The notes beneath the pieces were generated by a model. That model made no database searches, had not been told where the DNA came from, and was given only the letters and a program-made list of their open reading frames with translations. A stretch of DNA of 64,000 bases, taken from NCBI GenBank assembly GCA_041742395.1, contig JBGSIS010000005.1, positions 18,696 to 82,695 of the forward strand. The letters run 5' to 3'. A program made the translations under genes and the position numbers. This stretch comes from Candidatus Saccharimonadales bacterium. Its GTDB lineage: Bacteria; Patescibacteriota; Saccharimonadia; Saccharimonadales; JACQNP01. Positions 1 through 64,000 of the stretch are shown here, one piece after another (positions within the stretch are counted from its first letter, which is position 1; each line of letters starts with the position of its first letter).

Positions 1-2
1 TC

Positions 3-533
3 GCCGAAACTAAGCAAGTAGTACAGTATGCTAGGTTAACAGGTGCTTTAGTAGAGAGTGAGCCGCATTATTTCGGAGGCGGAAGTAATCTTTTTAAGGA
101 AGCTTTCGATTATGAAGAAATCAAGAAGTCCTTCAGTGATCCTGAGTCTATGCGCAGTTTTGTGGAAGCTACCGGTATAGATACTTATGCTGCCGCAATC
201 GGAAATTTACACGGCAAATACCCTGTCCCTAAAAAACTAGACATTGAGTTACTTAAGAAACTTCGAGAAGCTACAGAGTGTAATATTTCACTGCATGGTG
301 GTAGTGGTACGCCAGGTCATTATTTTCAGTCAGCAGTCAGGGTGGGGGTCAGTAAGATTAATATTAATAGCGATATGCGTGTTGCTTATAGAAATACTTT
401 AGAAAAAGTACTTCGTGATAATCCCGATGAATATGCGGTTGTAAAAATAATGCCAGAAGTAATTGGAGCGGTACAACTAGTCGTAGAAGAAAAGATTGAT
501 TTATTTAATTCAGCAGGAAAAGCACAAGTTTAA
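3..533 (+). CDS. fba: Fructose-bisphosphate aldolase, class II (C-terminal part; the 5' end lies outside the window)
   Basis: The frame is open from base 3 and in-frame with the 150..533 ORF. The motif run SDPESMRSFVEATGIDTYAAAIGNLHGKY...SLHGGSG is typical of class II FBA. The N-terminus is missing. Confidence 0.8.
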   Translation, partial: AETKQVVQYARLTGALVESEPHYFGGGSNLFKEAFDYEEIKKSFSDPESMRSFVEATGIDTYAAAIGNLHGKYPVPKKLDIELLKKLREATECNISLHGGSGTPGHYFQSAVRVGVSKININSDMRVAYRNTLEKVLRDNPDEYAVVKIMPEVIGAVQLVVEEKIDLFNSAGKAQV

Positions 534-599
534 TTTTAATTTCTAACAAAATATGCAAGAATATATTTAACGTAATCATTTAATAGAAAGAGTGGTGGG

Positions 600-1601
600 A
601 TGAGTAAGGTTCAGGTATTTTGCATCGGCGACGTAGTAACAGATGCTTTTATTAAGCTTTTTGACGATAGAGCACATACTTATGAAAATGAACAAGGTAA
701 ATGGATTGCTATGCCTTTTGGGATGAAGGTGCCATTTGATAATGCAGAAGTAATTGAAGGTGTAGGTAATGCTGCAAACGCTGCAGTCAGCTTTGAAAAA
801 TTGGGTATTGAAAGTGGCCTTATTTCTAATGTGGGTAGTGATCAATTCGGTAGAGATATAATAAATTCACTAAATAATAAGCGCGTGGATACAAGATTCG
901 TACATATCAACCCTAATAAGATAAGTAATTATCATTATGTTCTTTGGTATAAAGAAGAAAGAACAATTTTAATAAAACACGAAGAATATGATTACCATTG
1001 GCCACGGTTTAGATCAAATGATATACCTGACTGGGTGTACTTCAGCTCAATTAGTAAAAATTCTTTAGATAGTTATCACGATAAAATAATGGACTGGTTA
1101 GATGACAATCCAGAAGTTAAGTTGGCATTTCAACCTGGCACTTTTCAATTGGAGGCAGGAATAGATCGATTGAGCCGATTATATAAAAGAACAGAAGTCG
1201 TTGTATTGAATCGTGAAGAGGCTGTAATGATTACTAATGGAGATTATGATAATATTCATGATCTTTTCGATAGGATTCACCATACCGGCGCTAAAATAGT
1301 TTGTATAACCGACGGACCTGCTGGTGCATATGCTAGCGACGGTACCAAAAGATACAAGATGCCTCCATATCCAGATCCAGCTCCACCTTTTGAACGCACC
1401 GGAGCTGGTGATTCTTTTGCAAGTACATTCGTGGCTTCGCTAATAAAGGGTAACACTGTAGAAGGTGCTCTACAGTGGGCACCAATTAACTCAATGAGTG
1501 TTGTACAGAAAGCTGGTGCTCAGGCAGGATTACTAAATGAAAATGAATTAGAAGAACTACTTAAAAAGTCTCCGGAGTGGTATCGGCCTGAACAATTTTA
1601 A
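600..1601 (+). CDS. PfkB/ribokinase-family carbohydrate kinase; it sits next to fba, so possibly a PfkB-type fructose or phosphofructokinase
   Basis: N-terminal VFCIGDVVTD and C-terminal TGAGDSFASTF (the PfkB signature 2) are present. Size is 333 aa. An SD-like GTGGTGGG lies upstream. Confidence 0.8.
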   Translation: MSKVQVFCIGDVVTDAFIKLFDDRAHTYENEQGKWIAMPFGMKVPFDNAEVIEGVGNAANAAVSFEKLGIESGLISNVGSDQFGRDIINSLNNKRVDTRFVHINPNKISNYHYVLWYKEERTILIKHEEYDYHWPRFRSNDIPDWVYFSSISKNSLDSYHDKIMDWLDDNPEVKLAFQPGTFQLEAGIDRLSRLYKRTEVVVLNREEAVMITNGDYDNIHDLFDRIHHTGAKIVCITDGPAGAYASDGTKRYKMPPYPDPAPPFERTGAGDSFASTFVASLIKGNTVEGALQWAPINSMSVVQKAGAQAGLLNENELEELLKKSPEWYRPEQF

Positions 1602-1648
1602 GCAATAGCTTTATTACTTCTTACTAAAGTGTTATTCTATCATTAAGT

Positions 1649-2875
1649 ATGTCAAAATTGTTGTCCCAACTGGTGGGGGTACAGGACCAATTATTCGCTG
1701 TTATGATTCAACAGCTTGAGTCGGCTAGTGGCAACCCAAGTGTTGATATCAGAATGTCAACTGAGGTTAGAGCTAAGGTATTAGAACATGTAAGATCACT
1801 CGGTTTGGATCCAGATGATACAACTGGCCAAGAACTATTTAGCGCATTAACGGGTCTTGTTGAGATGCATGATAGATTCTTGGTTGAGAGAATTGGAGGA
1901 TCTAACCCAGGGGACGTGGCTGATTTATTGCCTAGAATTAAAAAATTAGTAGACACAATAAATATTCCAAAATCAGTCTGGGCGCTTAAACACAGTGTCG
2001 CTAAAAAGCTAATTAAAGCTAATCCGCCAAAAAATGTCATGAAGCAATTAGGCTATCGATCAGTTGATTCGATGTTGAAAAGAGAATCGATTGATGAATT
2101 ACTAGTTGGGATTAGATTTTTAGAGTCTGATATTTGGCAAGAAAAACTGATAACCAAATATAGTAAACTACACCCTTCAGATTTTGAGAATCGTGAAATT
2201 GAAATACTACTTTTGGATGGAAAAAAATGGGGCGGAAAAGCGTTTACCTATGCAAAAAGTCACAAGCATAATATTACTAACCTAAAAGAAATGGGAGTTG
2301 TAGCGATCCTTCCTCTACCTGTTTCAAATATGCCAGGAATTACAATTGTACTTATACCAAGAATAATTTATTACATTAATGAAGTTCGCACATATAGTAC
2401 TTATTTTAAGCATCACCAAGTAAAGAATGAGTTTGGTGAAACCTTAGTAAATACACTTCTGGAAGATCCTTCTAGGCATGTAACAATTGCCGGCCAACAT
2501 TTACATTGGAGAGTTATACATCATTTTTATGGCAAAGAAAGTGTTACACATCCAGAGTTTTTTGAGCCGCATATCCTGCCGGAAGATTTATTCTGGAGAA
2601 AAGCTGAACAAATACTGTTTAGAATTGAACCTGCATTGCATTTTTGGCACGAAATGGACTTTGTTGGTGAAATATTTGAAGGTAAGCCGGTTAGTTTCAA
2701 TTTAATGGATGTAGCAACTAACTACATAAATAAAACTTCTTACGAACGACGCTATTTTTATCACATGAAAGAAAGTCTATGGAATGAATTATTTATACGA
2801 TATCTGGATTACCCAGCACTTAGAAATCAAGTAAGAATGCAGATTGATTATCAGAGTGATAATCAATTCATATGA
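1649..2875 (+). CDS. Hypothetical protein (408 aa) with no recognisable motif
   Basis: Long clean ORF of plausible composition with several His-rich patches (HLHWRVIHHFYGKE, FWHEMDF). I cannot assign it to a family from sequence alone. Confidence 0.5.
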   Translation: MSKLLSQLVGVQDQLFAVMIQQLESASGNPSVDIRMSTEVRAKVLEHVRSLGLDPDDTTGQELFSALTGLVEMHDRFLVERIGGSNPGDVADLLPRIKKLVDTINIPKSVWALKHSVAKKLIKANPPKNVMKQLGYRSVDSMLKRESIDELLVGIRFLESDIWQEKLITKYSKLHPSDFENREIEILLLDGKKWGGKAFTYAKSHKHNITNLKEMGVVAILPLPVSNMPGITIVLIPRIIYYINEVRTYSTYFKHHQVKNEFGETLVNTLLEDPSRHVTIAGQHLHWRVIHHFYGKESVTHPEFFEPHILPEDLFWRKAEQILFRIEPALHFWHEMDFVGEIFEGKPVSFNLMDVATNYINKTSYERRYFYHMKESLWNELFIRYLDYPALRNQVRMQIDYQSDNQFI

Positions 2876-2895
2876 TCAGCCAATTAGTGTATAAT
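2867..2895 (+). promoter_or_regulatory. Sigma70-like promoter for the LOG-family gene (-35 TTCATA, 17-nt spacer, -10 TATAAT preceded by GTG)
   Basis: TTCATA at 2867-2872 and TATAAT at 2890-2895, followed by RBS AAGAGGA and the GTG start at 2922. Confidence 0.45.
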
Positions 2896-2921
2896 CTAAA
2901 CATAAGAGGAATTAAATAAAA

Positions 2922-3560
2922 GTGAACTATTCTATCTGTGTGTCGGGTGCTGCTGCAGGTAAGACAGTCGATAAAGACAAAGAGTTAGCAGAGCAAATAG
3001 GTGCTGCTATTGCAAAATCTGGCCACATAATCACTACGGGTGCAACTGTCGGTCTCCCTTACTATGCTGCTCGAGCTGCAAAAATGGAAGGTGGTATAAG
3101 TATTGGTTTTTCTCCGGCTGCATCACTTAAAGAGCATGTTTATAAATATCGTTTGCCAATTGGAATATTTGATTTTGTTAACTATACTGGTTTGAATTAC
3201 GTAGGTCGCGATGCTTATTTAGTCTTATCTTCGGATGCAGTAATAACAATTGGGGGCAGAATGGGTAGTTTACATGAGTTTACAACTGCCTTAGAAAGTA
3301 ATACGATTTGTGGTGTTTTAACTGGAAGCGGTGGAGCAGCTGACATGATAGACTATCTCATGGAAAACCTTGAGGCAATTAATAAACGTAATGTAATTTA
3401 CGATGATAACCCAGAATTATTAGTAAAGAAAGTTATCGAAAGACTTAACGAAGAATATAAAGATATCGACACAACTGTATTAGCATCTTGTTGGTATTTG
3501 AACGAAGACTGTGATGAATACGGGCGACCAATCAGAAAACATAAAGATAGGAATGGTTAA
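2922..3560 (+). CDS. LOG / TIGR00725-family (SLOG Rossmann-fold) protein, a putative nucleotide-processing enzyme
   Basis: Motifs ICVSGAAAG...GHIITTGATVGLPYYAARAA...GISIGFSP...SSDAVITIGGRMGSLHEF match the LOG/lysine-decarboxylase-like family. GTG start with an RBS upstream. Confidence 0.7.
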   Translation: MNYSICVSGAAAGKTVDKDKELAEQIGAAIAKSGHIITTGATVGLPYYAARAAKMEGGISIGFSPAASLKEHVYKYRLPIGIFDFVNYTGLNYVGRDAYLVLSSDAVITIGGRMGSLHEFTTALESNTICGVLTGSGGAADMIDYLMENLEAINKRNVIYDDNPELLVKKVIERLNEEYKDIDTTVLASCWYLNEDCDEYGRPIRKHKDRNG

Positions 3561-3578
3561 ACTTGCTACAATAACTAG

Positions 3579-5543
3579 GTGAGTAAGTTTAAAATAGTCA
3601 GTAATTATCAGCCATCTGGGGATCAACCCCAAGCAATAAAAGAATTGACTGAGAACATTTTTAAATCAGTCAGTGAGCAGACACTGCTTGGTGTTACAGG
3701 CTCAGGTAAAACTTTTACCATGGCTAACGTAATTCAGAATATTCAAAAACCAACTTTAGTAATTAGCCATAATAAGACTCTAGCAGCTCAGCTTTATGCT
3801 GAATTTAAAAAGTTCTTTCCAGATAATGCTGTTCATTATTTTGTTAGTTACTTTGATTACTATCAACCTGAAGCTTATATACCTCGTAGCGACACTTATA
3901 TAGAAAAAGATAGTCAAATTAACGAAGAAATAGACCGCATGAGACATGCAGCTACTGATTCTCTTTTGTCGAGAAAAGACGTAATTATAGTAGCAAGTGT
4001 TAGTTGTATTTATGGAATTGGTTCTGTGGATGACTATGATGCGATGTCAATTAAATTAAAAGTAGGCGAAAGACGTGTTAGGGATAAGCTAATAAGGCAG
4101 TTAACAGATATACAATATCAAAGAAATGATATAGATTTTCATAGAGGAACATTCAGAGTTAGGGGTGATGTACTTGATGTTTTCCCTGCAGGTGAAGAGC
4201 TAGCCTATAGGTTAGAGCTTTTTGGTGATGAGATTGACAGAGTTACTCAACTCGATCCACTAACCGGAGAAATCTTAAAAAATCTAGATAAAGTTACAAT
4301 ATACCCAAATAGTCACTATGTGACGCCCAATGAAAAAATTAAGTTTGCTCTATCAAAAATCGAAAAGGAACTTGAAATGAGGATTGGATTTTATAAAAAA
4401 CAAGATAAATATTTAGAAGCCCAAAGAATTCAACAACGAACTAGGTTTGATATTGAAATGTTAGAAGAAACCGGTTTTGTTAAAGGTATTGAAAACTATA
4501 GTAGATATCTTACAAACAGGGAACCTGGGGAACAGCCAGCTACCTTACTAGATTATTTTCCAGATGATTATTTGATGTTTATTGATGAATCCCACATGAC
4601 TATACCTCAGATTCGTGGAATGTATAACGGCGATAGAGCTAGAAAAGAAGTCTTAGTTGAGCATGGATTTAGGCTGCCAAGCGCCTTAGATAACAGGCCA
4701 CTTATGTTTACTGAATTTGAGAAACATATTAATAATGTTGTGTATGTTAGTGCTACTCCAGCTGCTTTCGAGCTTTCTCGAAGCCCAAAGCCTGCAGAGC
4801 AGGTTATTCGCCCAACGGGATTATTGGATCCTGTTATTGAAGTAAGACCGATTGATGGGCAAATTGATGACTTAATTGCTGAGATTAGATCTACGATTGC
4901 CAAACAACAGCGAATTTTAGTCACAACTCTTACAAAAAGAATGTCTGAAGATTTAACAGACTATCTAAAAGACTTAAATATCAAAGTTACCTATCTTCAT
5001 AGCGATGTGGATACTTTAGATAGAACAGATATACTAAGAGATCTTAGGTTAGGTATTTATGATGTAGTTGTGGGTATTAACTTATTAAGGGAAGGATTGG
5101 ATTTACCAGAAGTAAGTCTAGTCGCTATTTTGGATGCTGATAAAGAGGGTTTCCTTAGGAGTGAGCAGGCATTAATTCAGACTGTTGGAAGAGCTGCAAG
5201 GCACGTTGAAGGCCGAGTTATTATGTACGCTGACCGCATAACTGGAAGTATGGAACGTACAATTTACGAAACTAAGCGAAGACGAAAGATTCAAGAAAAA
5301 TATAATATAGATAATAAAGTAACTGCAACTGGTATAGCTAGTGAAGTATCAAAAGGACTTAGGCCTGACTTGCCGGAAGAAGCCAAGAGAGCAAAATTGG
5401 ACCTTAAGAAGATTCCAAAAGACGAATACAAACACCTCATAAAAGATCTAAATTCACAAATGGAAATAGCAGCAGCTAACTTAGAGTTTGAAAAAGCCGC
5501 CGAGCTAAGAGATATAATATCTGACATAACTAGTAAGATGTGA
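3579..5543 (+). CDS. uvrB: Excinuclease ABC subunit B
   Basis: [11 protein letters not shown], Walker [10 protein letters not shown], helicase motifs and the C-terminal UvrB/UvrC interaction helix ([10 protein letters not shown]) are all present. Size is 654 aa. GTG start. Confidence 0.95.
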
Positions 5544-5644
5544 TGGCTATGAACTAAGTTTATGGTAAGCAAAAAATTCATGAATAAGTTGAAATAAATA
5601 CCAAGTTAATTCCCAAAATAAGATTATGTGCGCAAAAATCCTAG

Positions 5645-6754
5645 TTATACTAATAGGTGGGCTTGATCAAATATTTTTTGTCCGTTCATTTTGTTAGGGT
5701 TGTCATTGTATTCTTGCAGAAATGATTTATTTCTAGCTATTAAATAATATAATGTTTCGGGATCCACAATAGTAAGGTGCGATCCGTCCAATATTGTTAT
5801 TCTTACGTTCTTATAATTTTTAAATAATTTCATCCATTCTGAAGGCATAGATGCAAAATCATCATTGAAGCATGTAATATGGATTATGCTTTCTTCGTCA
5901 ATAAATTTGGCTAATTCACCAGCTTCTCCGCTTAATAGTGTAGGTCCAATCGCGACTTGGCTGGCAATTGAAGTTGGATGCAAGTCAATCGTGGATGGGT
6001 AATGGAGGAGTCTACCTAACCCGACTTTACCTGCTAGTTTAACTACCGAAACAGGTTCGTGAATTATATGTCTTGAAAGATTCATAGCATCACTTAATTC
6101 AAATTTTCTAGGAAAACAAGGAGCTATTAGATCAGCAAAGAGTATCTCTTGATTGAATGAATTAGCTAGAGCCAGTATACCCATAGCTACCATTGCACTT
6201 CTAGACTCACCATAGAGTAGACGCTTATTTGGGTCTATGGAATATTTTAGTGAGCTTGATATTTCCTGAGAGAAACTTAAAACAGCTGCTGCTGATTTTG
6301 CTAAAGTTATATTATTAAGTCTAGGGATTTTAATTGATTCGTGATAGCTACCTTCGGCTCCAACGAAAATTGAAGGTACACCTTCATGAATGAATTTTCT
6401 TATCATGTGCTCGTAGTGGCCGCGACTAGTAGTTAACCATGCGCTAGTGTGAATATTTGGTATATCGGTTACTTGACGATTAGTTGGTATACCAATAACT
6501 GCATCGTAATTAAATCCAGCTACTGTAGTAAAACCTAATCTTTGAATATACCCATTAGGTACAGTAGTCTCTTCTAATACACTTGAAATAAAAGTAATAT
6601 TTGAGGATTCTTTTAATTTTTCAATTTCATCAAATAATGATTCTTGTTCTGCACTTAATAAGTCGTTATTTTTAATCAAACTTAATTTAGGATAGTGGGA
6701 TTCGTGGTTGGGTTTGATAAGTTGAGACATAATATTTTTTATGCTTAAAACCAT
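5645..6754 (-). CDS. Hypothetical protein, possibly an alpha/beta-hydrolase fold
   Basis: 369-aa ORF with a GESRSAMVAMG segment resembling a degenerate nucleophile elbow and a C-terminal LDGSH. There is no canonical GxSxG, so the family assignment is weak. Confidence 0.45.
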   Translation of the reverse strand: MVLSIKNIMSQLIKPNHESHYPKLSLIKNNDLLSAEQESLFDEIEKLKESSNITFISSVLEETTVPNGYIQRLGFTTVAGFNYDAVIGIPTNRQVTDIPNIHTSAWLTTSRGHYEHMIRKFIHEGVPSIFVGAEGSYHESIKIPRLNNITLAKSAAAVLSFSQEISSSLKYSIDPNKRLLYGESRSAMVAMGILALANSFNQEILFADLIAPCFPRKFELSDAMNLSRHIIHEPVSVVKLAGKVGLGRLLHYPSTIDLHPTSIASQVAIGPTLLSGEAGELAKFIDEESIIHITCFNDDFASMPSEWMKLFKNYKNVRITILDGSHLTIVDPETLYYLIARNKSFLQEYNDNPNKMNGQKIFDQAHLLV

Positions 6755-6795
6755 AGTATTACTTTTATTTAATTACTTCAAATTAAATAACGGTG

Positions 6796-6801
6796 TATAA
6801 T
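6796..6801 (+). promoter_or_regulatory. Candidate -10 (GTGTATAAT) 10 nt upstream of the gatC ATG; a possibly leaderless transcript
   Basis: TATAAT at 6796-6801, with a second TATAAT at 6805-6810 and the ATG at 6812. No SD can fit. Confidence 0.3.
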
Positions 6802-6811
6802 TACTATAATA

Positions 6812-7102
6812 ATGGCAAAATTAACAAGGGAAGAAATATTAAAATTGGCTAAATTAGCCAGAATTCATTTAACCGAAGAAGAGATAGATAGCTTCGGTAA
6901 TGACATTAGTATTATCTTGGAATATGTCGAGCAACTTAAAGATGTTGATTTAGGTAAACTGGCTCCAACATATCAGGTCACTGGTCTGACTAATGTTTTT
7001 CGTGAAGATGTCGCTGTTGATTATAATGAGACTCCCAAAGAATTGTTAAAGAATTCGCCCGATTCTGAAAATAACCAGATAAAAGTTAGGAGAATGTTGT
7101 AG
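6812..7102 (+). CDS. gatC: Asp-tRNA(Asn)/Glu-tRNA(Gln) amidotransferase subunit C
   Basis: 96 aa reading LTREEILKLAKLARIHLTEEEID...VTGLTNVFREDV. It overlaps the gatA start by 1 nt. Confidence 0.9.
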   Translation: MAKLTREEILKLAKLARIHLTEEEIDSFGNDISIILEYVEQLKDVDLGKLAPTYQVTGLTNVFREDVAVDYNETPKELLKNSPDSENNQIKVRRML

Positions 7103-8526
7103 TGTCTAACTGGGGCCCAATTAGTAAAATAGCTAGTGAAGTAAACAGCGGTAATACTAAAGCTGAACAGTTAGTTCTTGAATCACTCGAAAAAATCGAG
7201 AAACATAATGAATACAACGCAATAATATCTCTTGTTAGAGATAGGGCAATTGCCAGAGCTAAAGAAATTGATGAAAAAGTTAAAAACGGCCAAAGTGCTG
7301 GAAGATTAGCTGGAGTACCTTTCATAGCAAAAGATAATTTTTTAACTTTTGGCGGTGAAACCACGGCTGCAAGTAATATACTTAAAGGTTTTAATGCCCC
7401 TTACCAGGCCACGGCTGTCGTAAAACTAGAACAGGAAGGTGCTATTTGTGTAGCTAAAGCCAACTTAGACGCATTCGCTCACGGTTCTAGTACTGAAAAT
7501 AGCGATTTAATGACTACTAAAAACCCTCACGACATAAACAGAGTGCCAGGTGGCTCGTCTGGCGGTTCTGCAGCTGCAGTGGTTTTAGGAATGGCTCCTT
7601 TTGCTCTAGGAACAGATACTGGTGGTTCTATACGACTACCTGCGTCCTTTACGGGATCAGTTGGATTAAAACCTACTTATGGAACCGTATCTAGATCTGG
7701 AGTTGTTGCTATGGCTAGTAGCACTGATGTAATAGGACCAATTACAAATTCCGTAGAAGATGCTGCTGTAATTTTAGATGTAATTGCTGGTCAAGATTCA
7801 CTTGACGGAACTTCAATACCAAGATCAAGTAAAAGTTTTCTTATTGACGATGTTAGTTTAAAGGGTCAAAAAGTTGGATTAGTTAAAGAATATATTGGAG
7901 AAGGTGTTGACGACAAGGTTAAGGAATCTGTGCTAGCCTCAATAGAAGAAATGAAGAAAGCAGGAGTTCAAGTAAAAGAAGTAAGTCTGCCATCTATTTA
8001 TCTGTCATTAGCTTGCTACTATATAATAATGCCCGCAGAAGTAAGTAGTAACTTGAGCAGATACGATGGTCAAAGATACGGCTTCTCGTCTAATAAAGCA
8101 AAAATTTTAGAAGAAAGTTACAACTGGTCCAGAAGTGAAGGTTTTGGGCGTGAAGCAAAACGTAGAATTATGATTGGAACTTACGTGCTAAGCAGTGGTT
8201 ATTACGATGACTATTACCTAAAAGCTATGCAATTAAGAACTGAATTAATTAATGAGTTCAATAAGGTATTTGAGGATGTTGATTACCTTGTTGGCCCTAC
8301 AGCACCTACCGTAGCATTTGAAGTAGGAAAAAAGACTAACAATCCTCTGGAGATGTATTTAGCGGATATTATGACAGTAGCACCGAGTTTAGTTGGAGTA
8401 CCAGCAATAAGCATACCAATTAAGTCTCTTGACAAAATGCCTATAGGGTTGCAAATAATCGCTCCACAAGGAAAAGACAAAAATCTTTTGAGTTTATCCA
8501 ATAAAGTCATGGAGATTACAAAATGA
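7102..8526 (+). CDS. gatA: Asp-tRNA(Asn)/Glu-tRNA(Gln) amidotransferase subunit A (amidase family)
   Basis: Amidase signature GGSSGGSAAAV and GVPFIAKDNF are present. Size is 474 aa. GTG start. Confidence 0.95.
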   Translation: MSNWGPISKIASEVNSGNTKAEQLVLESLEKIEKHNEYNAIISLVRDRAIARAKEIDEKVKNGQSAGRLAGVPFIAKDNFLTFGGETTAASNILKGFNAPYQATAVVKLEQEGAICVAKANLDAFAHGSSTENSDLMTTKNPHDINRVPGGSSGGSAAAVVLGMAPFALGTDTGGSIRLPASFTGSVGLKPTYGTVSRSGVVAMASSTDVIGPITNSVEDAAVILDVIAGQDSLDGTSIPRSSKSFLIDDVSLKGQKVGLVKEYIGEGVDDKVKESVLASIEEMKKAGVQVKEVSLPSIYLSLACYYIIMPAEVSSNLSRYDGQRYGFSSNKAKILEESYNWSRSEGFGREAKRRIMIGTYVLSSGYYDDYYLKAMQLRTELINEFNKVFEDVDYLVGPTAPTVAFEVGKKTNNPLEMYLADIMTVAPSLVGVPAISIPIKSLDKMPIGLQIIAPQGKDKNLLSLSNKVMEITK

Positions 8527-8936
8527 ATATAGAATTAATCGTAATCTCTTCAGTAGTCTTACTTGTGGTTATTATTTTATTAATTGTAGTTACCAAAAAA
8601 GTACCAAAGCGATTAAAAGTCGATAAATATACCAAACAATGGAGAGAGTTACAGTCTTTTTGCAAAGATAAAGCAAAGTGGCCAGATGCAATTGGTTCAG
8701 CAGAAAAGTTACTTGAGAATGCTTTAAAAAAACGAAAATATAAAGGTAAGACTATGGGGGAAATGATGGTTTCTGCCCAAAAAGTTTTCACTGACAACGA
8801 TGGGGTATGGTTCGCACATAATCTTTACAAAAAGATATCCAGTGGGGACATAAAAAGCCTAAGAGAAGATGATGTTAAAGAAGCTCTGATGGCTTATAGG
8901 CAGGCACTTCGAGATCTTGGAGCATTACCAAAGTGA
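8523..8936 (+). CDS. Hypothetical small membrane-anchored protein embedded between gatA and gatB
   Basis: 137 aa with an N-terminal TM (IVISSVVLLVVIILLIVV). Its start overlaps the gatA stop (ATGA) and its stop overlaps the gatB start (GTGA), so it is translationally coupled on both sides. Confidence 0.55.
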   Translation: MNIELIVISSVVLLVVIILLIVVTKKVPKRLKVDKYTKQWRELQSFCKDKAKWPDAIGSAEKLLENALKKRKYKGKTMGEMMVSAQKVFTDNDGVWFAHNLYKKISSGDIKSLREDDVKEALMAYRQALRDLGALPK

Positions 8937-10369
8937 GTAAATATAAACCAACAATAGGTATTGAGTGTCACGTACAGCTAAATACCAAGACTAAGTTGTT
9001 TGCAGCGGTTGAAAATGATGCACGTGATGCTACTCCGAATACTTTAATTAGTCATATATGTTTAGGGATGCCGGGAGCTTTGCCAGTTTTAAATAAACAA
9101 GCGGTATATTTGGCTTCTAAGGCTGCATTCTCATTAAATACAGTTCCTCAAAAATTCAGTAAATTTGATAGAAAACACTATTTTTATCCAGATTTACCAA
9201 AGGGATATCAAATATCTCAGTTTGATGAACCAATAGTATTAGGTGGTTTTGTTGAAATAGAAGTCAATGGTGAGCGAAAAAAGATTGGCATTACACGAGC
9301 ACATCTAGAAGAAGACGCCGGAAAGAGTGTCCATCCTACAGGCAAAGATTATAGTCTAGTTGATCTAAATCGTGCAGGTACTCCCTTACTTGAGATAGTT
9401 AGTGAACCTGAAATACACTCAGCCGAAGAGGCAAAGGCTTATGCAAAAGAACTTTATCTGTTAATGAAATATTCATCGGTGTCTGAGGCGAATCTTTACT
9501 ATGGAAATATGCGATTCGATGTAAATATTTCAATTAGCGAAACAAATGAACTAGGAACACGTGCAGAAATTAAAAACTTGAATAGCTTTAAAAGTGTTGA
9601 GAAATCAATAGAATTTGAGATTAAAAGACAAACAGTAATTTTGGAATCTGGTCAAAAAGTCTTACAAGAAACTAGGGGATGGGATGATTCGTCTCAAAAG
9701 ACTTTTTCTCAAAGAAGTAAAGAAGATGCTCATGACTATAGGTATTTTCCTGATCCTGATATACCGCCAGTTATATTAGATGATGAGTATATTGAGAGTA
9801 TAAGATTAGAGATGCCAATAATGCCAAATCAACTGAGAGAAAAACTTTCTAAAATAGGATTAGATTGGTCATCAGTGAATACTGTAGTAGACGAGCCAAT
9901 AATAGGTAACTTCATGAATAAAGTGGCAGATGAGACTTCCGGGGAAAATTCTAAAAAAATTGCAAACTGGTTAATTGGTGATGTTAAATCTACGATTTCT
10001 GAAAATGAAAACAGTTGGAATACTATACACCTAGATATGTCTAATTTAATTGAGTTAGCTGAAATGACTAGTTCGTCTGAAGTTAGTTCTTCTGGTGCCA
10101 AAACCATTCTTTTTGATATGATTCTGTCCAAACGAAGTCCAAAAGAGATTGCAAATAAAAATAACTTACTTCAAGTATCCGATATATCCGAGATTGAACA
10201 AATAGTTAAAACGGTAATTGAAAATAATCAGAATGCAGTTCAAGATATTAAAAACGGAGAATTGAAAGTAATTGGATTCTTAGTAGGTCAAGTTATGAAA
10301 GAATCTAAAGGTAAAGCGAATCCAGCACTAGCTCAAGAAATGATCAAAAAATTAATTATTAATAATTAG
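8933..10369 (+). CDS. gatB: Asp-tRNA(Asn)/Glu-tRNA(Gln) amidotransferase subunit B
   Basis: The N-terminus PTIGIECHVQLNTKTKLF and the C-terminal GatB/YqeY domain (GFLVGQVMKESKGKANP) are present. Size is 478 aa. Confidence 0.95.
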   Translation: MSKYKPTIGIECHVQLNTKTKLFAAVENDARDATPNTLISHICLGMPGALPVLNKQAVYLASKAAFSLNTVPQKFSKFDRKHYFYPDLPKGYQISQFDEPIVLGGFVEIEVNGERKKIGITRAHLEEDAGKSVHPTGKDYSLVDLNRAGTPLLEIVSEPEIHSAEEAKAYAKELYLLMKYSSVSEANLYYGNMRFDVNISISETNELGTRAEIKNLNSFKSVEKSIEFEIKRQTVILESGQKVLQETRGWDDSSQKTFSQRSKEDAHDYRYFPDPDIPPVILDDEYIESIRLEMPIMPNQLREKLSKIGLDWSSVNTVVDEPIIGNFMNKVADETSGENSKKIANWLIGDVKSTISENENSWNTIHLDMSNLIELAEMTSSSEVSSSGAKTILFDMILSKRSPKEIANKNNLLQVSDISEIEQIVKTVIENNQNAVQDIKNGELKVIGFLVGQVMKESKGKANPALAQEMIKKLIINN

Positions 10370-10391
10370 TAATTAAATATAAGGATAAATT

Positions 10392-11282
10392 ATGAATGAT
10401 AAAAAAGTACGAAAAGCCGTAATCGCTGCAGCAGGGTTTGGTACTAGGTTTTTACCTCAAACAAAAGCAATGCCTAAGGAGATGCTGCCTGTTGTCGATA
10501 AACCAATAATTCAATATATTGTAGAGCAATTAGTTGAAGCGGGAATAGAAGACATTGTTATTGTTACTGGTTATCATAAGCGATCTATTGAAGACCATTT
10601 TGACCAAATGAGCGCGGAACTTAGGATAAATTTAAAAAGCGGTGGCAAGATTGATCTTTTAGAAGACACTAAAAAAATTTCAGATTTGGCTAATTTTGCT
10701 TATGTTAGACAAAAAGGACCATACGGTAGTGCAACTCCGATTGAAAATGTTCAACATCTGATAGGGGATGAGCCATTTATTTACACTTTTGCAGACGATA
10801 TAATAACCGCATCTCCAAACCGTTTTATTCAAATGATTGAACATTACGAAAAGTACAATACAACCATATTACCGTGTATTTCACTTACTGAAGATAGCCA
10901 GTTTGATAGATATGGAGTAATTGATGGCTCTCCAGTTAATGATGAGGTTATGAGAATTAATGCTTTAGTTGAAAAGCCCGGAAAACTGCATTCACCTTCA
11001 GATTTTGGTAGCGTCGGTGGATATTTACTCACTCCTGAAGTATTTAAGTACTTGGAACCCGGAAGAAATAGAATGAGTGGTGATGATGAATTCTATCTTA
11101 CAACTTACGTTTTAGAACCTATGATTGAAGATGGACACGAAATGTTCGCTGCCTTACTAAAAGACAGTAAGTACTATGACACTGGAAATAAGTTGGAATA
11201 TCTAAAAACAGTTGTCGACTTCGCCCTTGATCGCCCAGATATTAAAGATGATTTCATTAAATATCTTAAGACAAAAGTCTAA
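10392..11282 (+). CDS. galU: UTP--glucose-1-phosphate uridylyltransferase
   Basis: KAVIAAAGFGTRFLPQTKAMPKEMLPVVDKPIIQY is present. Size is 296 aa. RBS AAGGA. Confidence 0.9.
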   Translation: MNDKKVRKAVIAAAGFGTRFLPQTKAMPKEMLPVVDKPIIQYIVEQLVEAGIEDIVIVTGYHKRSIEDHFDQMSAELRINLKSGGKIDLLEDTKKISDLANFAYVRQKGPYGSATPIENVQHLIGDEPFIYTFADDIITASPNRFIQMIEHYEKYNTTILPCISLTEDSQFDRYGVIDGSPVNDEVMRINALVEKPGKLHSPSDFGSVGGYLLTPEVFKYLEPGRNRMSGDDEFYLTTYVLEPMIEDGHEMFAALLKDSKYYDTGNKLEYLKTVVDFALDRPDIKDDFIKYLKTKV

Positions 11283-11304
11283 AATTACTAAAATAGCTAT
11301 AATA

Positions 11305-11313
11305 TGGTATAAT
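11305..11313 (+). promoter_or_regulatory. Extended -10 (TGgTATAAT) 7 nt upstream of the ATG at 11321; a candidate leaderless promoter
   Basis: TGGTATAAT at 11305-11313, with another TATAAT at 11298-11303. Confidence 0.35.
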
Positions 11314-11320
11314 TAGTAAT

Positions 11321-11584
11321 ATGAATGAAGCAGCTGAAATTTTGGTAGTTTTCTTGTCAGTAGCATTGGCAATATTTTTAATACTTGGCATAGTAGTCCT
11401 AAGTATGACCATTAAGTTACTTAAGAGCCTGCAAAGAATTTCAGAAAAAGCTGAAGAAATGTCTGAGATAATCGAAGAATCAGTTAGGTCATTTACTAAT
11501 ATGAAGGCAATTTCATCTCTCATAACTTTGTTTAATAAGTTTAGTACTAATAAAAGGAGCGGACGATATGGGAAAAAATACTAA
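11321..11584 (+). CDS. Hypothetical small membrane protein
   Basis: 87 aa with an N-terminal TM followed by a charged helix. It overlaps the next ORF by 17 nt. Confidence 0.4.
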   Translation: MNEAAEILVVFLSVALAIFLILGIVVLSMTIKLLKSLQRISEKAEEMSEIIEESVRSFTNMKAISSLITLFNKFSTNKRSGRYGKKY

Positions 11585-11981
11585 AAACGCGGCAACATTT
11601 ACGGTAATTGCAGCATTACTCGGTTATATCGCTGGAATTCTAACTGCACCAAAGAGCGGTAAAGAAACACGTTCAGATCTTAAAGACGCTGCAGTTAGAA
11701 CTAAAAAAGAATTAGAACGTCGATTGAAAAATCTTTACGAAGAACTAAGTGACTTAATTGACAAATCAGAACTGAAATTAAAAGAACTAAAAGGACGATC
11801 TAGTTTACAGCTAAAACTGGCAATTAAAAAAGCCAAGAATGCAAAAGACACAACAAGAGAAGTTCTCAGTGCACTACACGAAGGTGAAGCAGACGATCAA
11901 GATCTTAATGATGCCGTTAAAGAACTTAATGACGCTATGGAAAATCTCAAGAAGTATGTCACTAAATCTAATCCACAGTAA
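11568..11981 (+). CDS. YtxH-like (DUF948) small membrane/stress protein
   Basis: An N-terminal TM followed by APKSGKETRSDLKD and a long charged coiled-coil. RBS AAGGAG. Confidence 0.55.
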   Translation: MGKNTKNAATFTVIAALLGYIAGILTAPKSGKETRSDLKDAAVRTKKELERRLKNLYEELSDLIDKSELKLKELKGRSSLQLKLAIKKAKNAKDTTREVLSALHEGEADDQDLNDAVKELNDAMENLKKYVTKSNPQ

Positions 11982-12005
11982 CTTGTTGTAATAATAAACC
12001 TGAAT

Positions 12006-12044
12006 AAAACCCCCTAATCTATTAGAATATAGAAAAGGGGGTTT
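12006..12044 (+). terminator. Stem-loop (AAAACCCCC...GGGGGTTTT) followed by a T-rich tract. It probably terminates the upstream gene, and its 3' arm is the dnaE SD.
   Basis: Perfect 8-9-bp arms at 12006-12014 and 12037-12044 with an internally palindromic loop, followed by ATTAATTTT. The dnaE TTG start lies at 12052. Confidence 0.45.
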
Positions 12045-12051
12045 ATTAATT

Positions 12052-15000
12052 TTGCGAAAAAATATCAGAAGTGCTGATTACGTTCATTTGCACAATCATA
12101 CACAATATAGTTTATTGGATGGATTAACTAAAGTTCCAGATTTGATAGAGTATATCAAAGAAAAAGGAATGAATGCAGTAGCTATGACTGATCATGGCAC
12201 TCTATCAGGTAGTTTGGAGTTTTACAAAGAGGCAACAGCAAACGAAGTAAAGCCAATAATTGGCATAGAGACATATGTTGCTGCCAGAAGTTTGCACGAC
12301 AAGGATCCGAATAAAGATAAACCAAATTATCACTTGATTCTTTTAGCTATGAATAATAAGGGCTATGAGAATTTGATGAGAATAAGCACAGAAGCTAACC
12401 TAAATGGGTTTTACTATAAACCAAGAGTTGACCATGCTTTACTTAAAAAATACAACGAAGGCTTAATAGTATTAAGCGGATGTATTGGTGGAGAAATTGG
12501 AGATGCACTTAGGAAAGATCAGTATGAACAAGCCAAAAAAACTGCAATTTGGTATAAATCAGTATTTGGGGATAGATACTATTTCGAGGTACAAGATCAT
12601 GGGCATCCAGATCATCCTTCTGTATGGAATGAACAGGTTGATGTTACACGTAAGACATTTAAATTAGCGAAGGAACTAGATATTGATTGTGTGCTTACTT
12701 GCGATGCTCATTATTTAAGACATGAAGATCAAGAAGCTCACGAGATTTTACTCTGTGTTCAGACAGGATCATTTTTAAGCGATGAAAAGAGGATGTCTCT
12801 TAAAAATTTTGAGCTACATGTAACTGACCCTAAAGATTTGATTGAGAGATGGGGGAAAGAAAATCCGGAAGTAATAACAAATACTTCAAAAATAGCCGAG
12901 AGATGTAGCGTCAGTATTGAACTCGGTAAAATACTAATACCTAAATTCGAAGTTCCAGAAGGCTATAATGAAAAAACTTATTTAGATGAAAACGTATTTA
13001 ATGGTTTGGTAGAAAGATATACAGACACTAAAGTTAGTAGTCAAAGTGTAAATAATGCAAAGAAACTTTTACCAGAAAAAATATTAAAAAGAGCCGAATA
13101 TGAACTGTCTGTAATTGAACAAATGGGTTTTAACGGTTATTTCTTGATTATTGCTGATTTTATAAACTGGGGTAAAGACCAAGGTATTGTTTTTGGTCCA
13201 GGACGAGGTTCTGCTGCTGGTTCAATTATTGCATATGCACTCAAGATTACAGAACTTGACCCAATGGCATACGACTTATTATTTGAAAGGTTTTTAAACC
13301 CAGACAGAGTCTCAATGCCTGATATAGATATCGATATTCAAGATTCACGTCGTGACGAAGTTATCCAATATTGCGTCGACAAGTATGGTGAAAATAGAGT
13401 AGCTAATATCGTGACCTTTGGTAGAATGGCGGCCAGAAACGCCGTCAGAGACGTTTCGAGAGTGTTACAAGTTCCTTATGCGGAGGCTGACAGGCTAGCC
13501 AAAATGATTCCTCCACCAGTACAGGGTCGTCACATTCCACTAAAAAAATCTATTGTAGATGACCCTAGTCTTAAGCAAGAGTACGAGGCGAACGAGCAAA
13601 CAAAGCAGATTTTTGATCTTGCGATTCAGCTTGAAGGGACAATTAGGAGTCATGGTGTTCATGCTGCTGGAGTTGTCATTGCTCCAGATGAAATAGTAAA
13701 GTTTACTCCACTTGAAATGGCTCAAAAAGGTGTTGTAACTACTCAATATTCAATGGGACCAATAGAAGAACTCGGTTTGTTAAAAATGGATTTTCTTGGA
13801 CTATCTAATCTCACAATTATAAATAACACACTTAGGATAATTAGAAAGGTCTTCAAAAAAGATATTATTTTAAATTCTTTACCTTTAGATGATTCAAAGA
13901 CTTTTGAGCTTTTGAAAAAAGGAGAAACTACAGGAGTATTCCAGCTAGAATCAGCAGGCATGAAGCGATATCTTAAAGAGCTGAAGCCGACAGTATTTGA
14001 AGATATAATCGCGATGGGCGCCCTATATAGGCCTGGTCCACTTACCGCTGGACTTACAGATAAGTTTATTTCTAGAAAAAATGGTTTAGAAAAAGTTTCA
14101 TTTGACCATCAACTCATGGAACCAGCTCTTCGAGACACTTATGGTGTAATGGTTTATCAGGAACAATTTATGCAGATTGTAAGAGATATGTGTGGTTTCT
14201 CTGGTGGAGAATCAGATACATTAAGGAAAGCTGTCGGTAAGAAGAAGAGGGACATGATGGCCAAAATGAAAACCCAGGTTATCGATGGTGCAGTAAAAAA
14301 TGGGGTAGACAAAGTAATTGTTGAAAAGTTTTGGAAAGACCTTGAGGGTTTTGCTGACTATGCATTTAACAAATCTCATGCTGCATGCTATGGTCTGATT
14401 TCTTATCAGACTGCATATCTAAAAGCTCATTATCCGGGTGCATTTATGGCAGCACTTATGACAAGCGATTTTGATGATAGTGATAGGCTAGCTATTGAGA
14501 TTACAGAATGTAAACATATGGGAATAAAAGTTTTACCTCCAGATATAAATGAGTCATTCGTTGAGTTTGCAGTTGTGCCAGATAAGAGTGAAGTAAGATT
14601 CGGGTTAGCTGCAATTAAAAATGTCGGAGTTGGTGCCGTTGAAGAATTATTATCAATTCGTGAAGAAAGTGGTAAATTTAAGGATATAGATGATTTCTTT
14701 ACAAGGATAAATCCGAGATTAATAAATAGAAAAGTCATTGAGAGTTTAATAAAGTCAGGGGCTTTTGATAGCTTCGAAAGGCGTGATCTTTTACTTCATA
14801 ATATCGATATACTGATTAGCTTGGCAAATAAGGAATATAAAAGAAAATCAAGCGGACAAACTGACTTGTTTGGAAACGATACTGAAGAAAGCACAATTTC
14901 AATTAGAAATAATCTTTCTGAAGATTTTGAAAAAGTTGAAAATCGTCAATTTCTAATTTGGGAAAGAGAACTTCTGGGTATCTACGTCAGTCAACATCCA

Positions 15001-15684
15001 CTTGAAGATTTTGAAAATATACTAAATGAGAAAACAGTCCCTATTAAATTAAAAAATAAAAAAAACGATAACAAAACAGTCACAGTTGGCGGTATAATTA
15101 CTGACAAAAGAGAGATAACTACAAAAAATGGCCAAAAAATGGCATTTGTAAAAATGGAGGACCTAATAAACGAAATTGAACTCATACTATTTCCTGGAGT
15201 TTACCAAGAAACCACCGGAATTTGGGAGAAAGACAATGTAGTTATTGCAAAAGGTAAGATAAATACAAAAAACAAAGACGGAGATGTAACAGACGAAATT
15301 AAAGTTCTAGTTAATGAGGCGAGAGAGTTGACTCCAGAACAGGCAGCAGCATATGTACCTACAGGCAAAAAAGTAAATTTAGCTGCTAAAAAAACAAAAA
15401 AATCTTCTGTTCCGAATGTCGTAAAAACTCTGCCCAAAGAAGGAATTGACGAGGTTGAAACCAAGCGACTTTACATAAGAGTAAATAGTACAAAGCAACA
15501 AGATGAGTTGATTAGTATAAAAAAACTGCTTGATGCAAATCATGGAGATACTGAAGTTGTATTGGTGATTGGAGAAAAAAGCAAGCAAGAGGCAATTCGT
15601 TTACCTCAGAAAACTGTTGTATCCGATAGACTTATTGAAGAACTTAGGTCTCACTTGGGTGACGGCAATATTGTTTTCAGCTAG
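12052..15684 (+). CDS. dnaE: DNA polymerase III alpha subunit
   Basis: 1210 aa. The N-terminal PHP domain (VHLHNHTQYSLLDG) and the polymerase core (GPGRGSAAGS, MPDIDIDI) are present. TTG start, 10 nt after GGGGG. Confidence 0.95.
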   Translation: MRKNIRSADYVHLHNHTQYSLLDGLTKVPDLIEYIKEKGMNAVAMTDHGTLSGSLEFYKEATANEVKPIIGIETYVAARSLHDKDPNKDKPNYHLILLAMNNKGYENLMRISTEANLNGFYYKPRVDHALLKKYNEGLIVLSGCIGGEIGDALRKDQYEQAKKTAIWYKSVFGDRYYFEVQDHGHPDHPSVWNEQVDVTRKTFKLAKELDIDCVLTCDAHYLRHEDQEAHEILLCVQTGSFLSDEKRMSLKNFELHVTDPKDLIERWGKENPEVITNTSKIAERCSVSIELGKILIPKFEVPEGYNEKTYLDENVFNGLVERYTDTKVSSQSVNNAKKLLPEKILKRAEYELSVIEQMGFNGYFLIIADFINWGKDQGIVFGPGRGSAAGSIIAYALKITELDPMAYDLLFERFLNPDRVSMPDIDIDIQDSRRDEVIQYCVDKYGENRVANIVTFGRMAARNAVRDVSRVLQVPYAEADRLAKMIPPPVQGRHIPLKKSIVDDPSLKQEYEANEQTKQIFDLAIQLEGTIRSHGVHAAGVVIAPDEIVKFTPLEMAQKGVVTTQYSMGPIEELGLLKMDFLGLSNLTIINNTLRIIRKVFKKDIILNSLPLDDSKTFELLKKGETTGVFQLESAGMKRYLKELKPTVFEDIIAMGALYRPGPLTAGLTDKFISRKNGLEKVSFDHQLMEPALRDTYGVMVYQEQFMQIVRDMCGFSGGESDTLRKAVGKKKRDMMAKMKTQVIDGAVKNGVDKVIVEKFWKDLEGFADYAFNKSHAACYGLISYQTAYLKAHYPGAFMAALMTSDFDDSDRLAIEITECKHMGIKVLPPDINESFVEFAVVPDKSEVRFGLAAIKNVGVGAVEELLSIREESGKFKDIDDFFTRINPRLINRKVIESLIKSGAFDSFERRDLLLHNIDILISLANKEYKRKSSGQTDLFGNDTEESTISIRNNLSEDFEKVENRQFLIWERELLGIYVSQHPLEDFENILNEKTVPIKLKNKKNDNKTVTVGGIITDKREITTKNGQKMAFVKMEDLINEIELILFPGVYQETTGIWEKDNVVIAKGKINTKNKDGDVTDEIKVLVNEARELTPEQAAAYVPTGKKVNLAAKKTKKSSVPNVVKTLPKEGIDEVETKRLYIRVNSTKQQDELISIKKLLDANHGDTEVVLVIGEKSKQEAIRLPQKTVVSDRLIEELRSHLGDGNIVFS

Positions 15685-16622
15685 AGGATGTTGCCAACGT
15701 TTCTTAACAATGTTATTCCTAGTATAATTAATCCAATTATTGTCGAGTCTATTAGAGGGTGATGAGTAACGAAATTTTTACTATCTTTAAATAGTTTTCT
15801 TAATCTAACAGTGTGACGCAGCATTAATATTGCAATTAAGAAGCCTACTCCAAACGTTACTGTTCCAATTAGCCATGTAGGCAAACTACTGGAAAGTGTT
15901 TCTACTCGACTTACAGACTTTTGAGAGGCAGTAACAACTTCAATTTTGGTATTGTTTTGATTGGAATCTTGTTTATCGGCAGTGTTTGGGGTTGGGGTTT
16001 GTTGGGTTACTTCTGGAGTTGTTTGAGACTTAGAAGCCAATACATAGGGCTTTCCATACATTGCAACCACTATAGTTTCTTGTCCGGAGTCGTTAAAATC
16101 ACTACTATTTGCATATCCAAAACCTACTTCAGTAAAATCTGAATCTAATAAGTTTTCTTTGTGAGACTGGCTGTTCATCCAGCCATTAATAGTGGTGTCG
16201 CTTGTCGTAAAGCCGTATGCTAGGTTTTCACCTGCTTTAAAGTAACTATAGCCAGAGGAGTTAATAAAAACCCAGGGCTCTTTACCATCGGGAGTATTAT
16301 GAGACCAGTAATTTCTTGTTACCATATCATTTGCTTTTGCTTGTGCGGCACTATTTAATTTATCGTTAATTGCTAACTCTCCTTTACCGTAGTTAGTTCT
16401 CTGAGAATTGGTGGAGCTCAATAACGACTGTCTGTTCATTTCAGTAGCATATGCTAGTGTTCCTTGTCGTGGATTTTGGCCGCTAATAAAAATACTTAGA
16501 AAAACAAGGATAGTCATTGGTAAATATGGAAAATAAGTATCCTGAAAATTTTTATTTCTTTTCTGATGATGACCAAATCTTTTTTTGTTGTACTCGGTCT
16601 TTATTTTAATTGCTTTTTTCAT
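15681..16622 (-). CDS. CAP/SCP/PR-1-like domain protein (YkwD-like) with terminal TM segments
   Basis: LNSAAQAKANDMVTRNYWSHNTP...YFKAGENLAYGF...INGWMNSQSHKENLL...FTEVGFGYA matches the CAP domain. There is a TM near the N-terminus and two near the C-terminus. Its stop overlaps the dnaE stop (CTAG). Confidence 0.7.
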   Translation of the reverse strand: MKKAIKIKTEYNKKRFGHHQKRNKNFQDTYFPYLPMTILVFLSIFISGQNPRQGTLAYATEMNRQSLLSSTNSQRTNYGKGELAINDKLNSAAQAKANDMVTRNYWSHNTPDGKEPWVFINSSGYSYFKAGENLAYGFTTSDTTINGWMNSQSHKENLLDSDFTEVGFGYANSSDFNDSGQETIVVAMYGKPYVLASKSQTTPEVTQQTPTPNTADKQDSNQNNTKIEVVTASQKSVSRVETLSSSLPTWLIGTVTFGVGFLIAILMLRHTVRLRKLFKDSKNFVTHHPLIDSTIIGLIILGITLLRNVGNIL

Positions 16623-16651
16623 TTTATATTAATTGTACTAAGATTTAGTTC

Positions 16652-17155
16652 TTATGGCAAAAAGAGTAGCCTGTATATAGCAATTGCTGTAGCGCTAGAA
16701 ACATTCAATGATTCTTTTTTTCCTGGCATTGTTATTTCTGCGATTAAGTCGCATTGATCTAGAACTTCTTTATCAACTCCAGTAATCTCATTACCTAATA
16801 TTAGGACTATTTTATTTTGAAATTTTAGAGTGGTTAAATCCTTCGATTTGTTGTCCTGTTCTAATGCTATAATCTGATAACCTAATTTTTTGAATTTAAT
16901 AATAATATCGAATATATTAGCGTCATTATGTTCCCAGTCTATTTCTTTTTGGGATCCTAAAGCTGTCTTATTTATTTGTTTATCAATTTTATTAGATAAG
17001 TGGGGTAGCCGAGTATCGATCTTTTCTAATGGATATGGTGTGTATCCAGATAGAATTATTTTTTTGACACCAAGTCCTTCTGCAGTTCTAAATATTGAAC
17101 CCACATTGTGAGTACTCCTTATATCGTTAATAATTACAATTAATTCTCTATTCAT
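16652..17155 (-). CDS. SpoU/TrmH-family RNA 2'-O-methyltransferase
   Basis: IVIINDIRSTHNVGSIFRTAEGLG and ILGNEITGV are present. I chose the internal ATG (MNRELIVI) as start; the longer ORF to 17257 would overlap the pilB start. Confidence 0.75.
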   Translation of the reverse strand: MNRELIVIINDIRSTHNVGSIFRTAEGLGVKKIILSGYTPYPLEKIDTRLPHLSNKIDKQINKTALGSQKEIDWEHNDANIFDIIIKFKKLGYQIIALEQDNKSKDLTTLKFQNKIVLILGNEITGVDKEVLDQCDLIAEITMPGKKESLNVSSATAIAIYRLLFLP

Positions 17156-17215
17156 TGTAGGTATATTATCATCTATCTTTGAATCGTGACTTTGCTTATG
17201 CTTTAATATAACAGT

Positions 17216-18823
17216 ATGGGACAAGATGCTAGAAGAGAAGAAGAAAGTAATACACAAAGAAGAGCAAGAATTCTTGGATTAGACTACTACGACACATCAA
17301 CTTCTCCACCGGAGCAGAGAGTTAAGTATGATCTGCTTACACCTCAAGAGATAGAATCCATAAAAGTAGTTCCGGTTAATGCTAGTGAGCATAGCGTAGT
17401 GTTTGGAGTGACTAATACTACCTCTCAGCAAACCATGACTAATCTTCGGAATAGATTTCTTGATCAGAAAGTAAATTTTGCTTTAATTTCTGACAACGGC
17501 TACCGTGAGTACGTTAGGCTCTATAATCCACCAAAACAGGTTATTTACCATGACATAGAAGTCAACTCATCCGATAATGAATTAAATATTAAGAATGTTT
17601 CAGGTGTACTTGAGCAGGTCAGGGCAAGTGATATGTTAGCTTATCTCGTTCAGCAGGCACACAGACTCAACTCATCAGACATCCACGTAGAAGCTCAGAG
17701 AGGTTTTGCAAAAATAAGATTTAGAATTGATGGTGTTTTACATCCAATAGCAAAACTTTCTATGGAAAAATATAGGATTTTAATATCAGCAATTGCTAGT
17801 TCTGGAGATGTTTCTACTTCATCGGATGAAGCCCAACAAGGACATGTGTCTCAAAAAGTGAGAATGGAGGATGGCTCTGAAGTAGATATCAATCTAAGAT
17901 TAGAAACAGTTCAAACAGTCAATGGTATGGATATTGTAATGAGATTATTTAATATGGATGCCACCATGTACACACTGGACAAATTGCAACTTTCGCAGGA
18001 TGAACGAAAGGTAGTTGATGAGATAATCAGTAAACCTAGTGGACTTGTTATGGTCGTAGGCCCAACCGGGTCAGGAAAGACGACTACTCTATATTCAATT
18101 CTGAATACTTTAAACAGTGAAGAACGTAAAATCATAACTGTGGAAGACCCTGTAGAATATCAATTTCCTGGAATTAGTCAAATTTCAGTCACATCTAAAG
18201 GTCAAACAGCTAGTTCTTTTGCCGAAAAGCTAAAAGCGATTCTTAGGCTAGACCCGGACATTGTTATGGTTGGCGAGATTAGAGACCTTGATACTGCAAA
18301 AACTGCCTTACAGGCTTCACTCACTGGTCATCTAGTATTGTCAACGTTCCATGCTTCATCGGCATCTGCAGCTTTGACAAGAATTATGGACGTAGTCGGT
18401 GAAAACCCTCTTTTTGTATCTGCAATAAGATTAGTTATGGCTCAACGGCTTGTAAGATGCTTAGATGATTCAACTAAACAATCTTACCAACCGGACGAAG
18501 TTACTAAACAAAACATCCAAGAAGTTTTAAATACCTTGCCCAGTCACTTGCAAAAGCCAGATGTAAATAATTTAGTATTGTATAAACCTGGTTCTTCTCC
18601 ACAGAATCCTTATGGCTATAAGGGCCAAGTACCTCTAAGAGAACAATTTGTCATGACCGGAGAAATTCGGCTATTACTAGAATCAGGTAATAAGAATTTG
18701 TCAGCTCAGCAAATTGAAGAAGCAGCAATTAAAAGTGGCATGAAGACGATGCTACAAGATGGAATACTTAAGGTTTGTGAAGGTAAGACGACACTTGAAG
18801 AGGTCTATAGGGTTGTAGGATAG
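17216..18823 (+). CDS. pilB: Type II/IV secretion-system ATPase (PilB/GspE family)
   Basis: Walker A GLVMVVGPTGSGKTTTL, VEDPVEY, DIVMVGEIRD and the GspE N-terminal domain are present. Size is 535 aa. Confidence 0.85.
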   Translation: MGQDARREEESNTQRRARILGLDYYDTSTSPPEQRVKYDLLTPQEIESIKVVPVNASEHSVVFGVTNTTSQQTMTNLRNRFLDQKVNFALISDNGYREYVRLYNPPKQVIYHDIEVNSSDNELNIKNVSGVLEQVRASDMLAYLVQQAHRLNSSDIHVEAQRGFAKIRFRIDGVLHPIAKLSMEKYRILISAIASSGDVSTSSDEAQQGHVSQKVRMEDGSEVDINLRLETVQTVNGMDIVMRLFNMDATMYTLDKLQLSQDERKVVDEIISKPSGLVMVVGPTGSGKTTTLYSILNTLNSEERKIITVEDPVEYQFPGISQISVTSKGQTASSFAEKLKAILRLDPDIVMVGEIRDLDTAKTALQASLTGHLVLSTFHASSASAALTRIMDVVGENPLFVSAIRLVMAQRLVRCLDDSTKQSYQPDEVTKQNIQEVLNTLPSHLQKPDVNNLVLYKPGSSPQNPYGYKGQVPLREQFVMTGEIRLLLESGNKNLSAQQIEEAAIKSGMKTMLQDGILKVCEGKTTLEEVYRVVG

Positions 18824-18868
18824 GGTTAGCTATGTACTTGAAGTTGAAGGATAGTTTTTAATACGAAT

Positions 18869-20005
18869 CTAGACGATTACCTTAGAAATCTCGTTAACTA
18901 ATCTTTCGTCTAATACAGACGGGATTATCATATTTGGATTTGGATCTGTGACTAAATTAGCTATTGTTTCTGCAGCGGCAATTTTGTGTTGATCAGTGAT
19001 TTCTGTGACTCTATTATCTAGAGCACCCCTAAAAATGCCAGGAAAGGCGAGTGCATTATTAACTTGATTTGGGAAGTCACTTCTTCCAGTTGCCATAACT
19101 GCAACACCTGATTTTTTGGCCTCTTTTGGTAAAATCTCAGGTTCTGGGTTAGCCATTGCAAAAATTATAGGATCCTTGGACATCAATTTAACCAATCCAC
19201 CATTGAGAAGCTTGCCCTTAGAAACTCCTATAAAAATATCTGCATTTTCGAGAGCTTTAGATAAATCTCCATCAATGTTATTTGGGTTAGTAAACTCGAG
19301 TAATTTAATTTTTTCGCTATTCAGGTCAGTTCGGTTTTTAGTCACAATGCCTTTACTATCAACTGCAATTATTTCTGGATTTGCGTAAAGATTGAGTAGC
19401 TTTATTATCGAAGTTCCAGCTGCACCTGCACCTACTATCACAATTTTTGTCTTACTCAAATCTCTTCCAGTTATTTTTGCGGCATTAATCAGACCAGCTA
19501 GAACTACAATGGCAGTTCCGTGTTGATCATCGTGAAACACCGGTATTTCTAATTCTTTTTTTAGTATATCTTCAATTTCAAAACATTGCGGAGCGGCAAT
19601 ATCTTCAAGATTAATGCCTCCGAAACTTGGTGCAATAGCTTTGATGGTGTTTATTATCTCATCAACAGTATGAACATCAAGAATTATTGGTACAGCATCA
19701 ATATCTGCAAATTGTTTAAAAAGCATAGCTTTACCTTCCATTACTGGTAATGCACCATAAGGGCCTATATTGCCTAATCCTAGAACAGCTGAACCATCGC
19801 TAATTACAGCTACATTATTATTTAGCCAAGTGTAATTTCTTGATTCTTTAGGGTTAGTCGCTAAAAGTGTCGATACACTGGCTACACCTGGAGTGTAGTA
19901 TGTACTTAACTTATCCTGTGTGTCAGGCTTATCTTTAAGTTTAAGGGATATTTTACCTTTCATCTGTTTGTGTTTTTTTAGTGCTTCTTCTCCAAAATTT
20001 ATCAT
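18869..20005 (-). CDS. NAD(P)-dependent malic enzyme (short form)
   Basis: YYTPGVA...[31 protein letters not shown] and the Rossmann GAGAAG are present. Size is 378 aa. Confidence 0.85.
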
Positions 20006-20100
20006 ATAAATATGATAGCATCATTAATATTAAAAATATGTTTAATAAATACAACTTTTATCTTGCAAAAGACTATAAATTAGTGTAGGATAGTTTGGTC

Positions 20101-20580
20101 ATGGAGTCAGTAATTAAACAAATCGAAAACAGGTACAAGAAATCTCAAGTTGTTGATGTAATGCCTGGCGATACTGTAAAGGTTCATCAAAAAATTAAAG
20201 AAGGCAATAAAGAAAGAATTCAAATATTTCAAGGCCTAGTAATACGAGTTGATCGGAAAAATAGTCACACTGCTAGAATTTTAGTAAGAAGAATCAGTAG
20301 TGGAATTGGTGTAGAAAAAAGTTTTCTTCTACATAGTCCATTAGTCACTAAAGTTGAAGTCACTAAAAGAAGTAAAGTTCGCCGTAATTATCTAACATAC
20401 ATGCGAGAAAGAACTGGAAAGTCCGCTAGACTGAGTAATGTCGATTTTGACAAACAAGCAGTAAACGAAATTGAAGAAGAAAAACCACAAGAAGCCAGTA
20501 GTGAAAATGCTGATAAACAGCATGACGCAACTGAACTTATTATAGAAGAAACACCCAAGGAAGAGACAAAATCCAAATAA
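20101..20580 (+). CDS. rplS: 50S ribosomal protein L19 with an acidic/Lys-rich C-terminal extension
   Basis: KVHQKIKEGNKERIQIFQGLVIRV...ARILVRRIS is present. ATG at 20101 with AGGA 10 nt upstream (the ORF track starts at TTG 20095). A tail of about 50 aa extends beyond the usual L19 length. Confidence 0.9.
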   Translation: MESVIKQIENRYKKSQVVDVMPGDTVKVHQKIKEGNKERIQIFQGLVIRVDRKNSHTARILVRRISSGIGVEKSFLLHSPLVTKVEVTKRSKVRRNYLTYMRERTGKSARLSNVDFDKQAVNEIEEEKPQEASSENADKQHDATELIIEETPKEETKSK

Positions 20581-20615
20581 GATTTTATTGAGATTAAAAG
20601 AAATTAAATCCTTAA

Positions 20616-20647
20616 ATACACCACTACTCAAAGTGGTGTATTTTGTT
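20616..20647 (+). terminator. Rho-independent terminator after rplS
   Basis: Perfect 11-bp stem AATACACCACT/AGTGGTGTATT with loop ACTCAA, followed by TTTGTTATATTT. Confidence 0.7.
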
Positions 20648-20658
20648 ATATTTATATT

Positions 20659-21222
20659 GTGATAGGAATAGATGAAGTTGGTCGAGGCTGTTGGGCAGGT
20701 CCGCTATTAGTTGTTGCTGCGAAGCAGAAAAGAGATATAAATTTAAATCTTAAAGATTCTAAGAAACTTACAAGAAAGCAAAGACAAGACCTTTATCCGT
20801 TAATAAACAAGGGATATTTTATTGGTGAAGGATGGGTTTCTGAGAGCGAAGTAGATTGCCTTGGTTTAACTGAATCTATGCGGTTGGGTGTCGAACGGGC
20901 ATTATCTGATATCAATGCCGTAGAAGATGAAGAAATAATCATAGATGGCAATATTAACTACTGTAGCCAAAAATATAGGAAATCAAAATCTTTAGTTAAG
21001 GCAGATGAAAAAATAGTTGACGTTTCTGCAGCAAGTATTTACGCAAAAGTTAAAAGAGATAATTATATGAGATTGATTGCCATAAAATACCCAGGATATG
21101 ATTTCGAGAATAACGTAGGTTACGGTACATTAAAGCACATCAATGCTCTGTATGAACTAGGTACTTGTGAAATTCATAGAAAATCATACAAACCTATTAA
21201 GAAAATCATAAATAATCAGTAA
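20659..21222 (+). CDS. rnhB: Ribonuclease HII
   Basis: IGIDEVGRGCWAGPLLVVAA is present. Size is 187 aa. GTG start. Confidence 0.9.
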   Translation: MIGIDEVGRGCWAGPLLVVAAKQKRDINLNLKDSKKLTRKQRQDLYPLINKGYFIGEGWVSESEVDCLGLTESMRLGVERALSDINAVEDEEIIIDGNINYCSQKYRKSKSLVKADEKIVDVSAASIYAKVKRDNYMRLIAIKYPGYDFENNVGYGTLKHINALYELGTCEIHRKSYKPIKKIINNQ

Positions 21223-21375
21223 ATCTAGAACAATAAATAAGGATAGTAATTTTAAATAATAGTATTAAAAATATCAGTTGAACGAAGTTAGCCTTTTTAG
21301 TTGAGGACTAAATTATTCAATTATCTAGTATATATTAATCTAGGTGATTCTCTGATCTGGCACTAGTAGGCCACG

Positions 21376-23925
21376 TTATTTCTTAAACCAATTTTTTAAA
21401 TCTTGAAGGTTGCTATCTTTCCAGTTTATTTGCCATTCCATAGATTCAAGACCTTGACTAATTGATCTATCAAGAGATGAATTCCTGAGAGGTTCAAAGA
21501 AATTAGAGTATTCTTTTATGAACTTTTTATCACTAAAGACGTTGGCAGCATAAAGAGGGAATCTATAGAAACTTAAGTCACTTCCAATGTTCTTTTCAAG
21601 CCAAGCCCAGTTTTCTTTTAGCCAAGCCCAAGTAATTTTTTTAGCGAATCGATTCGAGAAACTATAAACTACCCAATAACTTATGTCCTGTAGACGCACA
21701 TTATCAGTTTTAATTAGTCCTAGAGCTTTTGTTATAAGTTTTTCATCTTTGAATCCAGTTAGTGCTGAAGCTAATACTGTCTTTTCTTCACTTAAAGAAC
21801 TTTCCGCATACATTTTAAATATTTTACTATAAGTTTTTTCGTCATTATTTTGTCTGACGGCAGTAGAAATAACTAATGACCTGAAATCAGGTGAAATATC
21901 TTTTATGGACTTGGATTTATCGAATACTTCCATAGCGTTCTTAATTGACGTTTTTTCGTCAGCACTGCTCGATAAAGCTAATATTGTAGGCCTAAGGAGA
22001 AGATCGAAATAGTCGTCTTTGTTTGAAGGATCCCAGCCAAGTCTTTCGAGCTGTAATGACGTTAAGTTAACAATATAAGGTTTCATAGCCTCACGTAAAT
22101 CCTCGTCATCCATAACTTGCCTGATAGATCCAATTGACATTGCAATTACATCCCAAACGGCGTTATTGTCCTCGTTTGAATAATTTTTAAGGAAGTTTAA
22201 TATACTTACCGCTGGCGTAATACCTGCTTTACTTACTTCAATTAAATCACTTAAAAGACCAAGCCTATCTATTGGCGAGAGTTTTCCAGCTTTAACGTTT
22301 GAACCGAGATCTTTCAATAAGCTATCTGAATAATTAACTCTGTAAAATCCCGTTTGCCCTTGATTCAACTTAACAAAATTTGCAGCTTTAAGTTCTTGTT
22401 CTTTTTTATCAAAAAGCTCAGGATATGCACTATTGTTTGATTCAAGTGCTATTGGCCATAATTTATCTGAATGTTTGGAGTGTTTTGGATTTACATAAAA
22501 CCGTGTTTGCTTGATTGATATTTTGTCATCTAACTTATTAACGCTTACCAAAGGAAAGCCACTAAATGAAGTCCAAGAGTGCATGAATTGTTTAACAGGT
22601 TTATTAGAAACATCTTCTAACGCTTGCCATAAATCTATTGTGTCAGTATTCTTGAATGAATGTATTTTAAGATAATGACCTAAGCCTTGTCTGAATAGTT
22701 CAGCCCCTAGATATCCATTTAGCATGTGGATAGCACTAGCTCCTTTAGAATAACTAATTGTGTCAAAAATAGTTCTTATTTCATCAGGGTGTTTTATCGC
22801 AACTTCTATTGGATGGGTGTTTTCTAGAGCATCTAATTTTAAGGCTCTGAGTTGTTCATCAACTGTAAATTGAGTCCACATCTGCCATTCTGGAAAAATG
22901 TGATCAACAGCCATATATTCAATCCAGCTAGCAAATCCTTCATTAAGCCAAAGATCAGTCCACCACCTCATAGTAACTAGATTGCCAAACCATTGGTGAG
23001 CTAGCTCGTGAGCAACTACCATAGCTACATATTGTTTGGTTGGAAGCGAAGTATTGTTCGGATCTACTAACATGCACTGTTCTCGATATGTAATAAGTCC
23101 CCAATTTTCCATTGCCCCAGAAGCAAAATCTGGTAAAGCTATCATGTCGCATTTTTCAAGAGGATATTTAATATCAAAATAATCTTCGTAGAAATCTAGG
23201 AATTTTACCGCAACATCCAATGAAAAGTCAGTGAACTGTACATTATCGGGTGTAGCGTATGCTCTGACTTTTATACCCGACTTTGTTTTCGACTCTTTGT
23301 ATTCAATTTCTCCGTAGACAAATGCCAATAAATAAGTCGACATAATTGGCGTTTCTTCAAAAGTAGTCATCTTGATATTTTTTGTAATTTTTTCAGATTC
23401 TATAGGAGTATTAGATAAAACAGTTTCTTTTGAAGGTGTGACCATTGTTAATTTAAATATCGCTTTTGCTTCTGGTTCATCTATACAAGGAAAAACTTCT
23501 CTAGCGTGATGACTTTCAAATTGGGTTGCGATAAGTTGCTTATTAGCATCTAGATGCTTAAATTCAGAAGGGTAAATACCATTCATATTTTTAGAAATTC
23601 TGCCTTTAAAATCAATTTCAACTTCGTACTCCCCGGAATAAACATTTTCACCTAGGTGAATCCTTGCTTCATCATAACCGCTGTGGGTATTTACTCTTAA
23701 GACTTTTAGCTCTACCTTAGTACCTTTAGATAGTTTGAAGACTTTAGCATTACTAATATTAAGATCTTTTTGATGAAAGGTTAGCCTTTTGGACGGTTTA
23801 CCGATTTTTATACCAGATATTTTTATTTTTCCTTCAAATGTCATTTTGTCTCTGTCTGGACTAAGTTTTAACTCATATCTAGACGGTTTAAATTCACAAT
23901 ATAAACGTTTTACATTTTTTCTCAT
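21376..23925 (-). CDS. pepN: Aminopeptidase N (M1 family)
   Basis: HEXXH-(18)-E reads VVAHELAHQWFGNLVTMRWWTDLWLNEGFASW, and the GAMEN motif is present. Size is 849 aa. Confidence 0.9.
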   Translation of the reverse strand: MRKNVKRLYCEFKPSRYELKLSPDRDKMTFEGKIKISGIKIGKPSKRLTFHQKDLNISNAKVFKLSKGTKVELKVLRVNTHSGYDEARIHLGENVYSGEYEVEIDFKGRISKNMNGIYPSEFKHLDANKQLIATQFESHHAREVFPCIDEPEAKAIFKLTMVTPSKETVLSNTPIESEKITKNIKMTTFEETPIMSTYLLAFVYGEIEYKESKTKSGIKVRAYATPDNVQFTDFSLDVAVKFLDFYEDYFDIKYPLEKCDMIALPDFASGAMENWGLITYREQCMLVDPNNTSLPTKQYVAMVVAHELAHQWFGNLVTMRWWTDLWLNEGFASWIEYMAVDHIFPEWQMWTQFTVDEQLRALKLDALENTHPIEVAIKHPDEIRTIFDTISYSKGASAIHMLNGYLGAELFRQGLGHYLKIHSFKNTDTIDLWQALEDVSNKPVKQFMHSWTSFSGFPLVSVNKLDDKISIKQTRFYVNPKHSKHSDKLWPIALESNNSAYPELFDKKEQELKAANFVKLNQGQTGFYRVNYSDSLLKDLGSNVKAGKLSPIDRLGLLSDLIEVSKAGITPAVSILNFLKNYSNEDNNAVWDVIAMSIGSIRQVMDDEDLREAMKPYIVNLTSLQLERLGWDPSNKDDYFDLLLRPTILALSSSADEKTSIKNAMEVFDKSKSIKDISPDFRSLVISTAVRQNNDEKTYSKIFKMYAESSLSEEKTVLASALTGFKDEKLITKALGLIKTDNVRLQDISYWVVYSFSNRFAKKITWAWLKENWAWLEKNIGSDLSFYRFPLYAANVFSDKKFIKEYSNFFEPLRNSSLDRSISQGLESMEWQINWKDSNLQDLKNWFKK

Positions 23926-24039
23926 AGATTTGATTGTAGCACTAAATTTGACATAAATATGTGGTGTTTAGTACAATTAGGTTGTTAGTCCGGCCAGTCA
24001 GGTCGGATTTTTTCATGAAAGAGACAACGAAAGGAAAAT

Positions 24040-25194
24040 ATGGATTTAGACATTAAACAGTTGGCCATGGCGCTAAAGGCAATTGCAGAAGAAAAGAACT
24101 TACCCGAAGACGTGGTACAAGAAGTTGTTGAACAGGCTCTTGCCGCAGCATATAGACGTGATTATGGTGACAGAGACCAAGAAGTTAGAGTTAATATGAA
24201 CCTAAATAACGGTGAGGTTGACGCATACATAACAAAAGAAGTAGTTGAGCGAGTTGGAGATGATAAATATGAGATCAGTCTAAGTGATGCTCAGGTAATG
24301 AAAAAGAACGCTCAAATCGGTGATATGATTGAGTTACATCAACCAGTTGAAAGTTTTGGACGGGTTGCTGCCCAGACTGCTAAACAAGTAATTCTTCAAC
24401 GACTAAGAGATGCAGAGCGAGAAATAATTATGAATGAATACGAAGACAAAATCGGTACGGTAATTAATGCTATTGTAGCTAGAGTAGAAGGAAGAGTAGT
24501 TAGAGTTGATCTAGGTAAAGCTCAAGGAATTATGCCTATGAGCGAACAGATACAGGGTGAGAGGTATTACCCTGGTCAACGTTTGAAAGTATTTCTTAAG
24601 GATGTCGAAAGAGGTTTTAGAGGACCTCAGTTAGTTGTTTCGCGAGGAAATACTGCATTTGTAGAGTGGTTATTTAAAGCTGAAGTTCCAGAAATGGAGA
24701 ACGGTGCTGTAGAAATAAAGGGTATTGCAAGAGAAGCTGGTGTAAGAACAAAAATCGCTGTAAGTAGTAATGTACCTGGTGTCGATCCGGTAGGTACTTT
24801 TGTTGGTGGACATGGAACACGAGTTAACGCAGTAATGAGCGAAATTGGCGAACAGGAAAAAATAGATATCGTAATTTGGGACGAAAATATAAAGAACTAC
24901 ATAATTAATAGTTTGAGTCCTACGAAAGTTGAGTCTGTTGAAATTGATGATTCAATTCAGAAAGCAAAGGTCATAGTTCCAAAGGATCAGCTAAGTATTG
25001 CTATCGGTAAGAGCGGTCAGAATGTACGTCTAGCAAGTAAATTAACTGGACACGATATTGATATTATTTCAGGTGAAGAAAAGGAAGAGGTAGTTGAAAA
25101 AGAAGAGCTAAAGCCGATAGCCCCTCCAAAACTCAAGAAGAAAGAGCAGCTAGAATCTAGCTTGTTAGAAGCCATCGAAGAACACGGCGAATAA
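24040..25194 (+). CDS. nusA: Transcription termination/antitermination factor NusA
   Basis: The N-terminal domain, S1 and tandem KH domains (IGKSGQNVRLASKLTG) are present. Size is 384 aa. RBS AAAGGAAAA. Confidence 0.95.
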   Translation: MDLDIKQLAMALKAIAEEKNLPEDVVQEVVEQALAAAYRRDYGDRDQEVRVNMNLNNGEVDAYITKEVVERVGDDKYEISLSDAQVMKKNAQIGDMIELHQPVESFGRVAAQTAKQVILQRLRDAEREIIMNEYEDKIGTVINAIVARVEGRVVRVDLGKAQGIMPMSEQIQGERYYPGQRLKVFLKDVERGFRGPQLVVSRGNTAFVEWLFKAEVPEMENGAVEIKGIAREAGVRTKIAVSSNVPGVDPVGTFVGGHGTRVNAVMSEIGEQEKIDIVIWDENIKNYIINSLSPTKVESVEIDDSIQKAKVIVPKDQLSIAIGKSGQNVRLASKLTGHDIDIISGEEKEEVVEKEELKPIAPPKLKKKEQLESSLLEAIEEHGE

Positions 25195-25761
25195 ATGAAA
25201 AACCCTGAGAAAGGTGCAGGGTGGGAAATAGTAAGAGAGTATACGGAACCAGAATTAGCAATTAAGGCTGGTATACAAGTATTGGATTTAATTGAAAGTG
25301 ACTCAAAATACATTCGAGAGTATGGAAACTACAATCGTCCCGGTCAAGAAAACTTAAAGTCATTTAGATTTTTTGCCTGGCATCCTGGTACTTTTCCGAA
25401 TCACCCAAACACTATTCAGGCCGATCCATTAGAATCCGCTAATGCAAGAGAACTAATTGATTTACACAGAAGATCTTCAAAGGTAGTGTCTCGAAAAGTT
25501 AATGCTGCTCAAATTAATGTATTTGAAGAACAGGGTCATACTTGGAGACACCGAGACAGATTTGTCGGTGAAAGTTTAGTGGTTTCATTATTAGGTTTAG
25601 GTCTAGTTCAAATTAAAGACCCTGTTTTTGGAACTAAACATAGTTATGAGTTGATCCCTGGAGATGCTTTGAAATTAAATAATCCTAGAAAACAATCGGA
25701 AAGGCCCTTGCATAAAGTTAGTAATATAGGAAAAGGAAAAAGAGTTACTTTGATTGAATAA
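25195..25761 (+). CDS. Hypothetical protein (188 aa) translationally coupled to nusA
   Basis: Its ATG immediately follows the nusA TAA. No recognisable motif; it is not YlxR-like. It is followed by a CIRCE hairpin. Confidence 0.5.
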   Translation: MKNPEKGAGWEIVREYTEPELAIKAGIQVLDLIESDSKYIREYGNYNRPGQENLKSFRFFAWHPGTFPNHPNTIQADPLESANARELIDLHRRSSKVVSRKVNAAQINVFEEQGHTWRHRDRFVGESLVVSLLGLGLVQIKDPVFGTKHSYELIPGDALKLNNPRKQSERPLHKVSNIGKGKRVTLIE

Positions 25762-25762
25762 A

Positions 25763-25789
25763 TTAGCACTCAGAGTTGACGAGTGCTAA
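25763..25789 (+). promoter_or_regulatory. CIRCE element (HrcA operator) upstream of clpC
   Basis: A perfect match to the consensus TTAGCACTC-N9-GAGTGCTAA, with N9 = AGAGTTGAC. Confidence 0.75.
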
Positions 25790-25804
25790 TTAATGAATTA
25801 TTAT
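25776..25804 (+). promoter_or_regulatory. Sigma70-like clpC promoter overlapping the CIRCE (-35 TTGACG in the CIRCE spacer, 17 nt, -10 TATTAT)
   Basis: TTGACG at 25776-25781 and TATTAT at 25799-25804. A leader of about 48 nt with SD AAAGGGG precedes the ATG at 25853. Confidence 0.55.
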
Positions 25805-25852
25805 TGTTTGTATAGCGTTTTAAATAGTTGCGCTAAAAGGGGTACAATAATT

Positions 25853-28327
25853 ATGATGCCAAACTCACAAAACTTTAATGAATTCTTAAATAACTTAACT
25901 GAAAATGCTCAAGCAAGTATTCGTCATGCTGACGCAATATCTAGGAGCTTTGGAAGTGCTTATATTGGAACTGAACATTTACTACTTGGTGTTTTAGCTC
26001 AAGATTCTTGTATTGGGTCAAAAATTCTTGAAGATGCAGGCGTTACTCTCGATAGGGCGAGATTAGCTTTAAATTTAACTCCAAAGACACTGGTCATAAA
26101 TTATGGCGGCAAAGGACTAAGTGAAACAGCTAAATTAACACTCAGAATGGCCTATGAATTCTCACAGGAATTTAATCAAGAGTACTGCGGAACTGAGCAC
26201 ATTTTATATAGCATTTTAAGTCAAAAAAATGCAAGAGCAACTATTTTGCTTAAAGACATGAACATTGACGTAGAGAAACTTCTTACAGAAATAGAACAGT
26301 TCTTAAATAGACAGCAATATGAAGGCAATGGAGATTCTACTACAAGGAAAAGGTCTAAGAACAAACGAAAAACAGCACTTGATTTCTTCGGTACAGATTT
26401 AACTGCTGAGGCAAGATCAAAAAAACTGGATCCCGTTGTTGGTCGAGAGAATGAAATAAGGAGAGTAATAACTATTCTTAATAGAAGAACAAAAAATAAT
26501 CCTGTTTTAATTGGTGAACCTGGAGTGGGAAAAACAGCAATAGTTGAAGGTCTTGCACAACGAATAATTTCTGATGATGTTCCAGATAGTCTGGTAGATA
26601 AAAGAATAGTTATGCTTGATCTTGCAGGCATGATTGCTGGCACAAAGTATCGAGGGGAATTTGAAGAACGACTCAAAAAAGTAATGACTGAATTAGAGAA
26701 TGACAGTAAGACTATTGTATTCATAGATGAACTTCATTTAATTGTTGGTGCTGGAGCAGCAGAGGGTGCAATGGACGCTGGAAATATTCTAAAACCAGCT
26801 CTTGCTAGAAGTAAAATACAGCTAATTGGAGCTACTACCACCGCAGAATATACTAAGCATATTGAAAAAGATGCAGCACTTGAAAGAAGATTTCAACCTA
26901 TACAAGTTCCCGAAACTTCGCCTACAGAGACAGTAGCTATTTTAAAAGGTCTTAAAAAGCATTATGAAGAATTTCATGGAGTGAGCATTGATGACGTTGT
27001 CATAGAAGACACTGTAATGTTAGCAAAAAGATATATAAATGATAGGTTTCTACCAGACAAGGCAATTGATTTGATTGATGAGACATCTGCACATATCAGG
27101 ATAGATAAGGGACGCACATCTCCAGAAGAGAGAAAACTCAAGAAGGAACTCAAGTTAGTTAATGGTCGAATCGAAGATGCAGTAGATAATGAAGATTACG
27201 AAAGAGCCGCGGAATATAAACAACGCGCAAGCCAAATTAATCAGCAACTTGTCGAATTAGAAAAAGCAAATAAAAACAATAGAACTCTTAAAGTAACAAG
27301 TGAAGATGTTGCATCGGTAGTTTCGCGTATAACAGGAGTGCCGGTAAGTAAGGTTATTAAGTCAGAAGCTAAATACTTGCTTAATTTGGAGAACATTATT
27401 TCCAAGCACGTTATTGGTCAAGAAGAAGCGATAAATGCTGTATCAAGAGCAATAAGGCGAAACAGGGTAGGTATTGCAAGTGAAAAACGACCAATTGGAT
27501 CATTTATTTTCTTGGGTCCCACTGGAGTAGGAAAGACAGAGTTAGCAAGGGTATTATCACGAGAGTTTTTTGGAAGTGAGGATGCTTTAGTAAAAATAGA
27601 TATGAGTGAGTTTAGTGAACGACATACGGTCTCTAGGCTAGTAGGTGCACCAGCAGGATACGTTGGCTATGATGAAGGCGGGCAGTTGACCGATAAAATT
27701 AGACGCCAACCCTATAGTCTAGTGCTTTTTGATGAAATAGAGAAAGCTCATCCGGAAATATTTAATATGTTACTTCAAATATTAGAAGATGGAGTTTTGA
27801 CGGATGCCAAAGGTAGAAAAATAGATTTCACAAATACTATTATAATAATGACCAGTAATCTAGGTGCAGATAAACTTCAAAAAGAAGCACATCTTGGCTT
27901 TCACGTTTCAACCAAAAAAGAAAATCAAGATCTTGAAGAACTACATAAAACCAATCAGGAGAAAGTGCGTGATGAGTTAAAGAAAATGTTAAGACCTGAA
28001 TTATTAAATCGAATTGATAAGACTATAGTTTTCAGGGCTCTGACAGTATCGAACGTTGAGAAGATTTTAGACCTCCAGATTGGTGAATTAAAAAAGAGGT
28101 TAGTAAAGCACGGGATAGGTCTAAAACTAACTAATTCAGCAAAGAAATATTTACTTGATAACGGATATGACCCACTGAATGGAGCCAGGCCTTTAAGACG
28201 ATTAATTCAGGATACAATTGAGGATCATTTATCTATTAAATTACTTGAAGAAGAATATCATAAGGGTGCGATTATAAAGGTTTCGGCTAAAAATAGCGGT
28301 TTAGCTTATAGTATAGTTCAAGAGTAA
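25853..28327 (+). CDS. clpC: ATP-dependent Clp protease ATP-binding subunit ClpC (class III AAA+)
   Basis: Clp-N repeats, two AAA+ modules ([14 protein letters not shown] and [14 protein letters not shown]) and a UVR-like linker are present. I chose the start at MMPNSQ because the 25793 ATG lies inside the promoter and CIRCE. Confidence 0.9.
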
Positions 28328-28339
28328 TGCTAGAATAAA

Positions 28340-29314
28340 ATGGTGAAAACGAAGTTAAGATTATTCACTAATGTGATTTCTATAGTTTTATTAATATTAG
28401 TTGTTTTCGCCTACTTTCAAAGACAACAGATATATGACTGGTACCGACTAAGAGGATATAATCCTTCAGCCGAAATTGTAGCATTAGCTGAATTAACTAC
28501 TATGAACAGTGAAGGTAGGCGATTATTTTACATTAATCAGCCTGATATTCAGGACAAAGAGGAATTTTCGCAAAACTGCACAATTGCTGAAGAAAGTATT
28601 ATTTTAGGTTGCTATGTATCAAATAGCGGAATTTATATTTATGATGTAAAGGATGAAAGATTGAGCGGTATAGAAGAAGTTACTGCTGCTCATGAAATGC
28701 TTCACGCAGCTTACGATAGACTTTCAGATAAAGAAAGAAACAAGATAGATAGCTTAACTAGCGAAGAGCTTACAAAAATAAGTAACGAAAGACTGCTTAA
28801 AACAATTGAAAGTTATCGTAAAAGAGATCCTAGCGTTATACCCAACGAACTCCATTCAATACTTGCTACTGAAGTAAAAGACTTATCACCAGAATTAGAG
28901 GAATATTATTCACGTTATTTCGAAAGGAGACTTACTATTGTTGAGTTATCAGAAAAGTACGAAAGTAATTTTACTGAACTTGAAGACCGAGCCGATAAAT
29001 ACAAGCAGCAGTTAGATAGCTTGAAGCAGGAGATCGATAAACTAAACCAAGAGCTTACCGCGGAAGCAGAAGAATTAAGTGACGATTACGATAGTTTACA
29101 ATCTAGCAGAAATTCTAGCTCCGCTGATGTTTTTAATGAAAACGCAAGATTATATAACTTGAGAGTAAACGAATATAATTATCAAGTCACTATTGTTACC
29201 AAAAAAATAGATAGCTACAATTCAATTCTATCTGATTACAATTCAATAATTACCCAAGAGAACGAACTATACAACGCAATTGACAGCAGACCAAAAACTA
29301 TTAACAGCCAGTAG
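28340..29314 (+). CDS. Hypothetical membrane-anchored protein with an HEXXH motif and a C-terminal coiled-coil
   Basis: N-terminal TM (VISIVLLILVVFAYF), then AAHEMLHAAY (HExxH), then Q/E/L-rich heptads. Confidence 0.5.
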   Translation: MVKTKLRLFTNVISIVLLILVVFAYFQRQQIYDWYRLRGYNPSAEIVALAELTTMNSEGRRLFYINQPDIQDKEEFSQNCTIAEESIILGCYVSNSGIYIYDVKDERLSGIEEVTAAHEMLHAAYDRLSDKERNKIDSLTSEELTKISNERLLKTIESYRKRDPSVIPNELHSILATEVKDLSPELEEYYSRYFERRLTIVELSEKYESNFTELEDRADKYKQQLDSLKQEIDKLNQELTAEAEELSDDYDSLQSSRNSSSADVFNENARLYNLRVNEYNYQVTIVTKKIDSYNSILSDYNSIITQENELYNAIDSRPKTINSQ

Positions 29315-29331
29315 TTTGTTAGAATATATAT

Positions 29332-30675
29332 ATGGCAAAGCAAAAAATTAAATATCAGTGTAATAGTTGTGGAGCAATCTCTTTGACATGGAGCGGAAAA
29401 TGCTATAGCTGTGGCGAGTGGAATACGCTAAGTGAAAAAATTGATGAACAAGATATAAAGTCTTTTGCCAGTAGTGGGAACAAGCTAATAATTCAATCAT
29501 TGAAAGAATCAACAAAAAAAGATCACAAACGACTGGTAAGTAATCTTAATGAATTCGATGAAATGATTGGAGGGGGAATTGTAAGGGGTAGTGTAAACCT
29601 AATTGCAGGTCAACCGGGTATCGGAAAAAGTACTTTGCTTCTTCAGATTGCATTTAATTTGTCTAAGAACTACAAGGTATTATATGTTAGTGGTGAAGAG
29701 TCACTGCATCAGATTGGTATGCGAGCAAAGAGATTGGGTGTACTGAGCGATAGTATTGAAATTGCTACAAGTAATGTGGCTGATGACATAGCTAAGAGTA
29801 TTTTAGAATCATCCTATGATTTGATAATTGTAGATTCTATTCAGACTATAAGTTGTAATGGCGTAAGTTCTGTAGCTGGATCCGTTAGTCAAATAACCAA
29901 TAGCACGAACATGTTGACATACTCAGCAAAAAAATCAGACACAGCACTTATAATTGTTGGACATGTAACCAAAGAAGGATCAATCGCTGGACCAAAAGTA
30001 TTAGAGCATTTAGTGGATGTGGTGCTTCAGATCGAAGGTGACAGGTATGGCGGTTTCAAAATTATTCGACCAATAAAAAACCGTTTTGGCTCAACTAGCG
30101 AATCAGCAATTTTTGAAATGACAGAAAAGGGAATGGAACCAGTAGATAACCCGTCTGCTGCATTACTAGCCGAAAGACAAGTTACTGATGGTTCAGTCGT
30201 TATGGCCACTATAGAGGGCTCAAGACCATTATTGGTCGAAGTTCAAGCCTTAGTTAACAAAACAAGCTATGGCTATCCAAAAAGGGCTGCTAGTGGCATT
30301 GATCTAAATAGATTAAATCTCCTAGTAGCAATGCTAGAAAAGCGCACCAAAATTGATTTATCTGATAAAGATATATATATCAATATTGTTGGAGGCATAA
30401 AGTTGAACGAACCTGCTAGTGACTTGGCTATTTGTATGGCAATTGCTTCTGCATCAAAATCGATGATGCTAAAGAAGAATCTTGTAGTATTTGGTGAAAT
30501 TGGACTTTCTGGTGAGATTCGTCATGTTCCTCATATTGATAAAAGGATAAAAGAAGCCACTAAACTTGGTTTTGATGGAGCAGCTGGTCCAATATCCACT
30601 AAAAAGATTAATAAATACCTTGGTTTTAGAAATATAAAAGAAATACTAAATAATTTGTTAGAGAAAGATTTATAA
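29332..30675 (+). CDS. radA: DNA repair protein RadA/Sms
   Basis: C4 zinc finger (CNSCGAISLTWSGKCYSCGEW), Walker A GQPGIGKSTLLLQ, KNRFG and the Lon-like C-terminal domain are present. Confidence 0.95.
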   Translation: MAKQKIKYQCNSCGAISLTWSGKCYSCGEWNTLSEKIDEQDIKSFASSGNKLIIQSLKESTKKDHKRLVSNLNEFDEMIGGGIVRGSVNLIAGQPGIGKSTLLLQIAFNLSKNYKVLYVSGEESLHQIGMRAKRLGVLSDSIEIATSNVADDIAKSILESSYDLIIVDSIQTISCNGVSSVAGSVSQITNSTNMLTYSAKKSDTALIIVGHVTKEGSIAGPKVLEHLVDVVLQIEGDRYGGFKIIRPIKNRFGSTSESAIFEMTEKGMEPVDNPSAALLAERQVTDGSVVMATIEGSRPLLVEVQALVNKTSYGYPKRAASGIDLNRLNLLVAMLEKRTKIDLSDKDIYINIVGGIKLNEPASDLAICMAIASASKSMMLKKNLVVFGEIGLSGEIRHVPHIDKRIKEATKLGFDGAAGPISTKKINKYLGFRNIKEILNNLLEKDL

Positions 30676-31368
30676 ATGGAATTAATTCAAATCTTATTAC
30701 TAGTCACAATACTAGTAGTTTTGGTTAATAAAAAGCAAAATAATGAAAAAAAGATCCCGACCCTTAAGGGTGGTTCCAAAAAAGTAGTCATTGATTCTTG
30801 TGGTCTAATTGATGGCAGGATAACTAATCTGGTAGAATCTGGTTTTATTTCAGATAAACTAGTCGTACCCGAAATAGTACTAAAAGAATTACAGCAACTT
30901 GCCGACGGAAGAGATAGTCATAAGAGGGAGAGGGCGAGATACGGTTTAGACGTCGCAAAGTTACTTCAAGATAATAAAAGTACTGAATTCGAGATTGAAA
31001 GGACCGTAAAGGGTCCTAGTGAAAAAACAGACGACATCCTTGTACAGATTTGCAAAAAATCTGGGGATAAATTGTACACTACTGATTTTAATCTAACTAA
31101 ACTTGCTGAAATAGAGGGAGTCATGGTGTTAAATGTGAACGAACTAGCACAGCAACTCAGATCAATTGCACTTCCAGGAGAAAAGATACAAGTTAAAATT
31201 ATGCAAAAAGGAAGTAATCCTAGGCAGGGTGTTGGGTATCTTGACGATGGAACTATGGTAGTGATTGATGATGCCGCTAAGTTAAAAGGTAGAGTTGTAA
31301 AAGGCGAAGTAGTTAAGGTTCATCAGACAGTTGCAGGAAAGATGATCTTTGCTGTTAAGTCGAACTAG
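30676..31368 (+). CDS. yacL: PIN/TRAM domain protein (YacL-like)
   Basis: N-terminal TM, PIN (VVIDSCGLIDGRI) and a C-terminal TRAM-like beta domain (GRVVKGEVVKV) are present. Its ATG directly follows the radA stop. Confidence 0.75.
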   Translation: MELIQILLLVTILVVLVNKKQNNEKKIPTLKGGSKKVVIDSCGLIDGRITNLVESGFISDKLVVPEIVLKELQQLADGRDSHKRERARYGLDVAKLLQDNKSTEFEIERTVKGPSEKTDDILVQICKKSGDKLYTTDFNLTKLAEIEGVMVLNVNELAQQLRSIALPGEKIQVKIMQKGSNPRQGVGYLDDGTMVVIDDAAKLKGRVVKGEVVKVHQTVAGKMIFAVKSN

Positions 31369-34300
31369 ATTGAAATTTCATCCTCAAAAGCAGGACCTTT
31401 ACCTTTAACTTTAATTGTCACTTCTCCACTGTATGGCCCTGTGACAGTACAGGATTTACTACTAGTAGTGCATTCTTTGTTTCCATCAATGTAGACATCG
31501 AAGGGTCCTTCACCCCCGCTCCAAGATACATCAATATTTCCCGATCCATCCGAAACTGCTGAAATTGAAGTGATATTATTCGAAGATCCAGTACTGGCGG
31601 CAGCAAAATTAATCGTAGCACTGTCAGTTGCGTCATATAAAACGCTGTCTACCAGTTCAACTGTCACCGCTTTACTTCCGGTACCACTATAGCTAAATGA
31701 TAAGCTTCTTTCGCTTGCAGGGAAGGACTGTACGACTTGACCATCAATTATTACATTAATTACACCTCCGCCGAATTGCCCCCCTCCAGTAAGTGAGTGG
31801 GTGCCCTGTGTGGCTGCAATCAGGATCGTACATGATGCAGTGCAAGGTGATGAAGTGTTGGTAACCGTAATCGCAGGTTTGGCGTCGTCACATTTGTGTA
31901 TGTCGTCTTTTTCAGAAGTATTTGCATTGGCGCCAGGATTTACGAAAGGATCACCTGAAAAACTTCCGGCATTTTCTACAGTTTCTTTTTTGGCTCTTGC
32001 AGGTGTACAATCGGTAGCTAATTTGTTAGATACTACATCTATGACTTTTTTCTCACCGGTTTTCTTTTGTGAGTTTAAATACCAGGCAGGGAACATATCT
32101 TTTGCTGGACTAGGTTCGACTGACCCTAATCCAACATGTTGTCTAACTACGTAGGCGTTTTGATCTTGGACACCAGCTGGTCGCTCTCTAGCTATTGGTT
32201 CAATGCCATTGTGAGCATCTTGCATCCAACCTTGCCAAATTGGCTGCGTCATCGTTTCCATGAATGCTCGTGTTTCTACACGCCTGGTGTGGTGACCCAC
32301 CCAAACTCCGGCAGAATATTTAGTGGAAAAGCCCATCAACCAACCATCCTTAGAATCGTTTGTTGTACCAGTCTTTAAGCTGAAGCTCCAGCCATTATAC
32401 CTGTGAGGTTTCCTGGTGAAATAACTTGCATTTGGATCGGCCATCATATCGGCAACGATGTATGCTGATTCTGGCCTTACAACTTGTTCGCCAGCATCTT
32501 GCTTCCATTCATCGACAACTTTACTGCCTGAGTCTTCAATTTTTAGAATGTACGTTTGAGGAAGCTTTTTACCATTTCTAGAAATAGTTGCATAGGAGTG
32601 AACATGTTCGTCAAGCATCAAATACGCACCGTCACCAATTGCAGAGCTTGAGTAACACTGAGCTTCTTCACTTTCTTTAGCAAAGTTAACATCCTCTACA
32701 CCTTGCGCATAACATTTATATCCGCTATTCATACCAAGTTTTTCGGCCGTATCAATAGTTTTATCTACACCAGCTATTAGCATTGCCTTAACGGCTGGGA
32801 CGTTCCTGGATCCCCCCAGAGCGTACCTTAAAGTTAATGGACCAGGGTATCTAAAGTCAAAGTCCCACAGACAGTTTCCGCCTTGTTTAGGCCTATTCTT
32901 GTTTGTACAAGGATAACCTTCTAATGGTCCTTGGGTATCATATAGAACAGAACCGGCACCATGCTTATCGGTATGCTCAATAAGCGAAAGATAGTCATAT
33001 GGTTTAAAGCTAGATCCAGGAGGAAGCCTCCAGTGGGCGTAGTTATTTTCTCCGAATTCTTTATTAAAGAAGTCGACGCCACCAACTATAGCCACCATCT
33101 GACCGTTTGTAACATCACTTGCAGCGAAAGCAACATTGTCGAATCCGGCTCTCGTTACATTGGAATATCCTTCACGAACTTTTTGCTCTGCAAGATCCTG
33201 TAACTTAATATCAAGAGTTGTAGTAACTTTCCATCCACCTCTGTTTACTGTTTCAATTGAATACTTTTCTTCAAGTTGCTTTTTAGCTAGTAGGACAAAA
33301 TAAGGTGCCTTAATTCCTTCGTATTTTGGCTTAACTTCCTTGACCTTAGCTAGAGTATCAACTTTTTTAGCTTCGTCTCTTTCTTCGGATTTGATCATAT
33401 TCTGTTCAACCATTAAGTCTAAGATATAATGCTGTCTTCCAACTAGCGCCTCTGGGTTGTATCTTGGTCCATATGGAGAAAGTACTGAAGGGGATTTGGG
33501 TATCGCTGCTAAAAATGCTGCTTCGTCTAGTGTTAGATCTTTGGCAGATTTTTGAAAGTAATCTCTAGTAGAAGATTCGACACCATATTGAACGTTGCCA
33601 TAAGGAGCAGAGTTAAGATATCCAGTTAAAATCTCGTTCTTCGTATAACTGCGCTCAAGTTCGATAGATAGAATTATTTCTTTTAATTTACGTTGATAGG
33701 TTTGCTCACTTCCAACACCTTTTTGAGTTAGCCTAACCAATTGTTGAGTTATTGTAGATCCACCTTGTCTTTCATCTCCACCACCAGTTACATTTTTGAC
33801 TGCGGCACGAGATATACCTCTAACATCAAAACCACCGTGCTTAAAGAAGTCTTTGTCTTCTATCGCAACAGTCGCATCTTTTACATATTTAGATATTTCA
33901 TCTTCCTTAATTGGAATTCTCTTTACTGCATCAAAATCTTCCCATAGAAGAACTTCACCTGATCTGTCGTAATATCTGTTACTACCACCAAGGTTATTTC
34001 CGGATATATCTTTTAAGTTCGGTAAATCTTTTCGGTAATATGCAAAAAGTCCTACTAACAGTAAGAATCCAGCTATAATTGCAATTCCAGCAATCTTAAG
34101 GGCCATAATGCCACCCTCGCGACTGAACCAGTATTTGTATAGTCTCTTAGGATGCAGCCTAAAAAAGAATCGCTTAATTCTAGATTTTGGCATTCCCGCT
34201 AATCTCTGTGCTTTAAGAACAGCGCGATTATTGCGACGTGCCTTAAACTTCTCACCAAGTGAACGGTTTAGTTTAATAGTCTGTCCACTTTTAGTTATAA

Positions 34301-34370
34301 AAGTGTTTTTCTTACGACCTAACTGACTACCTTTGTTGACTGGTTTTCTGCCAGTATTCTTCTTAGCCAT
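31365..34370 (-). CDS. Class A penicillin-binding protein (transglycosylase/transpeptidase) with a C-terminal Ig-like beta-rich extension
   Basis: GT51 motifs EDKDFFKHGGFD and GGSTITQQL, a transpeptidase SSFKP motif, a basic cytoplasmic N-terminal tail of about 90 aa before the TM, and a Gly/Ser/Thr-rich C-terminus. Its stop overlaps the yacL stop (CTAG). Confidence 0.88.
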   Translation of the reverse strand: MAKKNTGRKPVNKGSQLGRKKNTFITKSGQTIKLNRSLGEKFKARRNNRAVLKAQRLAGMPKSRIKRFFFRLHPKRLYKYWFSREGGIMALKIAGIAIIAGFLLLVGLFAYYRKDLPNLKDISGNNLGGSNRYYDRSGEVLLWEDFDAVKRIPIKEDEISKYVKDATVAIEDKDFFKHGGFDVRGISRAAVKNVTGGGDERQGGSTITQQLVRLTQKGVGSEQTYQRKLKEIILSIELERSYTKNEILTGYLNSAPYGNVQYGVESSTRDYFQKSAKDLTLDEAAFLAAIPKSPSVLSPYGPRYNPEALVGRQHYILDLMVEQNMIKSEERDEAKKVDTLAKVKEVKPKYEGIKAPYFVLLAKKQLEEKYSIETVNRGGWKVTTTLDIKLQDLAEQKVREGYSNVTRAGFDNVAFAASDVTNGQMVAIVGGVDFFNKEFGENNYAHWRLPPGSSFKPYDYLSLIEHTDKHGAGSVLYDTQGPLEGYPCTNKNRPKQGGNCLWDFDFRYPGPLTLRYALGGSRNVPAVKAMLIAGVDKTIDTAEKLGMNSGYKCYAQGVEDVNFAKESEEAQCYSSSAIGDGAYLMLDEHVHSYATISRNGKKLPQTYILKIEDSGSKVVDEWKQDAGEQVVRPESAYIVADMMADPNASYFTRKPHRYNGWSFSLKTGTTNDSKDGWLMGFSTKYSAGVWVGHHTRRVETRAFMETMTQPIWQGWMQDAHNGIEPIARERPAGVQDQNAYVVRQHVGLGSVEPSPAKDMFPAWYLNSQKKTGEKKVIDVVSNKLATDCTPARAKKETVENAGSFSGDPFVNPGANANTSEKDDIHKCDDAKPAITVTNTSSPCTASCTILIAATQGTHSLTGGGQFGGGVINVIIDGQVVQSFPASERSLSFSYSGTGSKAVTVELVDSVLYDATDSATINFAAASTGSSNNITSISAVSDGSGNIDVSWSGGEGPFDVYIDGNKECTTSSKSCTVTGPYSGEVTIKVKGKGPAFEDEISI

Positions 34371-34468
34371 CTATAAATTTATCTCCCAAATATTCAAAAC
34401 GAAGTGCTGACTAATATTATATCAAAAGAAAGCTTGTGGCAATGAAAATTATCAAAGAAAATCTTAAG

Positions 34469-34477
34469 TGTTATATA
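34469..34477 (+). promoter_or_regulatory. Extended -10 (TGtTATATA) 9 nt upstream of the tyrS ATG; a candidate leaderless promoter
   Basis: TG at 34469-34470 and TATATA at 34472-34477. The ATG is at 34487 with no SD. Confidence 0.4.
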
Positions 34478-34486
34478 CTGTAATCT

Positions 34487-35719
34487 ATGAGTAAAATGAC
34501 TTTATCTGAAGAACTATCTTGGCGCGGTTTTATAAAACAAACAACAATAAAGGATATTAAGGAGTTAGATAACAAAAAAATCATCTTTTATCACGGCTAT
34601 GACGCATCCGCTGACTCTCAAACTATAGGTAACTTAGCAGCTATGATGTTTGATAAAGTCTTTTTAAGGCATGGACATAAGGCCGTAATACTCGCAGGAG
34701 GCGCTACCAGTATGATCGGCGATCCAGGAGGTAAGGATAAAGAAAGACCAATGCAAAGTGAAGAAGTAATTTCGTTCAACGTTTCATGTGCAGAAAAACA
34801 ACTAAAACAAGTTTTTAAAGACAATGATTTTACTCTAGTAAATAACATTGAATGGTTTAAAAGCATGAACGTAATAGATTATTTACGTGGCGTCGGCAAA
34901 CACTTTAGTATGACTCCATTAATTCAAAGAGACTATATTGCAAAAAGGATCGGAGAAGATGGTGATGGAATTAGCTATACTGAGTTTAGCTATACCATCT
35001 TACAGGGATATGATTTCCTATATTTATATAGAAAATATGGAGTTAATTTACAGTTAGCTGGAAGTGATCAATGGGGTAATAGTTTGTCAGGAATTGACTT
35101 AATAAGAAGAGTTGAAGGTGTGGAAGTTGATGTAATTACTCTTCCACTAGTCATCAATAAGACTACTGGAAAAAAATTTGGTAAAAGTGAAGATGGTGCA
35201 GTTTGGCTTGATGAAAATAAAACAAGTGTTTTTAAATTCTATCAATTTTGGTTAAATATTGATGATGAAGGTTGTGAAGAATATTTAAAGATTTACACTG
35301 AATTAGATAAAAAAGAAATAGATTCTGTCTTGAAAGAGTTTGAGAATAATAGATCATCTCGTTATGCTCAGAAAGTTTTAGCTAAAGAAATTACATCTCT
35401 ATTACATGGGAGGGACAGGGCATTATCTGCTGAAAAGGTTAGTAACGTGCTTTTTGGTGGGGAAAATTTCATGGATCTTAATGATAATGAACTAGAACTG
35501 CTTTCTAAGGAATTGGCTACGGTAAAATATCTCGATGATATTATCGAGTTAATAGTGTCGGCTAACCTAGCAACCAGTAAAACTGAAGCGAGAAATCTAG
35601 TTAATTCCGGAGCTATAAATCTTAATGGAAATAAAATATCTCTGGATGAATATGGTTTTATTGAAGGTATTAATTTACTAAAGAAAGGCAAAAACAGCTT
35701 CGTTTTGGTTAAAAAATAA
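34487..35719 (+). CDS. tyrS: Tyrosyl-tRNA synthetase with a non-canonical HIGH motif
   Basis: The class I TyrRS core (GYDASADS..., GGATSMIGDPGGK), KMSKS-like KFGKS and a C-terminal S4-like domain are present. The HIGH position reads TIGN. Confidence 0.85.
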   Translation: MSKMTLSEELSWRGFIKQTTIKDIKELDNKKIIFYHGYDASADSQTIGNLAAMMFDKVFLRHGHKAVILAGGATSMIGDPGGKDKERPMQSEEVISFNVSCAEKQLKQVFKDNDFTLVNNIEWFKSMNVIDYLRGVGKHFSMTPLIQRDYIAKRIGEDGDGISYTEFSYTILQGYDFLYLYRKYGVNLQLAGSDQWGNSLSGIDLIRRVEGVEVDVITLPLVINKTTGKKFGKSEDGAVWLDENKTSVFKFYQFWLNIDDEGCEEYLKIYTELDKKEIDSVLKEFENNRSSRYAQKVLAKEITSLLHGRDRALSAEKVSNVLFGGENFMDLNDNELELLSKELATVKYLDDIIELIVSANLATSKTEARNLVNSGAINLNGNKISLDEYGFIEGINLLKKGKNSFVLVKK

Positions 35720-35724
35720 GCAAC

Positions 35725-35733
35725 TGGTATACT
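35725..35733 (+). promoter_or_regulatory. Extended -10 (TGgTATACT) 9 nt upstream of the methyltransferase ATG; a candidate leaderless promoter
   Basis: TGGTATACT at 35725-35733, with the ATG at 35743. Confidence 0.4.
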
Positions 35734-35742
35734 TCTTCAGTT

Positions 35743-36513
35743 ATGACTAATAAATCAACAAAGAAAAAAGCAGATCAATATAATGACCCAAGCCACAACT
35801 ACCTAAAATATTGGGAAGGGCGAGACTATGAGCACGCTTCAGAAGAAATTGCCATTACGCGTCTATTAAAGGGTCGACATTTTCGGCATGCAGCCGATAT
35901 TGGCGGTGGATATGGCAGGTTGTGCGTTCTTCTAAAGCAATATTCCGATAAAGTTACTTTGGCAGAGCCTTCGAAACAGCAACTAGATATTGCTAAGGAC
36001 TTTCTAAAAGACTATCAAGACATCGATAAGAAGTTAACTCAAGCAGACGACTTAGACTTTAAAAAAGGTGAATTAGATCTAGTAACTATGATAAGGGTTA
36101 TGCATCATTTACCTAATCCAGCTCAAGAGTTTAAAGAAATATCCAGAGTATTGTCTGACGACGGATATTTAATCTTAGAGGTGGCAAACTATGCACATGC
36201 TAGAAATAGAATTAAACATATTGCAAAAGGAAAGGCTTTACCGACGGAACCTGTGGATATTCGTTCTGAAGAAAATAAGAAAGATAATGAGATTGCTTTC
36301 GTTAATCATAATCCAAAAACAGTCATAAAGCAGCTTTCACATGCAGGATTAAAAGTTGATAGTGTTTTGTCGGTCTCTAATCTGAGGAGTCCAACTATAA
36401 AGAAAGTTATTCCAGAATCTGTCATGTTGAGCGTTGAAAGGTTACTCCAAAAACCATTATCCAAAACATATTTTGGTCCTAGTATATTCTTTCTGGTTAA
36501 GAAAGCTTCTTAG
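35743..36513 (+). CDS. Class I SAM-dependent methyltransferase
   Basis: Motif I ADIGGGYGRLCVLL and the post-I/II pattern are present. Size is 256 aa. Confidence 0.75.
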   Translation: MTNKSTKKKADQYNDPSHNYLKYWEGRDYEHASEEIAITRLLKGRHFRHAADIGGGYGRLCVLLKQYSDKVTLAEPSKQQLDIAKDFLKDYQDIDKKLTQADDLDFKKGELDLVTMIRVMHHLPNPAQEFKEISRVLSDDGYLILEVANYAHARNRIKHIAKGKALPTEPVDIRSEENKKDNEIAFVNHNPKTVIKQLSHAGLKVDSVLSVSNLRSPTIKKVIPESVMLSVERLLQKPLSKTYFGPSIFFLVKKAS

Positions 36514-36529
36514 TCTATACTTGTAGTTA

Positions 36530-38563
36530 ATGAATCTTGAGGCACCAATCGAATCCGTTAAAGGTGTGGGTGAAGTTTTGAAGTCTAATCTAAACAGACT
36601 CGGTGTATTTACTGTTGGAGATATCATTGATTACTATCCAAAAAGATATGAAGACTATAGTGATATCCATAAAATAAGTTCTATAAAACCAGGAATAGTA
36701 ACTATAAGGGCAGTTATCAAGCAGGCATCCTCGAAGTACGTCCGTCGCGGAATGAACATTACTGAGGCAGTTGCTAGCGATGAAAGCGGCAGTGTTAGAT
36801 TAATTTGGTTTAATCAGCCATATAGAGCCAACTCAATAAAAAAGGATGAAGAATACTTCATAAGAGGCGACTTTGGTCTTCGTAGAGGTAGATTAAGCAT
36901 TTTAAGTCCAACTTTAGAATTAGTATCGGACTTTCCAGTTCATAGCGCTAGAATAGTTCCAGTATACAAATTGACTAAAGGTGTTAAATCTTCACAAATT
37001 AGAACTATAATTTCTAATTTAAGAAATAGCGTAAGTTTAGTAGAGGAAACTTTACCAACGTGGATTATAGAAAATAACAAGTTAGTAGGTAGATCTGAAG
37101 CGTTATTTAAACTACATTTTCCTGACAATGCAATTGATGTAGAAAATGCCAAAAAACGTCTCGGTTTCGAAGAAATATTTCAACTTAGCTTGGCGTCTGA
37201 GTTCAATAAATTAGACCTTACAAATGAAAAAGCCCCGATAGTTAAATTTGACCAAGAACTAGCAAAAAAATTCGTGAGTTCTCTTGATTTTGATTTGACA
37301 AATGCTCAGAAGAAAGCCGTTTGGCAAATATATAAAGATATCCAGAGTACCAGTCCTATGAATCGACTGCTTGAGGGTGATGTTGGTTCGGGCAAAACTA
37401 TTGTTGCATGCATGTCGGCAATTATGGCGGTAAATGCAGGGTATCAAGTAGCAATAATGGCGCCAACCGAAATATTAGCTCGACAACATTTAGAATCCTT
37501 CACTTCGTTATTGAAACCCATAAAGATGCACAAGTCGGTTTCGCTTCTTTTAGGAAAAACCAATAAAAATGATAGGAGTAAGTTACTAAAAGATTTAAAA
37601 AATGACAAAGTTAAGATAATAATTGGCACAACATCGCTTATTCAGGACATTGTTTCATTGAATAACCTATCTCTAATAGTTATAGACGAGCAGCATCGAT
37701 TTGGTGTTGACCAGAGAAAAAAACTAATGTCAAAATCTCATAAAGTTCCCCATGTGCTGTCAATGACAGCAACTCCAATTCCACGAAGTCTTGCATTAAC
37801 CCTTTATGGAGAGTTAGACATTACAGTTATTGATGAAAAACCTGCAAACAGGTTACCAATCGCTACATCTCTGGTGTCACCAAATTCGATTAAACAGATG
37901 TACGATAGAATAAAAGACGAACTGAACTCGGGTCGTCAGGCAATAATTGTCTGTCCAGTAATAGAAGACTCATCTGACGAAGTTAATTCTGTGGAAAAAG
38001 TTTATCTTAAATTGAGCAAAGGTGAATTTAAAAAATATAAGTTAGGACTTCTACATGGAAAACAACATTCTAAAAATAAAGAGGAAGTTATGCAAAAATT
38101 TTCTGATGGCGAAATTAATCTTTTAGTCACCACCACAGTAATAGAGGTTGGAGTCGATGTACCAAATGCTACAGTTATTGCAGTATTATCACCAGAGAGG
38201 TTTGGATTAGCTCAAATTCATCAACTTAGGGGAAGAGTCGGGAGAAGTCATTATCAAAGTTACTGCTATTTAGTGCTGAGTGATTCTAATTCTCCTTCTC
38301 GAAGAATGAGAGCACTAGCCACTAAAAGTAGTGGATTTAAACTGTCAGAGTTAGATTTGGAGATAAGGGGACCTGGAGCAATATATGGTACTATACAGCA
38401 CGGCGCACTCGATCTTAGGATTGCTAACTTATCAGATGTTAAGTTGATTGAATCTGCAAAAAACTCTGCAAAATTATTCATTGAAAACAAAGAAAAATTA
38501 TCAAATTATCCCCATTTGAGCGATAATGTTAATAAGTTGAGAAAAATAACTAATTTTAATTAA
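36530..38563 (+). CDS. recG: ATP-dependent DNA helicase RecG
   Basis: The wedge/OB N-terminal domain, Walker A LEGDVGSGKT, DEQHRFGV and helicase C motifs are present. Size is 677 aa. Confidence 0.9.
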   Translation: MNLEAPIESVKGVGEVLKSNLNRLGVFTVGDIIDYYPKRYEDYSDIHKISSIKPGIVTIRAVIKQASSKYVRRGMNITEAVASDESGSVRLIWFNQPYRANSIKKDEEYFIRGDFGLRRGRLSILSPTLELVSDFPVHSARIVPVYKLTKGVKSSQIRTIISNLRNSVSLVEETLPTWIIENNKLVGRSEALFKLHFPDNAIDVENAKKRLGFEEIFQLSLASEFNKLDLTNEKAPIVKFDQELAKKFVSSLDFDLTNAQKKAVWQIYKDIQSTSPMNRLLEGDVGSGKTIVACMSAIMAVNAGYQVAIMAPTEILARQHLESFTSLLKPIKMHKSVSLLLGKTNKNDRSKLLKDLKNDKVKIIIGTTSLIQDIVSLNNLSLIVIDEQHRFGVDQRKKLMSKSHKVPHVLSMTATPIPRSLALTLYGELDITVIDEKPANRLPIATSLVSPNSIKQMYDRIKDELNSGRQAIIVCPVIEDSSDEVNSVEKVYLKLSKGEFKKYKLGLLHGKQHSKNKEEVMQKFSDGEINLLVTTTVIEVGVDVPNATVIAVLSPERFGLAQIHQLRGRVGRSHYQSYCYLVLSDSNSPSRRMRALATKSSGFKLSELDLEIRGPGAIYGTIQHGALDLRIANLSDVKLIESAKNSAKLFIENKEKLSNYPHLSDNVNKLRKITNFN

Positions 38564-38569
38564 ATAACT

Positions 38570-39391
38570 ATGTATTCAGGATCCACTTTAACTAAATATT
38601 CAGGTAGAATCGTTGGTGCACACCAAAAGTTTGATAGTGTGGCTAGGCGACATTTATCAAAGATCATGTCTGACAATGACAATTTTCCTAAAATTAGATC
38701 CATATTGGCATTTGAAGGCAAAAACGGACCTGATGGAATAAAGCGAAAAAGTCCAGCAAAAGATGAGCCTTGGCATTATTTTAATCCGTTTGATGATAAA
38801 GACTTAGAGATTGTTACCCAGATAAACGAACACTATAAACAGTTAGTTATCGAGTTGAAAAACAAGAATATTGAAAGAAGTAGTTTTGAAGCGGCTTGGT
38901 TAGCTCATGCCCTAGTAGATGGACTAACTCCAGCTCATCATTATCCGTATGAGGAAGAGTTATCCGTACTTAGAGGTGGACAGCCCTTAAGTACTCGTGA
39001 CAGTGTTAAAGCGAAATTAATAATGCCTGGGGACACTAAAAAAGAAGCCCTCAAAAATAATTGGAAAATGTGGGGTCCTAAAGGACTAATGAGTACTCAC
39101 GGATTGTTTGAGTTTGGTGTCGCTACAATAATTAAGCCTCTTACATTTTCCGAGGCTTTACCAACAAATAAAGAAATTGAAAGTGCAATCGATATTGGTC
39201 ATAGTGAGTTGTTTGTGAGATCGGCACGAGAAATTGCAGTTCTAGATATGTACGAAAACTACATGAAAAAAGGTTGGACACCTAAACTTGCTTGGCAGGT
39301 TAGGCACAGACTCGGTCCTATAATCGTAAAAACTGTAACTCTTACTTGGTATCTTGCATTATTAGAATCAGGAGTCGAGAAAATCAAGTGA
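38570..39391 (+). CDS. Hypothetical protein resembling Zn-dependent phospholipase C / S1-P1 nuclease
   Basis: AHQKFDSVARRHLSKIM, EPWHYFNPFDD and AWLAHALVDGLTPAHH resemble the Zn ligands of that superfamily. There is no signal peptide. The call is weak. Confidence 0.4.
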   Translation: MYSGSTLTKYSGRIVGAHQKFDSVARRHLSKIMSDNDNFPKIRSILAFEGKNGPDGIKRKSPAKDEPWHYFNPFDDKDLEIVTQINEHYKQLVIELKNKNIERSSFEAAWLAHALVDGLTPAHHYPYEEELSVLRGGQPLSTRDSVKAKLIMPGDTKKEALKNNWKMWGPKGLMSTHGLFEFGVATIIKPLTFSEALPTNKEIESAIDIGHSELFVRSAREIAVLDMYENYMKKGWTPKLAWQVRHRLGPIIVKTVTLTWYLALLESGVEKIK

Positions 39392-39921
39392 GAATAATTT
39401 CTGGAATTTTATCAGGACGTACAATACTTGCTCCAAGTGGAAGTGTAACTCACCCAATGTCAGAAAAAATTCGTGGTGCATTATTTTCAACTTTAGGAGA
39501 TATTGAGGGACTGAATTTATTAGATGCATATGCGGGTAGTGGTGCAATTGGAATTGAGGCAGTCAGTAGGGGTGCAGTAAAAGTGGTTATGATCGAAAAT
39601 GATAGGCTTGCCCAAAAAACTATAGAAAAAAACATTAAAGATTTAAATTTGGACCAAAAAATTAAACTGATACATTCCAATAATAATTCCTGGTCAGAAA
39701 ATAATACTGAAGAAAAGTTCGATATAGTAATACTTGATCCACCATACAACGATTTAAAAGAAGAGATATTAAATAAGCTAAATATTCACACCGTTATAGG
39801 GGGAATTCTAATTTTGTCATTACCTCCAACTAGTACATTTTGTCCAAACGATGATTTCCAAGAAATTAAATCTAAAAAATATGGCGATTCTAGACTAGTA
39901 TTTTACAAAAGAATAAGTTAA
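39388..39921 (+). CDS. rsmD: 16S rRNA (guanine966-N2)-methyltransferase RsmD
   Basis: RIISGILSGRTILAPSGSVTHPMSEKIRGALFS...LDAYAGSGAIGIEAVSRGA...DPPY is present. Its GTG start overlaps the upstream stop (GTGA). Confidence 0.8.
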   Translation: MRIISGILSGRTILAPSGSVTHPMSEKIRGALFSTLGDIEGLNLLDAYAGSGAIGIEAVSRGAVKVVMIENDRLAQKTIEKNIKDLNLDQKIKLIHSNNNSWSENNTEEKFDIVILDPPYNDLKEEILNKLNIHTVIGGILILSLPPTSTFCPNDDFQEIKSKKYGDSRLVFYKRIS

Positions 39922-39946
39922 AATCAACTTCGTTGTCACTATCCCC

Positions 39947-40031
39947 GGGCGAGTGGTGGAATTGGTAGACACGCTAGTCTTAGGAACTAGTGCCGCAAGG
40001 CGTGAAGGTTCAAGTCCTTTCTCGCCCACCA
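39947..40031 (+). tRNA. tRNA-Leu (anticodon UAG), class II with a long variable arm and an encoded CCA
   Basis: Acceptor GGGCGAG/CTCGCCC, D-loop AATTGGTAGA, anticodon stem CTAGT/ACTAG with loop CTTAGGA (U33, TAG, G37), variable hairpin GCCGCAAGGC and T-loop GGTTCAAGTCC. Confidence 0.85.
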
Positions 40032-40124
40032 AAGAATATAATATGAAAAACATTAATTTTTACTGGTTTCATAAACATATTATGCCGGAGCTAACTAGGT
40101 AGTATTTTACTTTGAAGAAAATTA

Positions 40125-40148
40125 CGTCGGGTTAGCCCGGCGTTTTTT
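40125..40148 (+). terminator. Rho-independent terminator downstream of tRNA-Leu
   Basis: Stem CGTCGGG/CCCGGCG (7 bp with one G-U), loop TTAG, then TTTTTT. Confidence 0.65.
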
Positions 40149-40231
40149 ATTATATTGAAATTTTTAATAAAAATTATTAAATAGAAAAACTGAACTTACG
40201 TTAAAAATATAATGTACAATGGGAGTAAATT

Positions 40232-41515
40232 ATGAGCCTATCAACACAGCCCTACAAGGGAGCAAGAGATTTTTATCCAGAAGATATGAGAATTCAGAAA
40301 TATATGTTCTCAAAACTAAGGAATTCTGTTGAAAAATACGGATATCAGGAATATAACGCGCCGATTATAGAACCATTAGAACTTTACTCAGCAAAGTCAG
40401 GGCAAGAAATTGTTAACGAGCAGACTTATCAGTTTGAAGATAGAGGGGGCAGACTCGTTGCGATTCGTCCTGAAATGACACCAACAGTTTCAAGAATGGT
40501 GGCTGCTAAACGTCAAGAATTAGCTTACCCCGCACGACTTTATTCAATTCCGAATTTATGGCGTTATGAAAGACCTCAAAGAGGAAGACTGAGGGAGCAT
40601 TGGCAATTAAATGTTGATATTTTTGGCGTAGATAATATTTCTGCAGAGTTGGAACTTATACAATTAGCTAGCGAACTTCTCATAGATTTAGGTTCTACAA
40701 GCGATATGTTTGAAATCCGTGTCAATAGTAGAAAATTAATTAACAAGATTATGATGAGTTACCTGAAGCTTGACGATCGTGTCTCCCATGATCTTATTAA
40801 GCTAATTGACAGAAAGAATAAACTTCCAATAGATAAATTTAAGAAAGAACTTAAAGATGTCGTAGGAAAAAAGTTTAAAGATGCTGATAGTTTATTGAAT
40901 ATCAATTTTATCAATGAACTACCAGAGTCGGTAATCGACTGTATTGCTGCAAGACAGATCGAAGACCTTATAAACTATCTCAAAAAACTTGGAATTAATA
41001 ACGTAGTTTTTGATATAAATCTTATGAGGGGATTTGATTACTATACAGATATTGTTTTTGAGGTTTTTGACACTAATCCTAAAAACAATAGATCTATGTT
41101 TGGCGGAGGAAGATACGATGGTTTGGTTGGCTTGTTTGGTGTTGAGCCCGTTGCTACTGCTGGCTTTGGAATGGGTGATGTTACGCTACGAAACTTTCTT
41201 GAAACAAATAACTTATTACCAAAGCTCAACCCTGAAACCGATATTATTATTGCAGACATTGGAAGTGAAGTTTTGAAAGTTAATGAGATTGCCTTCAAGC
41301 TAAGACTGAATGGTGTAAATGTTGCCTCAGATTTTACAGGTAGGAAGATTGACAAGATAATAAGATCAGCAGTTAAGCAAGGAGTCAGATACATTGTGTT
41401 TATTGGTCAAGAGGAGCTTCATTCTAAGAAGATAAGTCTTAAAGACTTAGAAACAGGAATTTCCGAGCAATTAACAATTGACCAAGCAGCAAACAGGATT
41501 AAAGATAGAAAATGA
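40232..41515 (+). CDS. hisS: Histidyl-tRNA synthetase
   Basis: Class II motifs and the HisRS anticodon-binding domain are present. Size is 427 aa. TATAAT at 40208-40213 and RBS GGGAG lie upstream. Confidence 0.95.
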   Translation: MSLSTQPYKGARDFYPEDMRIQKYMFSKLRNSVEKYGYQEYNAPIIEPLELYSAKSGQEIVNEQTYQFEDRGGRLVAIRPEMTPTVSRMVAAKRQELAYPARLYSIPNLWRYERPQRGRLREHWQLNVDIFGVDNISAELELIQLASELLIDLGSTSDMFEIRVNSRKLINKIMMSYLKLDDRVSHDLIKLIDRKNKLPIDKFKKELKDVVGKKFKDADSLLNINFINELPESVIDCIAARQIEDLINYLKKLGINNVVFDINLMRGFDYYTDIVFEVFDTNPKNNRSMFGGGRYDGLVGLFGVEPVATAGFGMGDVTLRNFLETNNLLPKLNPETDIIIADIGSEVLKVNEIAFKLRLNGVNVASDFTGRKIDKIIRSAVKQGVRYIVFIGQEELHSKKISLKDLETGISEQLTIDQAANRIKDRK

Positions 41516-41964
41516 CAGCATCAAACCACGTATTAACTGGAATGGTTATTGGGTCGGCTATTTCTAATCCACTTATTGCAATCCCTGTTGCATTTTTGAG
41601 TCACTTTGCAATTGATGCTTTACCTCACTTCGCAATTAAGAATCAGAAGGACAGTACATTCCTATATTATCTAAGCATCGACAGTGGTATTGCTGCCGGT
41701 CTAATATTGAGTGTTTTTTTGTTGCAACCAAGTAATTGGTTGCTTGTAATTGCTTCTGGAATCGCTTGTGCATCACCAGATTTGATGTGGATGCCAGATT
41801 GGTTAAGGACTATAAGTGAAAAAAAACAAAAGAAACCAGGATTAATAAAAAAATTTCACGCCAAAGTTCAATGGGCCGAAAGGTATGATAGGATAGGTCT
41901 TGTGATAGAAGTCATATGGTTTGGCTTTATGATGATGATTCTGATACGTAGTCTGTATCAATAA
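41512..41964 (+). CDS. Hypothetical membrane protein, possibly a DUF457/YdjM-like metal-dependent hydrolase
   Basis: 150 aa with multiple TM segments and the His-rich LSHFAIDALPHF. Its start overlaps the hisS stop (ATGA). Confidence 0.4.
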   Translation: MTASNHVLTGMVIGSAISNPLIAIPVAFLSHFAIDALPHFAIKNQKDSTFLYYLSIDSGIAAGLILSVFLLQPSNWLLVIASGIACASPDLMWMPDWLRTISEKKQKKPGLIKKFHAKVQWAERYDRIGLVIEVIWFGFMMMILIRSLYQ

Positions 41965-41992
41965 TTTATGGGTTGGAAATATAGCTTCCATC

Positions 41993-42001
41993 TGTTAGAG
42001 T
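41993..42001 (+). promoter_or_regulatory. Extended -10 (TGtTAGAGT) 8 nt upstream of the tig ATG; a candidate leaderless promoter
   Basis: TG at 41993-41994 and TAGAGT at 41996-42001. The ATG is at 42010 with no SD. Confidence 0.35.
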
Positions 42002-42009
42002 AGTTACTT

Positions 42010-43293
42010 ATGCAAGTAAAACACACTAACCCTAAAGACACTGAAGCAGTAATTACTATTGTTGCTTCAACAGTAGAATTACTAAAAATTAAAGAAAACG
42101 TACTTAAAAAGTTAGCTGAGAACGTCAAGATAACTGGATTTCGTCCAGGAAAAGCTCCACTTAATTTAGTCGAGAAACAAGTCGACGAAAATGTATTACA
42201 ATCGGAATTTCTTGATCAGGCAATTAATCAGATTTATCCGCAAGCTGTTAACTCTGAAAAATTACGTCCTGTAGGAAACCCGGAAATTTCTGTTAAAAAA
42301 TTTGTACCGTTTGATTCATTAGAATTTGAAGCAAAAGTTGAAATTGTAGGTAAGATAACTTTACCTGATTATAAGAAGCTTGATCTGCAAAAAGACAAAG
42401 TTTCAGTTACCGCTAAGGACGTCGATGAAGTACTCAAATCTCTACAGAAAAGAATGGGAGAGAAAAAAGACGTTGACCGAAAATCAAAACAAAATGACCA
42501 GGTTTGGATTGATTTTATCGGTAAAGACAAAGATGGAAAGCCAGTCAGTGGTGCTGACGGCAAAGACTACCCTTTAGTACTCGGAAGTAAAACTTTCATT
42601 CCAGGATTTGAAGAAAACCTAGAAGGACTAAAAGCAGGTGACGAAAAAACTTTTACTTTAACTTTCCCTAAGGATTATGGTGTTAAAGCACTTGCTAGTA
42701 AGAAAGTAACATTTACAGTTACTTTGAATAAAGTTCAAGAAGTAGTTGAGCCACAAATTGATGATGAGTTTGCTAAGAAATCTGGACCATTTAATGATTT
42801 AAAAACGCTGAAGGAAGATATTAAGAAGCAACTAACTTTTGAAAAAGAAAATCAAATCGAACGAGAGTATGAATCAAAAATAGTAGAAGAAATAACTGAG
42901 AAGTCAAAAGTAGCCATACCTAATACACTCATAGAAGAACAAAAAGAAATCATGCTAAGAGAATTCAAGCAAAACTTAGCTTATAGAGGACAGACATATA
43001 GCGAGTATCTTGAAATGCAGGGCTTTACAGAAGACGATTTGATCAAGAATGAAGTATTACCAGAAGCCCAGAAGAGAGTAAAGGCAAGTTTGGTCTTAAC
43101 AGAAATTTCTGAAATTGAAAATATTGATGTTAGTATGGAAGAAATCAATGACAGAAAGACTGCATTGAAGTCACAATATCAAGATCAAGCAATGCGAGAC
43201 GAGCTAGATAAGCCAGAAAATCTAAACAGTTTAGCTTCTAGGATTGTGACCGAAAAAACCCTAGCTAAGTTGAAGACGTATATTAAAAAGTAA
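42010..43293 (+). CDS. tig: Trigger factor
   Basis: The N-terminal ribosome-binding motif (GFRPGKAP), an FKBP-like PPIase domain and a C-terminal arm are present. Size is 427 aa. Confidence 0.9.
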   Translation: MQVKHTNPKDTEAVITIVASTVELLKIKENVLKKLAENVKITGFRPGKAPLNLVEKQVDENVLQSEFLDQAINQIYPQAVNSEKLRPVGNPEISVKKFVPFDSLEFEAKVEIVGKITLPDYKKLDLQKDKVSVTAKDVDEVLKSLQKRMGEKKDVDRKSKQNDQVWIDFIGKDKDGKPVSGADGKDYPLVLGSKTFIPGFEENLEGLKAGDEKTFTLTFPKDYGVKALASKKVTFTVTLNKVQEVVEPQIDDEFAKKSGPFNDLKTLKEDIKKQLTFEKENQIEREYESKIVEEITEKSKVAIPNTLIEEQKEIMLREFKQNLAYRGQTYSEYLEMQGFTEDDLIKNEVLPEAQKRVKASLVLTEISEIENIDVSMEEINDRKTALKSQYQDQAMRDELDKPENLNSLASRIVTEKTLAKLKTYIKK

Positions 43294-43297
43294 TAAT

Positions 43298-43324
43298 TTA
43301 GCACTCTTGACACTAGAGTGCTAA
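43298..43324 (+). promoter_or_regulatory. CIRCE element (HrcA operator) upstream of clpP
   Basis: A perfect match TTAGCACTC-N9-GAGTGCTAA, with N9 = TTGACACTA. Confidence 0.75.
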
Positions 43325-43336
43325 ATAGACTACTAT
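43307..43336 (+). promoter_or_regulatory. Sigma70-like clpP promoter overlapping the CIRCE (-35 TTGACA in the CIRCE spacer, 18 nt, -10 TACTAT)
   Basis: TTGACA at 43307-43312 and TACTAT at 43331-43336. SD AAGGA precedes the ATG at 43361. Confidence 0.5.
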
Positions 43337-43360
43337 ATATTCATAATTAAGGATGTATTT

Positions 43361-43957
43361 ATGAATAAACCACAAAATTCAGTATTAGTTCCAACCGTTA
43401 TAGAAACCGATGGAAGAATGGAGCGTGCATTTGACATCTATTCTCGGCTGCTTAAAGATAGGATTATATTTTTAGGTTCAGATGTTAATGAACACACCGC
43501 AAACTTAGTAGTGGCTCAATTATTATTTCTAGATAATGAAGACTCTAAGAAAGACATATATTTCTATATAAATAGTCCTGGTGGTAGTGTTTATGACGCT
43601 CTAGCGATTTACGACACAATGCAATACGTAAAAAGCGACATTCAAACTGTAGGAATTGGCGTGCAAGCTTCGGCAGCGGCTTTCTTGCTAAGTAGTGGAA
43701 CTGTAGGTAAACGAATGATATTACCAAACGCTACTGTAATGATTCATCAGCCTTCTTCCGGAACAAGAGGAAAAGTCACTGATATGGAAATAGACCTAAA
43801 AGAGTCAATTCGAATAAAGCACCGCTTAAACGAAATTATGGCAGAAAATACAGGGCAGACAGTAAAACGCATAAATGAAGATATGGAGCGTGATTATTGG
43901 ATGACTGCAGATGAAGCAAAGAAGTACGGTGTAGTAGACAAAGTAATCAAGAAATAA
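43361..43957 (+). CDS. clpP: ATP-dependent Clp protease proteolytic subunit
   Basis: The ClpP region around the catalytic residues (Ser in [11 protein letters not shown], His in MIHQPSSG, Asp) is present. Size is 198 aa. Confidence 0.95.
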
Positions 43958-44138
43958 AAAACTTGACAGTATAAGTTTGATACTTCACACTACTACGATA
44001 AGAAGTAGTGTACATTCGGGCTGTGCTAGTTAGTGCGCAAATCTAGCACCAAAAACGTTCGTGTAGTGGTCTTCGGATTTTCAAACAACTAAATTTATAA
44101 ATATTAATCGCTAATTTATAGTGGGAGTAGAGTTGTCT

Positions 44139-47100
44139 ATGGCAAAAAGCATTGCGAAAGCAAGTACTTTAAAAAAATCTAAAAGAAAATATTTTTCTGA
44201 AAATAATCAGTTAATTGATCTACCGAATTTGGTTGATCATCAAAACAAATCTTTTCAGTGGTTCGTTGATGAAGGTTTAGGAGAGCTTTTGGCTGAAATC
44301 AGTCCAATCGACGACTATACATCAACCAAATTATCATTAAGATTTAAAGATTATAAATTTGAAAATCCCAAAATCACAGAAGATGAAGCTAGAGAAAATA
44401 ACGTAAGTTATGAAGCACCATTAAAGGCAGTTGTTGAACTTACCAATAAAGTAACTGGAGAAGTTAAAGACCAAGAAATCTACCTTGGTGATTACCCATG
44501 GATGACAAACCGTGGAACTTTTGTAATTAACGGTGCCGAGAGAGTTGTTGTATCCCAGTTGATTCGTTCAGCAGGTGTTTTCTTTACGTCAGAAATACAA
44601 GGAACAAAGAAAGCGTATGGAGCAAAAGTAATTCCTGGAAGGGGTGCTTGGCTTGAATTCGAAACTGCCACTTCAGGAGCTATGTTTGTTAAAATCGATC
44701 GTAAAAGAAAGATAGCAGTTACAACTTTACTTAAGGCTCTTGGAATGACTGAATCTCAAATCAAAGAAGCTTTTAAGCATGTTAACCAGGGTGCGGTAAA
44801 TTATATAGAATCTACCTTAGATAAAGACCCCAGCAAAGGTACAAACGAGGCATTAATCGAAGTTTATAGAAGATTACGACCAGGTGACTTAGCTACCGTA
44901 GATAATGCCAGAAGCTTAATTGAGAACATGTTCTATAACTACAAGCGTTTTGACTTTAGTCGGGTTGGTCGCTATAAAATTAATAAGCGTCTTGACTTGG
45001 ATATACCTAACACTATCGATAACCGTGTAATGCGACTAGAAGACCTGAAAGCTATTGTTGCTGAGATTATACGACTAAATAATACTCAAGAGCCGGCTGA
45101 CGACATAGATTCTTTAGCTAATCGAAGAGTTAAATTGGTTGGTGAACTCGTACAAAGACAATTCAGGATTGGTCTACTAAGAATGGAAAGAAATACCAAA
45201 GACCGAATGAGCATGTGCGAAATAGAAACTGTAACTCCAGCACAATTAATTAATGCTAGACCTATAGTTGCAGCTGTTCGGGAATTTTTTGCTAGCTCAC
45301 AACTTTCTCAATTCATGGATCAGATTAATCCACTTAGTGAATTAGCTCATAAAAGAAGACTTAGTTCTATGGGTCCTGGCGGGTTGAGCCGAGAAAGAGC
45401 AGGTTTCGAAGTTCGTGATGCTCACGCTACTCACTACGGTAGAATTTGTGCTGTTGAGACACCAGAGGGTGCAAACATTGGACTAGTTCTAAACCTAGCA
45501 AGCTACGCCACAATTAATGATTATGGGTTCGTAGAAACTCCATATAGAAAAGTTATCAACGCCGTGACCTCTAAAGAGGCAGTTGGACATATAGCATCAG
45601 TTAATCTTGAAGACGAGAATGGTAAGGTAATTGTAAAAGCAGGATCAAAAATATCATCAGATGATGCAAAAAAACTCGCTGCAGTTAAAGCTCAAAAAAC
45701 ATGGCCTGTTCGAGCAAAAGTAACAAATGATGTAATTTACCTTGATGCGTCAGAAGAAGAGTCGGCCGTTATTGCAAGCGCAAGCGAAAAGTATGACAAA
45801 GATGGTTATTTTGAAAGCGAACGTGTTTCAGCTAGAAGTTATCTTAAAGCCGGTGAGGTAGATTCTGATGACGTTACTCATATAGATGCATCTAATAAAC
45901 AAATTATTGGATCTAGTGCTGGACTTATCCCGTTTATTGAAAAAAACTATGTTTATCGATCACTTATGGGAAGCAACCAGCAGAGACAAGCTGTACCTCT
46001 TATTAACCCGCGTTCGCCAATTGTCGGTACCGGTTTAGAAGAAGTAGTTGCTAGAAATAGTGGACAACTTGTTGTTGCTGAAGATGATGGAGAAGTAACT
46101 AAAGCTACTGGAGACGAGGTTGTAGTCAAGTATAAAACAGGTTCAGTAAGCTATAAGCCACAGCATTTCATTAGAAGTAACGAGGGAAGTTCAATTAACC
46201 AGAAAGTTGTTGTTGAATCTGGCGATAAAGTAAAGTCTGGCGATCCAATTATTGAAGGTATGTCTGTATCTGATGGCGAACTAGCTCTTGGAAGGGATCT
46301 TCGTGTGGCATTCATGCCATGGGCCGGATATAACTTTGAGGATGCGATAATCGTTTCTCGCAAACTTGTTGAAGATGATGATCTTACGTCTGTTCATATT
46401 GTTGATTTTATGGTTGAAGTTCGTGAAACAAAACTAGGTCCAGAAATTGTAACTCGTGACATACCTAATGTTTCAGAAGATGCCCTTAGACATCTAGATG
46501 AAGAAGGCATTGTTACAATTGGCGCAGAAGTTCATCCAGGTGATATTCTTGTAGGTAAAATTACTCCTAAAGGAGAGCAGGAACTAAGCAGCGAAGAGCG
46601 TCTACTAAGAGCAATATTTGGTGAAAAGGCAAAAGAAGTTAGAGATACTTCTCAACGTATGCCTAATGGTAAGCACGGTAAAGTTGTTGGAGTAAAAATA
46701 TTTTCTAAAGAAAATGGACATGATCTTAAAGCTGGTGTAATTATGCAGATTCAAGTATTCGTTGCACAAATGAGAAAGATTTCTGTTGGCGACAAACTTG
46801 GTGGCCGTCACGGTAATAAGGGTGTCATTGCTAGAGTACTTCCTATTGAAGACATGCCATTTACAGAAGACGGTGAACCAGTCGACATTATCCTTAACCC
46901 TCTAGGTGTGCCTAGTCGTATGAATATCGGGCAGCTTTTTGAAACTCATCTTGGTATGGCTGCTCACATGCTTGGCATGAAAGTTGCCAGCCCATCTTTT
47001 GACGGAGTCGAGATTAAGAAAATCCAAGAACTACTTAAAGAAGCTGGTTTACCAGAAGATGGAAAACAACAATTGTTTGACGGTAGAACTGGTGAGCCAT

Positions 47101-47729
47101 TCTCAGAACGAACAACAGTTGGTGCCATGTATATGATTAAGCTTAACCATATGATTGCTGATAAAATTCATGCTCGTTCTACTGGTCCTTACACAATGGT
47201 CACCCAACAGCCTCTCGGTGGAAAAGCTCAGAACGGTGGTCAGAGATTTGGAGAGATGGAAGTTTGGGCTCTAGAAGCATACGGGGCAGCAAACACTCTT
47301 CAGGAAATGCTTACTATCAAGTCAGATGATGTTTATGGTAGGTCAAAAGCATACGAGTCAATTATCAAACAAACAGAAATTGTTGGACCTAAAGTACCAG
47401 AAAGCTTTAATGTTTTAGTTAAAGAGTTACAAGGACTTGGCTTAAAGGTTGATTTGGTCTCAAACGATCAAGTTATAGATGCAGAAGAAGTACTAGCAGA
47501 AAACATTAAGGATGAAGCTGCACACCTTTCAGACGTTGCAGTACCAGCTCCGTTAGCTTCGGAAGTTGATGTAACCGAGGATGCAGTATTAGGTGAGTTT
47601 GATGTTATCGATCTAAGCGATACGAACACACAGGTTTCAACTATTGATGAGCAAGAAATTGCCGAGATGGTGGCCGAAGAAGATATAACAGTTGCAATTG
47701 ATGAACAGGAAGGAAAGGAGATAGCTTAA
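44139..47729 (+). CDS. rpoB: DNA-directed RNA polymerase beta subunit
   Basis: All conserved RpoB regions are present (rifampicin cluster region, GDKLGGRHGNKGV). I chose the ATG at 44139 with GGGAG upstream; the ORF track starts at GTG 44121. Confidence 0.95.
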   Translation: MAKSIAKASTLKKSKRKYFSENNQLIDLPNLVDHQNKSFQWFVDEGLGELLAEISPIDDYTSTKLSLRFKDYKFENPKITEDEARENNVSYEAPLKAVVELTNKVTGEVKDQEIYLGDYPWMTNRGTFVINGAERVVVSQLIRSAGVFFTSEIQGTKKAYGAKVIPGRGAWLEFETATSGAMFVKIDRKRKIAVTTLLKALGMTESQIKEAFKHVNQGAVNYIESTLDKDPSKGTNEALIEVYRRLRPGDLATVDNARSLIENMFYNYKRFDFSRVGRYKINKRLDLDIPNTIDNRVMRLEDLKAIVAEIIRLNNTQEPADDIDSLANRRVKLVGELVQRQFRIGLLRMERNTKDRMSMCEIETVTPAQLINARPIVAAVREFFASSQLSQFMDQINPLSELAHKRRLSSMGPGGLSRERAGFEVRDAHATHYGRICAVETPEGANIGLVLNLASYATINDYGFVETPYRKVINAVTSKEAVGHIASVNLEDENGKVIVKAGSKISSDDAKKLAAVKAQKTWPVRAKVTNDVIYLDASEEESAVIASASEKYDKDGYFESERVSARSYLKAGEVDSDDVTHIDASNKQIIGSSAGLIPFIEKNYVYRSLMGSNQQRQAVPLINPRSPIVGTGLEEVVARNSGQLVVAEDDGEVTKATGDEVVVKYKTGSVSYKPQHFIRSNEGSSINQKVVVESGDKVKSGDPIIEGMSVSDGELALGRDLRVAFMPWAGYNFEDAIIVSRKLVEDDDLTSVHIVDFMVEVRETKLGPEIVTRDIPNVSEDALRHLDEEGIVTIGAEVHPGDILVGKITPKGEQELSSEERLLRAIFGEKAKEVRDTSQRMPNGKHGKVVGVKIFSKENGHDLKAGVIMQIQVFVAQMRKISVGDKLGGRHGNKGVIARVLPIEDMPFTEDGEPVDIILNPLGVPSRMNIGQLFETHLGMAAHMLGMKVASPSFDGVEIKKIQELLKEAGLPEDGKQQLFDGRTGEPFSERTTVGAMYMIKLNHMIADKIHARSTGPYTMVTQQPLGGKAQNGGQRFGEMEVWALEAYGAANTLQEMLTIKSDDVYGRSKAYESIIKQTEIVGPKVPESFNVLVKELQGLGLKVDLVSNDQVIDAEEVLAENIKDEAAHLSDVAVPAPLASEVDVTEDAVLGEFDVIDLSDTNTQVSTIDEQEIAEMVAEEDITVAIDEQEGKEIA

Positions 47730-50700
47730 TGAGACTATATTCACAAGGAACCGATATTGCCGACTTCGATGCTGTTAGATTAGCCGTAGCAAGTGCAGAT
47801 GACATAATGGACTGGAGTTATGGTGAAGTCACCAAGCCAGAAACCATTAACTATCGAACACAAAAACCAGAAAGAGATGGATTATTTTGTGAGAGAATTT
47901 TTGGCCCAGTTAAAGACATAAACCCTCACGATGCAAAGTATAAGGGAGTTCGATCTCGAGAAGCTGCTGTAGATAAGAATGGTGAATTAGTTACAAAATC
48001 TATTGTTAGACGAGAAAGAATGGCTCATATTACTCTTGCCACTCCAGTTGCACATATATGGTTCTTGAGAGGAACTCCTTCGGCGGTTGGCCTACTATTA
48101 GGTATGACAGTAAAAAGTCTTGAAAGAGTTGCTTATTTCGCTAGCTACATTGTCAAGAGTGTTGATACTGAAAAACGTAATCAGCTCTTCACTGATAAAG
48201 AAGCAGAATATAACGCTGCTCAGGAAGCAATAAAAGCACGATACGAAGCTGAAGCTAAGAACGAAGATGCTAACGTAAAGGCTCTAGCAGAAATGCAAAC
48301 AAAAGAACTTAGTGATATAGCTGAGCAATTTGAAGAATATAAAGCTCAGGTAGATTCATTAGTTAAGCTAAATCTGATTACCGAATCAGAATATCGAAAC
48401 CTTCCAGATGATTTACGTTCCATAGTTGAAGTTGGTATGGGCGGCTCTTCAATTAAAGAGCTACTTGATGGAATAGATCTTGACAAGCTCATAGAAGATT
48501 TAACAGCTGAATCAGAAGAAGTAAAAGGTCAAAGAAAGAAAAAAATTACTAAACGACTTCGACTCCTAGAAAGCATGCAAAGAGCTGGAATTAAACCTAG
48601 TAGCATGTGTCTCTCGGTATTGCCTGTAATCCCTCCAGATCTAAGACCAATGGTTCAGCTAACCGGTGGTAGGTTTGCAACTTCTGACCTAAACGATCTA
48701 TACAGACGCGTAATAAATAGAAATAATCGACTTAAGAAATTAATCGAATTAAACGCCCCGGAAGTAATTCGACGAAACGAACAAAGAATGCTTCAGGAAG
48801 CTGTCGATGCCTTGATTGATAACAATAGTGCAAGATCCGGAAGAGCTGTTGCTGCAACTGGCCAAAGACGAAGACTTAAAAGTCTTAGCGATATGCTAAA
48901 AGGTAAACAAGGTAGATTCCGACAAAACCTTTTGGGTAAGAGAGTCGACTATTCAGGTAGATCAGTAATTGTTGCTGGTCCAGACCTAAAGATTAGTCAA
49001 TGTGGTCTACCTAAAATGATGGCTTTAGAGTTATTTAAACCTTTTGTAATAGGAATACTAATTGCCAATGACTATGCGCACAATATCCGTTCAGCTACAA
49101 GAATGATTGAGACTGGCGAGACAGTTGTTTGGGATGCTCTAGACGATGCTATAAAAGACAAGTACGTACTTCTTAACCGTGCACCTAGCTTGCACCGTTT
49201 AAGTATTCAATCATTTCAACCTGTTTTGATTGAAGGCAAGGCAATTCAACTTCATCCATTAGTATGTAAGGGATTCAATGCTGACTTTGACGGAGATCAG
49301 ATGGCTGTTCACTTGCCACTTTCAGATAAAGCACAACAAGAAGCAAGAGAAATCATGGCAAGTAACAAGAACTTACTTAAACCGGCTGATGGCTCACCGA
49401 TTCTTCATATTGAACAAGATATTGTTCTAGGTTGTTACTATCTTACCTATGATAGAAATGATGTTCCTAAAGAAGTTACATCATTTTCTGGTGTCGACGA
49501 AGCATTAATGGCTCTAGATGCAAACGAAATAATACTACAAACAAAAGTAAGAATTCCGTTTAGGAATGAAATACGTGAAACTACCCTTGGTAGAATTCTG
49601 TTCAATGAAATCTTCCCAGAAGACTTTCCTTTCCAAGATGAAGCAATGACTAAGAAGCGACTAAACGCTGTACTAGCTTTAGCATATCAACTTTACGGTC
49701 AGGACGTTACGGCTGATCTAGCAGACAACTTGAAAGACCTTGGATTTAAGTATGCAACCAAATCAGGCCTATCAATGGGCATGGATGACTTTAGTGACTT
49801 TAAACAGTTGAATGACATTCTTAAGAATGGTGAGAAATCTGCAGCAGAAATCAGTGATCAATTTGATCAAGGATTTATTACAGATGAGGAAAGACACCGC
49901 TTAACAGTAGAAAACTGGATGAAGACTGACTCTAAAGTACTAGAAGATTTGTCAGAGCAGTTCTCGAGAGAAAATACCACAATGGCTATAGCAGTTACTT
50001 CTGGAGCAAGAGGTAACATTGGACAGATGAAGCAGTCAGTAGGTATGCTTGGTGTAACTACTGATGCTACAGGTCGAGCAATCGAACTACCAATTCGTTC
50101 TAACTATAAGAGCGGTCTTAATCCTCTAGAATATTTTACGGCAACACGTGGAGCACGAAAAGGTATGATTGATACAGCTCTTAAAACAGCTGACTCAGGA
50201 TATTTGACAAGAAGACTAGTTGATGTGAGTCAGGATGTATTTACTATTGATGACGACAGCGAAGACCCAGGGTTCCCTGTCTTCAGGTCGGATTCTGAGG
50301 AGATTGGTGTTTCTTATGCTTCTAGGTTAGTAGGAAGATATACCGCAGCTAAAGTTGGTAAATACATCAAGTCCAGAGAATTAATCGACCACAAAGTTGC
50401 TGAAGCGATAGATAAAGATAGCTCAGTTGATGGTGTAAGAATAATGAGTGCTTTGAGTTGTGCAAATGTCAGGGGTGTATCCACGAAATCTTATGGAGTA
50501 GATCCTGCAACCGGACAAGTTGTTGCAGAATATCATCCAATCGGAGTAATTGCCGCACAAAGTATAGGTGAGCCGGGAACACAGCTTACTCTTAGAACTT
50601 TCCATAGTGGTGGTTCCGCTGTAGCAGATGATATCACACAGGGTCTTCCTCGTGTTGAAGAGCTATTCGAGGTCAGAACTCCTAAGGGTCAAGCATTTCT

Positions 50701-51553
50701 ATCGGATATAGAGGGTGTGGTTTCCACTTGGGAAGAAAGTGATCACTATGTTGTTCAAGTTAGTATCGAAGGTGAATCAAAAGTAAAATTAGCAATTGGC
50801 GACAGAAAAGTTCACGTTGCTAATGGTAGTGATGTAGCTATCGGTGATGTACTAGCTTCGGGAGAAAAAGGAGATAATCCACTAATTTCACCTGTAGCTG
50901 GCAAAGCTGAAGTAACTAAAAAGAATATTGCTATTGCTCCTGCTGGAAAAAGCGAAGTAAGATACGAAATACCAGGATACAAACAGATCCTAGTTAAAGA
51001 AGGTGAAAAAGTAGTTCCAGGACAAAGACTTACAAACGGTTCTATCAATTTGCATGAGCTGATGTTGTTGCAAGGAGTTGAAGCTACACAACGGTATATA
51101 ATGAATGAAATTCTTAGAATATTTGCATCACAAGGACAGAATATTGCTGACAAGCATCTTGAAATTATCGTTAGACAAATGTTTAGTCGAGTTCAAGTTG
51201 AGGAAGCTGGCGATACGGAGTTTGTTACGGGTGACATCGTTAGTAAATTAGCTGTAGTTGAAGCTAACGAAAAACTAACTAATGAAGGTAAAGAACCTGC
51301 TAAATATACTCAGTTACTTCTTGGTATTACTAAGGCAAGCTTATCTACTGATTCATTCTTAAGTGCAGCTAGCTTCCAAGATACTACTAGAGTACTTATT
51401 GCTGCTGCGACCAGTGGAAAAGTTGACAACCTGTATGGACTTAAAGAGAATGTTATTCTTGGAAGAAGAATCCCAGTAGGAACCGGCAGGAGAGACGTAA
51501 GCGAAGTAATTCAGGAAGAATTTGTCGAAGCAGAAGAAGAAGTTTTAGTATAA
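47729..51553 (+). CDS. rpoC: DNA-directed RNA polymerase beta' subunit
   Basis: [12 protein letters not shown], the zinc-binding N-terminus and the trigger loop are present. Its ATG overlaps the rpoB stop (TAATG). Size is 1274 aa. Confidence 0.95.
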
Positions 51554-51557
51554 TAAG

Positions 51558-51586
51558 TTGCTATTTATAGTACATTTTGTTAAAAT
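51558..51586 (+). promoter_or_regulatory. Sigma70-like promoter for the str operon (-35 TTGCTA, 17 nt, -10 TAAAAT)
   Basis: TTGCTA at 51558-51563 and TAAAAT at 51581-51586. A leader of about 80 nt with a long-range GTAATCT/AGATTAC pairing and SD AAAGGAG precedes rpsL. Confidence 0.5.
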
Positions 51587-51666
51587 ACTCAAGTTAAATT
51601 TAAGTAATCTGAGCCAAGTAACCGGCATGAGCTTGATGCAGTAGATTACATCTTAAAGGAGAATTA

Positions 51667-52080
51667 ATGCCAACAATTAATCAATTGGTGCGAAAGCCAA
51701 GAACTAAGGTGACTACCAAAAGTAAGTCACCAGCTATGCAACGTGTAGTAAATAACTTAAAAACAAAACACTACGAAAAGCCCGCTCCTTTTAAAAGAGG
51801 AGTATGCGTAAAAGTAACAACCAAAACACCAAAGAAGCCAAACTCTGCTCTTCGAAAAGTTGCTCGTGTACGACTAAGTAATGGATATGAAGTATGGGCA
51901 TATATTGGTGGCGAAGGACATAATCTTCAGGAACACGCCGTTGTTCTTGTTCGTGGTGGTCGAGTTAAAGATTTACCTGGTGTAAGGTATCATATTGTAC
52001 GCGGCTCGCTTGACCTACAGGGTGTACAAAATCGTAAACAACGCCGATCGAAATACGGCGCTAAGAAGGAGGATAAATAA
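51667..52080 (+). CDS. rpsL: 30S ribosomal protein S12 with an N-terminal region insertion of about 13 aa
   Basis: [10 protein letters not shown]...[13 protein letters not shown]...[19 protein letters not shown] is present. Extra residues ([18 protein letters not shown]) sit between SPAMQ and RGVC. Confidence 0.95.
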
Positions 52081-52556
52081 TGCCTCGCAAAAAGACTAAA
52101 TCACTTGTACGTGAAGTTCAACCCGACCGAATGTATAACAGTATTCAGGTATCAAAGGTTATTAACAGAGTAATGTTAAATGGCAAAAAGCAGATAGCTG
52201 AGAGACTTGTTTATAACGGAATGCAGAAAGCAGCTGATAAAGTAAAAGTTCAAAATCCTCTAGAAGTATTTGAACAGGCTCTTGGAAATATTAGACCAAA
52301 TGTAGAAACTCGCTCTAGAAGAGTTGGTGGCGCTAACTATCAAATTCCTTTTGAAGTACGTGGTCAGAGACAGCAACATCTAACTACTATGTGGTTTGTT
52401 CAGTGTGCACGTTCTCGAAAAGGTATGAGCATGGAAGACCGTATTGCATTAGAGCTAGTTGACGCTTTTAACAATACTGGTACAGCCGTGAAGAAGAAAG
52501 AAGACACACACAAGATGGCCGAAGCTAACCGAGCATTCGCTCATTTTGCTAGGTAA
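52080..52556 (+). CDS. rpsG: 30S ribosomal protein S7
   Basis: 158 aa reading PDRMYNS...NGKKQIAERLVY...ARSRKG. Its ATG overlaps the rpsL stop. Confidence 0.95.
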   Translation: MPRKKTKSLVREVQPDRMYNSIQVSKVINRVMLNGKKQIAERLVYNGMQKAADKVKVQNPLEVFEQALGNIRPNVETRSRRVGGANYQIPFEVRGQRQQHLTTMWFVQCARSRKGMSMEDRIALELVDAFNNTGTAVKKKEDTHKMAEANRAFAHFAR

Positions 52557-52560
52557 TAAA

Positions 52561-52884
52561 ATGACAGTCAATACATTGATTTCTGTTGATTGTGATCCCG
52601 AATGTAGTTATAAGAACGCGGTTGAGAAACTTGAAAATAGTAGAACTAAAGCAATAGAAGAAATTAATGACGATACTTATGAGCGGACTGGAAAACTGGC
52701 GCAAACTACCAGGGCAGGACAAGTAGCAATTGAAGGTGTAAGATTTGACTACACCGGTCTAGATACTTTGTCTGTAATAGGTTCGACATGCTCCAGAGCT
52801 TGTGCGATCGAAAGATTTTGGGACCAGCATGGCAATTTTGAATCAGAAGTAGACGCTGAAATTAATATATTAAAGGACAACTAA
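52561..52884 (+). CDS. Hypothetical Cys-rich small protein (107 aa) embedded between rpsG and fusA
   Basis: ATG 4 nt after the rpsG TAA; its stop abuts the fusA ATG. It carries CDPEC and CSRAC (two CxxxC pairs). No homolog recognised. Confidence 0.45.
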   Translation: MTVNTLISVDCDPECSYKNAVEKLENSRTKAIEEINDDTYERTGKLAQTTRAGQVAIEGVRFDYTGLDTLSVIGSTCSRACAIERFWDQHGNFESEVDAEINILKDN

Positions 52885-54972
52885 ATGGCAGACAAGAAAA
52901 CGGAAATGAAGAACATTAGAAACATTGGTATCATTGCGCATATCGATGCAGGTAAGACAACAACAACTGAAGGTATTCTTTACCGAACAGGACTAAAGCA
53001 CAAAATTGGTGCTGTACATGAAGGTGAGACTACTACCGATTGGATGGCTCAAGAGCGAGAACGTGGAATTACAATCGTATCGGCTGCTGTAACTTGTTAC
53101 TGGAAAGATCATCAAATTAACATTATTGACACACCTGGTCACATTGATTTCACCGTTGAAGTGGAACGAAGTCTTCGTGTACTTGACGGTGCTGTTGTTG
53201 TGTTTGACGGTAAAATGGGCGTAGAAAGTCAGTCAGAAACTGTTTGGCGTCAAGCTGACAAATATAATGTTCCACGTATCTGTTTCATTAATAAAATCAA
53301 TCAAACTGGTGGTGATTTTTATAAATCACTAGACTCAATCCACAATCGCTTAAATAAGCGTGCTTTCCCAATTCATCTACCTATTGGCTTTGAACAGGCA
53401 ATTAATGGAATAGTTGATTTAGTTTCAATGAAAGCCTTTACATACAATGAGTTTACCGATAAAGAACTAGTAGAATCTGAAATACCTGCAGATATGCTAG
53501 ATCAAGTTAAGAAATCTCGAAGTCTACTGATTGAAAACGCTGTAGCTGAAGATGAAGAAATGCTAGAAAAGTATTTTGAAGTTGGCGAAGATGGTCTAAG
53601 CGAAGAAGAGATAATTAAGGCAGTCAGATCTGCAGTACTTTCTGGTAATTTCTTCGCTGTAACTGGCGGTGACGGACGTGGCGTGATTGTAGAAAAAGTA
53701 TTGGATCTTGTTAATGACTTATTGCCAAGTCCTCTAGATCGTGGATCCACTTGGGGAACTCATCCAAAAACTGGTGATGAAGTAGAAAGAAAACCAGCAG
53801 AAACTGAGCCATTTTCTGGATTAGCATTTAAAATTGCGACTGATCCGTTCGTAGGTAAACTTGCTTACTTTAGGGTTTATTCTGGTAAGCTACAATCCGG
53901 ATCGTATATACTTAATAGCTCGACAGGCGAAAAAGAACGAGTTGGACGTATTGTTAGGATGCAGGCTGATAAGCGTGAAGAAGTACCTGAAGTCGGAGCA
54001 GGAGATATCGCTGCTATAGTTGGGCTAAAGAGTACTACTACAGGAAACACTCTTTGTGATCAAACGAATCCGATTGTACTAGAAAGTATCACTTTCCCTG
54101 AACCTCCTGTCTCAATTGCAATTGAACCAAAGACCAAGAGTGACCAAGAAAAAATGTCAATAGCACTGCAACGATTAGCAGAAGAAGATCCAACATTCAG
54201 AATTAATGTTGATGACGAAACTGGTCAGACAATTATTCGTGGTATGGGTGAGATTCATCTAGAAATCCTTATTGATAGAATGAAACGAGAATTTAAGGTA
54301 GAGGCCAATATTGGTGCACCTCAAGTTGCCTACCGTGAAACAATTAGAAAAGATGACGTCGAAGCTGAGGGTAAATTTATTCGTCAATCGGGCGGTCGTG
54401 GACAATACGGACATGTCTGGGTAAGAATTTCTCAGAACGAACAAGGTAAAGGCTACGAGTTTATTAACCGTATTAAGGGAGGTGTAGTTCCTAGTGAATA
54501 CATTAAGCCAGTAGATGAAGGAATAAAAGAAGCTATGAACAATGGTGTCGTGGCTGGTTACCCTGTGGTTGATATAAAAGTTGAACTTTATGATGGAAGT
54601 TACCATGATGTTGACTCAAGTGAAATGGCATTCAAGGCTGCAGGATCAATTGGATTTAAGGAAGCTATGCGTAAAGCTAAGCCAGTACTCCTAGAACCAG
54701 TAATGAAAGTAGTCGTAGTAACTCCAGAAGATTTCATGGGTGATGTAATCGGTGATCTAAACTCTAAACGAGGTCGTATCGAAAATATGGAAGATCTTCA
54801 AGCTAGCGTTAAAGAAATAACAGGATTCGTACCACTAGGTGAAATGTTTGGCTATACAACTAACCTTCGTTCTATGACTCAAGGTCGAGCTAGCTCTAGC
54901 ATGGAACTTGACCATTACGCCGATGTACCACCAAATGTCGCTGAAGCAATAGTAGCTAAAAATTCTAAATAA
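52885..54972 (+). CDS. fusA: Elongation factor G
   Basis: G-domain motifs AHIDAGKTT and DTPGH and domains II-V are present. Size is 695 aa. Confidence 0.95.
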   Translation: MADKKTEMKNIRNIGIIAHIDAGKTTTTEGILYRTGLKHKIGAVHEGETTTDWMAQERERGITIVSAAVTCYWKDHQINIIDTPGHIDFTVEVERSLRVLDGAVVVFDGKMGVESQSETVWRQADKYNVPRICFINKINQTGGDFYKSLDSIHNRLNKRAFPIHLPIGFEQAINGIVDLVSMKAFTYNEFTDKELVESEIPADMLDQVKKSRSLLIENAVAEDEEMLEKYFEVGEDGLSEEEIIKAVRSAVLSGNFFAVTGGDGRGVIVEKVLDLVNDLLPSPLDRGSTWGTHPKTGDEVERKPAETEPFSGLAFKIATDPFVGKLAYFRVYSGKLQSGSYILNSSTGEKERVGRIVRMQADKREEVPEVGAGDIAAIVGLKSTTTGNTLCDQTNPIVLESITFPEPPVSIAIEPKTKSDQEKMSIALQRLAEEDPTFRINVDDETGQTIIRGMGEIHLEILIDRMKREFKVEANIGAPQVAYRETIRKDDVEAEGKFIRQSGGRGQYGHVWVRISQNEQGKGYEFINRIKGGVVPSEYIKPVDEGIKEAMNNGVVAGYPVVDIKVELYDGSYHDVDSSEMAFKAAGSIGFKEAMRKAKPVLLEPVMKVVVVTPEDFMGDVIGDLNSKRGRIENMEDLQASVKEITGFVPLGEMFGYTTNLRSMTQGRASSSMELDHYADVPPNVAEAIVAKNSK

Positions 54973-54983
54973 GGAAACACGTT

Positions 54984-55193
54984 ATGGAACATAGAAGAAT
55001 TAGGATAGCACCCCTACCAGACACTCGCGAATTCAACTTAGAACCTATAAGGTCGGTTGGCAGTAAGATTGGTTCTTTAGTCTTAAGACCAATTATGGAA
55101 ATTAGAGATATTGCCCATGAATTGAGTATTGGTTTAGGTAATCCAGTCATGAAGCCAGAGGACGTAAAACCCAAATCAGAAGATACTAGATAA
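54984..55193 (+). CDS. Possible small ORF (69 aa) in the fusA-tuf spacer; the coding status is uncertain
   Basis: GGAAA lies 7 nt before the ATG. An antisense ORF of equal length overlaps it (54965..55174). No similarity recognised. Confidence 0.25.
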   Translation: MEHRRIRIAPLPDTREFNLEPIRSVGSKIGSLVLRPIMEIRDIAHELSIGLGNPVMKPEDVKPKSEDTR

Positions 55194-55202
55194 TAAATCT
55201 CT

Positions 55203-55231
55203 TTACAAACAGGGGATATTTAGATAATATT
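55203..55231 (+). promoter_or_regulatory. Sigma70-like promoter for tuf (-35 TTTACA, 17 nt, -10 TAATAT)
   Basis: TTTACA at 55203-55208 and TAATAT at 55226-55231. A leader of about 80 nt with SD AGGAG precedes the tuf ATG. Confidence 0.5.
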
Positions 55232-55310
55232 TACAAGTAACTCGTGTGAGTGTTTATTTATGCTTGCACTGTTTAATACAATTAAGAAATAATTAGGAGT
55301 ACTAACAACA

Positions 55311-56492
55311 ATGGCAGATTTTGATCGAAGTAAGCCTCATGTAAACGTAGGTACTATGGGACACGTTGACCATGGTAAAACAACACTAACAGCCGCTATT
55401 ACAGCAGTTCTTGCAAAAAAACTGCCAAGCGATGTAAACAAATCAATTGCGTATGACCAAATTGATAACGCACCTGAAGAAAAAGCCCGTGGTATAACCA
55501 TTGCAACTTCTCATCAAGAGTATGAATCAGAAAAACGGCACTATGCACACGTAGATATGCCAGGTCACGCCGACTATGTAAAAAACATGATTACCGGTGC
55601 TGCACAAATCGATGGTGCTATCTTGGTTGTTTCTGCTGCTGATGGCCCAATGCCACAAACACGTGAACACGTATTGCTTGCAAAACAAGTGGGAGTACCA
55701 AGCATCTTAGTTTTTATGAACAAGATGGATCTTGCAGACCCAGAGCTAGTAGAACTTGTAGAGATGGACATTCGTGAATTACTTGCTAAATATGAATTTG
55801 ACGAAGATTGTCCAATCATCAAAGGATCAGCAACAAAGGCTCTTGAAGGCAGCGCTGCTGACGAAGATGCCATCATGAAACTCGTTAAGGCATTGGATGA
55901 TTACGTTCCAGAACCGAAGCGCGACACTGACAAGCCGTTCTTAATGGCAGTCGAGGACGTATTCTCAATTAAGGGCCGTGGAACAGTTGCAACTGGTCGT
56001 ATTGAACAAGGTATTGTCAAGCTTAACGACGAAGTTGAAATTGTTGGTGTTAGAGACACTCAGAAGTCAGTTATTACTGGTATTGAGATGTTCAAGAAGA
56101 ATCTAGATCAAGGTCAAGCAGGTGATAATGCTGGAATCTTGTTACGAGGTATTGAACGTGAGCAAATTGAAAGAGGTCAAGTTCTTTGTAAGCCTGGATC
56201 AATCACTCCACATACAGAGTTTGATGCTGAAGTTTATGTTTTGACTAAAGAAGAAGGTGGACGACATACTCCATTCTTCAAGGGTTATAAGCCACAATTT
56301 TACTTCCGAACAACTGATGTTACTGGTGAAGTGGAATTACCAGCTGATAAAGAAATGGTAATGCCGGGTGATACTATAACTTTTAAAGTTAAGTTACTAG
56401 CCCCAATTGCTATGGAACAAGGTCTACGCTTTGCTATTCGTGAAGGTGGACGAACTGTTGGTGCAGGTGTTGTTACTAAGATTACTAAATAG
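55311..56492 (+). CDS. tuf: Elongation factor Tu
   Basis: [21 protein letters not shown] and NKMD are present. Size is 393 aa. Confidence 0.97.
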
Positions 56493-56510
56493 TTAAACTA
56501 GTAATTCTGA

Positions 56511-56540
56511 AAAAGAGTCGGGAGAAATCTCGACTCTTTT
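56511..56540 (+). terminator. Rho-independent (bidirectional-type) terminator after tuf
   Basis: Perfect 10-bp arms AAAAGAGTCG/CGACTCTTTT with a 10-nt loop. Confidence 0.7.
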
Positions 56541-56550
56541 CATATCTTTG

Positions 56551-56578
56551 TTTACATGGTAAACTATGTTAGTAAAAT
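56551..56578 (+). promoter_or_regulatory. Sigma70-like promoter for the S10 operon (-35 TTTACA, 16 nt, -10 TAAAAT)
   Basis: TTTACA at 56551-56556 and TAAAAT at 56573-56578. A leader of about 85 nt containing a GTGATG...CATCAC long-range pairing and SD AAAGGAG precedes rpsJ. Confidence 0.5.
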
Positions 56579-56662
56579 AATTGTGATGACTAAAAGTCTT
56601 TGATGATGTTCTATATAACGCAGCAATGATGTTACATCACTAGAATAAAGGAGAATTATTCT

Positions 56663-57013
56663 ATGGCAGAAGCCAAAAAAACTGAATCAACAAAACCAAC
56701 TGCCTCAACTAAGCAGAGAATAAGAATACGTTTAAAGGCATATGATCATAAGGTTATCGATCAGTCTGCAAAGCAAATTGTAGATACTGCTCTTAGAACA
56801 GGTGCAACTATTGCTGGACCAATACCTCTACCTACAAAAAAGACTTTGTATACTGTAGTTAAAAGCCCTCATGTTTACAAAAAAGGACGTGAACAGTTCG
56901 AAATGCGCGTTCATAAACGTTTAATTGACGTGCTTGATCCAACTCCAAAGACTATTGATTCTCTTATGAACCTTAGTTTACCTGCTGGCTGCGATGCTGA
57001 AATTAAGATGTAA
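56663..57013 (+). CDS. rpsJ: 30S ribosomal protein S10 with an N-terminal extension of about 18 aa
   Basis: [43 protein letters not shown] is present. Confidence 0.95.
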
Positions 57014-57021
57014 TTAATAAT

Positions 57022-57729
57022 ATGTCTACAGAAGGTTTTAATAGTTCAGAACCAGATAGACCAATTTTGACCGACGATGTCTTGCATGAGATTGATTGTA
57101 GGGCGATTTTCGCTACACAGAATTTGGCTGAAACACTAATTATATATGGTGGCATAGAGCCACTAGTAGAAAGATATACCCCATTCAAGTTACCAGAGAG
57201 AATACATCGAGATATATACAGTATATTACGATTGCCTGATGATGATCGCTCAAATATTAACTATGATGACGATAAGAGAGTATTAAGAGATGGTCTAATT
57301 GCCGGATTTATTTTGGGCAGGAGACTGATCAAGAGGACTCAATACCCCGGCATGACAACATATCAACACGGTGTACTTCAAGACTTAAGACGAGCGACTT
57401 CACGTCCTGGCATTGATGTAGACGATTATATTTATCCCGGGAATAGATTTGCGGATAAAATTCTTTCAAAGCTGGAAAACTCGGAAATCCACGACCTATC
57501 ATATCCATGTGGAAACGATGTATTTAGAAAAGAAACATTCATGAGGGCTTCAAGTTATTTAGGTGGATCAGCAATGAGCTATTTAGTAGCAAAGTTAACC
57601 AGAAATATTGATTTTGAAACAGAAGCATATTTTTCTGCTAATGCGAACAAGCTCGCAAGAGATATTAAAGAAGAGAGTGCTGGCCGAAAAAAGCTAACGC
57701 CACTTACACACCTTATTCGTGGAAAATAA
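57022..57729 (+). CDS. Hypothetical protein (235 aa) inserted between rpsJ and rplC
   Basis: Clean ORF starting 8 nt after the rpsJ stop, with no SD and no recognisable motif. Confidence 0.5.
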   Translation: MSTEGFNSSEPDRPILTDDVLHEIDCRAIFATQNLAETLIIYGGIEPLVERYTPFKLPERIHRDIYSILRLPDDDRSNINYDDDKRVLRDGLIAGFILGRRLIKRTQYPGMTTYQHGVLQDLRRATSRPGIDVDDYIYPGNRFADKILSKLENSEIHDLSYPCGNDVFRKETFMRASSYLGGSAMSYLVAKLTRNIDFETEAYFSANANKLARDIKEESAGRKKLTPLTHLIRGK

Positions 57730-57738
57730 TGTTATAAT
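57730..57738 (+). promoter_or_regulatory. Extended -10 (TGtTATAAT) 8 nt upstream of the ATG at 57747; a candidate leaderless promoter
   Basis: TGTTATAAT at 57730-57738, a perfect TGnTATAAT. Confidence 0.4.
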
Positions 57739-57746
57739 TTATGCTA

Positions 57747-58025
57747 ATGGCTAAAAAACAAAAAATAAGTAAAAAAACAGAGTCTGACGGCGCCTACTTT
57801 TTAAAAATAGTACTATATTTAATTCTTGGTTCTCAATGGTTAAGACTAGTAGACCCAGAATTAACAACCCAGATACCAATACCGTTTGGCTTTATGCTTG
57901 GAATACTATTCGCCTCTCATGATCATTTCAAGATTGATCGTAAAATTGAGTATGCTGTACTTACTATTGGAGCATTCGTAGGTTTTTGGCTACAAACAGG
58001 TTTCTATATTCAATTATTAAAGTAG
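57747..58025 (+). CDS. Hypothetical small membrane protein (about 92 aa; the alternative ATG is at 57741)
   Basis: A Lys-rich N-terminus followed by two or three predicted TM helices. Confidence 0.4.
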   Translation: MAKKQKISKKTESDGAYFLKIVLYLILGSQWLRLVDPELTTQIPIPFGFMLGILFASHDHFKIDRKIEYAVLTIGAFVGFWLQTGFYIQLLK

Positions 58026-58183
58026 AATAAACAACATATTGACAGAAGTTAAATATTTGTGCTAATCTGTTATGGTATATCAAAATTTGAGTACAGATAA
58101 CTTGGTGAATTTGCAGGTTTACAAGATAGAAACCGCTTAGTTACCAAGAATTTTAATGTCTGTCTCTAAAACTAAGGAGAACT

Positions 58184-58795
58184 ATGAAAGCGCTAATCAC
58201 GAGAAAGGTAGGCATGACAAGTATCATCAGTGAAGATGGTGCCACTCAAGCTATTACTTTGCTTTCCGCTAGTCCGTGTACAATTACACGTATTAAGTCT
58301 CACGAATCAGACGGCTACAATGCCGTACAACTCGGATTCGAGACTAAAAAGCTTGGGAAAGCACAAACTGGCCAATTTAAACCAGCAAACGTACAACCAA
58401 AAATAGTAAAAGAGTTTAGATTAGACGAGATAGATGAAACACTAAAGGTCGGCGAATTGATTTCAGCCGATGTTTTTAATATTGGCGACATTGTTGATGT
58501 TACCGGAACTAGCAAAGGTAAAGGTTGGGCGGGAACTATCAAAAGACATAATTTCCATAGACAGCGTGCTACGCACGGTGGTAAAGGAAATACTAGAAAA
58601 GTAGGATCTATTGGTTCAATGTATCCTCAGAAGATTTTTAAAGGTAAGAAGATGGCTGGACAAATGGGTGACGAGCGCGTAACAGTAAAGAACCTTAAGG
58701 TTGCACTTATTGATACGGAGCTTGGTGTTATTGGTATTTCGGGAGCTGTTCCTGGTCCTAGAAAAGGTATTGTACTTATAAGGGAGAAGAAATAA
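58184..58795 (+). CDS. rplC: 50S ribosomal protein L3
   Basis: MKALITRKVGMTSI is present. RBS AAGGAGA. Confidence 0.95.
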   Translation: MKALITRKVGMTSIISEDGATQAITLLSASPCTITRIKSHESDGYNAVQLGFETKKLGKAQTGQFKPANVQPKIVKEFRLDEIDETLKVGELISADVFNIGDIVDVTGTSKGKGWAGTIKRHNFHRQRATHGGKGNTRKVGSIGSMYPQKIFKGKKMAGQMGDERVTVKNLKVALIDTELGVIGISGAVPGPRKGIVLIREKK

Positions 58796-59460
58796 TGGCA
58801 GCTTCAACATTCACAAAATCTGGTACAAAAGCCACCACACCTGTTAAATTGGAAAAGACTATATTTGATATAGAGGTAACAAATCACAGCCTGCTTAAGT
58901 CGGCTTACGTTGCTTATTTAGCAAACGGTCGTAAAAGTAGCGCTGTAGTTAAAACTCGTGGCCTAGTTAGAGGCGGAGGCCGAAAGCCTTGGAAGCAAAA
59001 AGGAACAGGTCGGGCGAGATTTGGCTCAACAAGAAACCCAATTTGGCGTGGAGGTGGAATTGTTTTTGGACCCACAGGTAATGAAAACTACAAGCATAAT
59101 ATCAGCACTGCTGATAAAAGACTTGCTGTTCGTCAAGCTCTTAGTGTTGCCAATAAAGTAAATAAAATTTCTGTAATTGAATCAATTGAAGTTAAAGACG
59201 GCAAGACAAAGAATGCTCTCAGCTTATTTAATAAACTTGGCGCTGATGGTTCAGTATTAGTTGTTGTTTCAAAGATGGATGATTCTTTGACTAGAGCTAC
59301 GGGAAATATTTCTAACGTTAATCTTATTAATGCTAAGTATCTAAATGTTTACCATATTCTAAATTCAGACAATATTGTTATAACTAAAGACGCTGTTTCT
59401 GAAATTCATGATTGGCTTAAGACTGATGTGAAATCTACTCCAAAGAAAGGTGACGCATAA
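58795..59460 (+). CDS. rplD: 50S ribosomal protein L4
   Basis: RGGGRKPWKQKGTGRARFGSTRNPIWRGGG is present. Confidence 0.95.
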   Translation: MAASTFTKSGTKATTPVKLEKTIFDIEVTNHSLLKSAYVAYLANGRKSSAVVKTRGLVRGGGRKPWKQKGTGRARFGSTRNPIWRGGGIVFGPTGNENYKHNISTADKRLAVRQALSVANKVNKISVIESIEVKDGKTKNALSLFNKLGADGSVLVVVSKMDDSLTRATGNISNVNLINAKYLNVYHILNSDNIVITKDAVSEIHDWLKTDVKSTPKKGDA

Positions 59461-59798
59461 TGAGCAAGTTAATGGCACTTAAACCTAGAATTAGCGAAAA
59501 AGCATACGGAGTATCAGAGAAATTAAATACATATGTTTTTCAAGTTCCTAATGATTCAAATAAGCTAACTGTTAGCGACGCTGTTTCCATGCAGTTTGGT
59601 GTAACGGTCAAATCGGTAAATATTGTTAATGTAAAAGGGAAAGTTAAGCGTACTTTTCGAAAAGGCGGAAAAGCTAATATCGGTAAAAGATCAGATATTA
59701 AAAAAGCTTACGTTACTTTGAAAGAAGGTGATTCTATTTCTATTTTTGCATCTGAAGATGATGATAAGAAGTCTAAAAAATCAGGAGGTAAGAAATAA
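59460..59798 (+). CDS. rplW: 50S ribosomal protein L23
   Basis: 112 aa reading PRISEKAY...YVFQV with a Lys/Asp-rich tail. Confidence 0.9.
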   Translation: MSKLMALKPRISEKAYGVSEKLNTYVFQVPNDSNKLTVSDAVSMQFGVTVKSVNIVNVKGKVKRTFRKGGKANIGKRSDIKKAYVTLKEGDSISIFASEDDDKKSKKSGGKK

Positions 59799-60634
59799 TG
59801 GCAATTAAACAATACAAGCCAACTACTCCTGGTCGTCGTGGTATGACTACTCAGGATATGAGTGATATTACAACTAAAAAACCACTTAAATCTCTTGTTG
59901 TAATAAAAAAGAAAAATAGCGGTAGAAACAATCAAGGAAGGATTACTACTCGACATCGAGGTGGTGGAGTTAGAAAATTTTATCGAATTGTTAACTTTAA
60001 ACTTGAACCAGGTACTACTGCAACTATTGAAGCAATTGAATATGATCCTAACAGATCTGCAAGAATTGCTAGAATTAAAGATACTAATAGTAAATATCAT
60101 TATATAATTGCCGCTAATAAGATGACAGTTGGTCAGGTTATTTCTGCCGGTGACGACGTAGCTATTGAAATCGGAAACCGACTGCCGCTTAAGAATATAC
60201 CAGTAGGTAGTGTTATTCATGCACTTGAACTTCAAGTTGGCAAAGGTGCCCAGATTGTAAGGTCTGCAGGTACTAGCGCTCAGTTAATGGCAAAAGATGG
60301 AGAATATGCACAGATCAAAATGCCTAGTGGTGAAGTAAGAATGATTAATGTAAACTGCACAGCTAGTCTAGGTGTAGTTGGAAATGAGCAGCACCAGAAT
60401 ATAAAGATTGGTAAAGCTGGTAGAAATCGTAGAAAAGGTATTAGACCATCAGTTCGTGGTGTTGTTATGAATGCTGCTGATCATCCACATGGTGGTGGTG
60501 ATGGTGGTCGTCATGGTATCGGTAAAGATCCAAGAACACCTTGGGGTCAAAAGACTCTAGGTTTTAAGACTAGACGCCGAAAGAGTAGTAATAAAATGAT
60601 TGTTAGATCTAGAAGTGAAGGAAAGAGGAGATAA
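59798..60634 (+). CDS. rplB: 50S ribosomal protein L2
   Basis: YKPTTPGRRGMT...DHPHGGGDGGRHGIG is present. Confidence 0.95.
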   Translation: MAIKQYKPTTPGRRGMTTQDMSDITTKKPLKSLVVIKKKNSGRNNQGRITTRHRGGGVRKFYRIVNFKLEPGTTATIEAIEYDPNRSARIARIKDTNSKYHYIIAANKMTVGQVISAGDDVAIEIGNRLPLKNIPVGSVIHALELQVGKGAQIVRSAGTSAQLMAKDGEYAQIKMPSGEVRMINVNCTASLGVVGNEQHQNIKIGKAGRNRRKGIRPSVRGVVMNAADHPHGGGDGGRHGIGKDPRTPWGQKTLGFKTRRRKSSNKMIVRSRSEGKRR

Positions 60635-60637
60635 TAT

Positions 60638-60913
60638 ATGAGACGTTCACTGAAAAAAGGTCCATTTATTGATCCCAAACTAGCTAAGAAAGTTGCTGCT
60701 TTGGAATCTAACGACCGTACAATTATCAAAACATGGGCTAGAAGTTGCACAATTCCTCCGGAATTTGTCGGGAAGACAATTGCTGTTCATAACGGCAAAG
60801 TACACGTTCCCGTTTTTGTGACTGAAAATATGGTCGGACATAAGCTTGGAGAATTTTCTCCAACAAGAAAATTCCGATCACATGGCGGTAAGTTAGCAAA
60901 GGGAGGTAGATAA
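60638..60913 (+). CDS. rpsS: 30S ribosomal protein S19
   Basis: [11 protein letters not shown]...[14 protein letters not shown] is present. Confidence 0.95.
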
Positions 60914-61332
60914 TGAGTGTCTCCGCTTCTGCTAAAGGCGTTAGAATGAGCCCGAGAAAAGTTGGCGAGGTAGTAAGTCTAGTACGTGGACGCACCGTAG
61001 CTGATGCACTTGTTATTCTAGAGCATACTCCCAGACGAGCCGCTACTCCAGTTAAGAAAGTTATTGAGAGCGCTAGAGCAAATGCTGAAAACAATCATAA
61101 TTTTAAACCAGATACTTTAAATATTATTTCTATACATGTAAGTCCTGGTCAAAGTTATAAGAGATTTCGTCCTGCAGCTCACGGACGTGCGTTACCATTC
61201 CAAAGAAAAAGTTCGCATATTTTTGTAACTGTTGATGGCGAGATGCGAGTAGCAAAGAAGCCTAAAGCTGAAACTAAAACTGCTAATTCCAAGTCAAGTG
61301 AATCTAAGACAACCAAGAAGGAGGCTAAATAA
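60913..61332 (+). CDS. rplV: 50S ribosomal protein L22
   Basis: RMSPRKVGEVVSLVRGRTVADALVIL is present, with a Lys-rich tail. Confidence 0.93.
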   Translation: MSVSASAKGVRMSPRKVGEVVSLVRGRTVADALVILEHTPRRAATPVKKVIESARANAENNHNFKPDTLNIISIHVSPGQSYKRFRPAAHGRALPFQRKSSHIFVTVDGEMRVAKKPKAETKTANSKSSESKTTKKEAK

Positions 61333-61964
61333 TGGGCCAAAAAGTAAACCCAATTAGCATGCGCCTTCAAGTCAATAAGAACTGGAGAAGTAAGTGGTTC
61401 GCAAGCAAGCGAGACTATTCAAAATTCCTAACTCAAGATCTTGAAGTACGTAGGCTCATAGACACAAAATTAGGCTCTAGAGCAGCAATCAACCAAGTTG
61501 ATATTGAAAGATCACCAAATCTGGTTACTGTAACAATCGCTACAGCAAAAGCCGGTGTTGTTATTGGTAAGGGTGGCGTAGGTGTTCAAGAACTAAAAGC
61601 TCAAATAGAAAAGATTTTTAATATTCCAGCTAGAGTTAATATTGAGGAAGTTAAGAAACCAGAGCTTTACGCTAAACTTGCTGCTGAAAACATTGCTCAT
61701 CAGATTGAAAGAAGAATTGCTTTTCGTAGAGCCATTAAATCAACCGCCGCTGCTGCGATGAGAAGTGGTGCTAAGGGTATAAGAATTGAAGTTGCAGGTC
61801 GTCTAGGTGGAGCTGAAATGTCACGCCGAGAAAAAGTTGTTGAAGGCAGTGTTCCTCTTCATACTTTGCGAGCTGATATCGATTTTCATAGTGCTCGAGC
61901 TAACTATCCTGGTGCCGGAATAATCGGCGTTAAGGTTTGGATCTACAAAGGGGAGGTTCAGTAA
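61332..61964 (+). CDS. rpsC: 30S ribosomal protein S3
   Basis: The KH domain [24 protein letters not shown] and [19 protein letters not shown] are present. Confidence 0.95.
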
Positions 61965-62377
61965 TGTTAATGCCGAATAAGACTAAACATCGTAAAGTGC
62001 GAAAAGGCCGAATACGCGGAGTAGCTACAAGTGGTAACTACATAGCCTTCGGTACATACGCTTTACAATCACAAAGTATGGACAGAATAACTTCTAGACA
62101 AATTGAGTCTGCTCGTCAAGCAATGACAAGGTACATCAAACGTGGTGGAAAAATTTGGATTAGAGTTTTTCCGCATACTCCAGTTACTCGAAAAGCCCTT
62201 GGAACTAAAATGGGAAGCGGTAAGGGAAATCCAGAATTTTTCGTTGCTAAGGTTAAACCTGGAACAATTTTATTTGAAATGCAGGGTGTTACCGAAGAAG
62301 TTGCTCGCGAAGCAATGCGTCTAGCTGCTCATAAGCTTCCAGTAAAAACTAAATTTTTAGTCAAGGAGGATGTATAG
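61964..62377 (+). CDS. rplP: 50S ribosomal protein L16
   Basis: [16 protein letters not shown] is present. Its ATG overlaps the rpsC TAA (TAATG) with GGGAGG 7 nt upstream. The ORF track's earlier start at 61937 is probably spurious. Confidence 0.9.
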
Positions 62378-62378
62378 C

Positions 62379-62579
62379 ATGAAAATAGCTGAGATCCGTA
62401 AATTGTCAACTGGTGAGTTAACAATGGAGACTACTAAATTACGTGAAGATATCGCTGAAACCAAGAGAAGGTTACATATGGGAGAAGTTCAGAACGTGAG
62501 AGTATTAAGAAACAAGCGCAAAGACTTAGCTAGAATGTTGACAGTTCTTGGCGAACAGCTTGCAAAGGAGAACATCTAA
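62379..62579 (+). CDS. rpmC: 50S ribosomal protein L29
   Basis: MKIAEIRKLSTGEL...LRNKRKDLARM is present, with GGAGGA 8 nt upstream. Confidence 0.88.
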   Translation: MKIAEIRKLSTGELTMETTKLREDIAETKRRLHMGEVQNVRVLRNKRKDLARMLTVLGEQLAKENI

Positions 62580-62845
62580 TGGCTAAGACATTAACAGGTG
62601 TAGTAACCTCAAACAAGAACGACAAGACGATTGTTGTTACTGTAACTACTCACAAAACACACCCTATTTATAAGAAGAAATATATTTCTAGTAAGAAATT
62701 TATGGCTCATGATGAAAAGAATGAAGCAAAAATGGGCGATAAAGTAATTATTTCTGAAACTCGTCCAATGAGTGCAAGAAAGAAATTCGTTTTGGCGAAG
62801 ATTGTTAATAATGCCTCTATAAGGCATGAAGAAGGAGATGCATAG
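62579..62845 (+). CDS. rpsQ: 30S ribosomal protein S17
   Basis: KTLTGVVTSNKNDKTIVV...GDKVIISETRPMS is present. Confidence 0.93.
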   Translation: MAKTLTGVVTSNKNDKTIVVTVTTHKTHPIYKKKYISSKKFMAHDEKNEAKMGDKVIISETRPMSARKKFVLAKIVNNASIRHEEGDA

Positions 62846-63214
62846 ATGATACAGCAAGAGTCTAGGCTATTTGTATGCGACAACTCTGGAGCTAAAGAAA
62901 TTCTATGTATTCGAGTTCTTGGGGGCACAAGAAAACGATATGCGAGAGTTGGTGATATTATCGTCGCTACTGTCAAAGATGCCAATCCTTCTGGTAATGT
63001 TAAGAAAAAAACTGTTGTAAGAGCAGTTGTTGTAAGAACTAAGCACGTTATTAAGCGAAAAGATGGGTCAACTATTAAATTTGATGATAACGCAGCAGTT
63101 ATTATTGGAGATGATAAAAATCCAAAGGCAACCAGAATCTTTGGACCAGTTCCAAGAGAACTAAGAGATTTGGGCTATAGTAAAATTATTTCTCTTGCCC
63201 CGGAGGTACTATAA
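62846..63214 (+). CDS. rplN: 50S ribosomal protein L14
   Basis: [27 protein letters not shown] is present. Confidence 0.95.
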
Positions 63215-63543
63215 TGAGTGAAATTTATAAGATAAGACTTAAGAAAGATGACACAGTTGTTGTTCTTTCTGGAAAATATAAAGGAAAGACTGGAAAAGTA
63301 CTTGCAGTTCATCCTGATTTAAACAAAGTTACCGTAGAGGGTATTAACGTAGTTAAGAAACATCTTAAACCGAACAAGGAATATCCTCAAGGTGGAATTA
63401 TTGATATAACTAAGCCAGTTTTTGTTAGTAAGGTGGCGATTTTTGAGCCTACTTCTAAAAAACCCAGCAAAATTAGTTACCAGATAGACAAAGACGGTAA
63501 TAAAAAACGAGTCTTTAAAAGGACTGGAAAGGAGATAAAGTAA
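63214..63543 (+). CDS. rplX: 50S ribosomal protein L24
   Basis: The KOW motif KKDDTVVVLSGKYKGKTGKV is present. Confidence 0.93.
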   Translation: MSEIYKIRLKKDDTVVVLSGKYKGKTGKVLAVHPDLNKVTVEGINVVKKHLKPNKEYPQGGIIDITKPVFVSKVAIFEPTSKKPSKISYQIDKDGNKKRVFKRTGKEIK

Positions 63544-64000
63544 TGGCAACAGATACTAAAAAGACCGTAGCCTATTCTCCTAGATTGAAACAGCTTTACG
63601 ATAAAGAATTAGTCAAAGATTTAAAGAATGAATTAGGGCTAAAGAATGTTAATCAGGTTCCTAAACTAGAAAAAATAGTATTGAACGTCGGACTTGGCAA
63701 ATCTAAAGATGACAAAAGAATGATGGAAGTTACCGAGAATACTATTAAAAAAATAACTGGACAAAAGCCAATTGATACTTTTGCAAAGCAATCAATCGCT
63801 GGATTTAAATTAAGAGAAGGAAATAAGATCGGCATAAAGCTTACACTTCGTGGAGACAAGATGTATGAGTTCTATGACAGATTAGTTAATATCGTATTAC
63901 CTAGACTTCGTGACTTTCATGGTGTGAGTCTAAAATCTTTCGATAAAACAGGAAACTATAGTTTAGGCATAAATGACCAGTCTGTTTTTCCAGAGCTTAC
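63543..64000 (+). CDS. rplE: 50S ribosomal protein L5 (3'-truncated by the window edge)
   Basis: Its ATG overlaps the rplX TAA. The translation reads MATDTKKTVAYSPRLKQLYDKELVKDL...FAKQSIAGFKLREGNKIG and is open to the window end. Confidence 0.85.
   Translation, partial: MATDTKKTVAYSPRLKQLYDKELVKDLKNELGLKNVNQVPKLEKIVLNVGLGKSKDDKRMMEVTENTIKKITGQKPIDTFAKQSIAGFKLREGNKIGIKLTLRGDKMYEFYDRLVNIVLPRLRDFHGVSLKSFDKTGNYSLGINDQSVFPEL

Follow-up and report, generated by a model that had tools for sequence, protein, structure and literature searches.

We report here that the inverted repeat at 25763-25789 of the window, by which we mean the whole 64-kb stretch of DNA analyzed, is a bona fide CIRCE as judged by its sequence, position, and conservation. 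Very probably, this element acts as a functional HrcA operator that is fused to the sigma-70-type promoter of the clpC operon, and the same module is predicted to control clpP.

Perfect CIRCE operators overlap the predicted clpC and clpP promoters

At 25763-25789, the sequence TTAGCACTC-AGAGTTGAC-GAGTGCTAA is identical to the CIRCE consensus TTAGCACTC-N9-GAGTGCTAA in 18/18 specified positions, which confirms the exact match claimed in the original prediction. That prediction also placed a -35 box inside the operator and a -10 box 17 nt beyond it. The same pair scored highest in our promoter scan (10/12), with TTGACG at 25776-25781 on the + strand, composed of spacer positions 5-9 and the adjoining base of the right arm, and TATTAT at 25799-25804 on the same strand. 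We refer to operators with TTGAC at spacer positions 5-9 as class B; the operator itself is listed without a strand. The CIRCE is situated between genes, and this best-scoring -35/-10 pair of the region overlaps with it.

The clpC open reading frame, as assigned mechanically, begins with an ATG at 25793, which is located 3' of the operator but still 5' of the -10 box. We prefer ATG 25853 as the likely start codon of clpC. It is preceded at a distance of 10 nt by AAAGGGG (25836-25842, + strand), which on reading the sequence is a likely ribosome-binding site. The clpC leader contains a second, weaker promoter-like match, TTTAAA-18-TACAAT at 25819-25848 (9/12). Promoter-like matches in both intergenic regions are no more frequent than in shuffled sequences, and the promoter assignment thus depends on the comparative data presented below.

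Also in the clpC leader there is a short inverted repeat, TATAGCG-N13-CGCTAAA (25811-25837), which probably arose by chance. We considered it as a further CIRCE of degenerate sequence near +1 and dropped this possibility because its spacing does not fit a CIRCE. An RNA thermometer was likewise dropped, given that the segment 25808-25860 folds no better than shuffled sequences (z = -0.32). Across the whole window, Rfam models at gathering thresholds matched a tRNA-Leu only, and no known leader or riboswitch was found at either CIRCE.

A twin operator upstream of clpP had been predicted as well, and a second perfect CIRCE, TTAGCACTC-TTGACACTA-GAGTGCTAA (18/18, again without strand), is indeed present at 43298-43324, with the clpP module positioned 17.5 kb downstream of the clpC module. 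Here TTGAC occupies spacer positions 1-5, an arrangement that we designate class A. The -35 box TTGACA (43307-43312, + strand) lies within the operator spacer and is followed after 18 nt by the -10 box TACTAT (43331-43336, + strand), a pair that scores 10/12 and is the best in the scan. The clpP gene (43361-43957, + strand; 198 aa) has AAGGA at 43349-43353 before its start, tig upstream, and rpoB downstream. Both clp promoters of the window carry a single operator of the type that contains the -35 box.

When up to three mismatches were allowed, exactly these two CIRCE sites were found in the window, which has a G+C content of 36.7%. The chance expectation from dinucleotide-preserving shuffles is 0.03 matches, and two matches occurred in 0/100 shuffles. 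The next-best candidate of the window has four mismatches and a spacer of the wrong length (8 nt).

Genes adjoining the two operators

The product of clpC (25853-28327, + strand) is a protein of 824 aa for which Pfam reports Clp_N, AAA, AAA_lid_9, AAA_2, and ClpB_D2-small domains as well as a weak UVR match, corresponding to two AAA+ modules and a short middle domain. Its best relatives in the PDB are the ClpC proteins of Staphylococcus aureus and Bacillus subtilis, each with one full-length alignment; ClpB structures align to it in two pieces. At residues 681-683 it carries LGF, which corresponds in position to the docking loop of ClpP-binding unfoldases. Domain content, structural alignments, and this loop bear out the assignment as a ClpC-type double AAA+ ATPase, and the assignment of clpP downstream of the twin CIRCE held as well.

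Downstream of clpC on the + strand follow a gene for a coiled-coil protein without a family (324 aa; 28340-29314, after a gap of 12 nt), radA (29332-30675, after 17 nt), and a gene encoding a PIN+TRAM protein (30676-31368, after 0 nt). Judging from this spacing, clpC, the coiled-coil gene, radA, and the PIN+TRAM gene form a probable operon at 25853-31368. On the 5' side of clpC there are nusA and then an open reading frame of 188 aa without a family, so that the gene order in 24040-31368 is nusA, the 188-aa orphan, clpC, the coiled-coil orphan, radA, and PIN+TRAM. The clpC-radA-PIN/TRAM order, as we see it, recalls the Firmicutes clpC-radA-disA-yacL cluster, minus ctsR-mcsA-mcsB. The 324-aa protein, which occupies the position of disA, had no family match.

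The second CIRCE is located between tig and clpP, with rpoB-rpoC after clpP (42010-47729). No clpX adjoins clpP in this tig-clpP-rpoB arrangement (42010-47729). ClpP may have its main or sole partner in the CIRCE-controlled ClpC, which carries the LGF loop. Unrelated to the operators, the window also encodes a T2SSE (PilB-like) secretion ATPase at 17216-18823 and a CAP/SCP-domain protein at 15681-16622.

Conservation of the operators among relatives

The TyrRS gene is located midway between the two CIRCEs, and we used it to fetch 80 loci from species-representative genomes. The TyrRS relatives share 54-68% identity, and almost all carry the label Saccharibacteria, Saccharimonadales, or Patescibacteria, as taken from record titles and source names. 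The window is thus assigned to the Saccharibacteria (TM7), as a Saccharimonadales-like member. These 80 loci contain 73 CIRCE sites with at most three mismatches, 51 before clpC (after nusA), 22 before clpP (after tig), and none elsewhere. Among the starts with enough upstream sequence, a CIRCE was present within 300 nt upstream of 41/41 clpC and 22/22 clpP genes. The CIRCEs of the relatives carry up to three mismatches, and both sites of the window are perfect.

Within the arms, the core positions 2 and 4-9 and their partners are essentially invariant, and changes are confined to the pairs 1/27 and 3/25. These outer changes are mostly non-compensatory, as exemplified by pair 3/25 with 17 A-C versus 1 G-C. 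An invariant core combined with non-compensatory changes at the outer positions indicates a protein-binding site and not a hairpin selected for its structure.

The same comparison bears on a different interpretation, in which the inverted repeat serves mainly as an RNA hairpin, that is, as a terminator or stability element for the upstream transcripts (nusA and the 188-aa open reading frame at one site, tig at the other). Both repeats begin 1-4 nt past the upstream stop codon, and they fold with -14.1 and -16.1 kcal/mol (z-scores of -3.3 and -4.5), as would suit such a role. However, the + strand has no U-tract after either hairpin, and no terminator was called there by the scan. The sequence of the arms is invariant beyond what pairing requires among species with TyrRS proteins only 54-68% identical, the prevailing A-C combinations at pair 3/25 do not restore pairing, and the same sequence precedes hrcA, dnaK, and groES. 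We consider it extremely unlikely that the repeat is mainly an RNA hairpin, and we treat it in the following as an operator. A Rho-independent terminator in particular was rejected, since the hairpins are present but a T-run on the + strand is missing at either site.

TTGAC in the CIRCE spacer as a -35 element

Considering the 73 sites of the relatives together with the two of the window, TTGAC is present in the spacer of 70/75 sites, of which 50/75 belong to class A and 20/75 to class B. The remaining 5/75 sites have TTGCA, TTGTA, or TTGAT at spacer position 1, and the other spacer positions vary freely. We then asked where a strong -10 box, defined as a match of at least 5/6 with A2 and T6, is placed in the pool of all non-redundant sites collected (183). 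In class A, 113/164 sites have a strong -10 box at 31-33 nt from the operator start, and in class B it is found at 36-37 nt in 16/19 sites. The 4-nt displacement of TTGAC between the two classes is mirrored by the -10 box, and TTGAC is therefore a true -35 element and not an extension of the operator. As a control, we examined perfect CIRCEs from unrelated IMG/VR contigs; among their 98 distinct spacers, class A was found in 0/98 and class B in 4/98. On the basis of these sequence comparisons, TTGAC in the CIRCE spacer is a real -35.

It could be argued that the CIRCE is real, that TTGAC merely extends the operator, and that the clpC promoter is located elsewhere, for example at the TTTAAA-18-TACAAT match downstream of the operator. 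A 9/12 match does exist there, and promoter-like matches are not commoner in these regions than in shuffles. An extended operator, however, would hold a fixed register relative to the arms, whereas TTGAC is found in two registers 4 nt apart, always facing the gene and with the -10 box shifting equally, and the remaining spacer positions show the free variation described above. In addition, TACAAT at 25843-25848 would put the transcript start at or inside the start codon. A clpC promoter outside the operator is thus, in our judgment, very unlikely, and the -35 element within the CIRCE is retained as that of the predicted clpC promoter.

A short HrcA and its predicted regulon

To describe the wider regulon we scanned metagenomes with the class A pattern, TTGAC being required at spacer positions 1-5, which yielded at least 120 contigs with 123 sites listed. 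Among these 123 sites listed, which stem from a TTGAC-requiring pattern and hence say nothing on the share of CPR CIRCEs without an embedded -35, the first gene after the class A CIRCE is HrcA-like at 34, dnaK at 27, clpC at 17, hsp20 at 10, clpP at 5, groES/groEL at 5, a Zn-ribbon protein gene at 5, and unassigned at 11, with another 9 sites too near to a contig end to call a gene. The operator was thus found before groES/EL, before the dnaK operon, and before hrcA, that is, before the core of an HrcA regulon at the level of the lineage.

The HrcA-like proteins have 217-245 aa (about 234 aa), except for a single one with 275 aa. Their PF01628 matches exceed the gathering score, and PF03444 was additionally matched by two out of three proteins tested. 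A database search with one of them as the query gave 8000 matches at E<=1e-10; the best 120 of these 8000 are all at least 83% identical to the query and 230-283 aa long, all but one having at most 251 aa, and several among these best 120 bear the NCBI name "[Candidatus Saccharimonadales bacterium]". An hrcA-grpE...dnaK-dnaJ neighborhood is present in the Saccharimonadales assemblies GCA_035479655.1 and GCA_964634155.1 and on a 1.12-Mb contig, and in these loci a TTGAC-bearing CIRCE precedes both hrcA and dnaK. Genes for the short HrcA of Saccharimonadales/CPR, which has about 226-245 aa, are found at L152:5514-6215, at L201-L204:8001-8705, and elsewhere in L081-L200. More distant short HrcAs lie behind the same type of operator in Falkowbacteria, Harrisonbacteria, and other Patescibacteria.

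The PF01628 match of the short HrcA spans profile positions 73-215 only. When an AlphaFold model of the short HrcA (pLDDT 88) was superimposed onto the structure of Thermotoga maritima HrcA (1stz_A, 338 aa), the TM score was 0.85 normalized to the query and 0.63 normalized to the target, indicating that about 100 residues of the characterized HrcA are absent from the short form. It is possible that dimerization and GroEL dependence of the short HrcA differ from those of characterized HrcAs.

The dnaK promoters of Saccharibacteria-like contigs usually contain two CIRCEs 45-48 bp apart, for example at L152:7161-7234, L203:12967-13041, L108:2960-3031, and L154:1309-1381. The upstream CIRCE holds the -35 TTGAC, and the downstream one, at about +1, is without TTGAC and more degenerate. 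Only the upstream type is found at clpC and clpP. On contig L162, a class A CIRCE was observed 55 nt before an open reading frame in minus-strand orientation that encodes an 869-aa Clp/Hsp100 protein, 44-52% identical to ClpC of the window. By its length this protein may be a ClpB, in which case clpB may belong to the regulon of some lineages. In a transcriptome of TM7x, genes annotated as clpB and clpP go up together (10.1101/2022.03.25.485537), which is the one experimental hint at derepression by heat or misfolding.

Neither the 64-kb window nor the 80 TyrRS-centered loci gave a match to probes for hrcA, groEL, dnaK, and ctsR, and in none of the stretches fetched did hrcA share a contig with a CIRCE-clpC/clpP site. 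We infer from the lineage that the source genome encodes hrcA. If this genome had instead lost hrcA, the operators would be relics or would be bound by another regulator, and the failure to find hrcA within the 64-kb window is in keeping with such a loss. Yet unselected sites would decay, and we judge a relic unlikely because both sites of the window match at 18/18 positions while relatives tolerate 1-3 mismatches. The 8000 matches obtained with E<=1e-10 further attest to the great abundance of HrcA homologues in Saccharimonadales data. Taken together, loss of hrcA with relic or reassigned operators has a very low probability, and HrcA is retained as the regulator predicted to act at both sites.

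From these comparisons we conclude that the lineage possesses an HrcA that is autoregulated through the same operator design and has the classical chaperone targets, to which Saccharibacteria add clpC and clpP.

HrcA and CtsR as candidate regulators of Clp genes

The conserved CIRCE sites at clpC and clpP and the lineage hrcA with the same operator support, by comparison, the HrcA-type control of Clp genes that the original prediction had suggested. It had further supposed that the stress regulon may be centered on Clp and not on CtsR. The part concerning CtsR is supported. For the CtsR heptad repeat RGTCAAA-NAN-RGTCAAA, the window contains 15 matches with at most three mismatches versus 13 expected, and 0 in the clpC and clpP intergenic regions. 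The genes ctsR-mcsA-mcsB are absent directly 5' of clpC, where nusA and the 188-aa orphan open reading frame are located instead, and a CtsR probe had no match in the window or in L001-L080. The part concerning Clp does not stand, since in the lineage the operator is also found on hrcA, dnaK, groES/EL, and hsp20. The sequence comparisons thus describe a classical chaperone regulon enlarged by ClpC and ClpP, and not a regulon centered on Clp.

Proposed mechanism

In other bacteria, HrcA binds CIRCE and represses transcription, and it is inactivated by heat or when unfolded proteins draw GroEL away. It has been established in other species that HrcA depends on GroE for its activity and that operators overlapping the core promoter can mediate repression (PMC6032397). 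HrcA binding, promoter occlusion, and induction by heat or protein misfolding at the clp promoters are inferred here from sequence. With the -35 hexamer formed by operator spacer and right arm, an HrcA dimer on both arms would cover DNA needed by sigma region 4. An HrcA dimer bound to 25763-25789 would thus cover the -35 at 25776-25781 and exclude RNA polymerase, resulting in repression by occlusion. Upon loss of HrcA activity, RNA polymerase would gain access and clpC would be transcribed. Relief under stress would raise the level of ClpC and, if co-transcribed, of RadA and the PIN/TRAM protein, and the twin module would raise ClpP likewise. A single repressor would in this manner co-ordinate chaperones (dnaK, groES/EL, hsp20), hrcA itself, and the ClpCP protease. 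As the promoter is placed inside the operator, clpC and clpP transcripts that begin at the predicted positions, close to 25811 and 43343, respectively, would not include their operators, which sets them apart from B. subtilis with its CIRCE located further downstream.

It is tempting to extend this model, and we do so tentatively because the extension may well turn out to be wrong. A truncated HrcA of about 234 aa could be the single master regulator of proteostasis in Saccharibacteria, possibly in Patescibacteria/CPR more widely, acting on chaperones and ClpCP through the fusion of the -35 into CIRCE in two registers and replacing the CtsR, sigma-32, HspR, and ClgR circuits.

Relation to known systems

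The HrcA/CIRCE system of B. subtilis (groESL and hrcA-grpE-dnaK-dnaJ) has the identical operator consensus and a repressor of the same family (PF01628, PF03444). Like the class I regulon of B. subtilis, the lineage described here has an autoregulated hrcA and targets dnaK and groE. In B. subtilis, CIRCE follows the -10 box and is situated in the vicinity of the transcription start, and the regulon consists of two chaperone operons. By contrast, in the present case clpC and clpP are targets, the -35 is inside the spacer, and the repressor lacks about 100 aa.

In the Mollicutes Mycoplasma gallisepticum and Spiroplasma melliferum, CIRCE has been described before clpB, lon, and dnaK (PMC4245973, PMC5138195). 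The likeness extends to reduced genomes, to HrcA being among very few regulators, and to AAA+ protease or disaggregase targets, and some Mollicutes promoters have tandem CIRCEs, as observed at dnaK of Saccharibacteria-like contigs. The Mollicutes targets are clpB and lon, however, and not clpC and clpP, and no -35-in-spacer design was described for them (PMC4245973, PMC5138195). HrcA of proteobacteria has groESL as its constant target, and the proteases there are under sigma-32 (PMC545781).

The CtsR class III regulon of Firmicutes comprises the same targets, clpC and clpP, in a similar neighborhood (clpC, radA, PIN/TRAM); here, however, the operator is a CIRCE, no CtsR repeat is found above chance, and clpC lacks ctsR-mcsA-mcsB on its 5' side. 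The title of an earlier report names dual control of Streptococcus salivarius clpP by CtsR and HrcA (Chastanet & Msadek 2003, title cited in PMC6305308). As far as this title tells, clpP as a CIRCE/HrcA target has a precedent in which HrcA acts together with CtsR, whereas here CIRCE is the sole recognizable operator and clpC is controlled as well. In Helicobacter pylori, HrcA sites are near or overlap the -35 and -10 boxes, and repression occurs via the core promoter (PMC6032397), so that the operators there overlap core promoter elements as do those of the present study.

In the literature searched, we found no paper relevantly linking HrcA with Saccharibacteria, Patescibacteria, or the candidate phyla radiation. 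Relative to that literature, four features appear to be new, namely, the lineage, the control of clpC together with clpP where no CtsR signal is present, the near-universal fusion with the -35 in two registers, and the shortened repressor. HrcA and CIRCE are old and well understood, and the advance is incremental in this respect. Very little is known about the control of transcription in Saccharibacteria/CPR, for which this locus and its relatives supply a concrete circuit composed of an operator, a sigma-70-type promoter (TTGAC, 16-18 nt, TAnnnT), and a candidate repressor. In the predicted regulon, chaperones and the ClpCP protease share a single protein-folding sensor, and the circuit illustrates how stress control may be consolidated in a reduced genome. 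The circuit further provides promoter and operator parts as well as marker genes for cultivable strains, for example, Nanosynbacter lyticus TM7x.

Occurrence of similar operators in other contigs

The -35-in-spacer design is not exclusive to CPR. The class A pattern is also present in high-GC contigs, before groES and before a small Zn-ribbon gene. In L087, L090, L103, L134, and L177 (62-69% G+C), a class A CIRCE precedes the gene for a small Zn_ribbon_8 protein whose tail is rich in serine and which we take to resemble the HrcA-regulated Rv0991c/Ruc of Mycobacterium tuberculosis. Several perfect CIRCEs were observed on single IMG/VR contigs classified as viral, with three copies 49 bp apart at L261:5424-5548, two copies 37 bp apart at L284:7037-7100, and two copies 332 bp apart at L269:4885-5243.

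Follow-up and report, generated by a model that had tools for sequence, protein, structure and literature searches.

A predicted HrcA operator (CIRCE) enclosing the -35 element of the clpP promoter in Saccharibacteria

The class I operators of the HrcA-CIRCE system have been described in B. subtilis, Chlamydia, and many phyla, where they are built on a 9-N9-9 consensus, lie in or next to the promoter, and serve the chaperone operons groESL and hrcA-grpE-dnaK. In B. subtilis, the CIRCE elements are located downstream of the transcription start. The release of HrcA through titration of GroEL under proteotoxic stress is established biology (PMC3842655, PMC8762339), and groESL is generally regarded as the sole invariable target of HrcA (PMC545781). 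The clp genes, by contrast, are generally assigned to CtsR in Firmicutes (PMC3842655), whose regulon (class III) comprises clpP, clpC, and the clpC-radA cluster and whose operator is a direct heptad repeat read by a different repressor family. Two described cases come closer to the locus analyzed here. According to the summary of Chastanet and Msadek (2003) given in PMC3842655, clpP of Streptococcus salivarius is controlled by both CtsR and HrcA; in Mycoplasma pneumoniae, transcription of lon starts from the tig promoter and is under the control of a CIRCE between the two genes (PMC7737663).

The 64-kb stretch of Candidatus Saccharimonadales DNA analyzed here (hereafter the window) carries two elements of this kind, one in front of clpP and one in front of clpC (table 1). 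A pattern search showed that the clpP element, TTAGCACTC-TTGACACTA-GAGTGCTAA, matches TTAGCACTC-N9-GAGTGCTAA with 0 mismatches, and that a second perfect CIRCE, TTAGCACTC-AGAGTTGAC-GAGTGCTAA, lies 17,535 nt from it. A preliminary description of this DNA had claimed an exact consensus at clpP, with identical arms in two copies ~17.5 kb apart, each 5' of a Clp gene; the exact pattern match, the measured distance, and the Pfam assignments of ClpP and ClpC confirmed these statements. It had also placed the element right after the tig stop, and the gap between the tig stop codon (43291-43293) and the CIRCE start is indeed 4 nt, while 36 nt separate the end of the CIRCE from the clpP ATG. Such elements are not expected by chance: at three or fewer mismatches, the window contained 2 CIRCE matches versus 0.03 expected from 100 dinucleotide-preserving shuffles, none of which gave two matches, and no further CIRCE-like site was found in the 64 kb even at five or fewer mismatches.

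Table 1. Features at the two CIRCE elements (positions within the window)
Feature	Coordinates	Strand	Remarks
tig (trigger factor)	42010..43293	+	Pfam Trigger_N, FKBP_C, Trigger_C; upstream neighbor of clpP
CIRCE operator (predicted)	43298..43324	.	left arm 43298-43306, 9-nt spacer 43307-43315, right arm 43316-43324
Predicted -35, TTGACA	43307..43312	+	promoter scan; nested in the CIRCE spacer
Predicted -10, TACTAT	43331..43336	+	promoter scan; 18 nt after the -35
Putative Shine-Dalgarno-like AAGGA	43349..43353	+	7 nt before the clpP ATG; read from the sequence
clpP (198 aa)	43361..43957	+	Pfam CLP_protease, E = 4e-78; predicted regulated gene
Sister CIRCE upstream of clpC	25763..25789	.	-35 TTGACG 25776-25781, -10 TATTAT 25799-25804
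clpC (824 aa)	25853..28327	+	Pfam Clp_N x2, AAA, AAA_lid_9, UVR, AAA_2, ClpB_D2-small

The spacer of the clpP element harbors a predicted -35, and the combination TTGACA-18 nt-TACTAT, to which the preliminary description had drawn attention, proved to be the best promoter-like match of the region (10 of 12 positions). The count of promoter-like matches in the region was not above that of shuffles (6 vs. 5.2). At the clpC copy, the corresponding arrangement is TTGACG-17 nt-TATTAT. With the -35 in the spacer and the -10 located 18 nt on, the clpP CIRCE lies within the promoter, as do HrcA operators. Transcription of clpP is predicted to start near 43343 and to yield a leader of ~17 nt with the AAGGA. 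Because the -35 is inside the spacer, the predicted clpP transcript does not contain the CIRCE. Of the earlier interpretation, the part that stood was a CIRCE overlapping the clpP promoter, for which the comparative data described below were strong; an RNA hairpin role at the tig 3' end was the part that did not.

The true start of clpC is the ATG at 25853, and an LGF ClpP-docking loop is present at residue 681 of ClpC; the genes behind the two CIRCEs therefore specify the two parts of a single protease. Directly after clpP comes rpoB and not clpX (43361-47729 of the window), and the window showed no ClpX-type ORF; given its docking loop, ClpC may be the principal, or even the sole, partner of ClpP encoded in this neighborhood. 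Between nusA and the clpC CIRCE, a 188-aa ORF without a Pfam match (25195-25761, + strand) was observed, the stop codon of which lies 1 nt ahead of the CIRCE; thus, both CIRCEs start immediately after the stop of the upstream gene, in keeping with a compact genome. Close behind clpC, between clpC and radA, is a 324-aa ORF without a Pfam family (28340-29314, + strand), which together with radA probably shares the CIRCE-controlled clpC transcription unit. clpC and radA are adjacent in B. subtilis, too. The 324-aa ORF is kept between clpC and radA in a metagenome locus (L129, 33% identity) and in Southlakia epibionticum, where its counterpart SEML1_0511 (999 bp) is zincin/M48-like by structure-based annotation (PMC10633639 supplements). 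Rfam recognized no known RNA family at the CIRCE; its sole match in the window was a single tRNA gene (RF00005, 58 bits, 39947-40028, + strand) between rsmD and hisS.

We addressed the conservation of the clpP element in 80 clpP loci, with one genome per species and CIRCE called at three or fewer mismatches. Among one-genome-per-species contigs, relatives of the window ClpP at up to 90% identity were from Candidatus Saccharibacteria/Saccharimonadales, and the gene order hisS-(orf)-tig-clpP-rpoB was common to the window and these relatives, which identifies the window as part of a CPR (TM7) genome. A CIRCE was located 17-117 nt upstream of clpP in L001-L018, L020, L035-L038, and L043, and a perfect CIRCE preceded the clpC of a fused clpC-clpP unit in L022-L024. 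In total, 27 of the 38 Saccharibacteria-type loci (those not assigned to other phyla) had a CIRCE before clpP or the fused clpC-clpP, and none was detected anywhere in the ~6.5 kb examined for each of the ~40 clpP loci of other phyla. The element was thus kept at the orthologous position among species whose ClpP proteins are only 60-90% identical. About 11 Saccharibacteria-type loci, one of which has an assembly gap, were without the element, so CIRCE control would not be universal in the phylum. The fused arrangement, with clpC and clpP ~10 nt apart (clpC about 505-2991, clpP from 3001), was observed in L022-L024 and also in L030, where the ~500 nt of sequence available before clpC contained no CIRCE. 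In L026, L027, L031, and L032, the tig stop abuts the clpP ATG, leaving no intergenic region and no CIRCE; clpP in these loci appears to be co-transcribed with tig, the module having been lost or never gained. When 32 distinct clpP-upstream elements were compared, the information per position was 1.89 bits in the left arm and 1.78 bits in the right arm, but only 0.45 bits in the spacer and 0.18 and 0.28 bits in the two flanks. Arms that are near-invariant while the spacer and flanks drift are the footprint of a protein-binding site.

The promoter geometry was conserved together with the operator. All 31 distinct orthologous elements had a TTGAC-like hexamer within the CIRCE spacer; its first base was at spacer position 1 in 11 elements (including the window clpP element), at position 3 in 3, and at position 5 in 17 (including the window clpC element). 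In each of the 31, a TAnnnT followed 16-18 nt after the -35, whereas none of the other spacings between 8 and 29 nt was represented in more than four elements. The position of the -10 consequently tracks the -35 and not the arms, which indicates genuine promoters of the sigma-70 type, in which the operator arms bracket the -35 and extend across the upstream half of the interval between the -35 and the -10. In several relatives (L001, L002, L008, L016, L017, L020, and L035-L038), just 6-8 nt separate the predicted -10 from the clpP ATG and a Shine-Dalgarno sequence is lacking, implying leaderless clpP mRNAs.

A metagenome scan with the pattern TTAGCACTC-N4-TTGAC-GAGTGCTAA provided 120 further loci (L081-L200). 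Every clpP locus among them (eight classified loci, L112, and the truncated L171 and L176) was syntenic with the window, with tig and/or rpoB at 41-84% identity, and the clpC loci L101, L129, and L164 shared the order nusA..CIRCE-clpC-orf-radA. The motif also preceded groES-groEL in five loci (L083, L108, L109, L123, and L128), and the GroEL of L123 corresponds to an NCBI protein labelled Candidatus Saccharibacteria bacterium; the same element thus stands before canonical class I genes in the Saccharibacteria lineage. The order CIRCE-hrcA-grpE-dnaK was found in L139, L183, and L106 (in L106, hrcA alone was examined). Close relatives of these three HrcAs are labelled Parcubacteria, Moranbacteria, and Kuenenbacteria, and the motif before hrcA-grpE-dnaK was seen only in CPR phyla other than Saccharibacteria.

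Pfam revealed no PF01628 domain in the window ORFs of at least 120 aa, and neither tblastn nor an HMM built from CPR HrcAs detected hrcA in the window or in the Saccharibacteria loci among the 200 loci, the matches being confined to the three non-Saccharibacteria loci. Profile searches of a 5.8-billion-protein set and a 1.84-billion representative set returned only Parcubacteria-type or unlabelled HrcAs, and none of the best 240 CPR HrcA relatives listed carried a Saccharibacteria label. A B. subtilis HrcA sequence, confirmed as PF01628 by Pfam, served only as a probe, and no conclusion depends on it. The cultivated Saccharibacterium S. epibionticum ML1, however, has an annotated HrcA, SEML1_0720 (729 bp, K03705, PF01628 + PF03444), whose domains match the 1STZ HrcA structure and whose gene is directly upstream of grpE and dnaK (PMC10633639 supplements). 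With no Saccharibacteria hrcA in the loci and no labelled profile match, the evidence for the repressor in the lineage is thus one published annotation table. The layouts tig..clpP..rpoB-rpoC and nusA-clpC-orf-radA of S. epibionticum, taken from the same supplements, are those of the window. HrcA therefore exists in the Saccharibacteria lineage, and we infer that the genome from which the window derives carries hrcA as well. In the Tn-seq table of S. epibionticum, hrcA, grpE, and dnaK are mostly ES, with hrcA flagged ES in all three call columns, and clpP and clpC are NE (PMC10633639 supplementary file 1). The flag on hrcA could mean either that loss of the repressor is harmful or, as hrcA is the first gene of the operon, that insertions exert polar effects on the essential genes grpE and dnaK. 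The CPR HrcAs of our loci are short, at 225-245 aa (L139, 1353-2117; L183, 4053-4730; L106, ~5435-6150 on the - strand), and their similarity to the Pfam HrcA C-terminal model is confined to its distal part (profile positions 87-213); a segment of the 343-aa B. subtilis-type HrcA therefore appears to be absent from them.

We considered other explanations for the palindrome. The preliminary description had suggested a probable additional role for it as an RNA hairpin at the tig 3' end, and in its extreme form this reading would make it mainly an intrinsic terminator or stabilizer of tig whose closeness to clpP is incidental. The start of the element just past the tig stop and an RNA fold of -17.5 kcal/mol (z = -4.2 vs. 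shuffles) are in agreement with such a role; however, no U-tract follows the stem (ATAGACTACT), and no terminator was called on the + strand, the lone call being on the - strand, where no gene ends. The position of the element is also uncoupled from tig: in L035-L038, where tig lies on the opposite strand, downstream, and divergent genes lie upstream, the element is still found 17 nt before clpP, and in L009, L013, and L014, 500-850 nt lie between tig and the element. Moreover, the 19 arm deviations comprised 9 unpaired, 5 compensated, and 5 G-T cases, the predicted clpP transcription start is downstream of the element, and an identical element precedes clpC and groES. Thus, a stem is present, but the features of an intrinsic terminator of tig are lacking, and we regard a mainly RNA-level role as unlikely. 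Chance palindromes, or a dispersed repeat without a regulatory role, would fit the restriction to two copies in the window and the unexceptional number of promoter-like matches noted above, but not the excess over the shuffled expectation, the lack of further copies at relaxed stringency, the retention of the orthologous position amid unconserved flanks, or the tight coupling of the -10 to the -35; this explanation is exceedingly improbable.

It is also conceivable that the element genuinely serves the clpP promoter as an operator but is read in Saccharibacteria by a regulator other than a canonical HrcA, as hrcA was not found in the Saccharibacteria loci searched and the Saccharibacteria label was missing among the best 240 CPR HrcA relatives listed. 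The arms, however, are the exact HrcA consensus, in sister CPR lineages the same motif is immediately followed by genes for short PF01628 HrcAs, and in S. epibionticum a K03705/PF01628/PF03444 protein adjoins grpE-dnaK. We consider such a substitution quite improbable, a little more so than the hairpin role. CtsR is a separate candidate, since it controls the same genes in Firmicutes; the heptad repeat RGTCAAA-NAN-RGTCAAA at three or fewer mismatches gave 15 matches in the window versus 13 expected, none of them upstream of clpP or clpC, and CtsR control was rejected.

We therefore prefer HrcA control: the element is very probably an operator for the heat-shock repressor HrcA over a sigma-70-type clpP promoter, through which clpP would be derepressed together with clpC and groESL. 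By its sequence, position, footprint, and lineage context, the predicted operator is a bona fide CIRCE. The arms lie on either side of the -35, the right one occupying the first half of the interval up to the -10; therefore, an HrcA dimer bound to the arms would exclude RNA polymerase and block the use of the promoter by steric repression. As no terminator was predicted between tig and clpP, bound HrcA may act on read-through too, as a roadblock to polymerases arriving from tig. By analogy with characterized HrcA systems, HrcA would need GroEL to stay active; under stress, unfolded proteins would titrate GroEL, HrcA would leave the DNA, and clpP, clpC, and groESL would be derepressed together.

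Compared with the class I HrcA-CIRCE operators, the clpP element has the same 9-N9-9 consensus and location in the promoter, and the GroEL-dependent repressor logic is presumed to be the same (PMC3842655, PMC8762339, PMC545781), whereas the targets here are the protease genes clpP and clpC in place of chaperone operons. The S. salivarius clpP gene, with a CIRCE upstream as in the window, already provides an example of clpP under HrcA control, as described in PMC3842655; there HrcA acts with CtsR, whereas in the window the CIRCE is the only recognizable operator, with no CtsR box at clpP or clpC. The M. pneumoniae locus has the same layout of a trigger factor gene, a CIRCE, and the gene of an ATP-dependent protease in a reduced genome (PMC7737663), but its protease is Lon and not ClpP, and the window element adds a -35 and a -10 of its own. 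The CtsR regulon shares the genes clpP, clpC, and clpC-radA with the set described here, but differs in its repressor family and in its operator, the direct repeat being no more frequent here than by chance.

To our knowledge, next to nothing is known of how Saccharibacteria and other CPR bacteria regulate their genes, and a full-text literature search for HrcA or CIRCE in these groups found no relevant paper. New here are the CPR/Saccharibacteria lineage, the conservation of the module across the phylum, though not in every member, and the apparent lack of CtsR-type control; the textbook system is extended and not overturned, a familiar switch being set on an unusual target gene. The predicted module is kept through rearrangements, including fusion to one clpC-clpP unit in some lineages, and appears to be absent from others, possibly host-associated, where clpP would ride on tig. 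On balance, we lean toward the proposal that in Saccharibacteria, and perhaps in CPR bacteria more widely, HrcA/CIRCE took over the role that CtsR has in Firmicutes, so that one GroEL-titrated repressor would govern the chaperones (groESL, probably dnaK) and ClpCP. If true, these tiny genomes would have a single-switch proteostasis regulon based on a stereotyped module whose operator encloses the -35. The results offer a testable regulon, with groESL, clpC, and clpP under one repressor, and reveal the shape of a native Saccharibacteria promoter: TTGACx, 16-18 nt, TAnnnT, often leaderless. Since Saccharibacteria are now open to genetic manipulation (PMC10633639), the compact operator/promoter module could become a stress-inducible expression tool in these organisms.

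The placement of the -35 within the spacer is not specific to Saccharibacteria, an idea that we rejected. In the metagenome sample, the genes downstream of the module were mostly hsp20 (54 loci) and clpB-like (22 loci), plus dnaJ, and many of the hsp20/clpB-type contigs were Firmicutes-like and from gut metagenomes. The module is thus common before hsp20, clpB, and others, and the design itself is therefore widespread. These Firmicutes-like contigs (hsp20, clpB, dnaJ, and groES) have an identical architecture, TTAGCACTC-N4-TTGAC-GAGTGCTAA and then a -10, but they serve other targets, with clpP in none of the non-Saccharibacteria loci. This distribution suggests that hsp20 and clpB belong to a putatively large HrcA regulon in the gut-metagenome organisms concerned. 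The -10 that comes after the module at the hsp20 and clpB-like loci is of the extended type, for example GTGCTATAAC.

Follow-up and report, generated by a model that had tools for sequence, protein, structure and literature searches.

A four-cysteine gene of an orphan family between rpsG and fusA in the str operon of Saccharibacteria

The rpsG-fusA junction

The order rpsL-rpsG-fusA-tuf is among the most conserved of bacterial gene orders. In the window, by which we mean the whole 64,000-nucleotide stretch of DNA analysed here (36.7% GC), this order holds an additional 107-codon open reading frame, and the genes, all on the forward strand, run rpoC, rpsL, rpsG, the additional ORF (hereafter X; 52561-52884), fusA, a 69-codon ORF, tuf and rpsJ onward (Table 1). 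Homologues of the S7 protein of the window share 84-100% identity with it, and some of them, at 84-89% identity, are named Candidatus Saccharibacteria by NCBI, which places the window in a Saccharibacteria genome. The placement of X is unusual because the gene order is so conserved, and yet a gene under selection is wedged at the junction of S7 and EF-G, where it carries the ribosome binding site of EF-G.

Table 1. Features of the window around X, with the basis of each assignment
Feature	Position	Strand	Basis or remark
rpoC	47729-51553	+	ORF list
Promoter-like site 5' of rpsL, TTGCTA-17-TAAAAT with TG	51558..51586	+	Consensus scan only
rpsL, S12, 137 aa	51667..52080	+	ORF list; PF00164 on orthologues at related loci
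rpsG, S7, 158 aa	52080..52556	+	ORF list; stop TAA 52554-52556
Spacer between S7 stop and X start, TAAA, 4 nt	52557..52560	+	Sequence; 1-4 nt in six other loci
X, 107 aa, acidic (pI 4.5), four Cys, predicted all-helical, orphan family	52561..52884	+	
First CX3C motif, C11-D-P-E-C15 (CDPEC)	52591..52605	+	Residues 11-15
Second CX3C motif, C77-S-R-A-C81 (CSRAC)	52789..52803	+	Residues 77-81
fusA Shine-Dalgarno, AAGGA	52873..52877	+	Within the Lys105-Asp106 codons of X, 7 nt 5' of the fusA ATG
fusA, EF-G, 695 aa	52885..54972	+	ORF list; Pfam domains on orthologue

The first-pass annotation of this DNA had described an ORF beginning 4 nt past the S7 stop, with its TAA against the ATG of fusA, and these coordinates are exact. 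X opens with ATG at 52561 and closes with TAA at 52882-52884 after 107 sense codons, and the stop abuts the fusA ATG at 52885 (TAAATG). The AGG at 52551-52553 is both the last sense codon of S7 and a Shine-Dalgarno (SD)-like element lying 7 nt upstream of the X start. An in-frame TTG at 52546 would yield a product of 112 aa; the ATG is preferred because the relatives start at its position (ATG in the related locus L001, GTG in L003). A consensus scan of the forward strand between the end of the S7 coding region and fusA gave no promoter-like or terminator-like site, and the promoter-like site upstream of rpsL is, judged by its sequence, a possible promoter of the str operon.

Ten independent contexts of X were read, and in nine of them X lies between rpsG and fusA (the window, L001/L002, L003/L004, L005-L007, L008, L009/L010, L011, L012 and L017/L018). 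Wherever the flanking DNA is long enough, the family member is found within a str operon of the Saccharibacteria type. The rpsG-fusA slot can hold two genes, as in L012, where a 137-aa ORF (3392-3805) without Cys and without a Pfam match lies between rpsG and X. In the tenth context, L019 (1-985), X stands alone after a 120-nt spacer, preceded by a GGGAGA SD-like element and adjoined by neither rpsG nor fusA. This is the only copy found outside the str operon, and L019 is a single 985-nt, low-coverage contig.

In each of the seven str operon loci whose junctions were read, X starts 1-4 nt past the S7 stop and the last S7 codons contain an AGG- or GG-containing SD-like stretch upstream of that start, while the end of X ranges from a 1-nt overlap with the fusA ATG to 8 nt before it. 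The SD of fusA (AAGGA, AAGGT or AGGA) lies within the C-terminal Leu-Lys-(Asp/Gly) codons of X or in the short spacer. Because these codons encode the fusA SD, the C-terminal LKG/LKD motif may owe some of its conservation to constraint at the nucleotide level. Tight junctions on both sides had been taken as a sign that X is translated with the operon, and they recur in every str operon copy examined (seven loci); going by these junctions, X is very probably translationally coupled within the operon. X is thus very probably made by a translational relay, in which its start is coupled to the S7 stop with the SD-like stretch in the last S7 codons, and in which the last codons of X, or the short spacer, in turn supply the SD of EF-G.

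Coding evidence and the X family

At the base composition of the window, 107 stop-free codons would arise by chance with P of about 2e-4, and the other five frames of the same stretch contain 3-17 stops each. A word-indexed protein search yielded two relatives, P0002 (79% identity) and P0003 (65% identity), each encoded on a contig of its own, with rpsG before the gene and fusA after it. Conservation of the reading frame in relatives had been set as a test of the gene, and at these levels of identity the frame is kept, with zero internal indels in the DNA alignment of X with L001 and L003. The differences fall mainly in third positions (14/14/45 at codon positions 1/2/3 between the window and L001, and 28/20/61 between the window and L003). 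The dN/dS of X against L001 is 0.12, at a dS of about 1.2 (Nei-Gojobori), compared with 0.004-0.013 for the flanking S7, EF-G, EF-Tu and S10 genes of the same two loci and about 0.3 for L008 against L009, a second pair of X genes within the family. The base composition of X is native, its GC and GC3 (0.30) being like those of the neighbouring genes.

The opposite reading, in which the stretch is an S7-fusA spacer that holds a regulatory RNA structure, or an ORF that is open by chance, is extremely improbable. Structures in the mRNA that bind ribosomal proteins do exist in the str operon of other bacteria. Here, however, Rfam gave zero matches up to E = 1 across 51000-57200, and the folding energy of the X RNA showed no extra stability relative to shuffled sequences (z = +0.89), so that the structured RNA set as a second test of the gene does not appear. 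The third-position substitution bias and low dN/dS, the length of the open frame, and the distant protein homologues, which keep the invariant Cys down to 26% identity, argue in the same direction. As far as sequence analysis reaches, the reading without a gene is refuted, and X is almost certainly a real protein-coding gene.

A HMMER pass with a three-sequence profile against 1.84 billion representative proteins (E <= 1e-3) returned 18 proteins, 17 of which are 104-127 aa long and align with X from end to end. The 848-aa P0019 (E = 3e-5 with the three-sequence profile) was rejected as a member, its score being a summed low-complexity or repeat effect of six weak repeat stretches. In the resulting 19-sequence alignment C11, C15, G66, C77 and C81 never vary, conservation is at least 90% at D12 and P13, and the consensus motifs read VDCDPxCKWK and CxRACAIER; apart from G66, no side chain other than the four Cys is strictly conserved. 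Outside its own clade, identity to the X of the window is 18-38%. The members are acidic without exception (pI 4.3-5.8), and the number of Cys is exactly four in 14 of the 19. X is rich in Cys (3.7%, compared with 0.51% for the long ORFs of the window), and its product has neither a signal peptide nor a hydrophobic stretch.

The ten clusters looked up hold 1-4 member sequences each, among about 15 billion proteins. The family proteins come from environmental assemblies and carry either no name or that of 'hypothetical protein', and no paralogue of X was found in the window or in any of the fetched loci. The alignment of the whole family is too variable for a locus scan, and a narrower alignment, covering part of the family, found one genome locus and one metagenome locus only. 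Taken from these sequences, the family is a rare, small orphan known only from uncultured bacteria.

That X had no recognisable family was already the impression at first reading, and it holds. Searches with X gave nothing below E = 0.05 in Pfam and NCBIfam and no match in PHROGs or PADLOC, and all 19 members gave zero Pfam matches at E <= 1 to the zf-Tim10_DDP, zinc-ribbon and Whib models. Ole_e_6 and CfbB were rejected as identities, being chance-level matches (E >= 0.05; Pfam, NCBIfam, PHROGs, PADLOC). Among PDB sequences no match to the 19-sequence profile was better than E = 0.35, and Foldseek found nothing below E = 1 for the X model against PDB and BFVD. In tblastn searches with X there were zero matches in 50,697 phage records and a single chance-level match (E = 0.7) in 72,556 plasmid records. 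We found no relevant publication on gene X, on Cys-rich small proteins or on Saccharibacteria ribosome structures. The X family counts as new, with neither detectable sequence relatives outside itself nor a fold match among solved structures.

Predicted fold and cysteine site

AlphaFold2 gave an unusable model from three sequences (pLDDT 44), and the model used here was built from 19 (pLDDT 77.6, pTM 0.65). It is all helical, with helices at residues 16-43, 51-63, 67-76, 82-90 and 96-106. DSSP marks residues 10 and 78 only as E (strand or bridge), beside C11 and C77, and from these marks the two CX3C motifs are taken to lie side by side in the model, in which the N-terminal Cys motif has a pLDDT of just 41-69. 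The model suggests, with reasonable likelihood, a five-helix bundle in which one tetra-thiolate site pins the N-terminal C-D-P-x-C turn to the junction of helix 3 and helix 4 (C-x-R-A-C).

CDPEC and CSRAC had been picked out at the outset as two pairs that could form one small metal site. Both are found, at residues 11-15 and 77-81, the second running into the conserved ACAIER stretch; their four Cys are invariant in the family and in the model probably form a single metal or redox site. The most likely form of the predicted site is a structural Zn(Cys)4, the alternatives being a redox switch of two disulfides and an Fe-S cluster. A zinc-ribbon-like fold, which had also been put up for testing, is contradicted by the model: zinc ribbons have two CXXC knuckles on beta-hairpins, whereas X is predicted to be all alpha-helical, with one isolated bridge and with motifs of the CX3C kind.

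If the Cys4 site were to hold an Fe-S cluster or to cycle between dithiol and disulfide, X would be a redox or oxygen sensor, which we consider unlikely. Four invariant Cys that are the sole strictly conserved side chains besides G66 would suit this role, and small all-helical four-Cys Fe-S proteins are known in the WhiB-like proteins. However, X has a Cys pattern other than the C-Xn-C-X2-C-X5-C of WhiB and no match to the Pfam Whib model, it has no likeness to any Fe-S family in Pfam or NCBIfam, and its CX3C...CX3C spacing is, to our knowledge, not a known Fe-S signature. Twin CX3C motifs lend the redox version some support, as in small Tim proteins the four Cys bind one Zn or form two disulfides, and the motifs switch between Zn-bound or reduced and two-disulfide forms (PMC3759932). 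The present data discriminate no metal from another.

Like X, the small Tims (zf-Tim10_DDP) are small and helical, with four Cys in two CX3C motifs as their only strictly conserved side chains, and in X the twin CX3C (C11x3C15 and C77x3C81) is invariant in 19 sequences. The motifs are nevertheless 61 residues apart in X and roughly 11-16 residues apart in small Tims, and the helix-loop-helix of the latter contrasts with the five helices of the X model. Small Tims are also mitochondrial, X being bacterial and presumably cytoplasmic, and X fails their Pfam profile (no match, 19 members, E <= 1). The likeness is an analogy of motif only.

Distribution and possible function

Four other Saccharibacteria were sampled via their S7 proteins (L013, L014, L015 and L016). 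In L013 and L014 rpsG is followed directly by fusA, across spacers of 49 nt and 12 nt with their own SD. The EF-G of these two is 92% and 90% identical to that of the window, against only 83-85% in the X-bearing L005, L008 and L011, and lineages keeping rpsG, X and fusA in this order reach down to an EF-G identity of 83-86%. In a neighbour-joining tree of EF-G, L013 and L014 are sister to the pair of the window and L001, X-bearing and X-less lineages are interleaved, and the more distant branches carry X. This pattern is most simply explained if the gene is old and has been lost or replaced at least two or three times. The first-pass annotation had looked to a gene conserved in this slot; frame and Cys are indeed kept in relatives, but the next-closest sampled genomes, L013 and L014, are without X.

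The slot is occupied by other ORFs in L015 (3985-4299; about 103-115 aa, four Cys) and L016 (3982-4323; 113 aa, six Cys). These were considered as very distant homologues of X but show no detectable relationship to it, hhalign giving a probability below 3% for both against the X family. The L015 ORF probably starts with a GTG 4 nt past the S7 stop. Its sequence includes CxxxCPG, and its end, ...LLMKDNQQ, is loosely like X.

X also evolves rapidly. Between the window and L001 the dN is 0.141 for X and 0.007 for fusA, and overall the dN of X is 13-20 times that of EF-G; L005 and L017 share 93% identity in EF-G and 34% in X. Neither S7 nor S12 has an alignment column that distinguishes the genomes with X from those without it. 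In EF-G, 2 of 231 variable columns track the presence of X, a count that 10% of random 6/4 partitions reach.

The ORFs at other junctions of the str and S10 operons vary from genome to genome, and most of them defy annotation. Between fusA and tuf there are ORFs of 69 aa (window, L001), 88 aa (L011), 157 aa (L017), 238 aa (L014) and 293 aa (L005), and a transposase in L016; between tuf and rpsJ, ORFs of 107 aa (L005), 147 aa (L011) and 57, 88 and 174 aa (L017); and between rpsL and rpsG, one of 75 aa (L015). The rpsJ-rplC junction likewise has different ORFs in different genomes. Pfam gave zero matches for seven junction ORFs, and in several of the junction ORFs Cys numbers four to six or accounts for 4-6% of the residues.

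We tentatively rank first, above a partner in translation, the reading that X is a passenger or accessory. It would be a dispensable, fast-evolving accessory protein for which the str operon provides a strong, growth-rate-linked expression platform, neither a constituent nor an obligate partner of the ribosome or EF-G, and would count among the many small ORFs, several rich in Cys, that are lineage-specific occupants of the str and S10 junctions in Saccharibacteria. It is ranked first because X has been lost in close relatives (L013, L014) and replaced by unrelated ORFs in L015 and L016, because a stand-alone copy occurs (L019), because X diverges 13-20 times faster than its supposed partners, no residue of which co-varies with it beyond chance, and because the same operons carry many other passengers. 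The acidic pI and the 1-4 sequences per cluster count on the same side. Against it, nine of the ten contexts keep the exact slot and the tight coupling while X drifts to 26-37% identity, and a functional tie to S7 or EF-G would equally yield such constancy; the ACAIER stretch and G66 could form a partner interface; and the stand-alone copy comes from one 985-nt, low-coverage contig. 'Passenger' moreover names the source of expression, not the job of the protein. The explanation as a whole, a real and coupled Cys4 gene that would use the str operon as a passenger or accessory, is one that we hold with evenly divided confidence.

The first-pass annotation had proposed a translation or ribosome accessory factor. 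Such a lineage-specific accessory would be stabilised by its metal, bind EF-G, S7/S12 or the 30S subunit, be synthesised alongside them through translational coupling, and tune or protect elongation; we regard it as possible, though the less probable choice. In its favour, nine of ten contexts place X in the same slot with tight junctions, at EF-G identities of only 83-86%, and selection acts on the product, beyond the act of translation alone. The acidic helical protein of the model would suit protein-protein binding, and accessories that confer resistance or protection are typically patchy in spread and fast to evolve. However, close relatives have lost X without replacement, one copy lies alone outside the operon, and the dN of X is many times that of supposed partners that are nearly invariant. 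The number of EF-G columns tracking X is one that random partitions also reach, there is no likeness in sequence or fold to FusB or any translation factor, and vertical inheritance in a rigid operon explains the position in the slot. Beyond position and coupling, nothing observed supports this role. The role of a translation factor is possible for X and that interpretation is partly supported overall, whereas the observation of the gene itself is confirmed.

One version of the accessory, by analogy with FusB-type proteins, would be an EF-G-directed protection or regulation protein. FusB is about twice as long as X. FusB and FusC are accessory and patchy, have a four-Cys zinc site and act on EF-G, and FusB does so by binding it, as a C4-zinc protein (PMC3352095). 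FusB offers the best precedent for the possible action of a small Cys4 protein made together with EF-G. It has two domains, a four-helix bundle and an alpha/beta domain with a CXXC-X23-CX5C treble clef, and it is plasmid-encoded (PMC3352095), whereas X sits in the str operon. Two domains and a C4 treble clef are not what X has, its 107 aa being modelled as a single helical domain, and no likeness to FusB was found in Pfam, in the PDB sequence profile search or by Foldseek against PDB.

The Cys4 zinc-ribbon ribosomal proteins (bL31, bL32, bL33, bL36, uS14 and the C+ forms of bS18) are, like X, small four-Cys proteins encoded with the translation apparatus. They are basic, bind rRNA, carry CXXC knuckles on beta-hairpins and are near-universal, whereas X is acidic, helical, of the CX3C type and dispensable. 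Ribosomal proteins are basic, slowly evolving and present across a lineage, and X departs from all three (pI 4.3-5.8, a dN 13-20 times the EF-G value, no copy in L013 or L014). Saccharibacteria are usually without bL32, bL9 and uL30 (PMC9297842). X would be a poor stand-in for any of these because it is acidic and dispensable. A non-ribosomal gene in a ribosomal protein operon is known from Bacillus, where ybxF, encoding an L7Ae-like protein, lies upstream of rpsL. Like X, ybxF is a lineage-restricted gene for a small protein co-transcribed with rpsL-rpsG-fusA-tuf; unlike X, which is without a family and coupled on both sides in the S7/EF-G junction, it belongs to a known RNA-binding family and stands 5' of rpsL. 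X was also considered as a redox partner of EF-G, an idea dropped because the EF-G of the window has Asp at what we take to be, from an alignment by eye, the position of the oxidation-sensitive Cys of E. coli EF-G.

A more specific proposal, which we consider improbable, would have X, in Saccharibacteria specifically, act with EF-G or the 30S subunit under a metal or redox switch, for instance as a protein of target protection or regulation synthesised along with EF-G, with the junctions hosting a rotating set of small Cys-rich translation modulators in these reduced epibionts. That set would take in X, the unrelated ORFs that fill the slot in L015 and L016, and those rich in Cys at the rpsL-rpsG, fusA-tuf and tuf-rpsJ junctions. 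A recent mobile or horizontal insertion (a phage, plasmid, toxin-antitoxin or defence gene) would account for the patchy distribution, and a transposase does adjoin fusA in L016, but the native GC and GC3, the phage and plasmid searches, the empty PHROGs and PADLOC results, the absence of repeats and integrase here, and an identity of X that falls in step with lineage divergence, as in old vertical descent, make this origin highly unlikely.

Should X bind to EF-G or the ribosome, it would represent a new accessory of translation specific to its lineage. As a passenger, the reading we prefer, it would show how reduced, promoter-poor genomes may place new small genes in ribosomal protein operons. 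Either way it offers a clean, small target for learning about the uncultured, host-dependent Saccharibacteria, although its importance is limited, the family being rare, dispensable and fast evolving.

Several of the junction ORFs merit description in their own right. Four or five Cys are found in small ORFs at L015 3281-3508 (rpsL-rpsG), L011 8389-8655 (fusA-tuf) and L017 10632-10898 (tuf-rpsJ), where Cys makes up 4.5-5.7% of residues against a background of 0.5%. A relationship between the L011 fusA-tuf ORF and the L015 ORF of the rpsG-fusA slot, which share a C...CxxxCPG...C pattern, was considered and rejected, as BLASTP yields no alignment. The 69-aa ORF of the window (54984-55193, +) is without Cys and fills most of the fusA-tuf gap. 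It has no match in Pfam or NCBIfam, occupies the same place in L001 and L002 with a dN/dS of 0.16 against L001, and is unrelated to the ORFs of 88-293 aa found between fusA and tuf in other Saccharibacteria.

Directly after rpsJ the window has a 235-aa ORF (57022-57729, +), also present in L001, from which it diverges rapidly (dN 0.28, dS saturated), and without a Pfam match. Upstream of rplC lies a 94-aa ORF (window 57741-58025, +; L001 11185-11463; L011 11401-11670), likewise without a Pfam match, whose hydrophobic stretches suggest a small membrane protein; conservation is strong, with a dN/dS of 0.03 against L001 and 51% identity to an 89-aa ORF 3' of rpsJ in L011. In L016 (CP060231.1, a complete 876-kb genome) a transposase/integrase with an rve domain (6548-7477) lies directly 3' of fusA where tuf would be expected, and in L017 a 174-aa HD_4-domain protein (10916-11440) lies with two small ORFs between tuf and rpsJ. 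The rpsJ product itself is listed as 116 aa in the window (56663-57013) and 151 aa in L011 (10407-10862), with an apparent N-terminal extension of variable length.

What the first reader, a model, noticed from the sequence alone, without database searches (positions are those of the whole stretch)
57022..58025. Two unknown genes inserted between rpsJ and rplC in the S10 ribosomal-protein operon
The rpsJ-rplC junction is one of the most conserved adjacencies in bacteria. Here it is interrupted by about 1.15 kb. The insert encodes a 235-aa soluble protein with no recognisable domain, starting 8 nt after the rpsJ stop without an SD, so its translation is probably coupled to S10. Next comes a roughly 92-aa multi-TM protein with its own extended -10 (TGTTATAAT) and an apparently leaderless ATG. 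After that there is a 158-nt spacer before rplC.

Their GC content and codon style look native, so this is not obviously horizontal cargo. Being co-transcribed with ribosomal proteins implies co-regulation with translation capacity. The pair could be a novel ribosome-associated factor plus a membrane partner, or a selfish or regulatory module that has colonised the operon.
Basis: seen in the sequence. Interest (0 to 1): 0.7.

Follow-up and report, generated by a model that had tools for sequence, protein, structure and literature searches.

The report
Split S10 operon in Saccharibacteria
In Saccharibacteria the usually fused rpsJ-rplC gene pair is always separated by a conserved small membrane-protein gene with its own leaderless promoter. 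It is also separated by a slot holding unrelated accessory genes (here an orphan 235-aa protein) and by an undescribed structured RNA leader in front of rplC.

Summary
In detail: two clean ORFs lie between rpsJ and rplC. They are not a pair and not a recent insert.

- **ORF2 (57747-58025, 92 aa, three hydrophobic helices).** It belongs to an uncharacterised family found in at least 251 Saccharibacteria species genomes. In all 80 loci examined it sits between rpsJ and rplC. A TGnTATAAT element 6-8 nt before its ATG and the absence of an SD are conserved, so the leaderless reading is supported.
- **ORF1 (57022-57729).** It occupies a hypervariable slot between rpsJ and ORF2, holding 0-6 genes (NUDIX, HAD, M29 peptidase, cupin, many orphans). 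Its family has only about 6 sequence clusters among billions of proteins. It is fast-evolving but under purifying selection, and starts 6-11 nt after the rpsJ stop, so translation is probably coupled.
- **The 158-nt spacer.** It holds a strongly conserved promoter (TTGACA-18-TGnTAATCT) and a covariation-supported hairpin plus U-tract leader that stays with rplC. This is probably a new ribosomal-protein leader or attenuator.

Published Tn-seq calls the positionally equivalent gene in Southlakia non-essential. The biochemical functions of ORF1 and ORF2 remain unknown.

The parts
56511..56540 (+). Terminator-like hairpin after tuf (context)
   Evidence: 13-bp stem followed by a T-rich tail; inverted repeat I3.
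56551..56578 (+). Promoter-like site upstream of rpsJ (TTTACA-16-TAAAAT)
   Evidence: consensus match only. The TM7x rpsJ upstream region works as a promoter in Southlakia (PMC10633639).
56663..57013 (+). rpsJ (ribosomal protein S10)
   Evidence: PF00338, E 5e-36.
57022..57729 (+). ORF1: a 235-aa, predicted all-alpha, lineage-restricted protein that occupies the variable slot after rpsJ
   Evidence: family of about 6 clusters. (pN/pS 0.29). (pLDDT 47.5, helices only). (starts 6-11 nt after the rpsJ stop in all three lineages, no SD).
57730..57738 (+). Extended -10 promoter element TGTTATAAT of ORF2
   Evidence: Conserved position and sequence across loci.
57747..58025 (+). ORF2: a 92-aa conserved membrane protein with three hydrophobic helices and an invariant H-x-H-F-x-x-D-R-K-I-E loop, translated from a leaderless ATG
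   Evidence: conservation. (fixed synteny). (AF2 pLDDT 85.6). (no structural relative).
58039..58068 (+). rplC promoter: TTGACA (58039-58044), 18-nt spacer, TG (58060-58061), TAATCT (58063-58068)
   Evidence: the same motif in 55/76 unique spacers. It moves with rplC when extra DNA is present.
58074..58183 (+). Predicted rplC 5' leader, from the inferred start at the conserved GGTAT to the rplC ATG. The SD AAGGAG lies at 58174-58179.
   Evidence: The transcription start is inferred from the promoter position and has not been measured.
58097..58160 (+). Conserved hairpin (P1 CUUGGU/ACCAAG, internal covarying pairs, GGU/ACC, apical stem) followed by a U tract
   Evidence: 54.8 bits, E 3e-10, the only hit in the 64-kb window. 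(covariation).
58184..58795 (+). rplC (ribosomal protein L3), first gene of the rplC-rplD-rplW-rplB... cluster

Best explanation
The window comes from a Saccharibacteria (CPR/Patescibacteria) genome. In this phylum, rpsJ-rplC is not a junction inside one operon. It is a conserved three-part region.

1. **A permissive cargo slot directly after rpsJ.** Here it holds ORF1, a fast-evolving, lineage-restricted, all-alpha protein. ORF1 is probably transcribed with rpsJ and translated by termination-reinitiation coupling. I infer that it is an accessory gene using a highly expressed transcript, not a ribosome factor.
2. **ORF2, an ancestral phylum-wide small membrane protein.** It is expressed from its own extended -10 promoter as a leaderless mRNA. 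No terminator and only about 11 nt separate its stop codon from the rplC promoter, so its transcript must run into the rplC leader.
3. **A near-consensus sigma-70 promoter plus a structured leader** (a long hairpin followed by a U tract) that belongs to rplC. I infer that the leader acts as an autoregulatory attenuator or translational operator for the rplC-rplD... operon, analogous to the L4-controlled S10 leader of E. coli.

Shown: gene reality, synteny, promoter-motif conservation, RNA covariation. Inferred: transcription start sites, coupling, attenuation, the effector protein, and the biochemical roles of ORF1 and ORF2. My best guess for ORF2 is a non-essential envelope or ion-related membrane protein with a metal- or partner-binding cytoplasmic H-x-H/D/E loop.
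For: **Synteny**
- All loci with data show tuf-rpsJ-[11-3557 nt]-ORF2-[118-1574 nt]-rplC-rplD.
- 251 GTDB species genomes carry an ORF2 relative, and all but one listed record are labelled Saccharibacteria or Patescibacteria.

**Slot variability**
- The slot holds 0-6 ORFs. NUDIX occurs in 20/76 loci, and HAD, M29 peptidase, cupin and DUF3048 also occur. There are 60 singleton ORF clusters (many short ORFs, not verified as genes), and about 11 loci have no cargo ORF of 50 aa or more.

**ORF1**
- Its family has 5 clusters among 5.8 billion proteins and 3 hits among 1.84 billion representatives.
- pN/pS is 0.29. dN is 0.28, against 0.004 for S10, 0.028 for L3 and 0.043 for ORF2.
- It starts 6-11 nt after the rpsJ stop in three lineages, with no SD.

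**ORF2 promoter**
- A -10-like hexamer lies 3-12 nt before the ATG (mode 6-7) in 59/81 loci, 35 of them with TGn. An SD-like motif occurs in only 2/81. Controls are rplC 11/75 and 56/75, and rpsJ 8/39 and 37/39.
- A TGaTATAAT-type rpsJ promoter from TM7x drives expression in Southlakia.

**ORF2 protein**
- 23 positions are at least 95% conserved in 121 sequences, and dN/dS is about 0.03.

**rplC promoter**
- 55/76 unique spacers carry CAACAnATTGACAG-(18)-TGnTAATCT...GGTAT.

**Leader RNA**
- In an alignment not fitted to the structure, 91.8% of cells pair against 81.3% in shuffles. 88 cells change on both sides against 25, and slid controls give 30-54%.
- In the model-fitted alignment of 75 sequences, 15/18 pairs have compensatory changes.
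- The covariance model hits once per locus in 73/83 sources at E<1e-3, always on the + strand between ORF2 and rplC.
- In all 10 loci with 500 nt or more inserted between ORF2 and rplC, the motif sits next to rplC.
Against: - No transcriptome, 5'-end or 3'-end data exist for this organism. Both transcription starts and the attenuation are inferred from motifs.
- The leader does not match any Rfam family. My model does not match the E. coli S10 leader or rRNA operon, so the effector protein is unknown.
- The U tract could simply terminate upstream transcripts.
- A few lineages (L075, L084) keep the promoter but lack the hairpin.
- About a quarter of loci did not pass my strict -10 criterion for ORF2. 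In L021 the ATG is only 11 nt from the rpsJ stop.
- Neither protein has a functional assignment. The ORF1 model is unusable and ORF2 has no structural or profile relative.
- The Tn-seq gene SEML1_0475 is matched to ORF2 by position and size only, not by sequence. That study's table does not flag it as a core family.
Confidence: 0.7

Rival explanations
1. ORF1 and ORF2 form a functional pair: a soluble ribosome-associated factor plus its membrane partner, inserted together and co-regulated with ribosomal proteins.
For: The two genes are adjacent, with a 17-nt gap that is conserved in the closest relative. Both lie between ribosomal-protein genes, and neither has an SD.
Against: - ORF2 occurs in 80/80 loci. 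ORF1-family genes occur only in the window, L001/L002 and L003/L004.
- About 11 loci have no cargo at all, and the others carry unrelated genes.
- ORF1 evolves about 6 times faster than ORF2 at non-synonymous sites.
- ORF2 has its own promoter.
Confidence: 0.04
2. A selfish, mobile or defence module (transposon, toxin-antitoxin or anti-phage system) has colonised the operon.
For: Slot content is hypervariable between species and includes genes on the opposite strand. ORF1 is an orphan.
Against: - There are no flanking direct or inverted repeats.
- No transposase or integrase appeared among the ten slot proteins scanned against Pfam; most slot ORFs were not scanned.
- There is no PADLOC or PHROG match.
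- GC is native.
- ORF2 is vertically conserved.

Variability is better explained by recombination between the highly conserved flanks in naturally competent bacteria. Competence is shown in PMC10633639; the link to this slot is my inference.
Confidence: 0.05
3. ORF2 is functionally tied to translation or secretion, and its position reflects that function. It could be a ribosome-membrane tether or a translocon accessory subunit, like secY and secE, which are also embedded in ribosomal clusters.
For: - Synteny with ribosomal genes is universal.
- The N-terminal tail is Lys/Arg-rich and predicted cytoplasmic, and the charged loop HDHFKIDRKIE is invariant.
- The transcript necessarily runs into the rplC leader.
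Against: - The positional counterpart SEML1_0475 is called non-essential at all three time points, with 21-26 insertions, while S10 and L3 are essential.
- TM7x already has an annotated SecG.
- There is no sequence or fold similarity to any Sec, YidC or RAMP component. One of 32 members gives a weak RAMP4 hit (E 0.021), which I treat as noise.
Confidence: 0.15
4. The conserved hairpin plus U tract is only the intrinsic terminator of the rpsJ/ORF2 transcription unit, not a regulatory leader of rplC.
For: The stem is followed by 4-5 nearly invariant U residues. No other terminator-like site lies between rpsJ and rplC.
Against: - It lies downstream of the conserved rplC promoter.
- It stays next to rplC, not ORF2, in 10/10 loci with large inserts.
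- Its internal loops and apical sequence (AACAGAGGUAGAAACC) are far more conserved than a plain terminator needs.

A dual role is possible.
Confidence: 0.12
5. One or both ORFs are untranslated chance ORFs.
For: Neither has an SD and neither matches a known family.
Against: - ORF1 keeps the same length and frame at 64% nucleotide identity, with pN/pS 0.29. More distant homologues exist at 31-35% identity.
- ORF2 has more than 280 clusters, invariant residues and dN/dS 0.03.
Confidence: 0.02

Closest known systems
E. coli S10 operon leader (L4-mediated attenuation and translational control; my own knowledge of the Lindahl/Zengel work)
   Same: It is a long irregular hairpin followed by a U tract, in the 5' untranslated region of the transcript that encodes L3, L4, L23, L2 and so on. 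It has its own strong promoter.
   Different: It sits upstream of rplC rather than rpsJ. My covariance model finds nothing on the sense strand of the E. coli rpsJ upstream region (best 6.4 bits, antisense). The E. coli leader is not in Rfam 15 either, so no formal family exists to join. The effector and mechanism are untested.
Curated ribosomal-protein leader RNAs in Rfam (for example the L10, L20 and S15 leaders)
   Same: It is a cis-acting, structured, lineage-specific RNA in front of a ribosomal-protein operon, and it is supported by covariation.
   Different: No Rfam family matches the spacer even at E up to 10. The motif appears restricted to Saccharibacteria.
Leaderless mRNAs (common in Actinobacteria, Deinococcus and archaea; my own knowledge)
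   Same: The -10 element ends 6-8 nt before an ATG start codon and there is no SD.
   Different: Here the leaderless architecture of a single gene is conserved across a whole phylum, inside the ribosomal gene cluster. About 7 of 56 ORFs in this window look similar, so it is a recurrent mode in this genome but not the default.
secY and secE: membrane-protein genes embedded in ribosomal-protein clusters
   Same: ORF2 is a membrane-protein gene held in fixed synteny with ribosomal-protein genes.
   Different: There is no homology. The positional counterpart is non-essential. ORF2 has its own promoter.
Integration or variability hotspots flanked by conserved core genes
   Same: Highly conserved flanks (rpsJ and ORF2/rplC) bracket unrelated, rapidly turning-over genes.
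   Different: No integrase, tRNA or repeats are present. The slot lies inside the most conserved gene cluster in bacteria, and its cargo is mostly small housekeeping-like hydrolases and orphans.

Membership tests
Canonical S10 operon (rpsJ-rplC-rplD...) | rpsJ is immediately followed by rplC (32-nt gap in E. coli) | tested here: not met
   The gap is 1170 nt in the window. It is interrupted in 80/80 Saccharibacteria loci. The E. coli gap was read.
Canonical S10 operon (rpsJ-rplC-rplD...) | The downstream gene order rplC-rplD-rplW-rplB-rpsS-rplV-rpsC... is kept | tested here: met
Leaderless mRNA gene | A -10 promoter element ends about 6-8 nt upstream of the start codon | tested here: met
   TATAAT at 57733-57738 and ATG at 57747. 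Found in 59/81 relatives, with a modal gap of 6-7 nt.
Leaderless mRNA gene | No Shine-Dalgarno sequence; ATG start codon | tested here: met
   An SD-like 4-mer occurs in 2/81 loci, against 56/75 for rplC and 37/39 for rpsJ.
Leaderless mRNA gene | The mapped transcription start coincides with the start codon | not testable with these tools
   Needs 5'-RACE or dRNA-seq.
Ribosomal-protein autoregulatory leader RNA | Located in the 5' UTR of a ribosomal-protein operon, downstream of its promoter | tested here: met
   The promoter is at 58039-58068 and the hairpin at 58097-58160, 23 nt before the rplC ATG. It travels with rplC.
Ribosomal-protein autoregulatory leader RNA | Conserved secondary structure supported by compensatory changes | tested here: met
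Ribosomal-protein autoregulatory leader RNA | Binds a protein encoded in the operon; may mimic its rRNA site | tested here: inconclusive
   Binding cannot be tested here. The model finds no match in the E. coli rrnB operon (best 8.3 bits). No Saccharibacteria 23S sequence was available.
Any Rfam 15 family | Covariance-model match at or near the gathering score | tested here: not met
SecG (translocon subunit) | Pfam/NCBIfam SecG match and a two-TM topology; the gene is otherwise missing from the genome | tested here: not met
   No match. There are three hydrophobic segments. TM7x has an annotated secG.
Pfam YfhO (PF09586) | Score above the gathering cut-off of 28.5 bits | tested here: not met
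   12/32 members give hits below the 28.5-bit cut-off; the four inspected score about 13 bits against profile positions 238-323 of 835. I treat this as transmembrane-composition noise.
Mobile element or defence island | Flanking repeats, recombinase genes, or matches to defence or phage protein families | tested here: not met

The most novel reading that the evidence does not exclude
ORF2 is part of the control circuit of the ribosomal-protein operon and not just a neighbour. Its leaderless mRNA is initiated by 70S ribosomes and reads straight into the rplC leader. The 3' end of the ORF2 coding sequence (57983-58010) can pair with the 3' half of the leader hairpin (58123-58150).

On this reading, ribosome occupancy of ORF2 would decide whether the terminator-like hairpin forms. 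The membrane-protein gene would then double as a ribosome-availability sensor for rplC-operon transcription.

The evidence does not exclude this but gives it little support. The complementarity is stronger than in controls (-18.1 against about -15.6 kcal/mol). However, it does not covary locus by locus (own against foreign leaders, p = 0.71). In 10 loci extra genes separate ORF2 from the leader.
Probability: 0.06. Interest if true: 0.85.

Novelty: new variant of a known kind. Interest (0 to 1): 0.55.

Why it matters
The rpsJ-rplC adjacency is among the most conserved gene orders in bacteria. A whole phylum in which it is systematically broken shows that even this cluster can be re-wired.

The locus offers three concrete handles for work in a group that has only recently become genetically tractable:
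- **A candidate new ribosomal-protein leader RNA.** Regulators of the S10 cluster are, to my knowledge, essentially unknown outside Gammaproteobacteria.
- **A phylum-specific, highly conserved small membrane protein.** It has an invariant His/Asp/Glu loop and no fold relative.
- **A natural permissive slot behind a strong promoter.** This could explain how reduced-genome epibionts sample accessory genes, and it could serve as an expression site for genetic tools.

The finding also gives comparative evidence that extended -10 and leaderless expression are used in Saccharibacteria.

Tried and rejected
1. **Family searches.** Pfam, NCBIfam, PHROGs and PADLOC found nothing for either protein. The sub-threshold YfhO, Acyl_transf_3 and EmrE hits for ORF2 relatives are treated as transmembrane noise.
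3. **ORF1 structure.** pLDDT is 47.5, so no fold search was attempted.
4. **A larger post-rpsJ family.** I tested whether the 224-aa slot proteins of L016 and L068 are distant ORF1 relatives. hhalign gives probability 0.6%, so I rejected this.
5. **Outer helix P0.** An outer helix enclosing the leader hairpin appears in the window's minimum-energy fold. It is not supported across loci: longest helix 6.69 against 6.18 in shuffles.
6. **Antiterminator pairing.** Pairing between the ORF2 3' end and the leader shows no locus-specific covariation.
7. **rRNA mimicry and similarity to the E. coli S10 leader.** The model finds no hit in the E. coli rrnB operon or on the sense strand of the rpsJ upstream region.
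8. **SecG-substitute idea.** TM7x has an annotated secG.
9. **Mobile-element scars.** None were found.
10. **Literature.** No paper was found on leaderless genes or ribosomal leaders in Saccharibacteria or Patescibacteria.
Full report
**Observation**

rpsJ lies at 56663-57013, a 235-aa ORF at 57022-57729, a 94-aa ORF at 57741-58025, and rplC at 58184-58795. ORF1 begins 8 nt after the rpsJ stop with no Shine-Dalgarno sequence. TGTTATAAT lies at 57730-57738, and the second in-frame ATG of ORF2 (57747) follows it by 8 nt. Neither protein matches any Pfam, NCBIfam, PHROG or PADLOC model. GC content is native: 0.384 and 0.33 against 0.367 for the window.

**Origin of the window**

All relatives of these genes come from records labelled Candidatus Saccharibacteria, Saccharimonadales or Patescibacteria. 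One MAG is labelled Nevskiaceae (L081), which is probably a binning error.

**The two genes have very different histories**

ORF2 has more than 280 homologue clusters at 50-92% identity. A pattern scan of one genome per GTDB species found relatives in 251 genomes.

In every locus I could examine, the order is tuf - rpsJ - [11 to 3557 nt] - ORF2 - [118 to 1574 nt, median 196] - rplC - rplD. This covers the 80 GTDB loci plus nine metagenomic ones.

ORF1 is nearly an orphan:
- one 63%-identical relative, in the same arrangement
- three 31-35%-identical proteins of 196-200 aa, found with a profile search
- one further 222-aa protein, found in an exhaustive HMMER search of 1.84 billion representatives

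**The slot between rpsJ and ORF2**

The interval holds anything from nothing to six ORFs on either strand. About 11 of 76 distinct loci, for example L021, L025, L035 and L073, have no cargo ORF of 50 aa or more.

A NUDIX hydrolase is the most frequent resident (20 loci). HAD hydrolases, M29 aminopeptidase, cupin, DUF3048 and IDI-like NUDIX proteins also occur. There are 60 singleton ORF clusters, many of them short ORFs that I did not verify as genes.

ORF1 is therefore one of many unrelated occupants of a variable slot. The likely ancestral state is rpsJ-ORF2-rplC.

ORF1 is nevertheless a real gene:
- The window and L001 copies have the same length at 64% nucleotide identity.
- pN is 0.23 against a saturated pS of 0.79.
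- Its dN is 6 to 70 times that of its neighbours.

In all three lineages it starts 6-11 nt after the rpsJ stop with no SD. No promoter-like or terminator-like site intervenes. Co-transcription with rpsJ and termination-reinitiation coupling is the most economical reading, but it is an inference.

The AlphaFold model is all-helical but unreliable (pLDDT 47.5). No repeats or mobility genes flank the gene.

**ORF2**

The family is 83-118 aa long. It has a Lys/Arg-rich N-terminus and three hydrophobic segments. In 121 sequences, 23 positions are at least 95% conserved. These include W31, P44, P46 and the loop H58-x-H60-F61-x-x-D64-R65-K66-I67-E68 between the second and third helices. dN/dS against the closest relative is about 0.03.

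**The leaderless promoter**

- In 59 of 81 distinct upstream regions, a -10-like hexamer lies 3-12 nt before the ATG. The modal gap is 6-7 nt (40 of the 59), and 35 carry the TGn extension.
- Only 2 of 81 have an SD-like tetramer.
- For the rplC starts the figures are 11/75 and 56/75. For the rpsJ starts they are 8/39 and 37/39.

Homologue N-termini align to the ATG at 57747, not 57741.

A TM7x rpsJ promoter fragment containing TTGATA...TGATATAAT drives a resistance gene in Southlakia (PMC10633639). The fragment carrying this motif type is therefore active in the phylum.

Leaderless-looking starts are not unique to ORF2. About 7 of 56 ORFs in the window show them.

**The 158-nt spacer is not empty**

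Directly after the ORF2 stop comes CAACAnATTGACAG, then 18 nt, then TGnTAATCT, then GGTAT. This motif is present in 55 of 76 distinct spacers. In the window the coordinates are:
- TTGACA 58039-58044
- TG 58060-58061
- TAATCT 58063-58068
- inferred start near 58074-58076

Downstream lies a conserved hairpin with four parts:
- an outer stem, CUUGGUG/CACCAAG
- covarying internal pairs
- GGU/ACC
- an apical stem with a conserved AACAGAGGUAGAAACC region

A nearly invariant U tract follows it.

**Covariation in the hairpin**

| Measure | MAFFT alignment, 46 sequences | Model-fitted alignment, 75 sequences |
|---|---|---|
| Cells paired | 91.8% | 92.1% |
| Cells paired in shuffles | 81.3% | 77.9% |
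| Cells changed on both sides | 88 | 201 |
| Same, in shuffles | 25 | 56 |
| Pairs with compensatory changes | 11 of 18 | 15 of 18 |

With the 3' partners slid by 1-3 columns, pairing falls to 30-54% in the MAFFT alignment.

A covariance model finds exactly one copy per locus in 73 of 83 sources (E<1e-3). The copy is always on the + strand between ORF2 and rplC. It is the only hit in the 64-kb window (58097-58160, 54.8 bits).

**The leader belongs to rplC**

In all ten loci where 500 nt or more separates ORF2 from rplC, the promoter and hairpin stay next to rplC. They therefore belong to rplC and not to ORF2. The hairpin ends a median of 44 nt before the rplC ATG.

It matches no Rfam family. 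Rfam also lacks the E. coli S10 leader. My model matches neither that leader nor the E. coli rRNA operon.

**How the locus most likely works**

Three expression units are packed between rpsJ and rplC.

1. rpsJ has its own promoter and carries whatever sits in the slot. Here that is ORF1, translated by coupling.
2. ORF2 is transcribed from an extended -10 promoter as a leaderless mRNA. Only about 11 nt and no hairpin separate its stop codon from the rplC -35 element. Its transcript must therefore continue into the rplC leader.
3. The rplC-rplD... operon starts at its own near-consensus promoter. Its structured leader, a hairpin plus U tract, resembles in architecture the L4-responsive attenuator of the E. 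coli S10 leader. That comparison rests on my own knowledge of the Lindahl/Zengel work.

I therefore propose autoregulatory attenuation or translational repression by an operon-encoded protein, with L4 or L3 as the obvious candidates. This step is inferred, not shown.

**What ORF2 does**

The function is unknown. Three points argue against an essential ribosome or translocon role.
- In Southlakia, the hypothetical gene between S10 and L3 is SEML1_0475: 321 nt, with gaps of 148 and 171 nt. It tolerates 21-26 transposon insertions and is called non-essential at all three time points. S10 and L3 are essential. I matched this gene to ORF2 by position and size only.
- TM7x has an annotated SecG.
- ORF2 has its own promoter.

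The invariant His/Asp/Glu-rich cytoplasmic loop suggests a metal-binding or partner-binding site in a small, probably oligomeric, membrane protein. I rate an envelope or ion-homeostasis role as more likely than a ribosome-tethering role, with low confidence in either.

**Leads that failed**

- An outer helix around the leader is not supported across loci.
- Pairing between the ORF2 3' end and the leader 3' half is stronger than in controls but does not covary.
- A proposed distant relationship between ORF1 and other slot proteins of about 224 aa is not supported.

**Verdict**

The leaderless ORF2 and the probably coupled ORF1 hold up. The ideas of a novel pair and of a colonising module do not.

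What is there is a phylum-wide re-organisation of the S10 cluster. It has a conserved uncharacterised membrane protein, a hypervariable cargo slot and a previously undescribed candidate ribosomal-protein leader RNA. It is a new variant of known kinds of system and of moderate interest.

Noticed in passing
window 58039-58183: A strongly conserved promoter (TTGACA-18-TGnTAATCT) and a covariation-supported hairpin plus U-tract leader lie upstream of rplC. They match no Rfam family and look like a candidate new ribosomal-protein leader specific to Saccharibacteria.
   Followed up: yes
window 54984-55193: A 69-aa ORF lies between fusA and tuf. It is conserved only in the closest relative (70% identity in L001). 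Other Saccharibacteria carry unrelated ORFs of 157 or 238 aa there. This appears to be a second variable slot inside the str/S10 supercluster.
   Followed up: partly
window 18869-20005(-), 21376-23925(-), 29332-30675(+), 34487-35719(+): Other ORFs have a TAnnnT hexamer 6-8 nt before a candidate ATG. Three of these four also lack an SD-like motif (29332-30675 has one), which suggests that leaderless expression recurs in this genome (about 7/56 ORFs).
   Followed up: no
L005 4510-4983, L007, L010, L013 and 16 other loci: A NUDIX hydrolase of about 155 aa is the commonest slot resident (20/76 loci). In the loci I inspected (L005, L006, L007, L010) it sits directly upstream of ORF2. It may be an older, semi-conserved partner of the locus.
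   Followed up: partly
L075 and L084, spacer between ORF2 and rplC: These loci keep the conserved rplC promoter, but the model finds no hairpin. A different GC-rich hairpin appears in its place, which suggests leader replacement in one lineage.
   Followed up: no
L081 (DATLCF010000002.1): This 557-kb contig is labelled Nevskiaceae (Gammaproteobacteria) but carries the Saccharibacteria-type ORF2-leader-rplC locus. It is probably a mislabelled or contaminated MAG.
   Followed up: no
window 57983-58010 vs 58123-58150: A 28-nt inverted repeat (75% complementary) links the 3' end of the ORF2 coding sequence with the 3' half of the leader hairpin. The complementarity recurs across loci but without covariation, so it may just reflect the conserved G-F-W codons meeting the conserved CCAAG.
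   Followed up: yes
window 56511-56578: A clean terminator-like hairpin after tuf is followed at once by a promoter-like site for rpsJ. tuf and rpsJ therefore look like separate transcription units.
   Followed up: no
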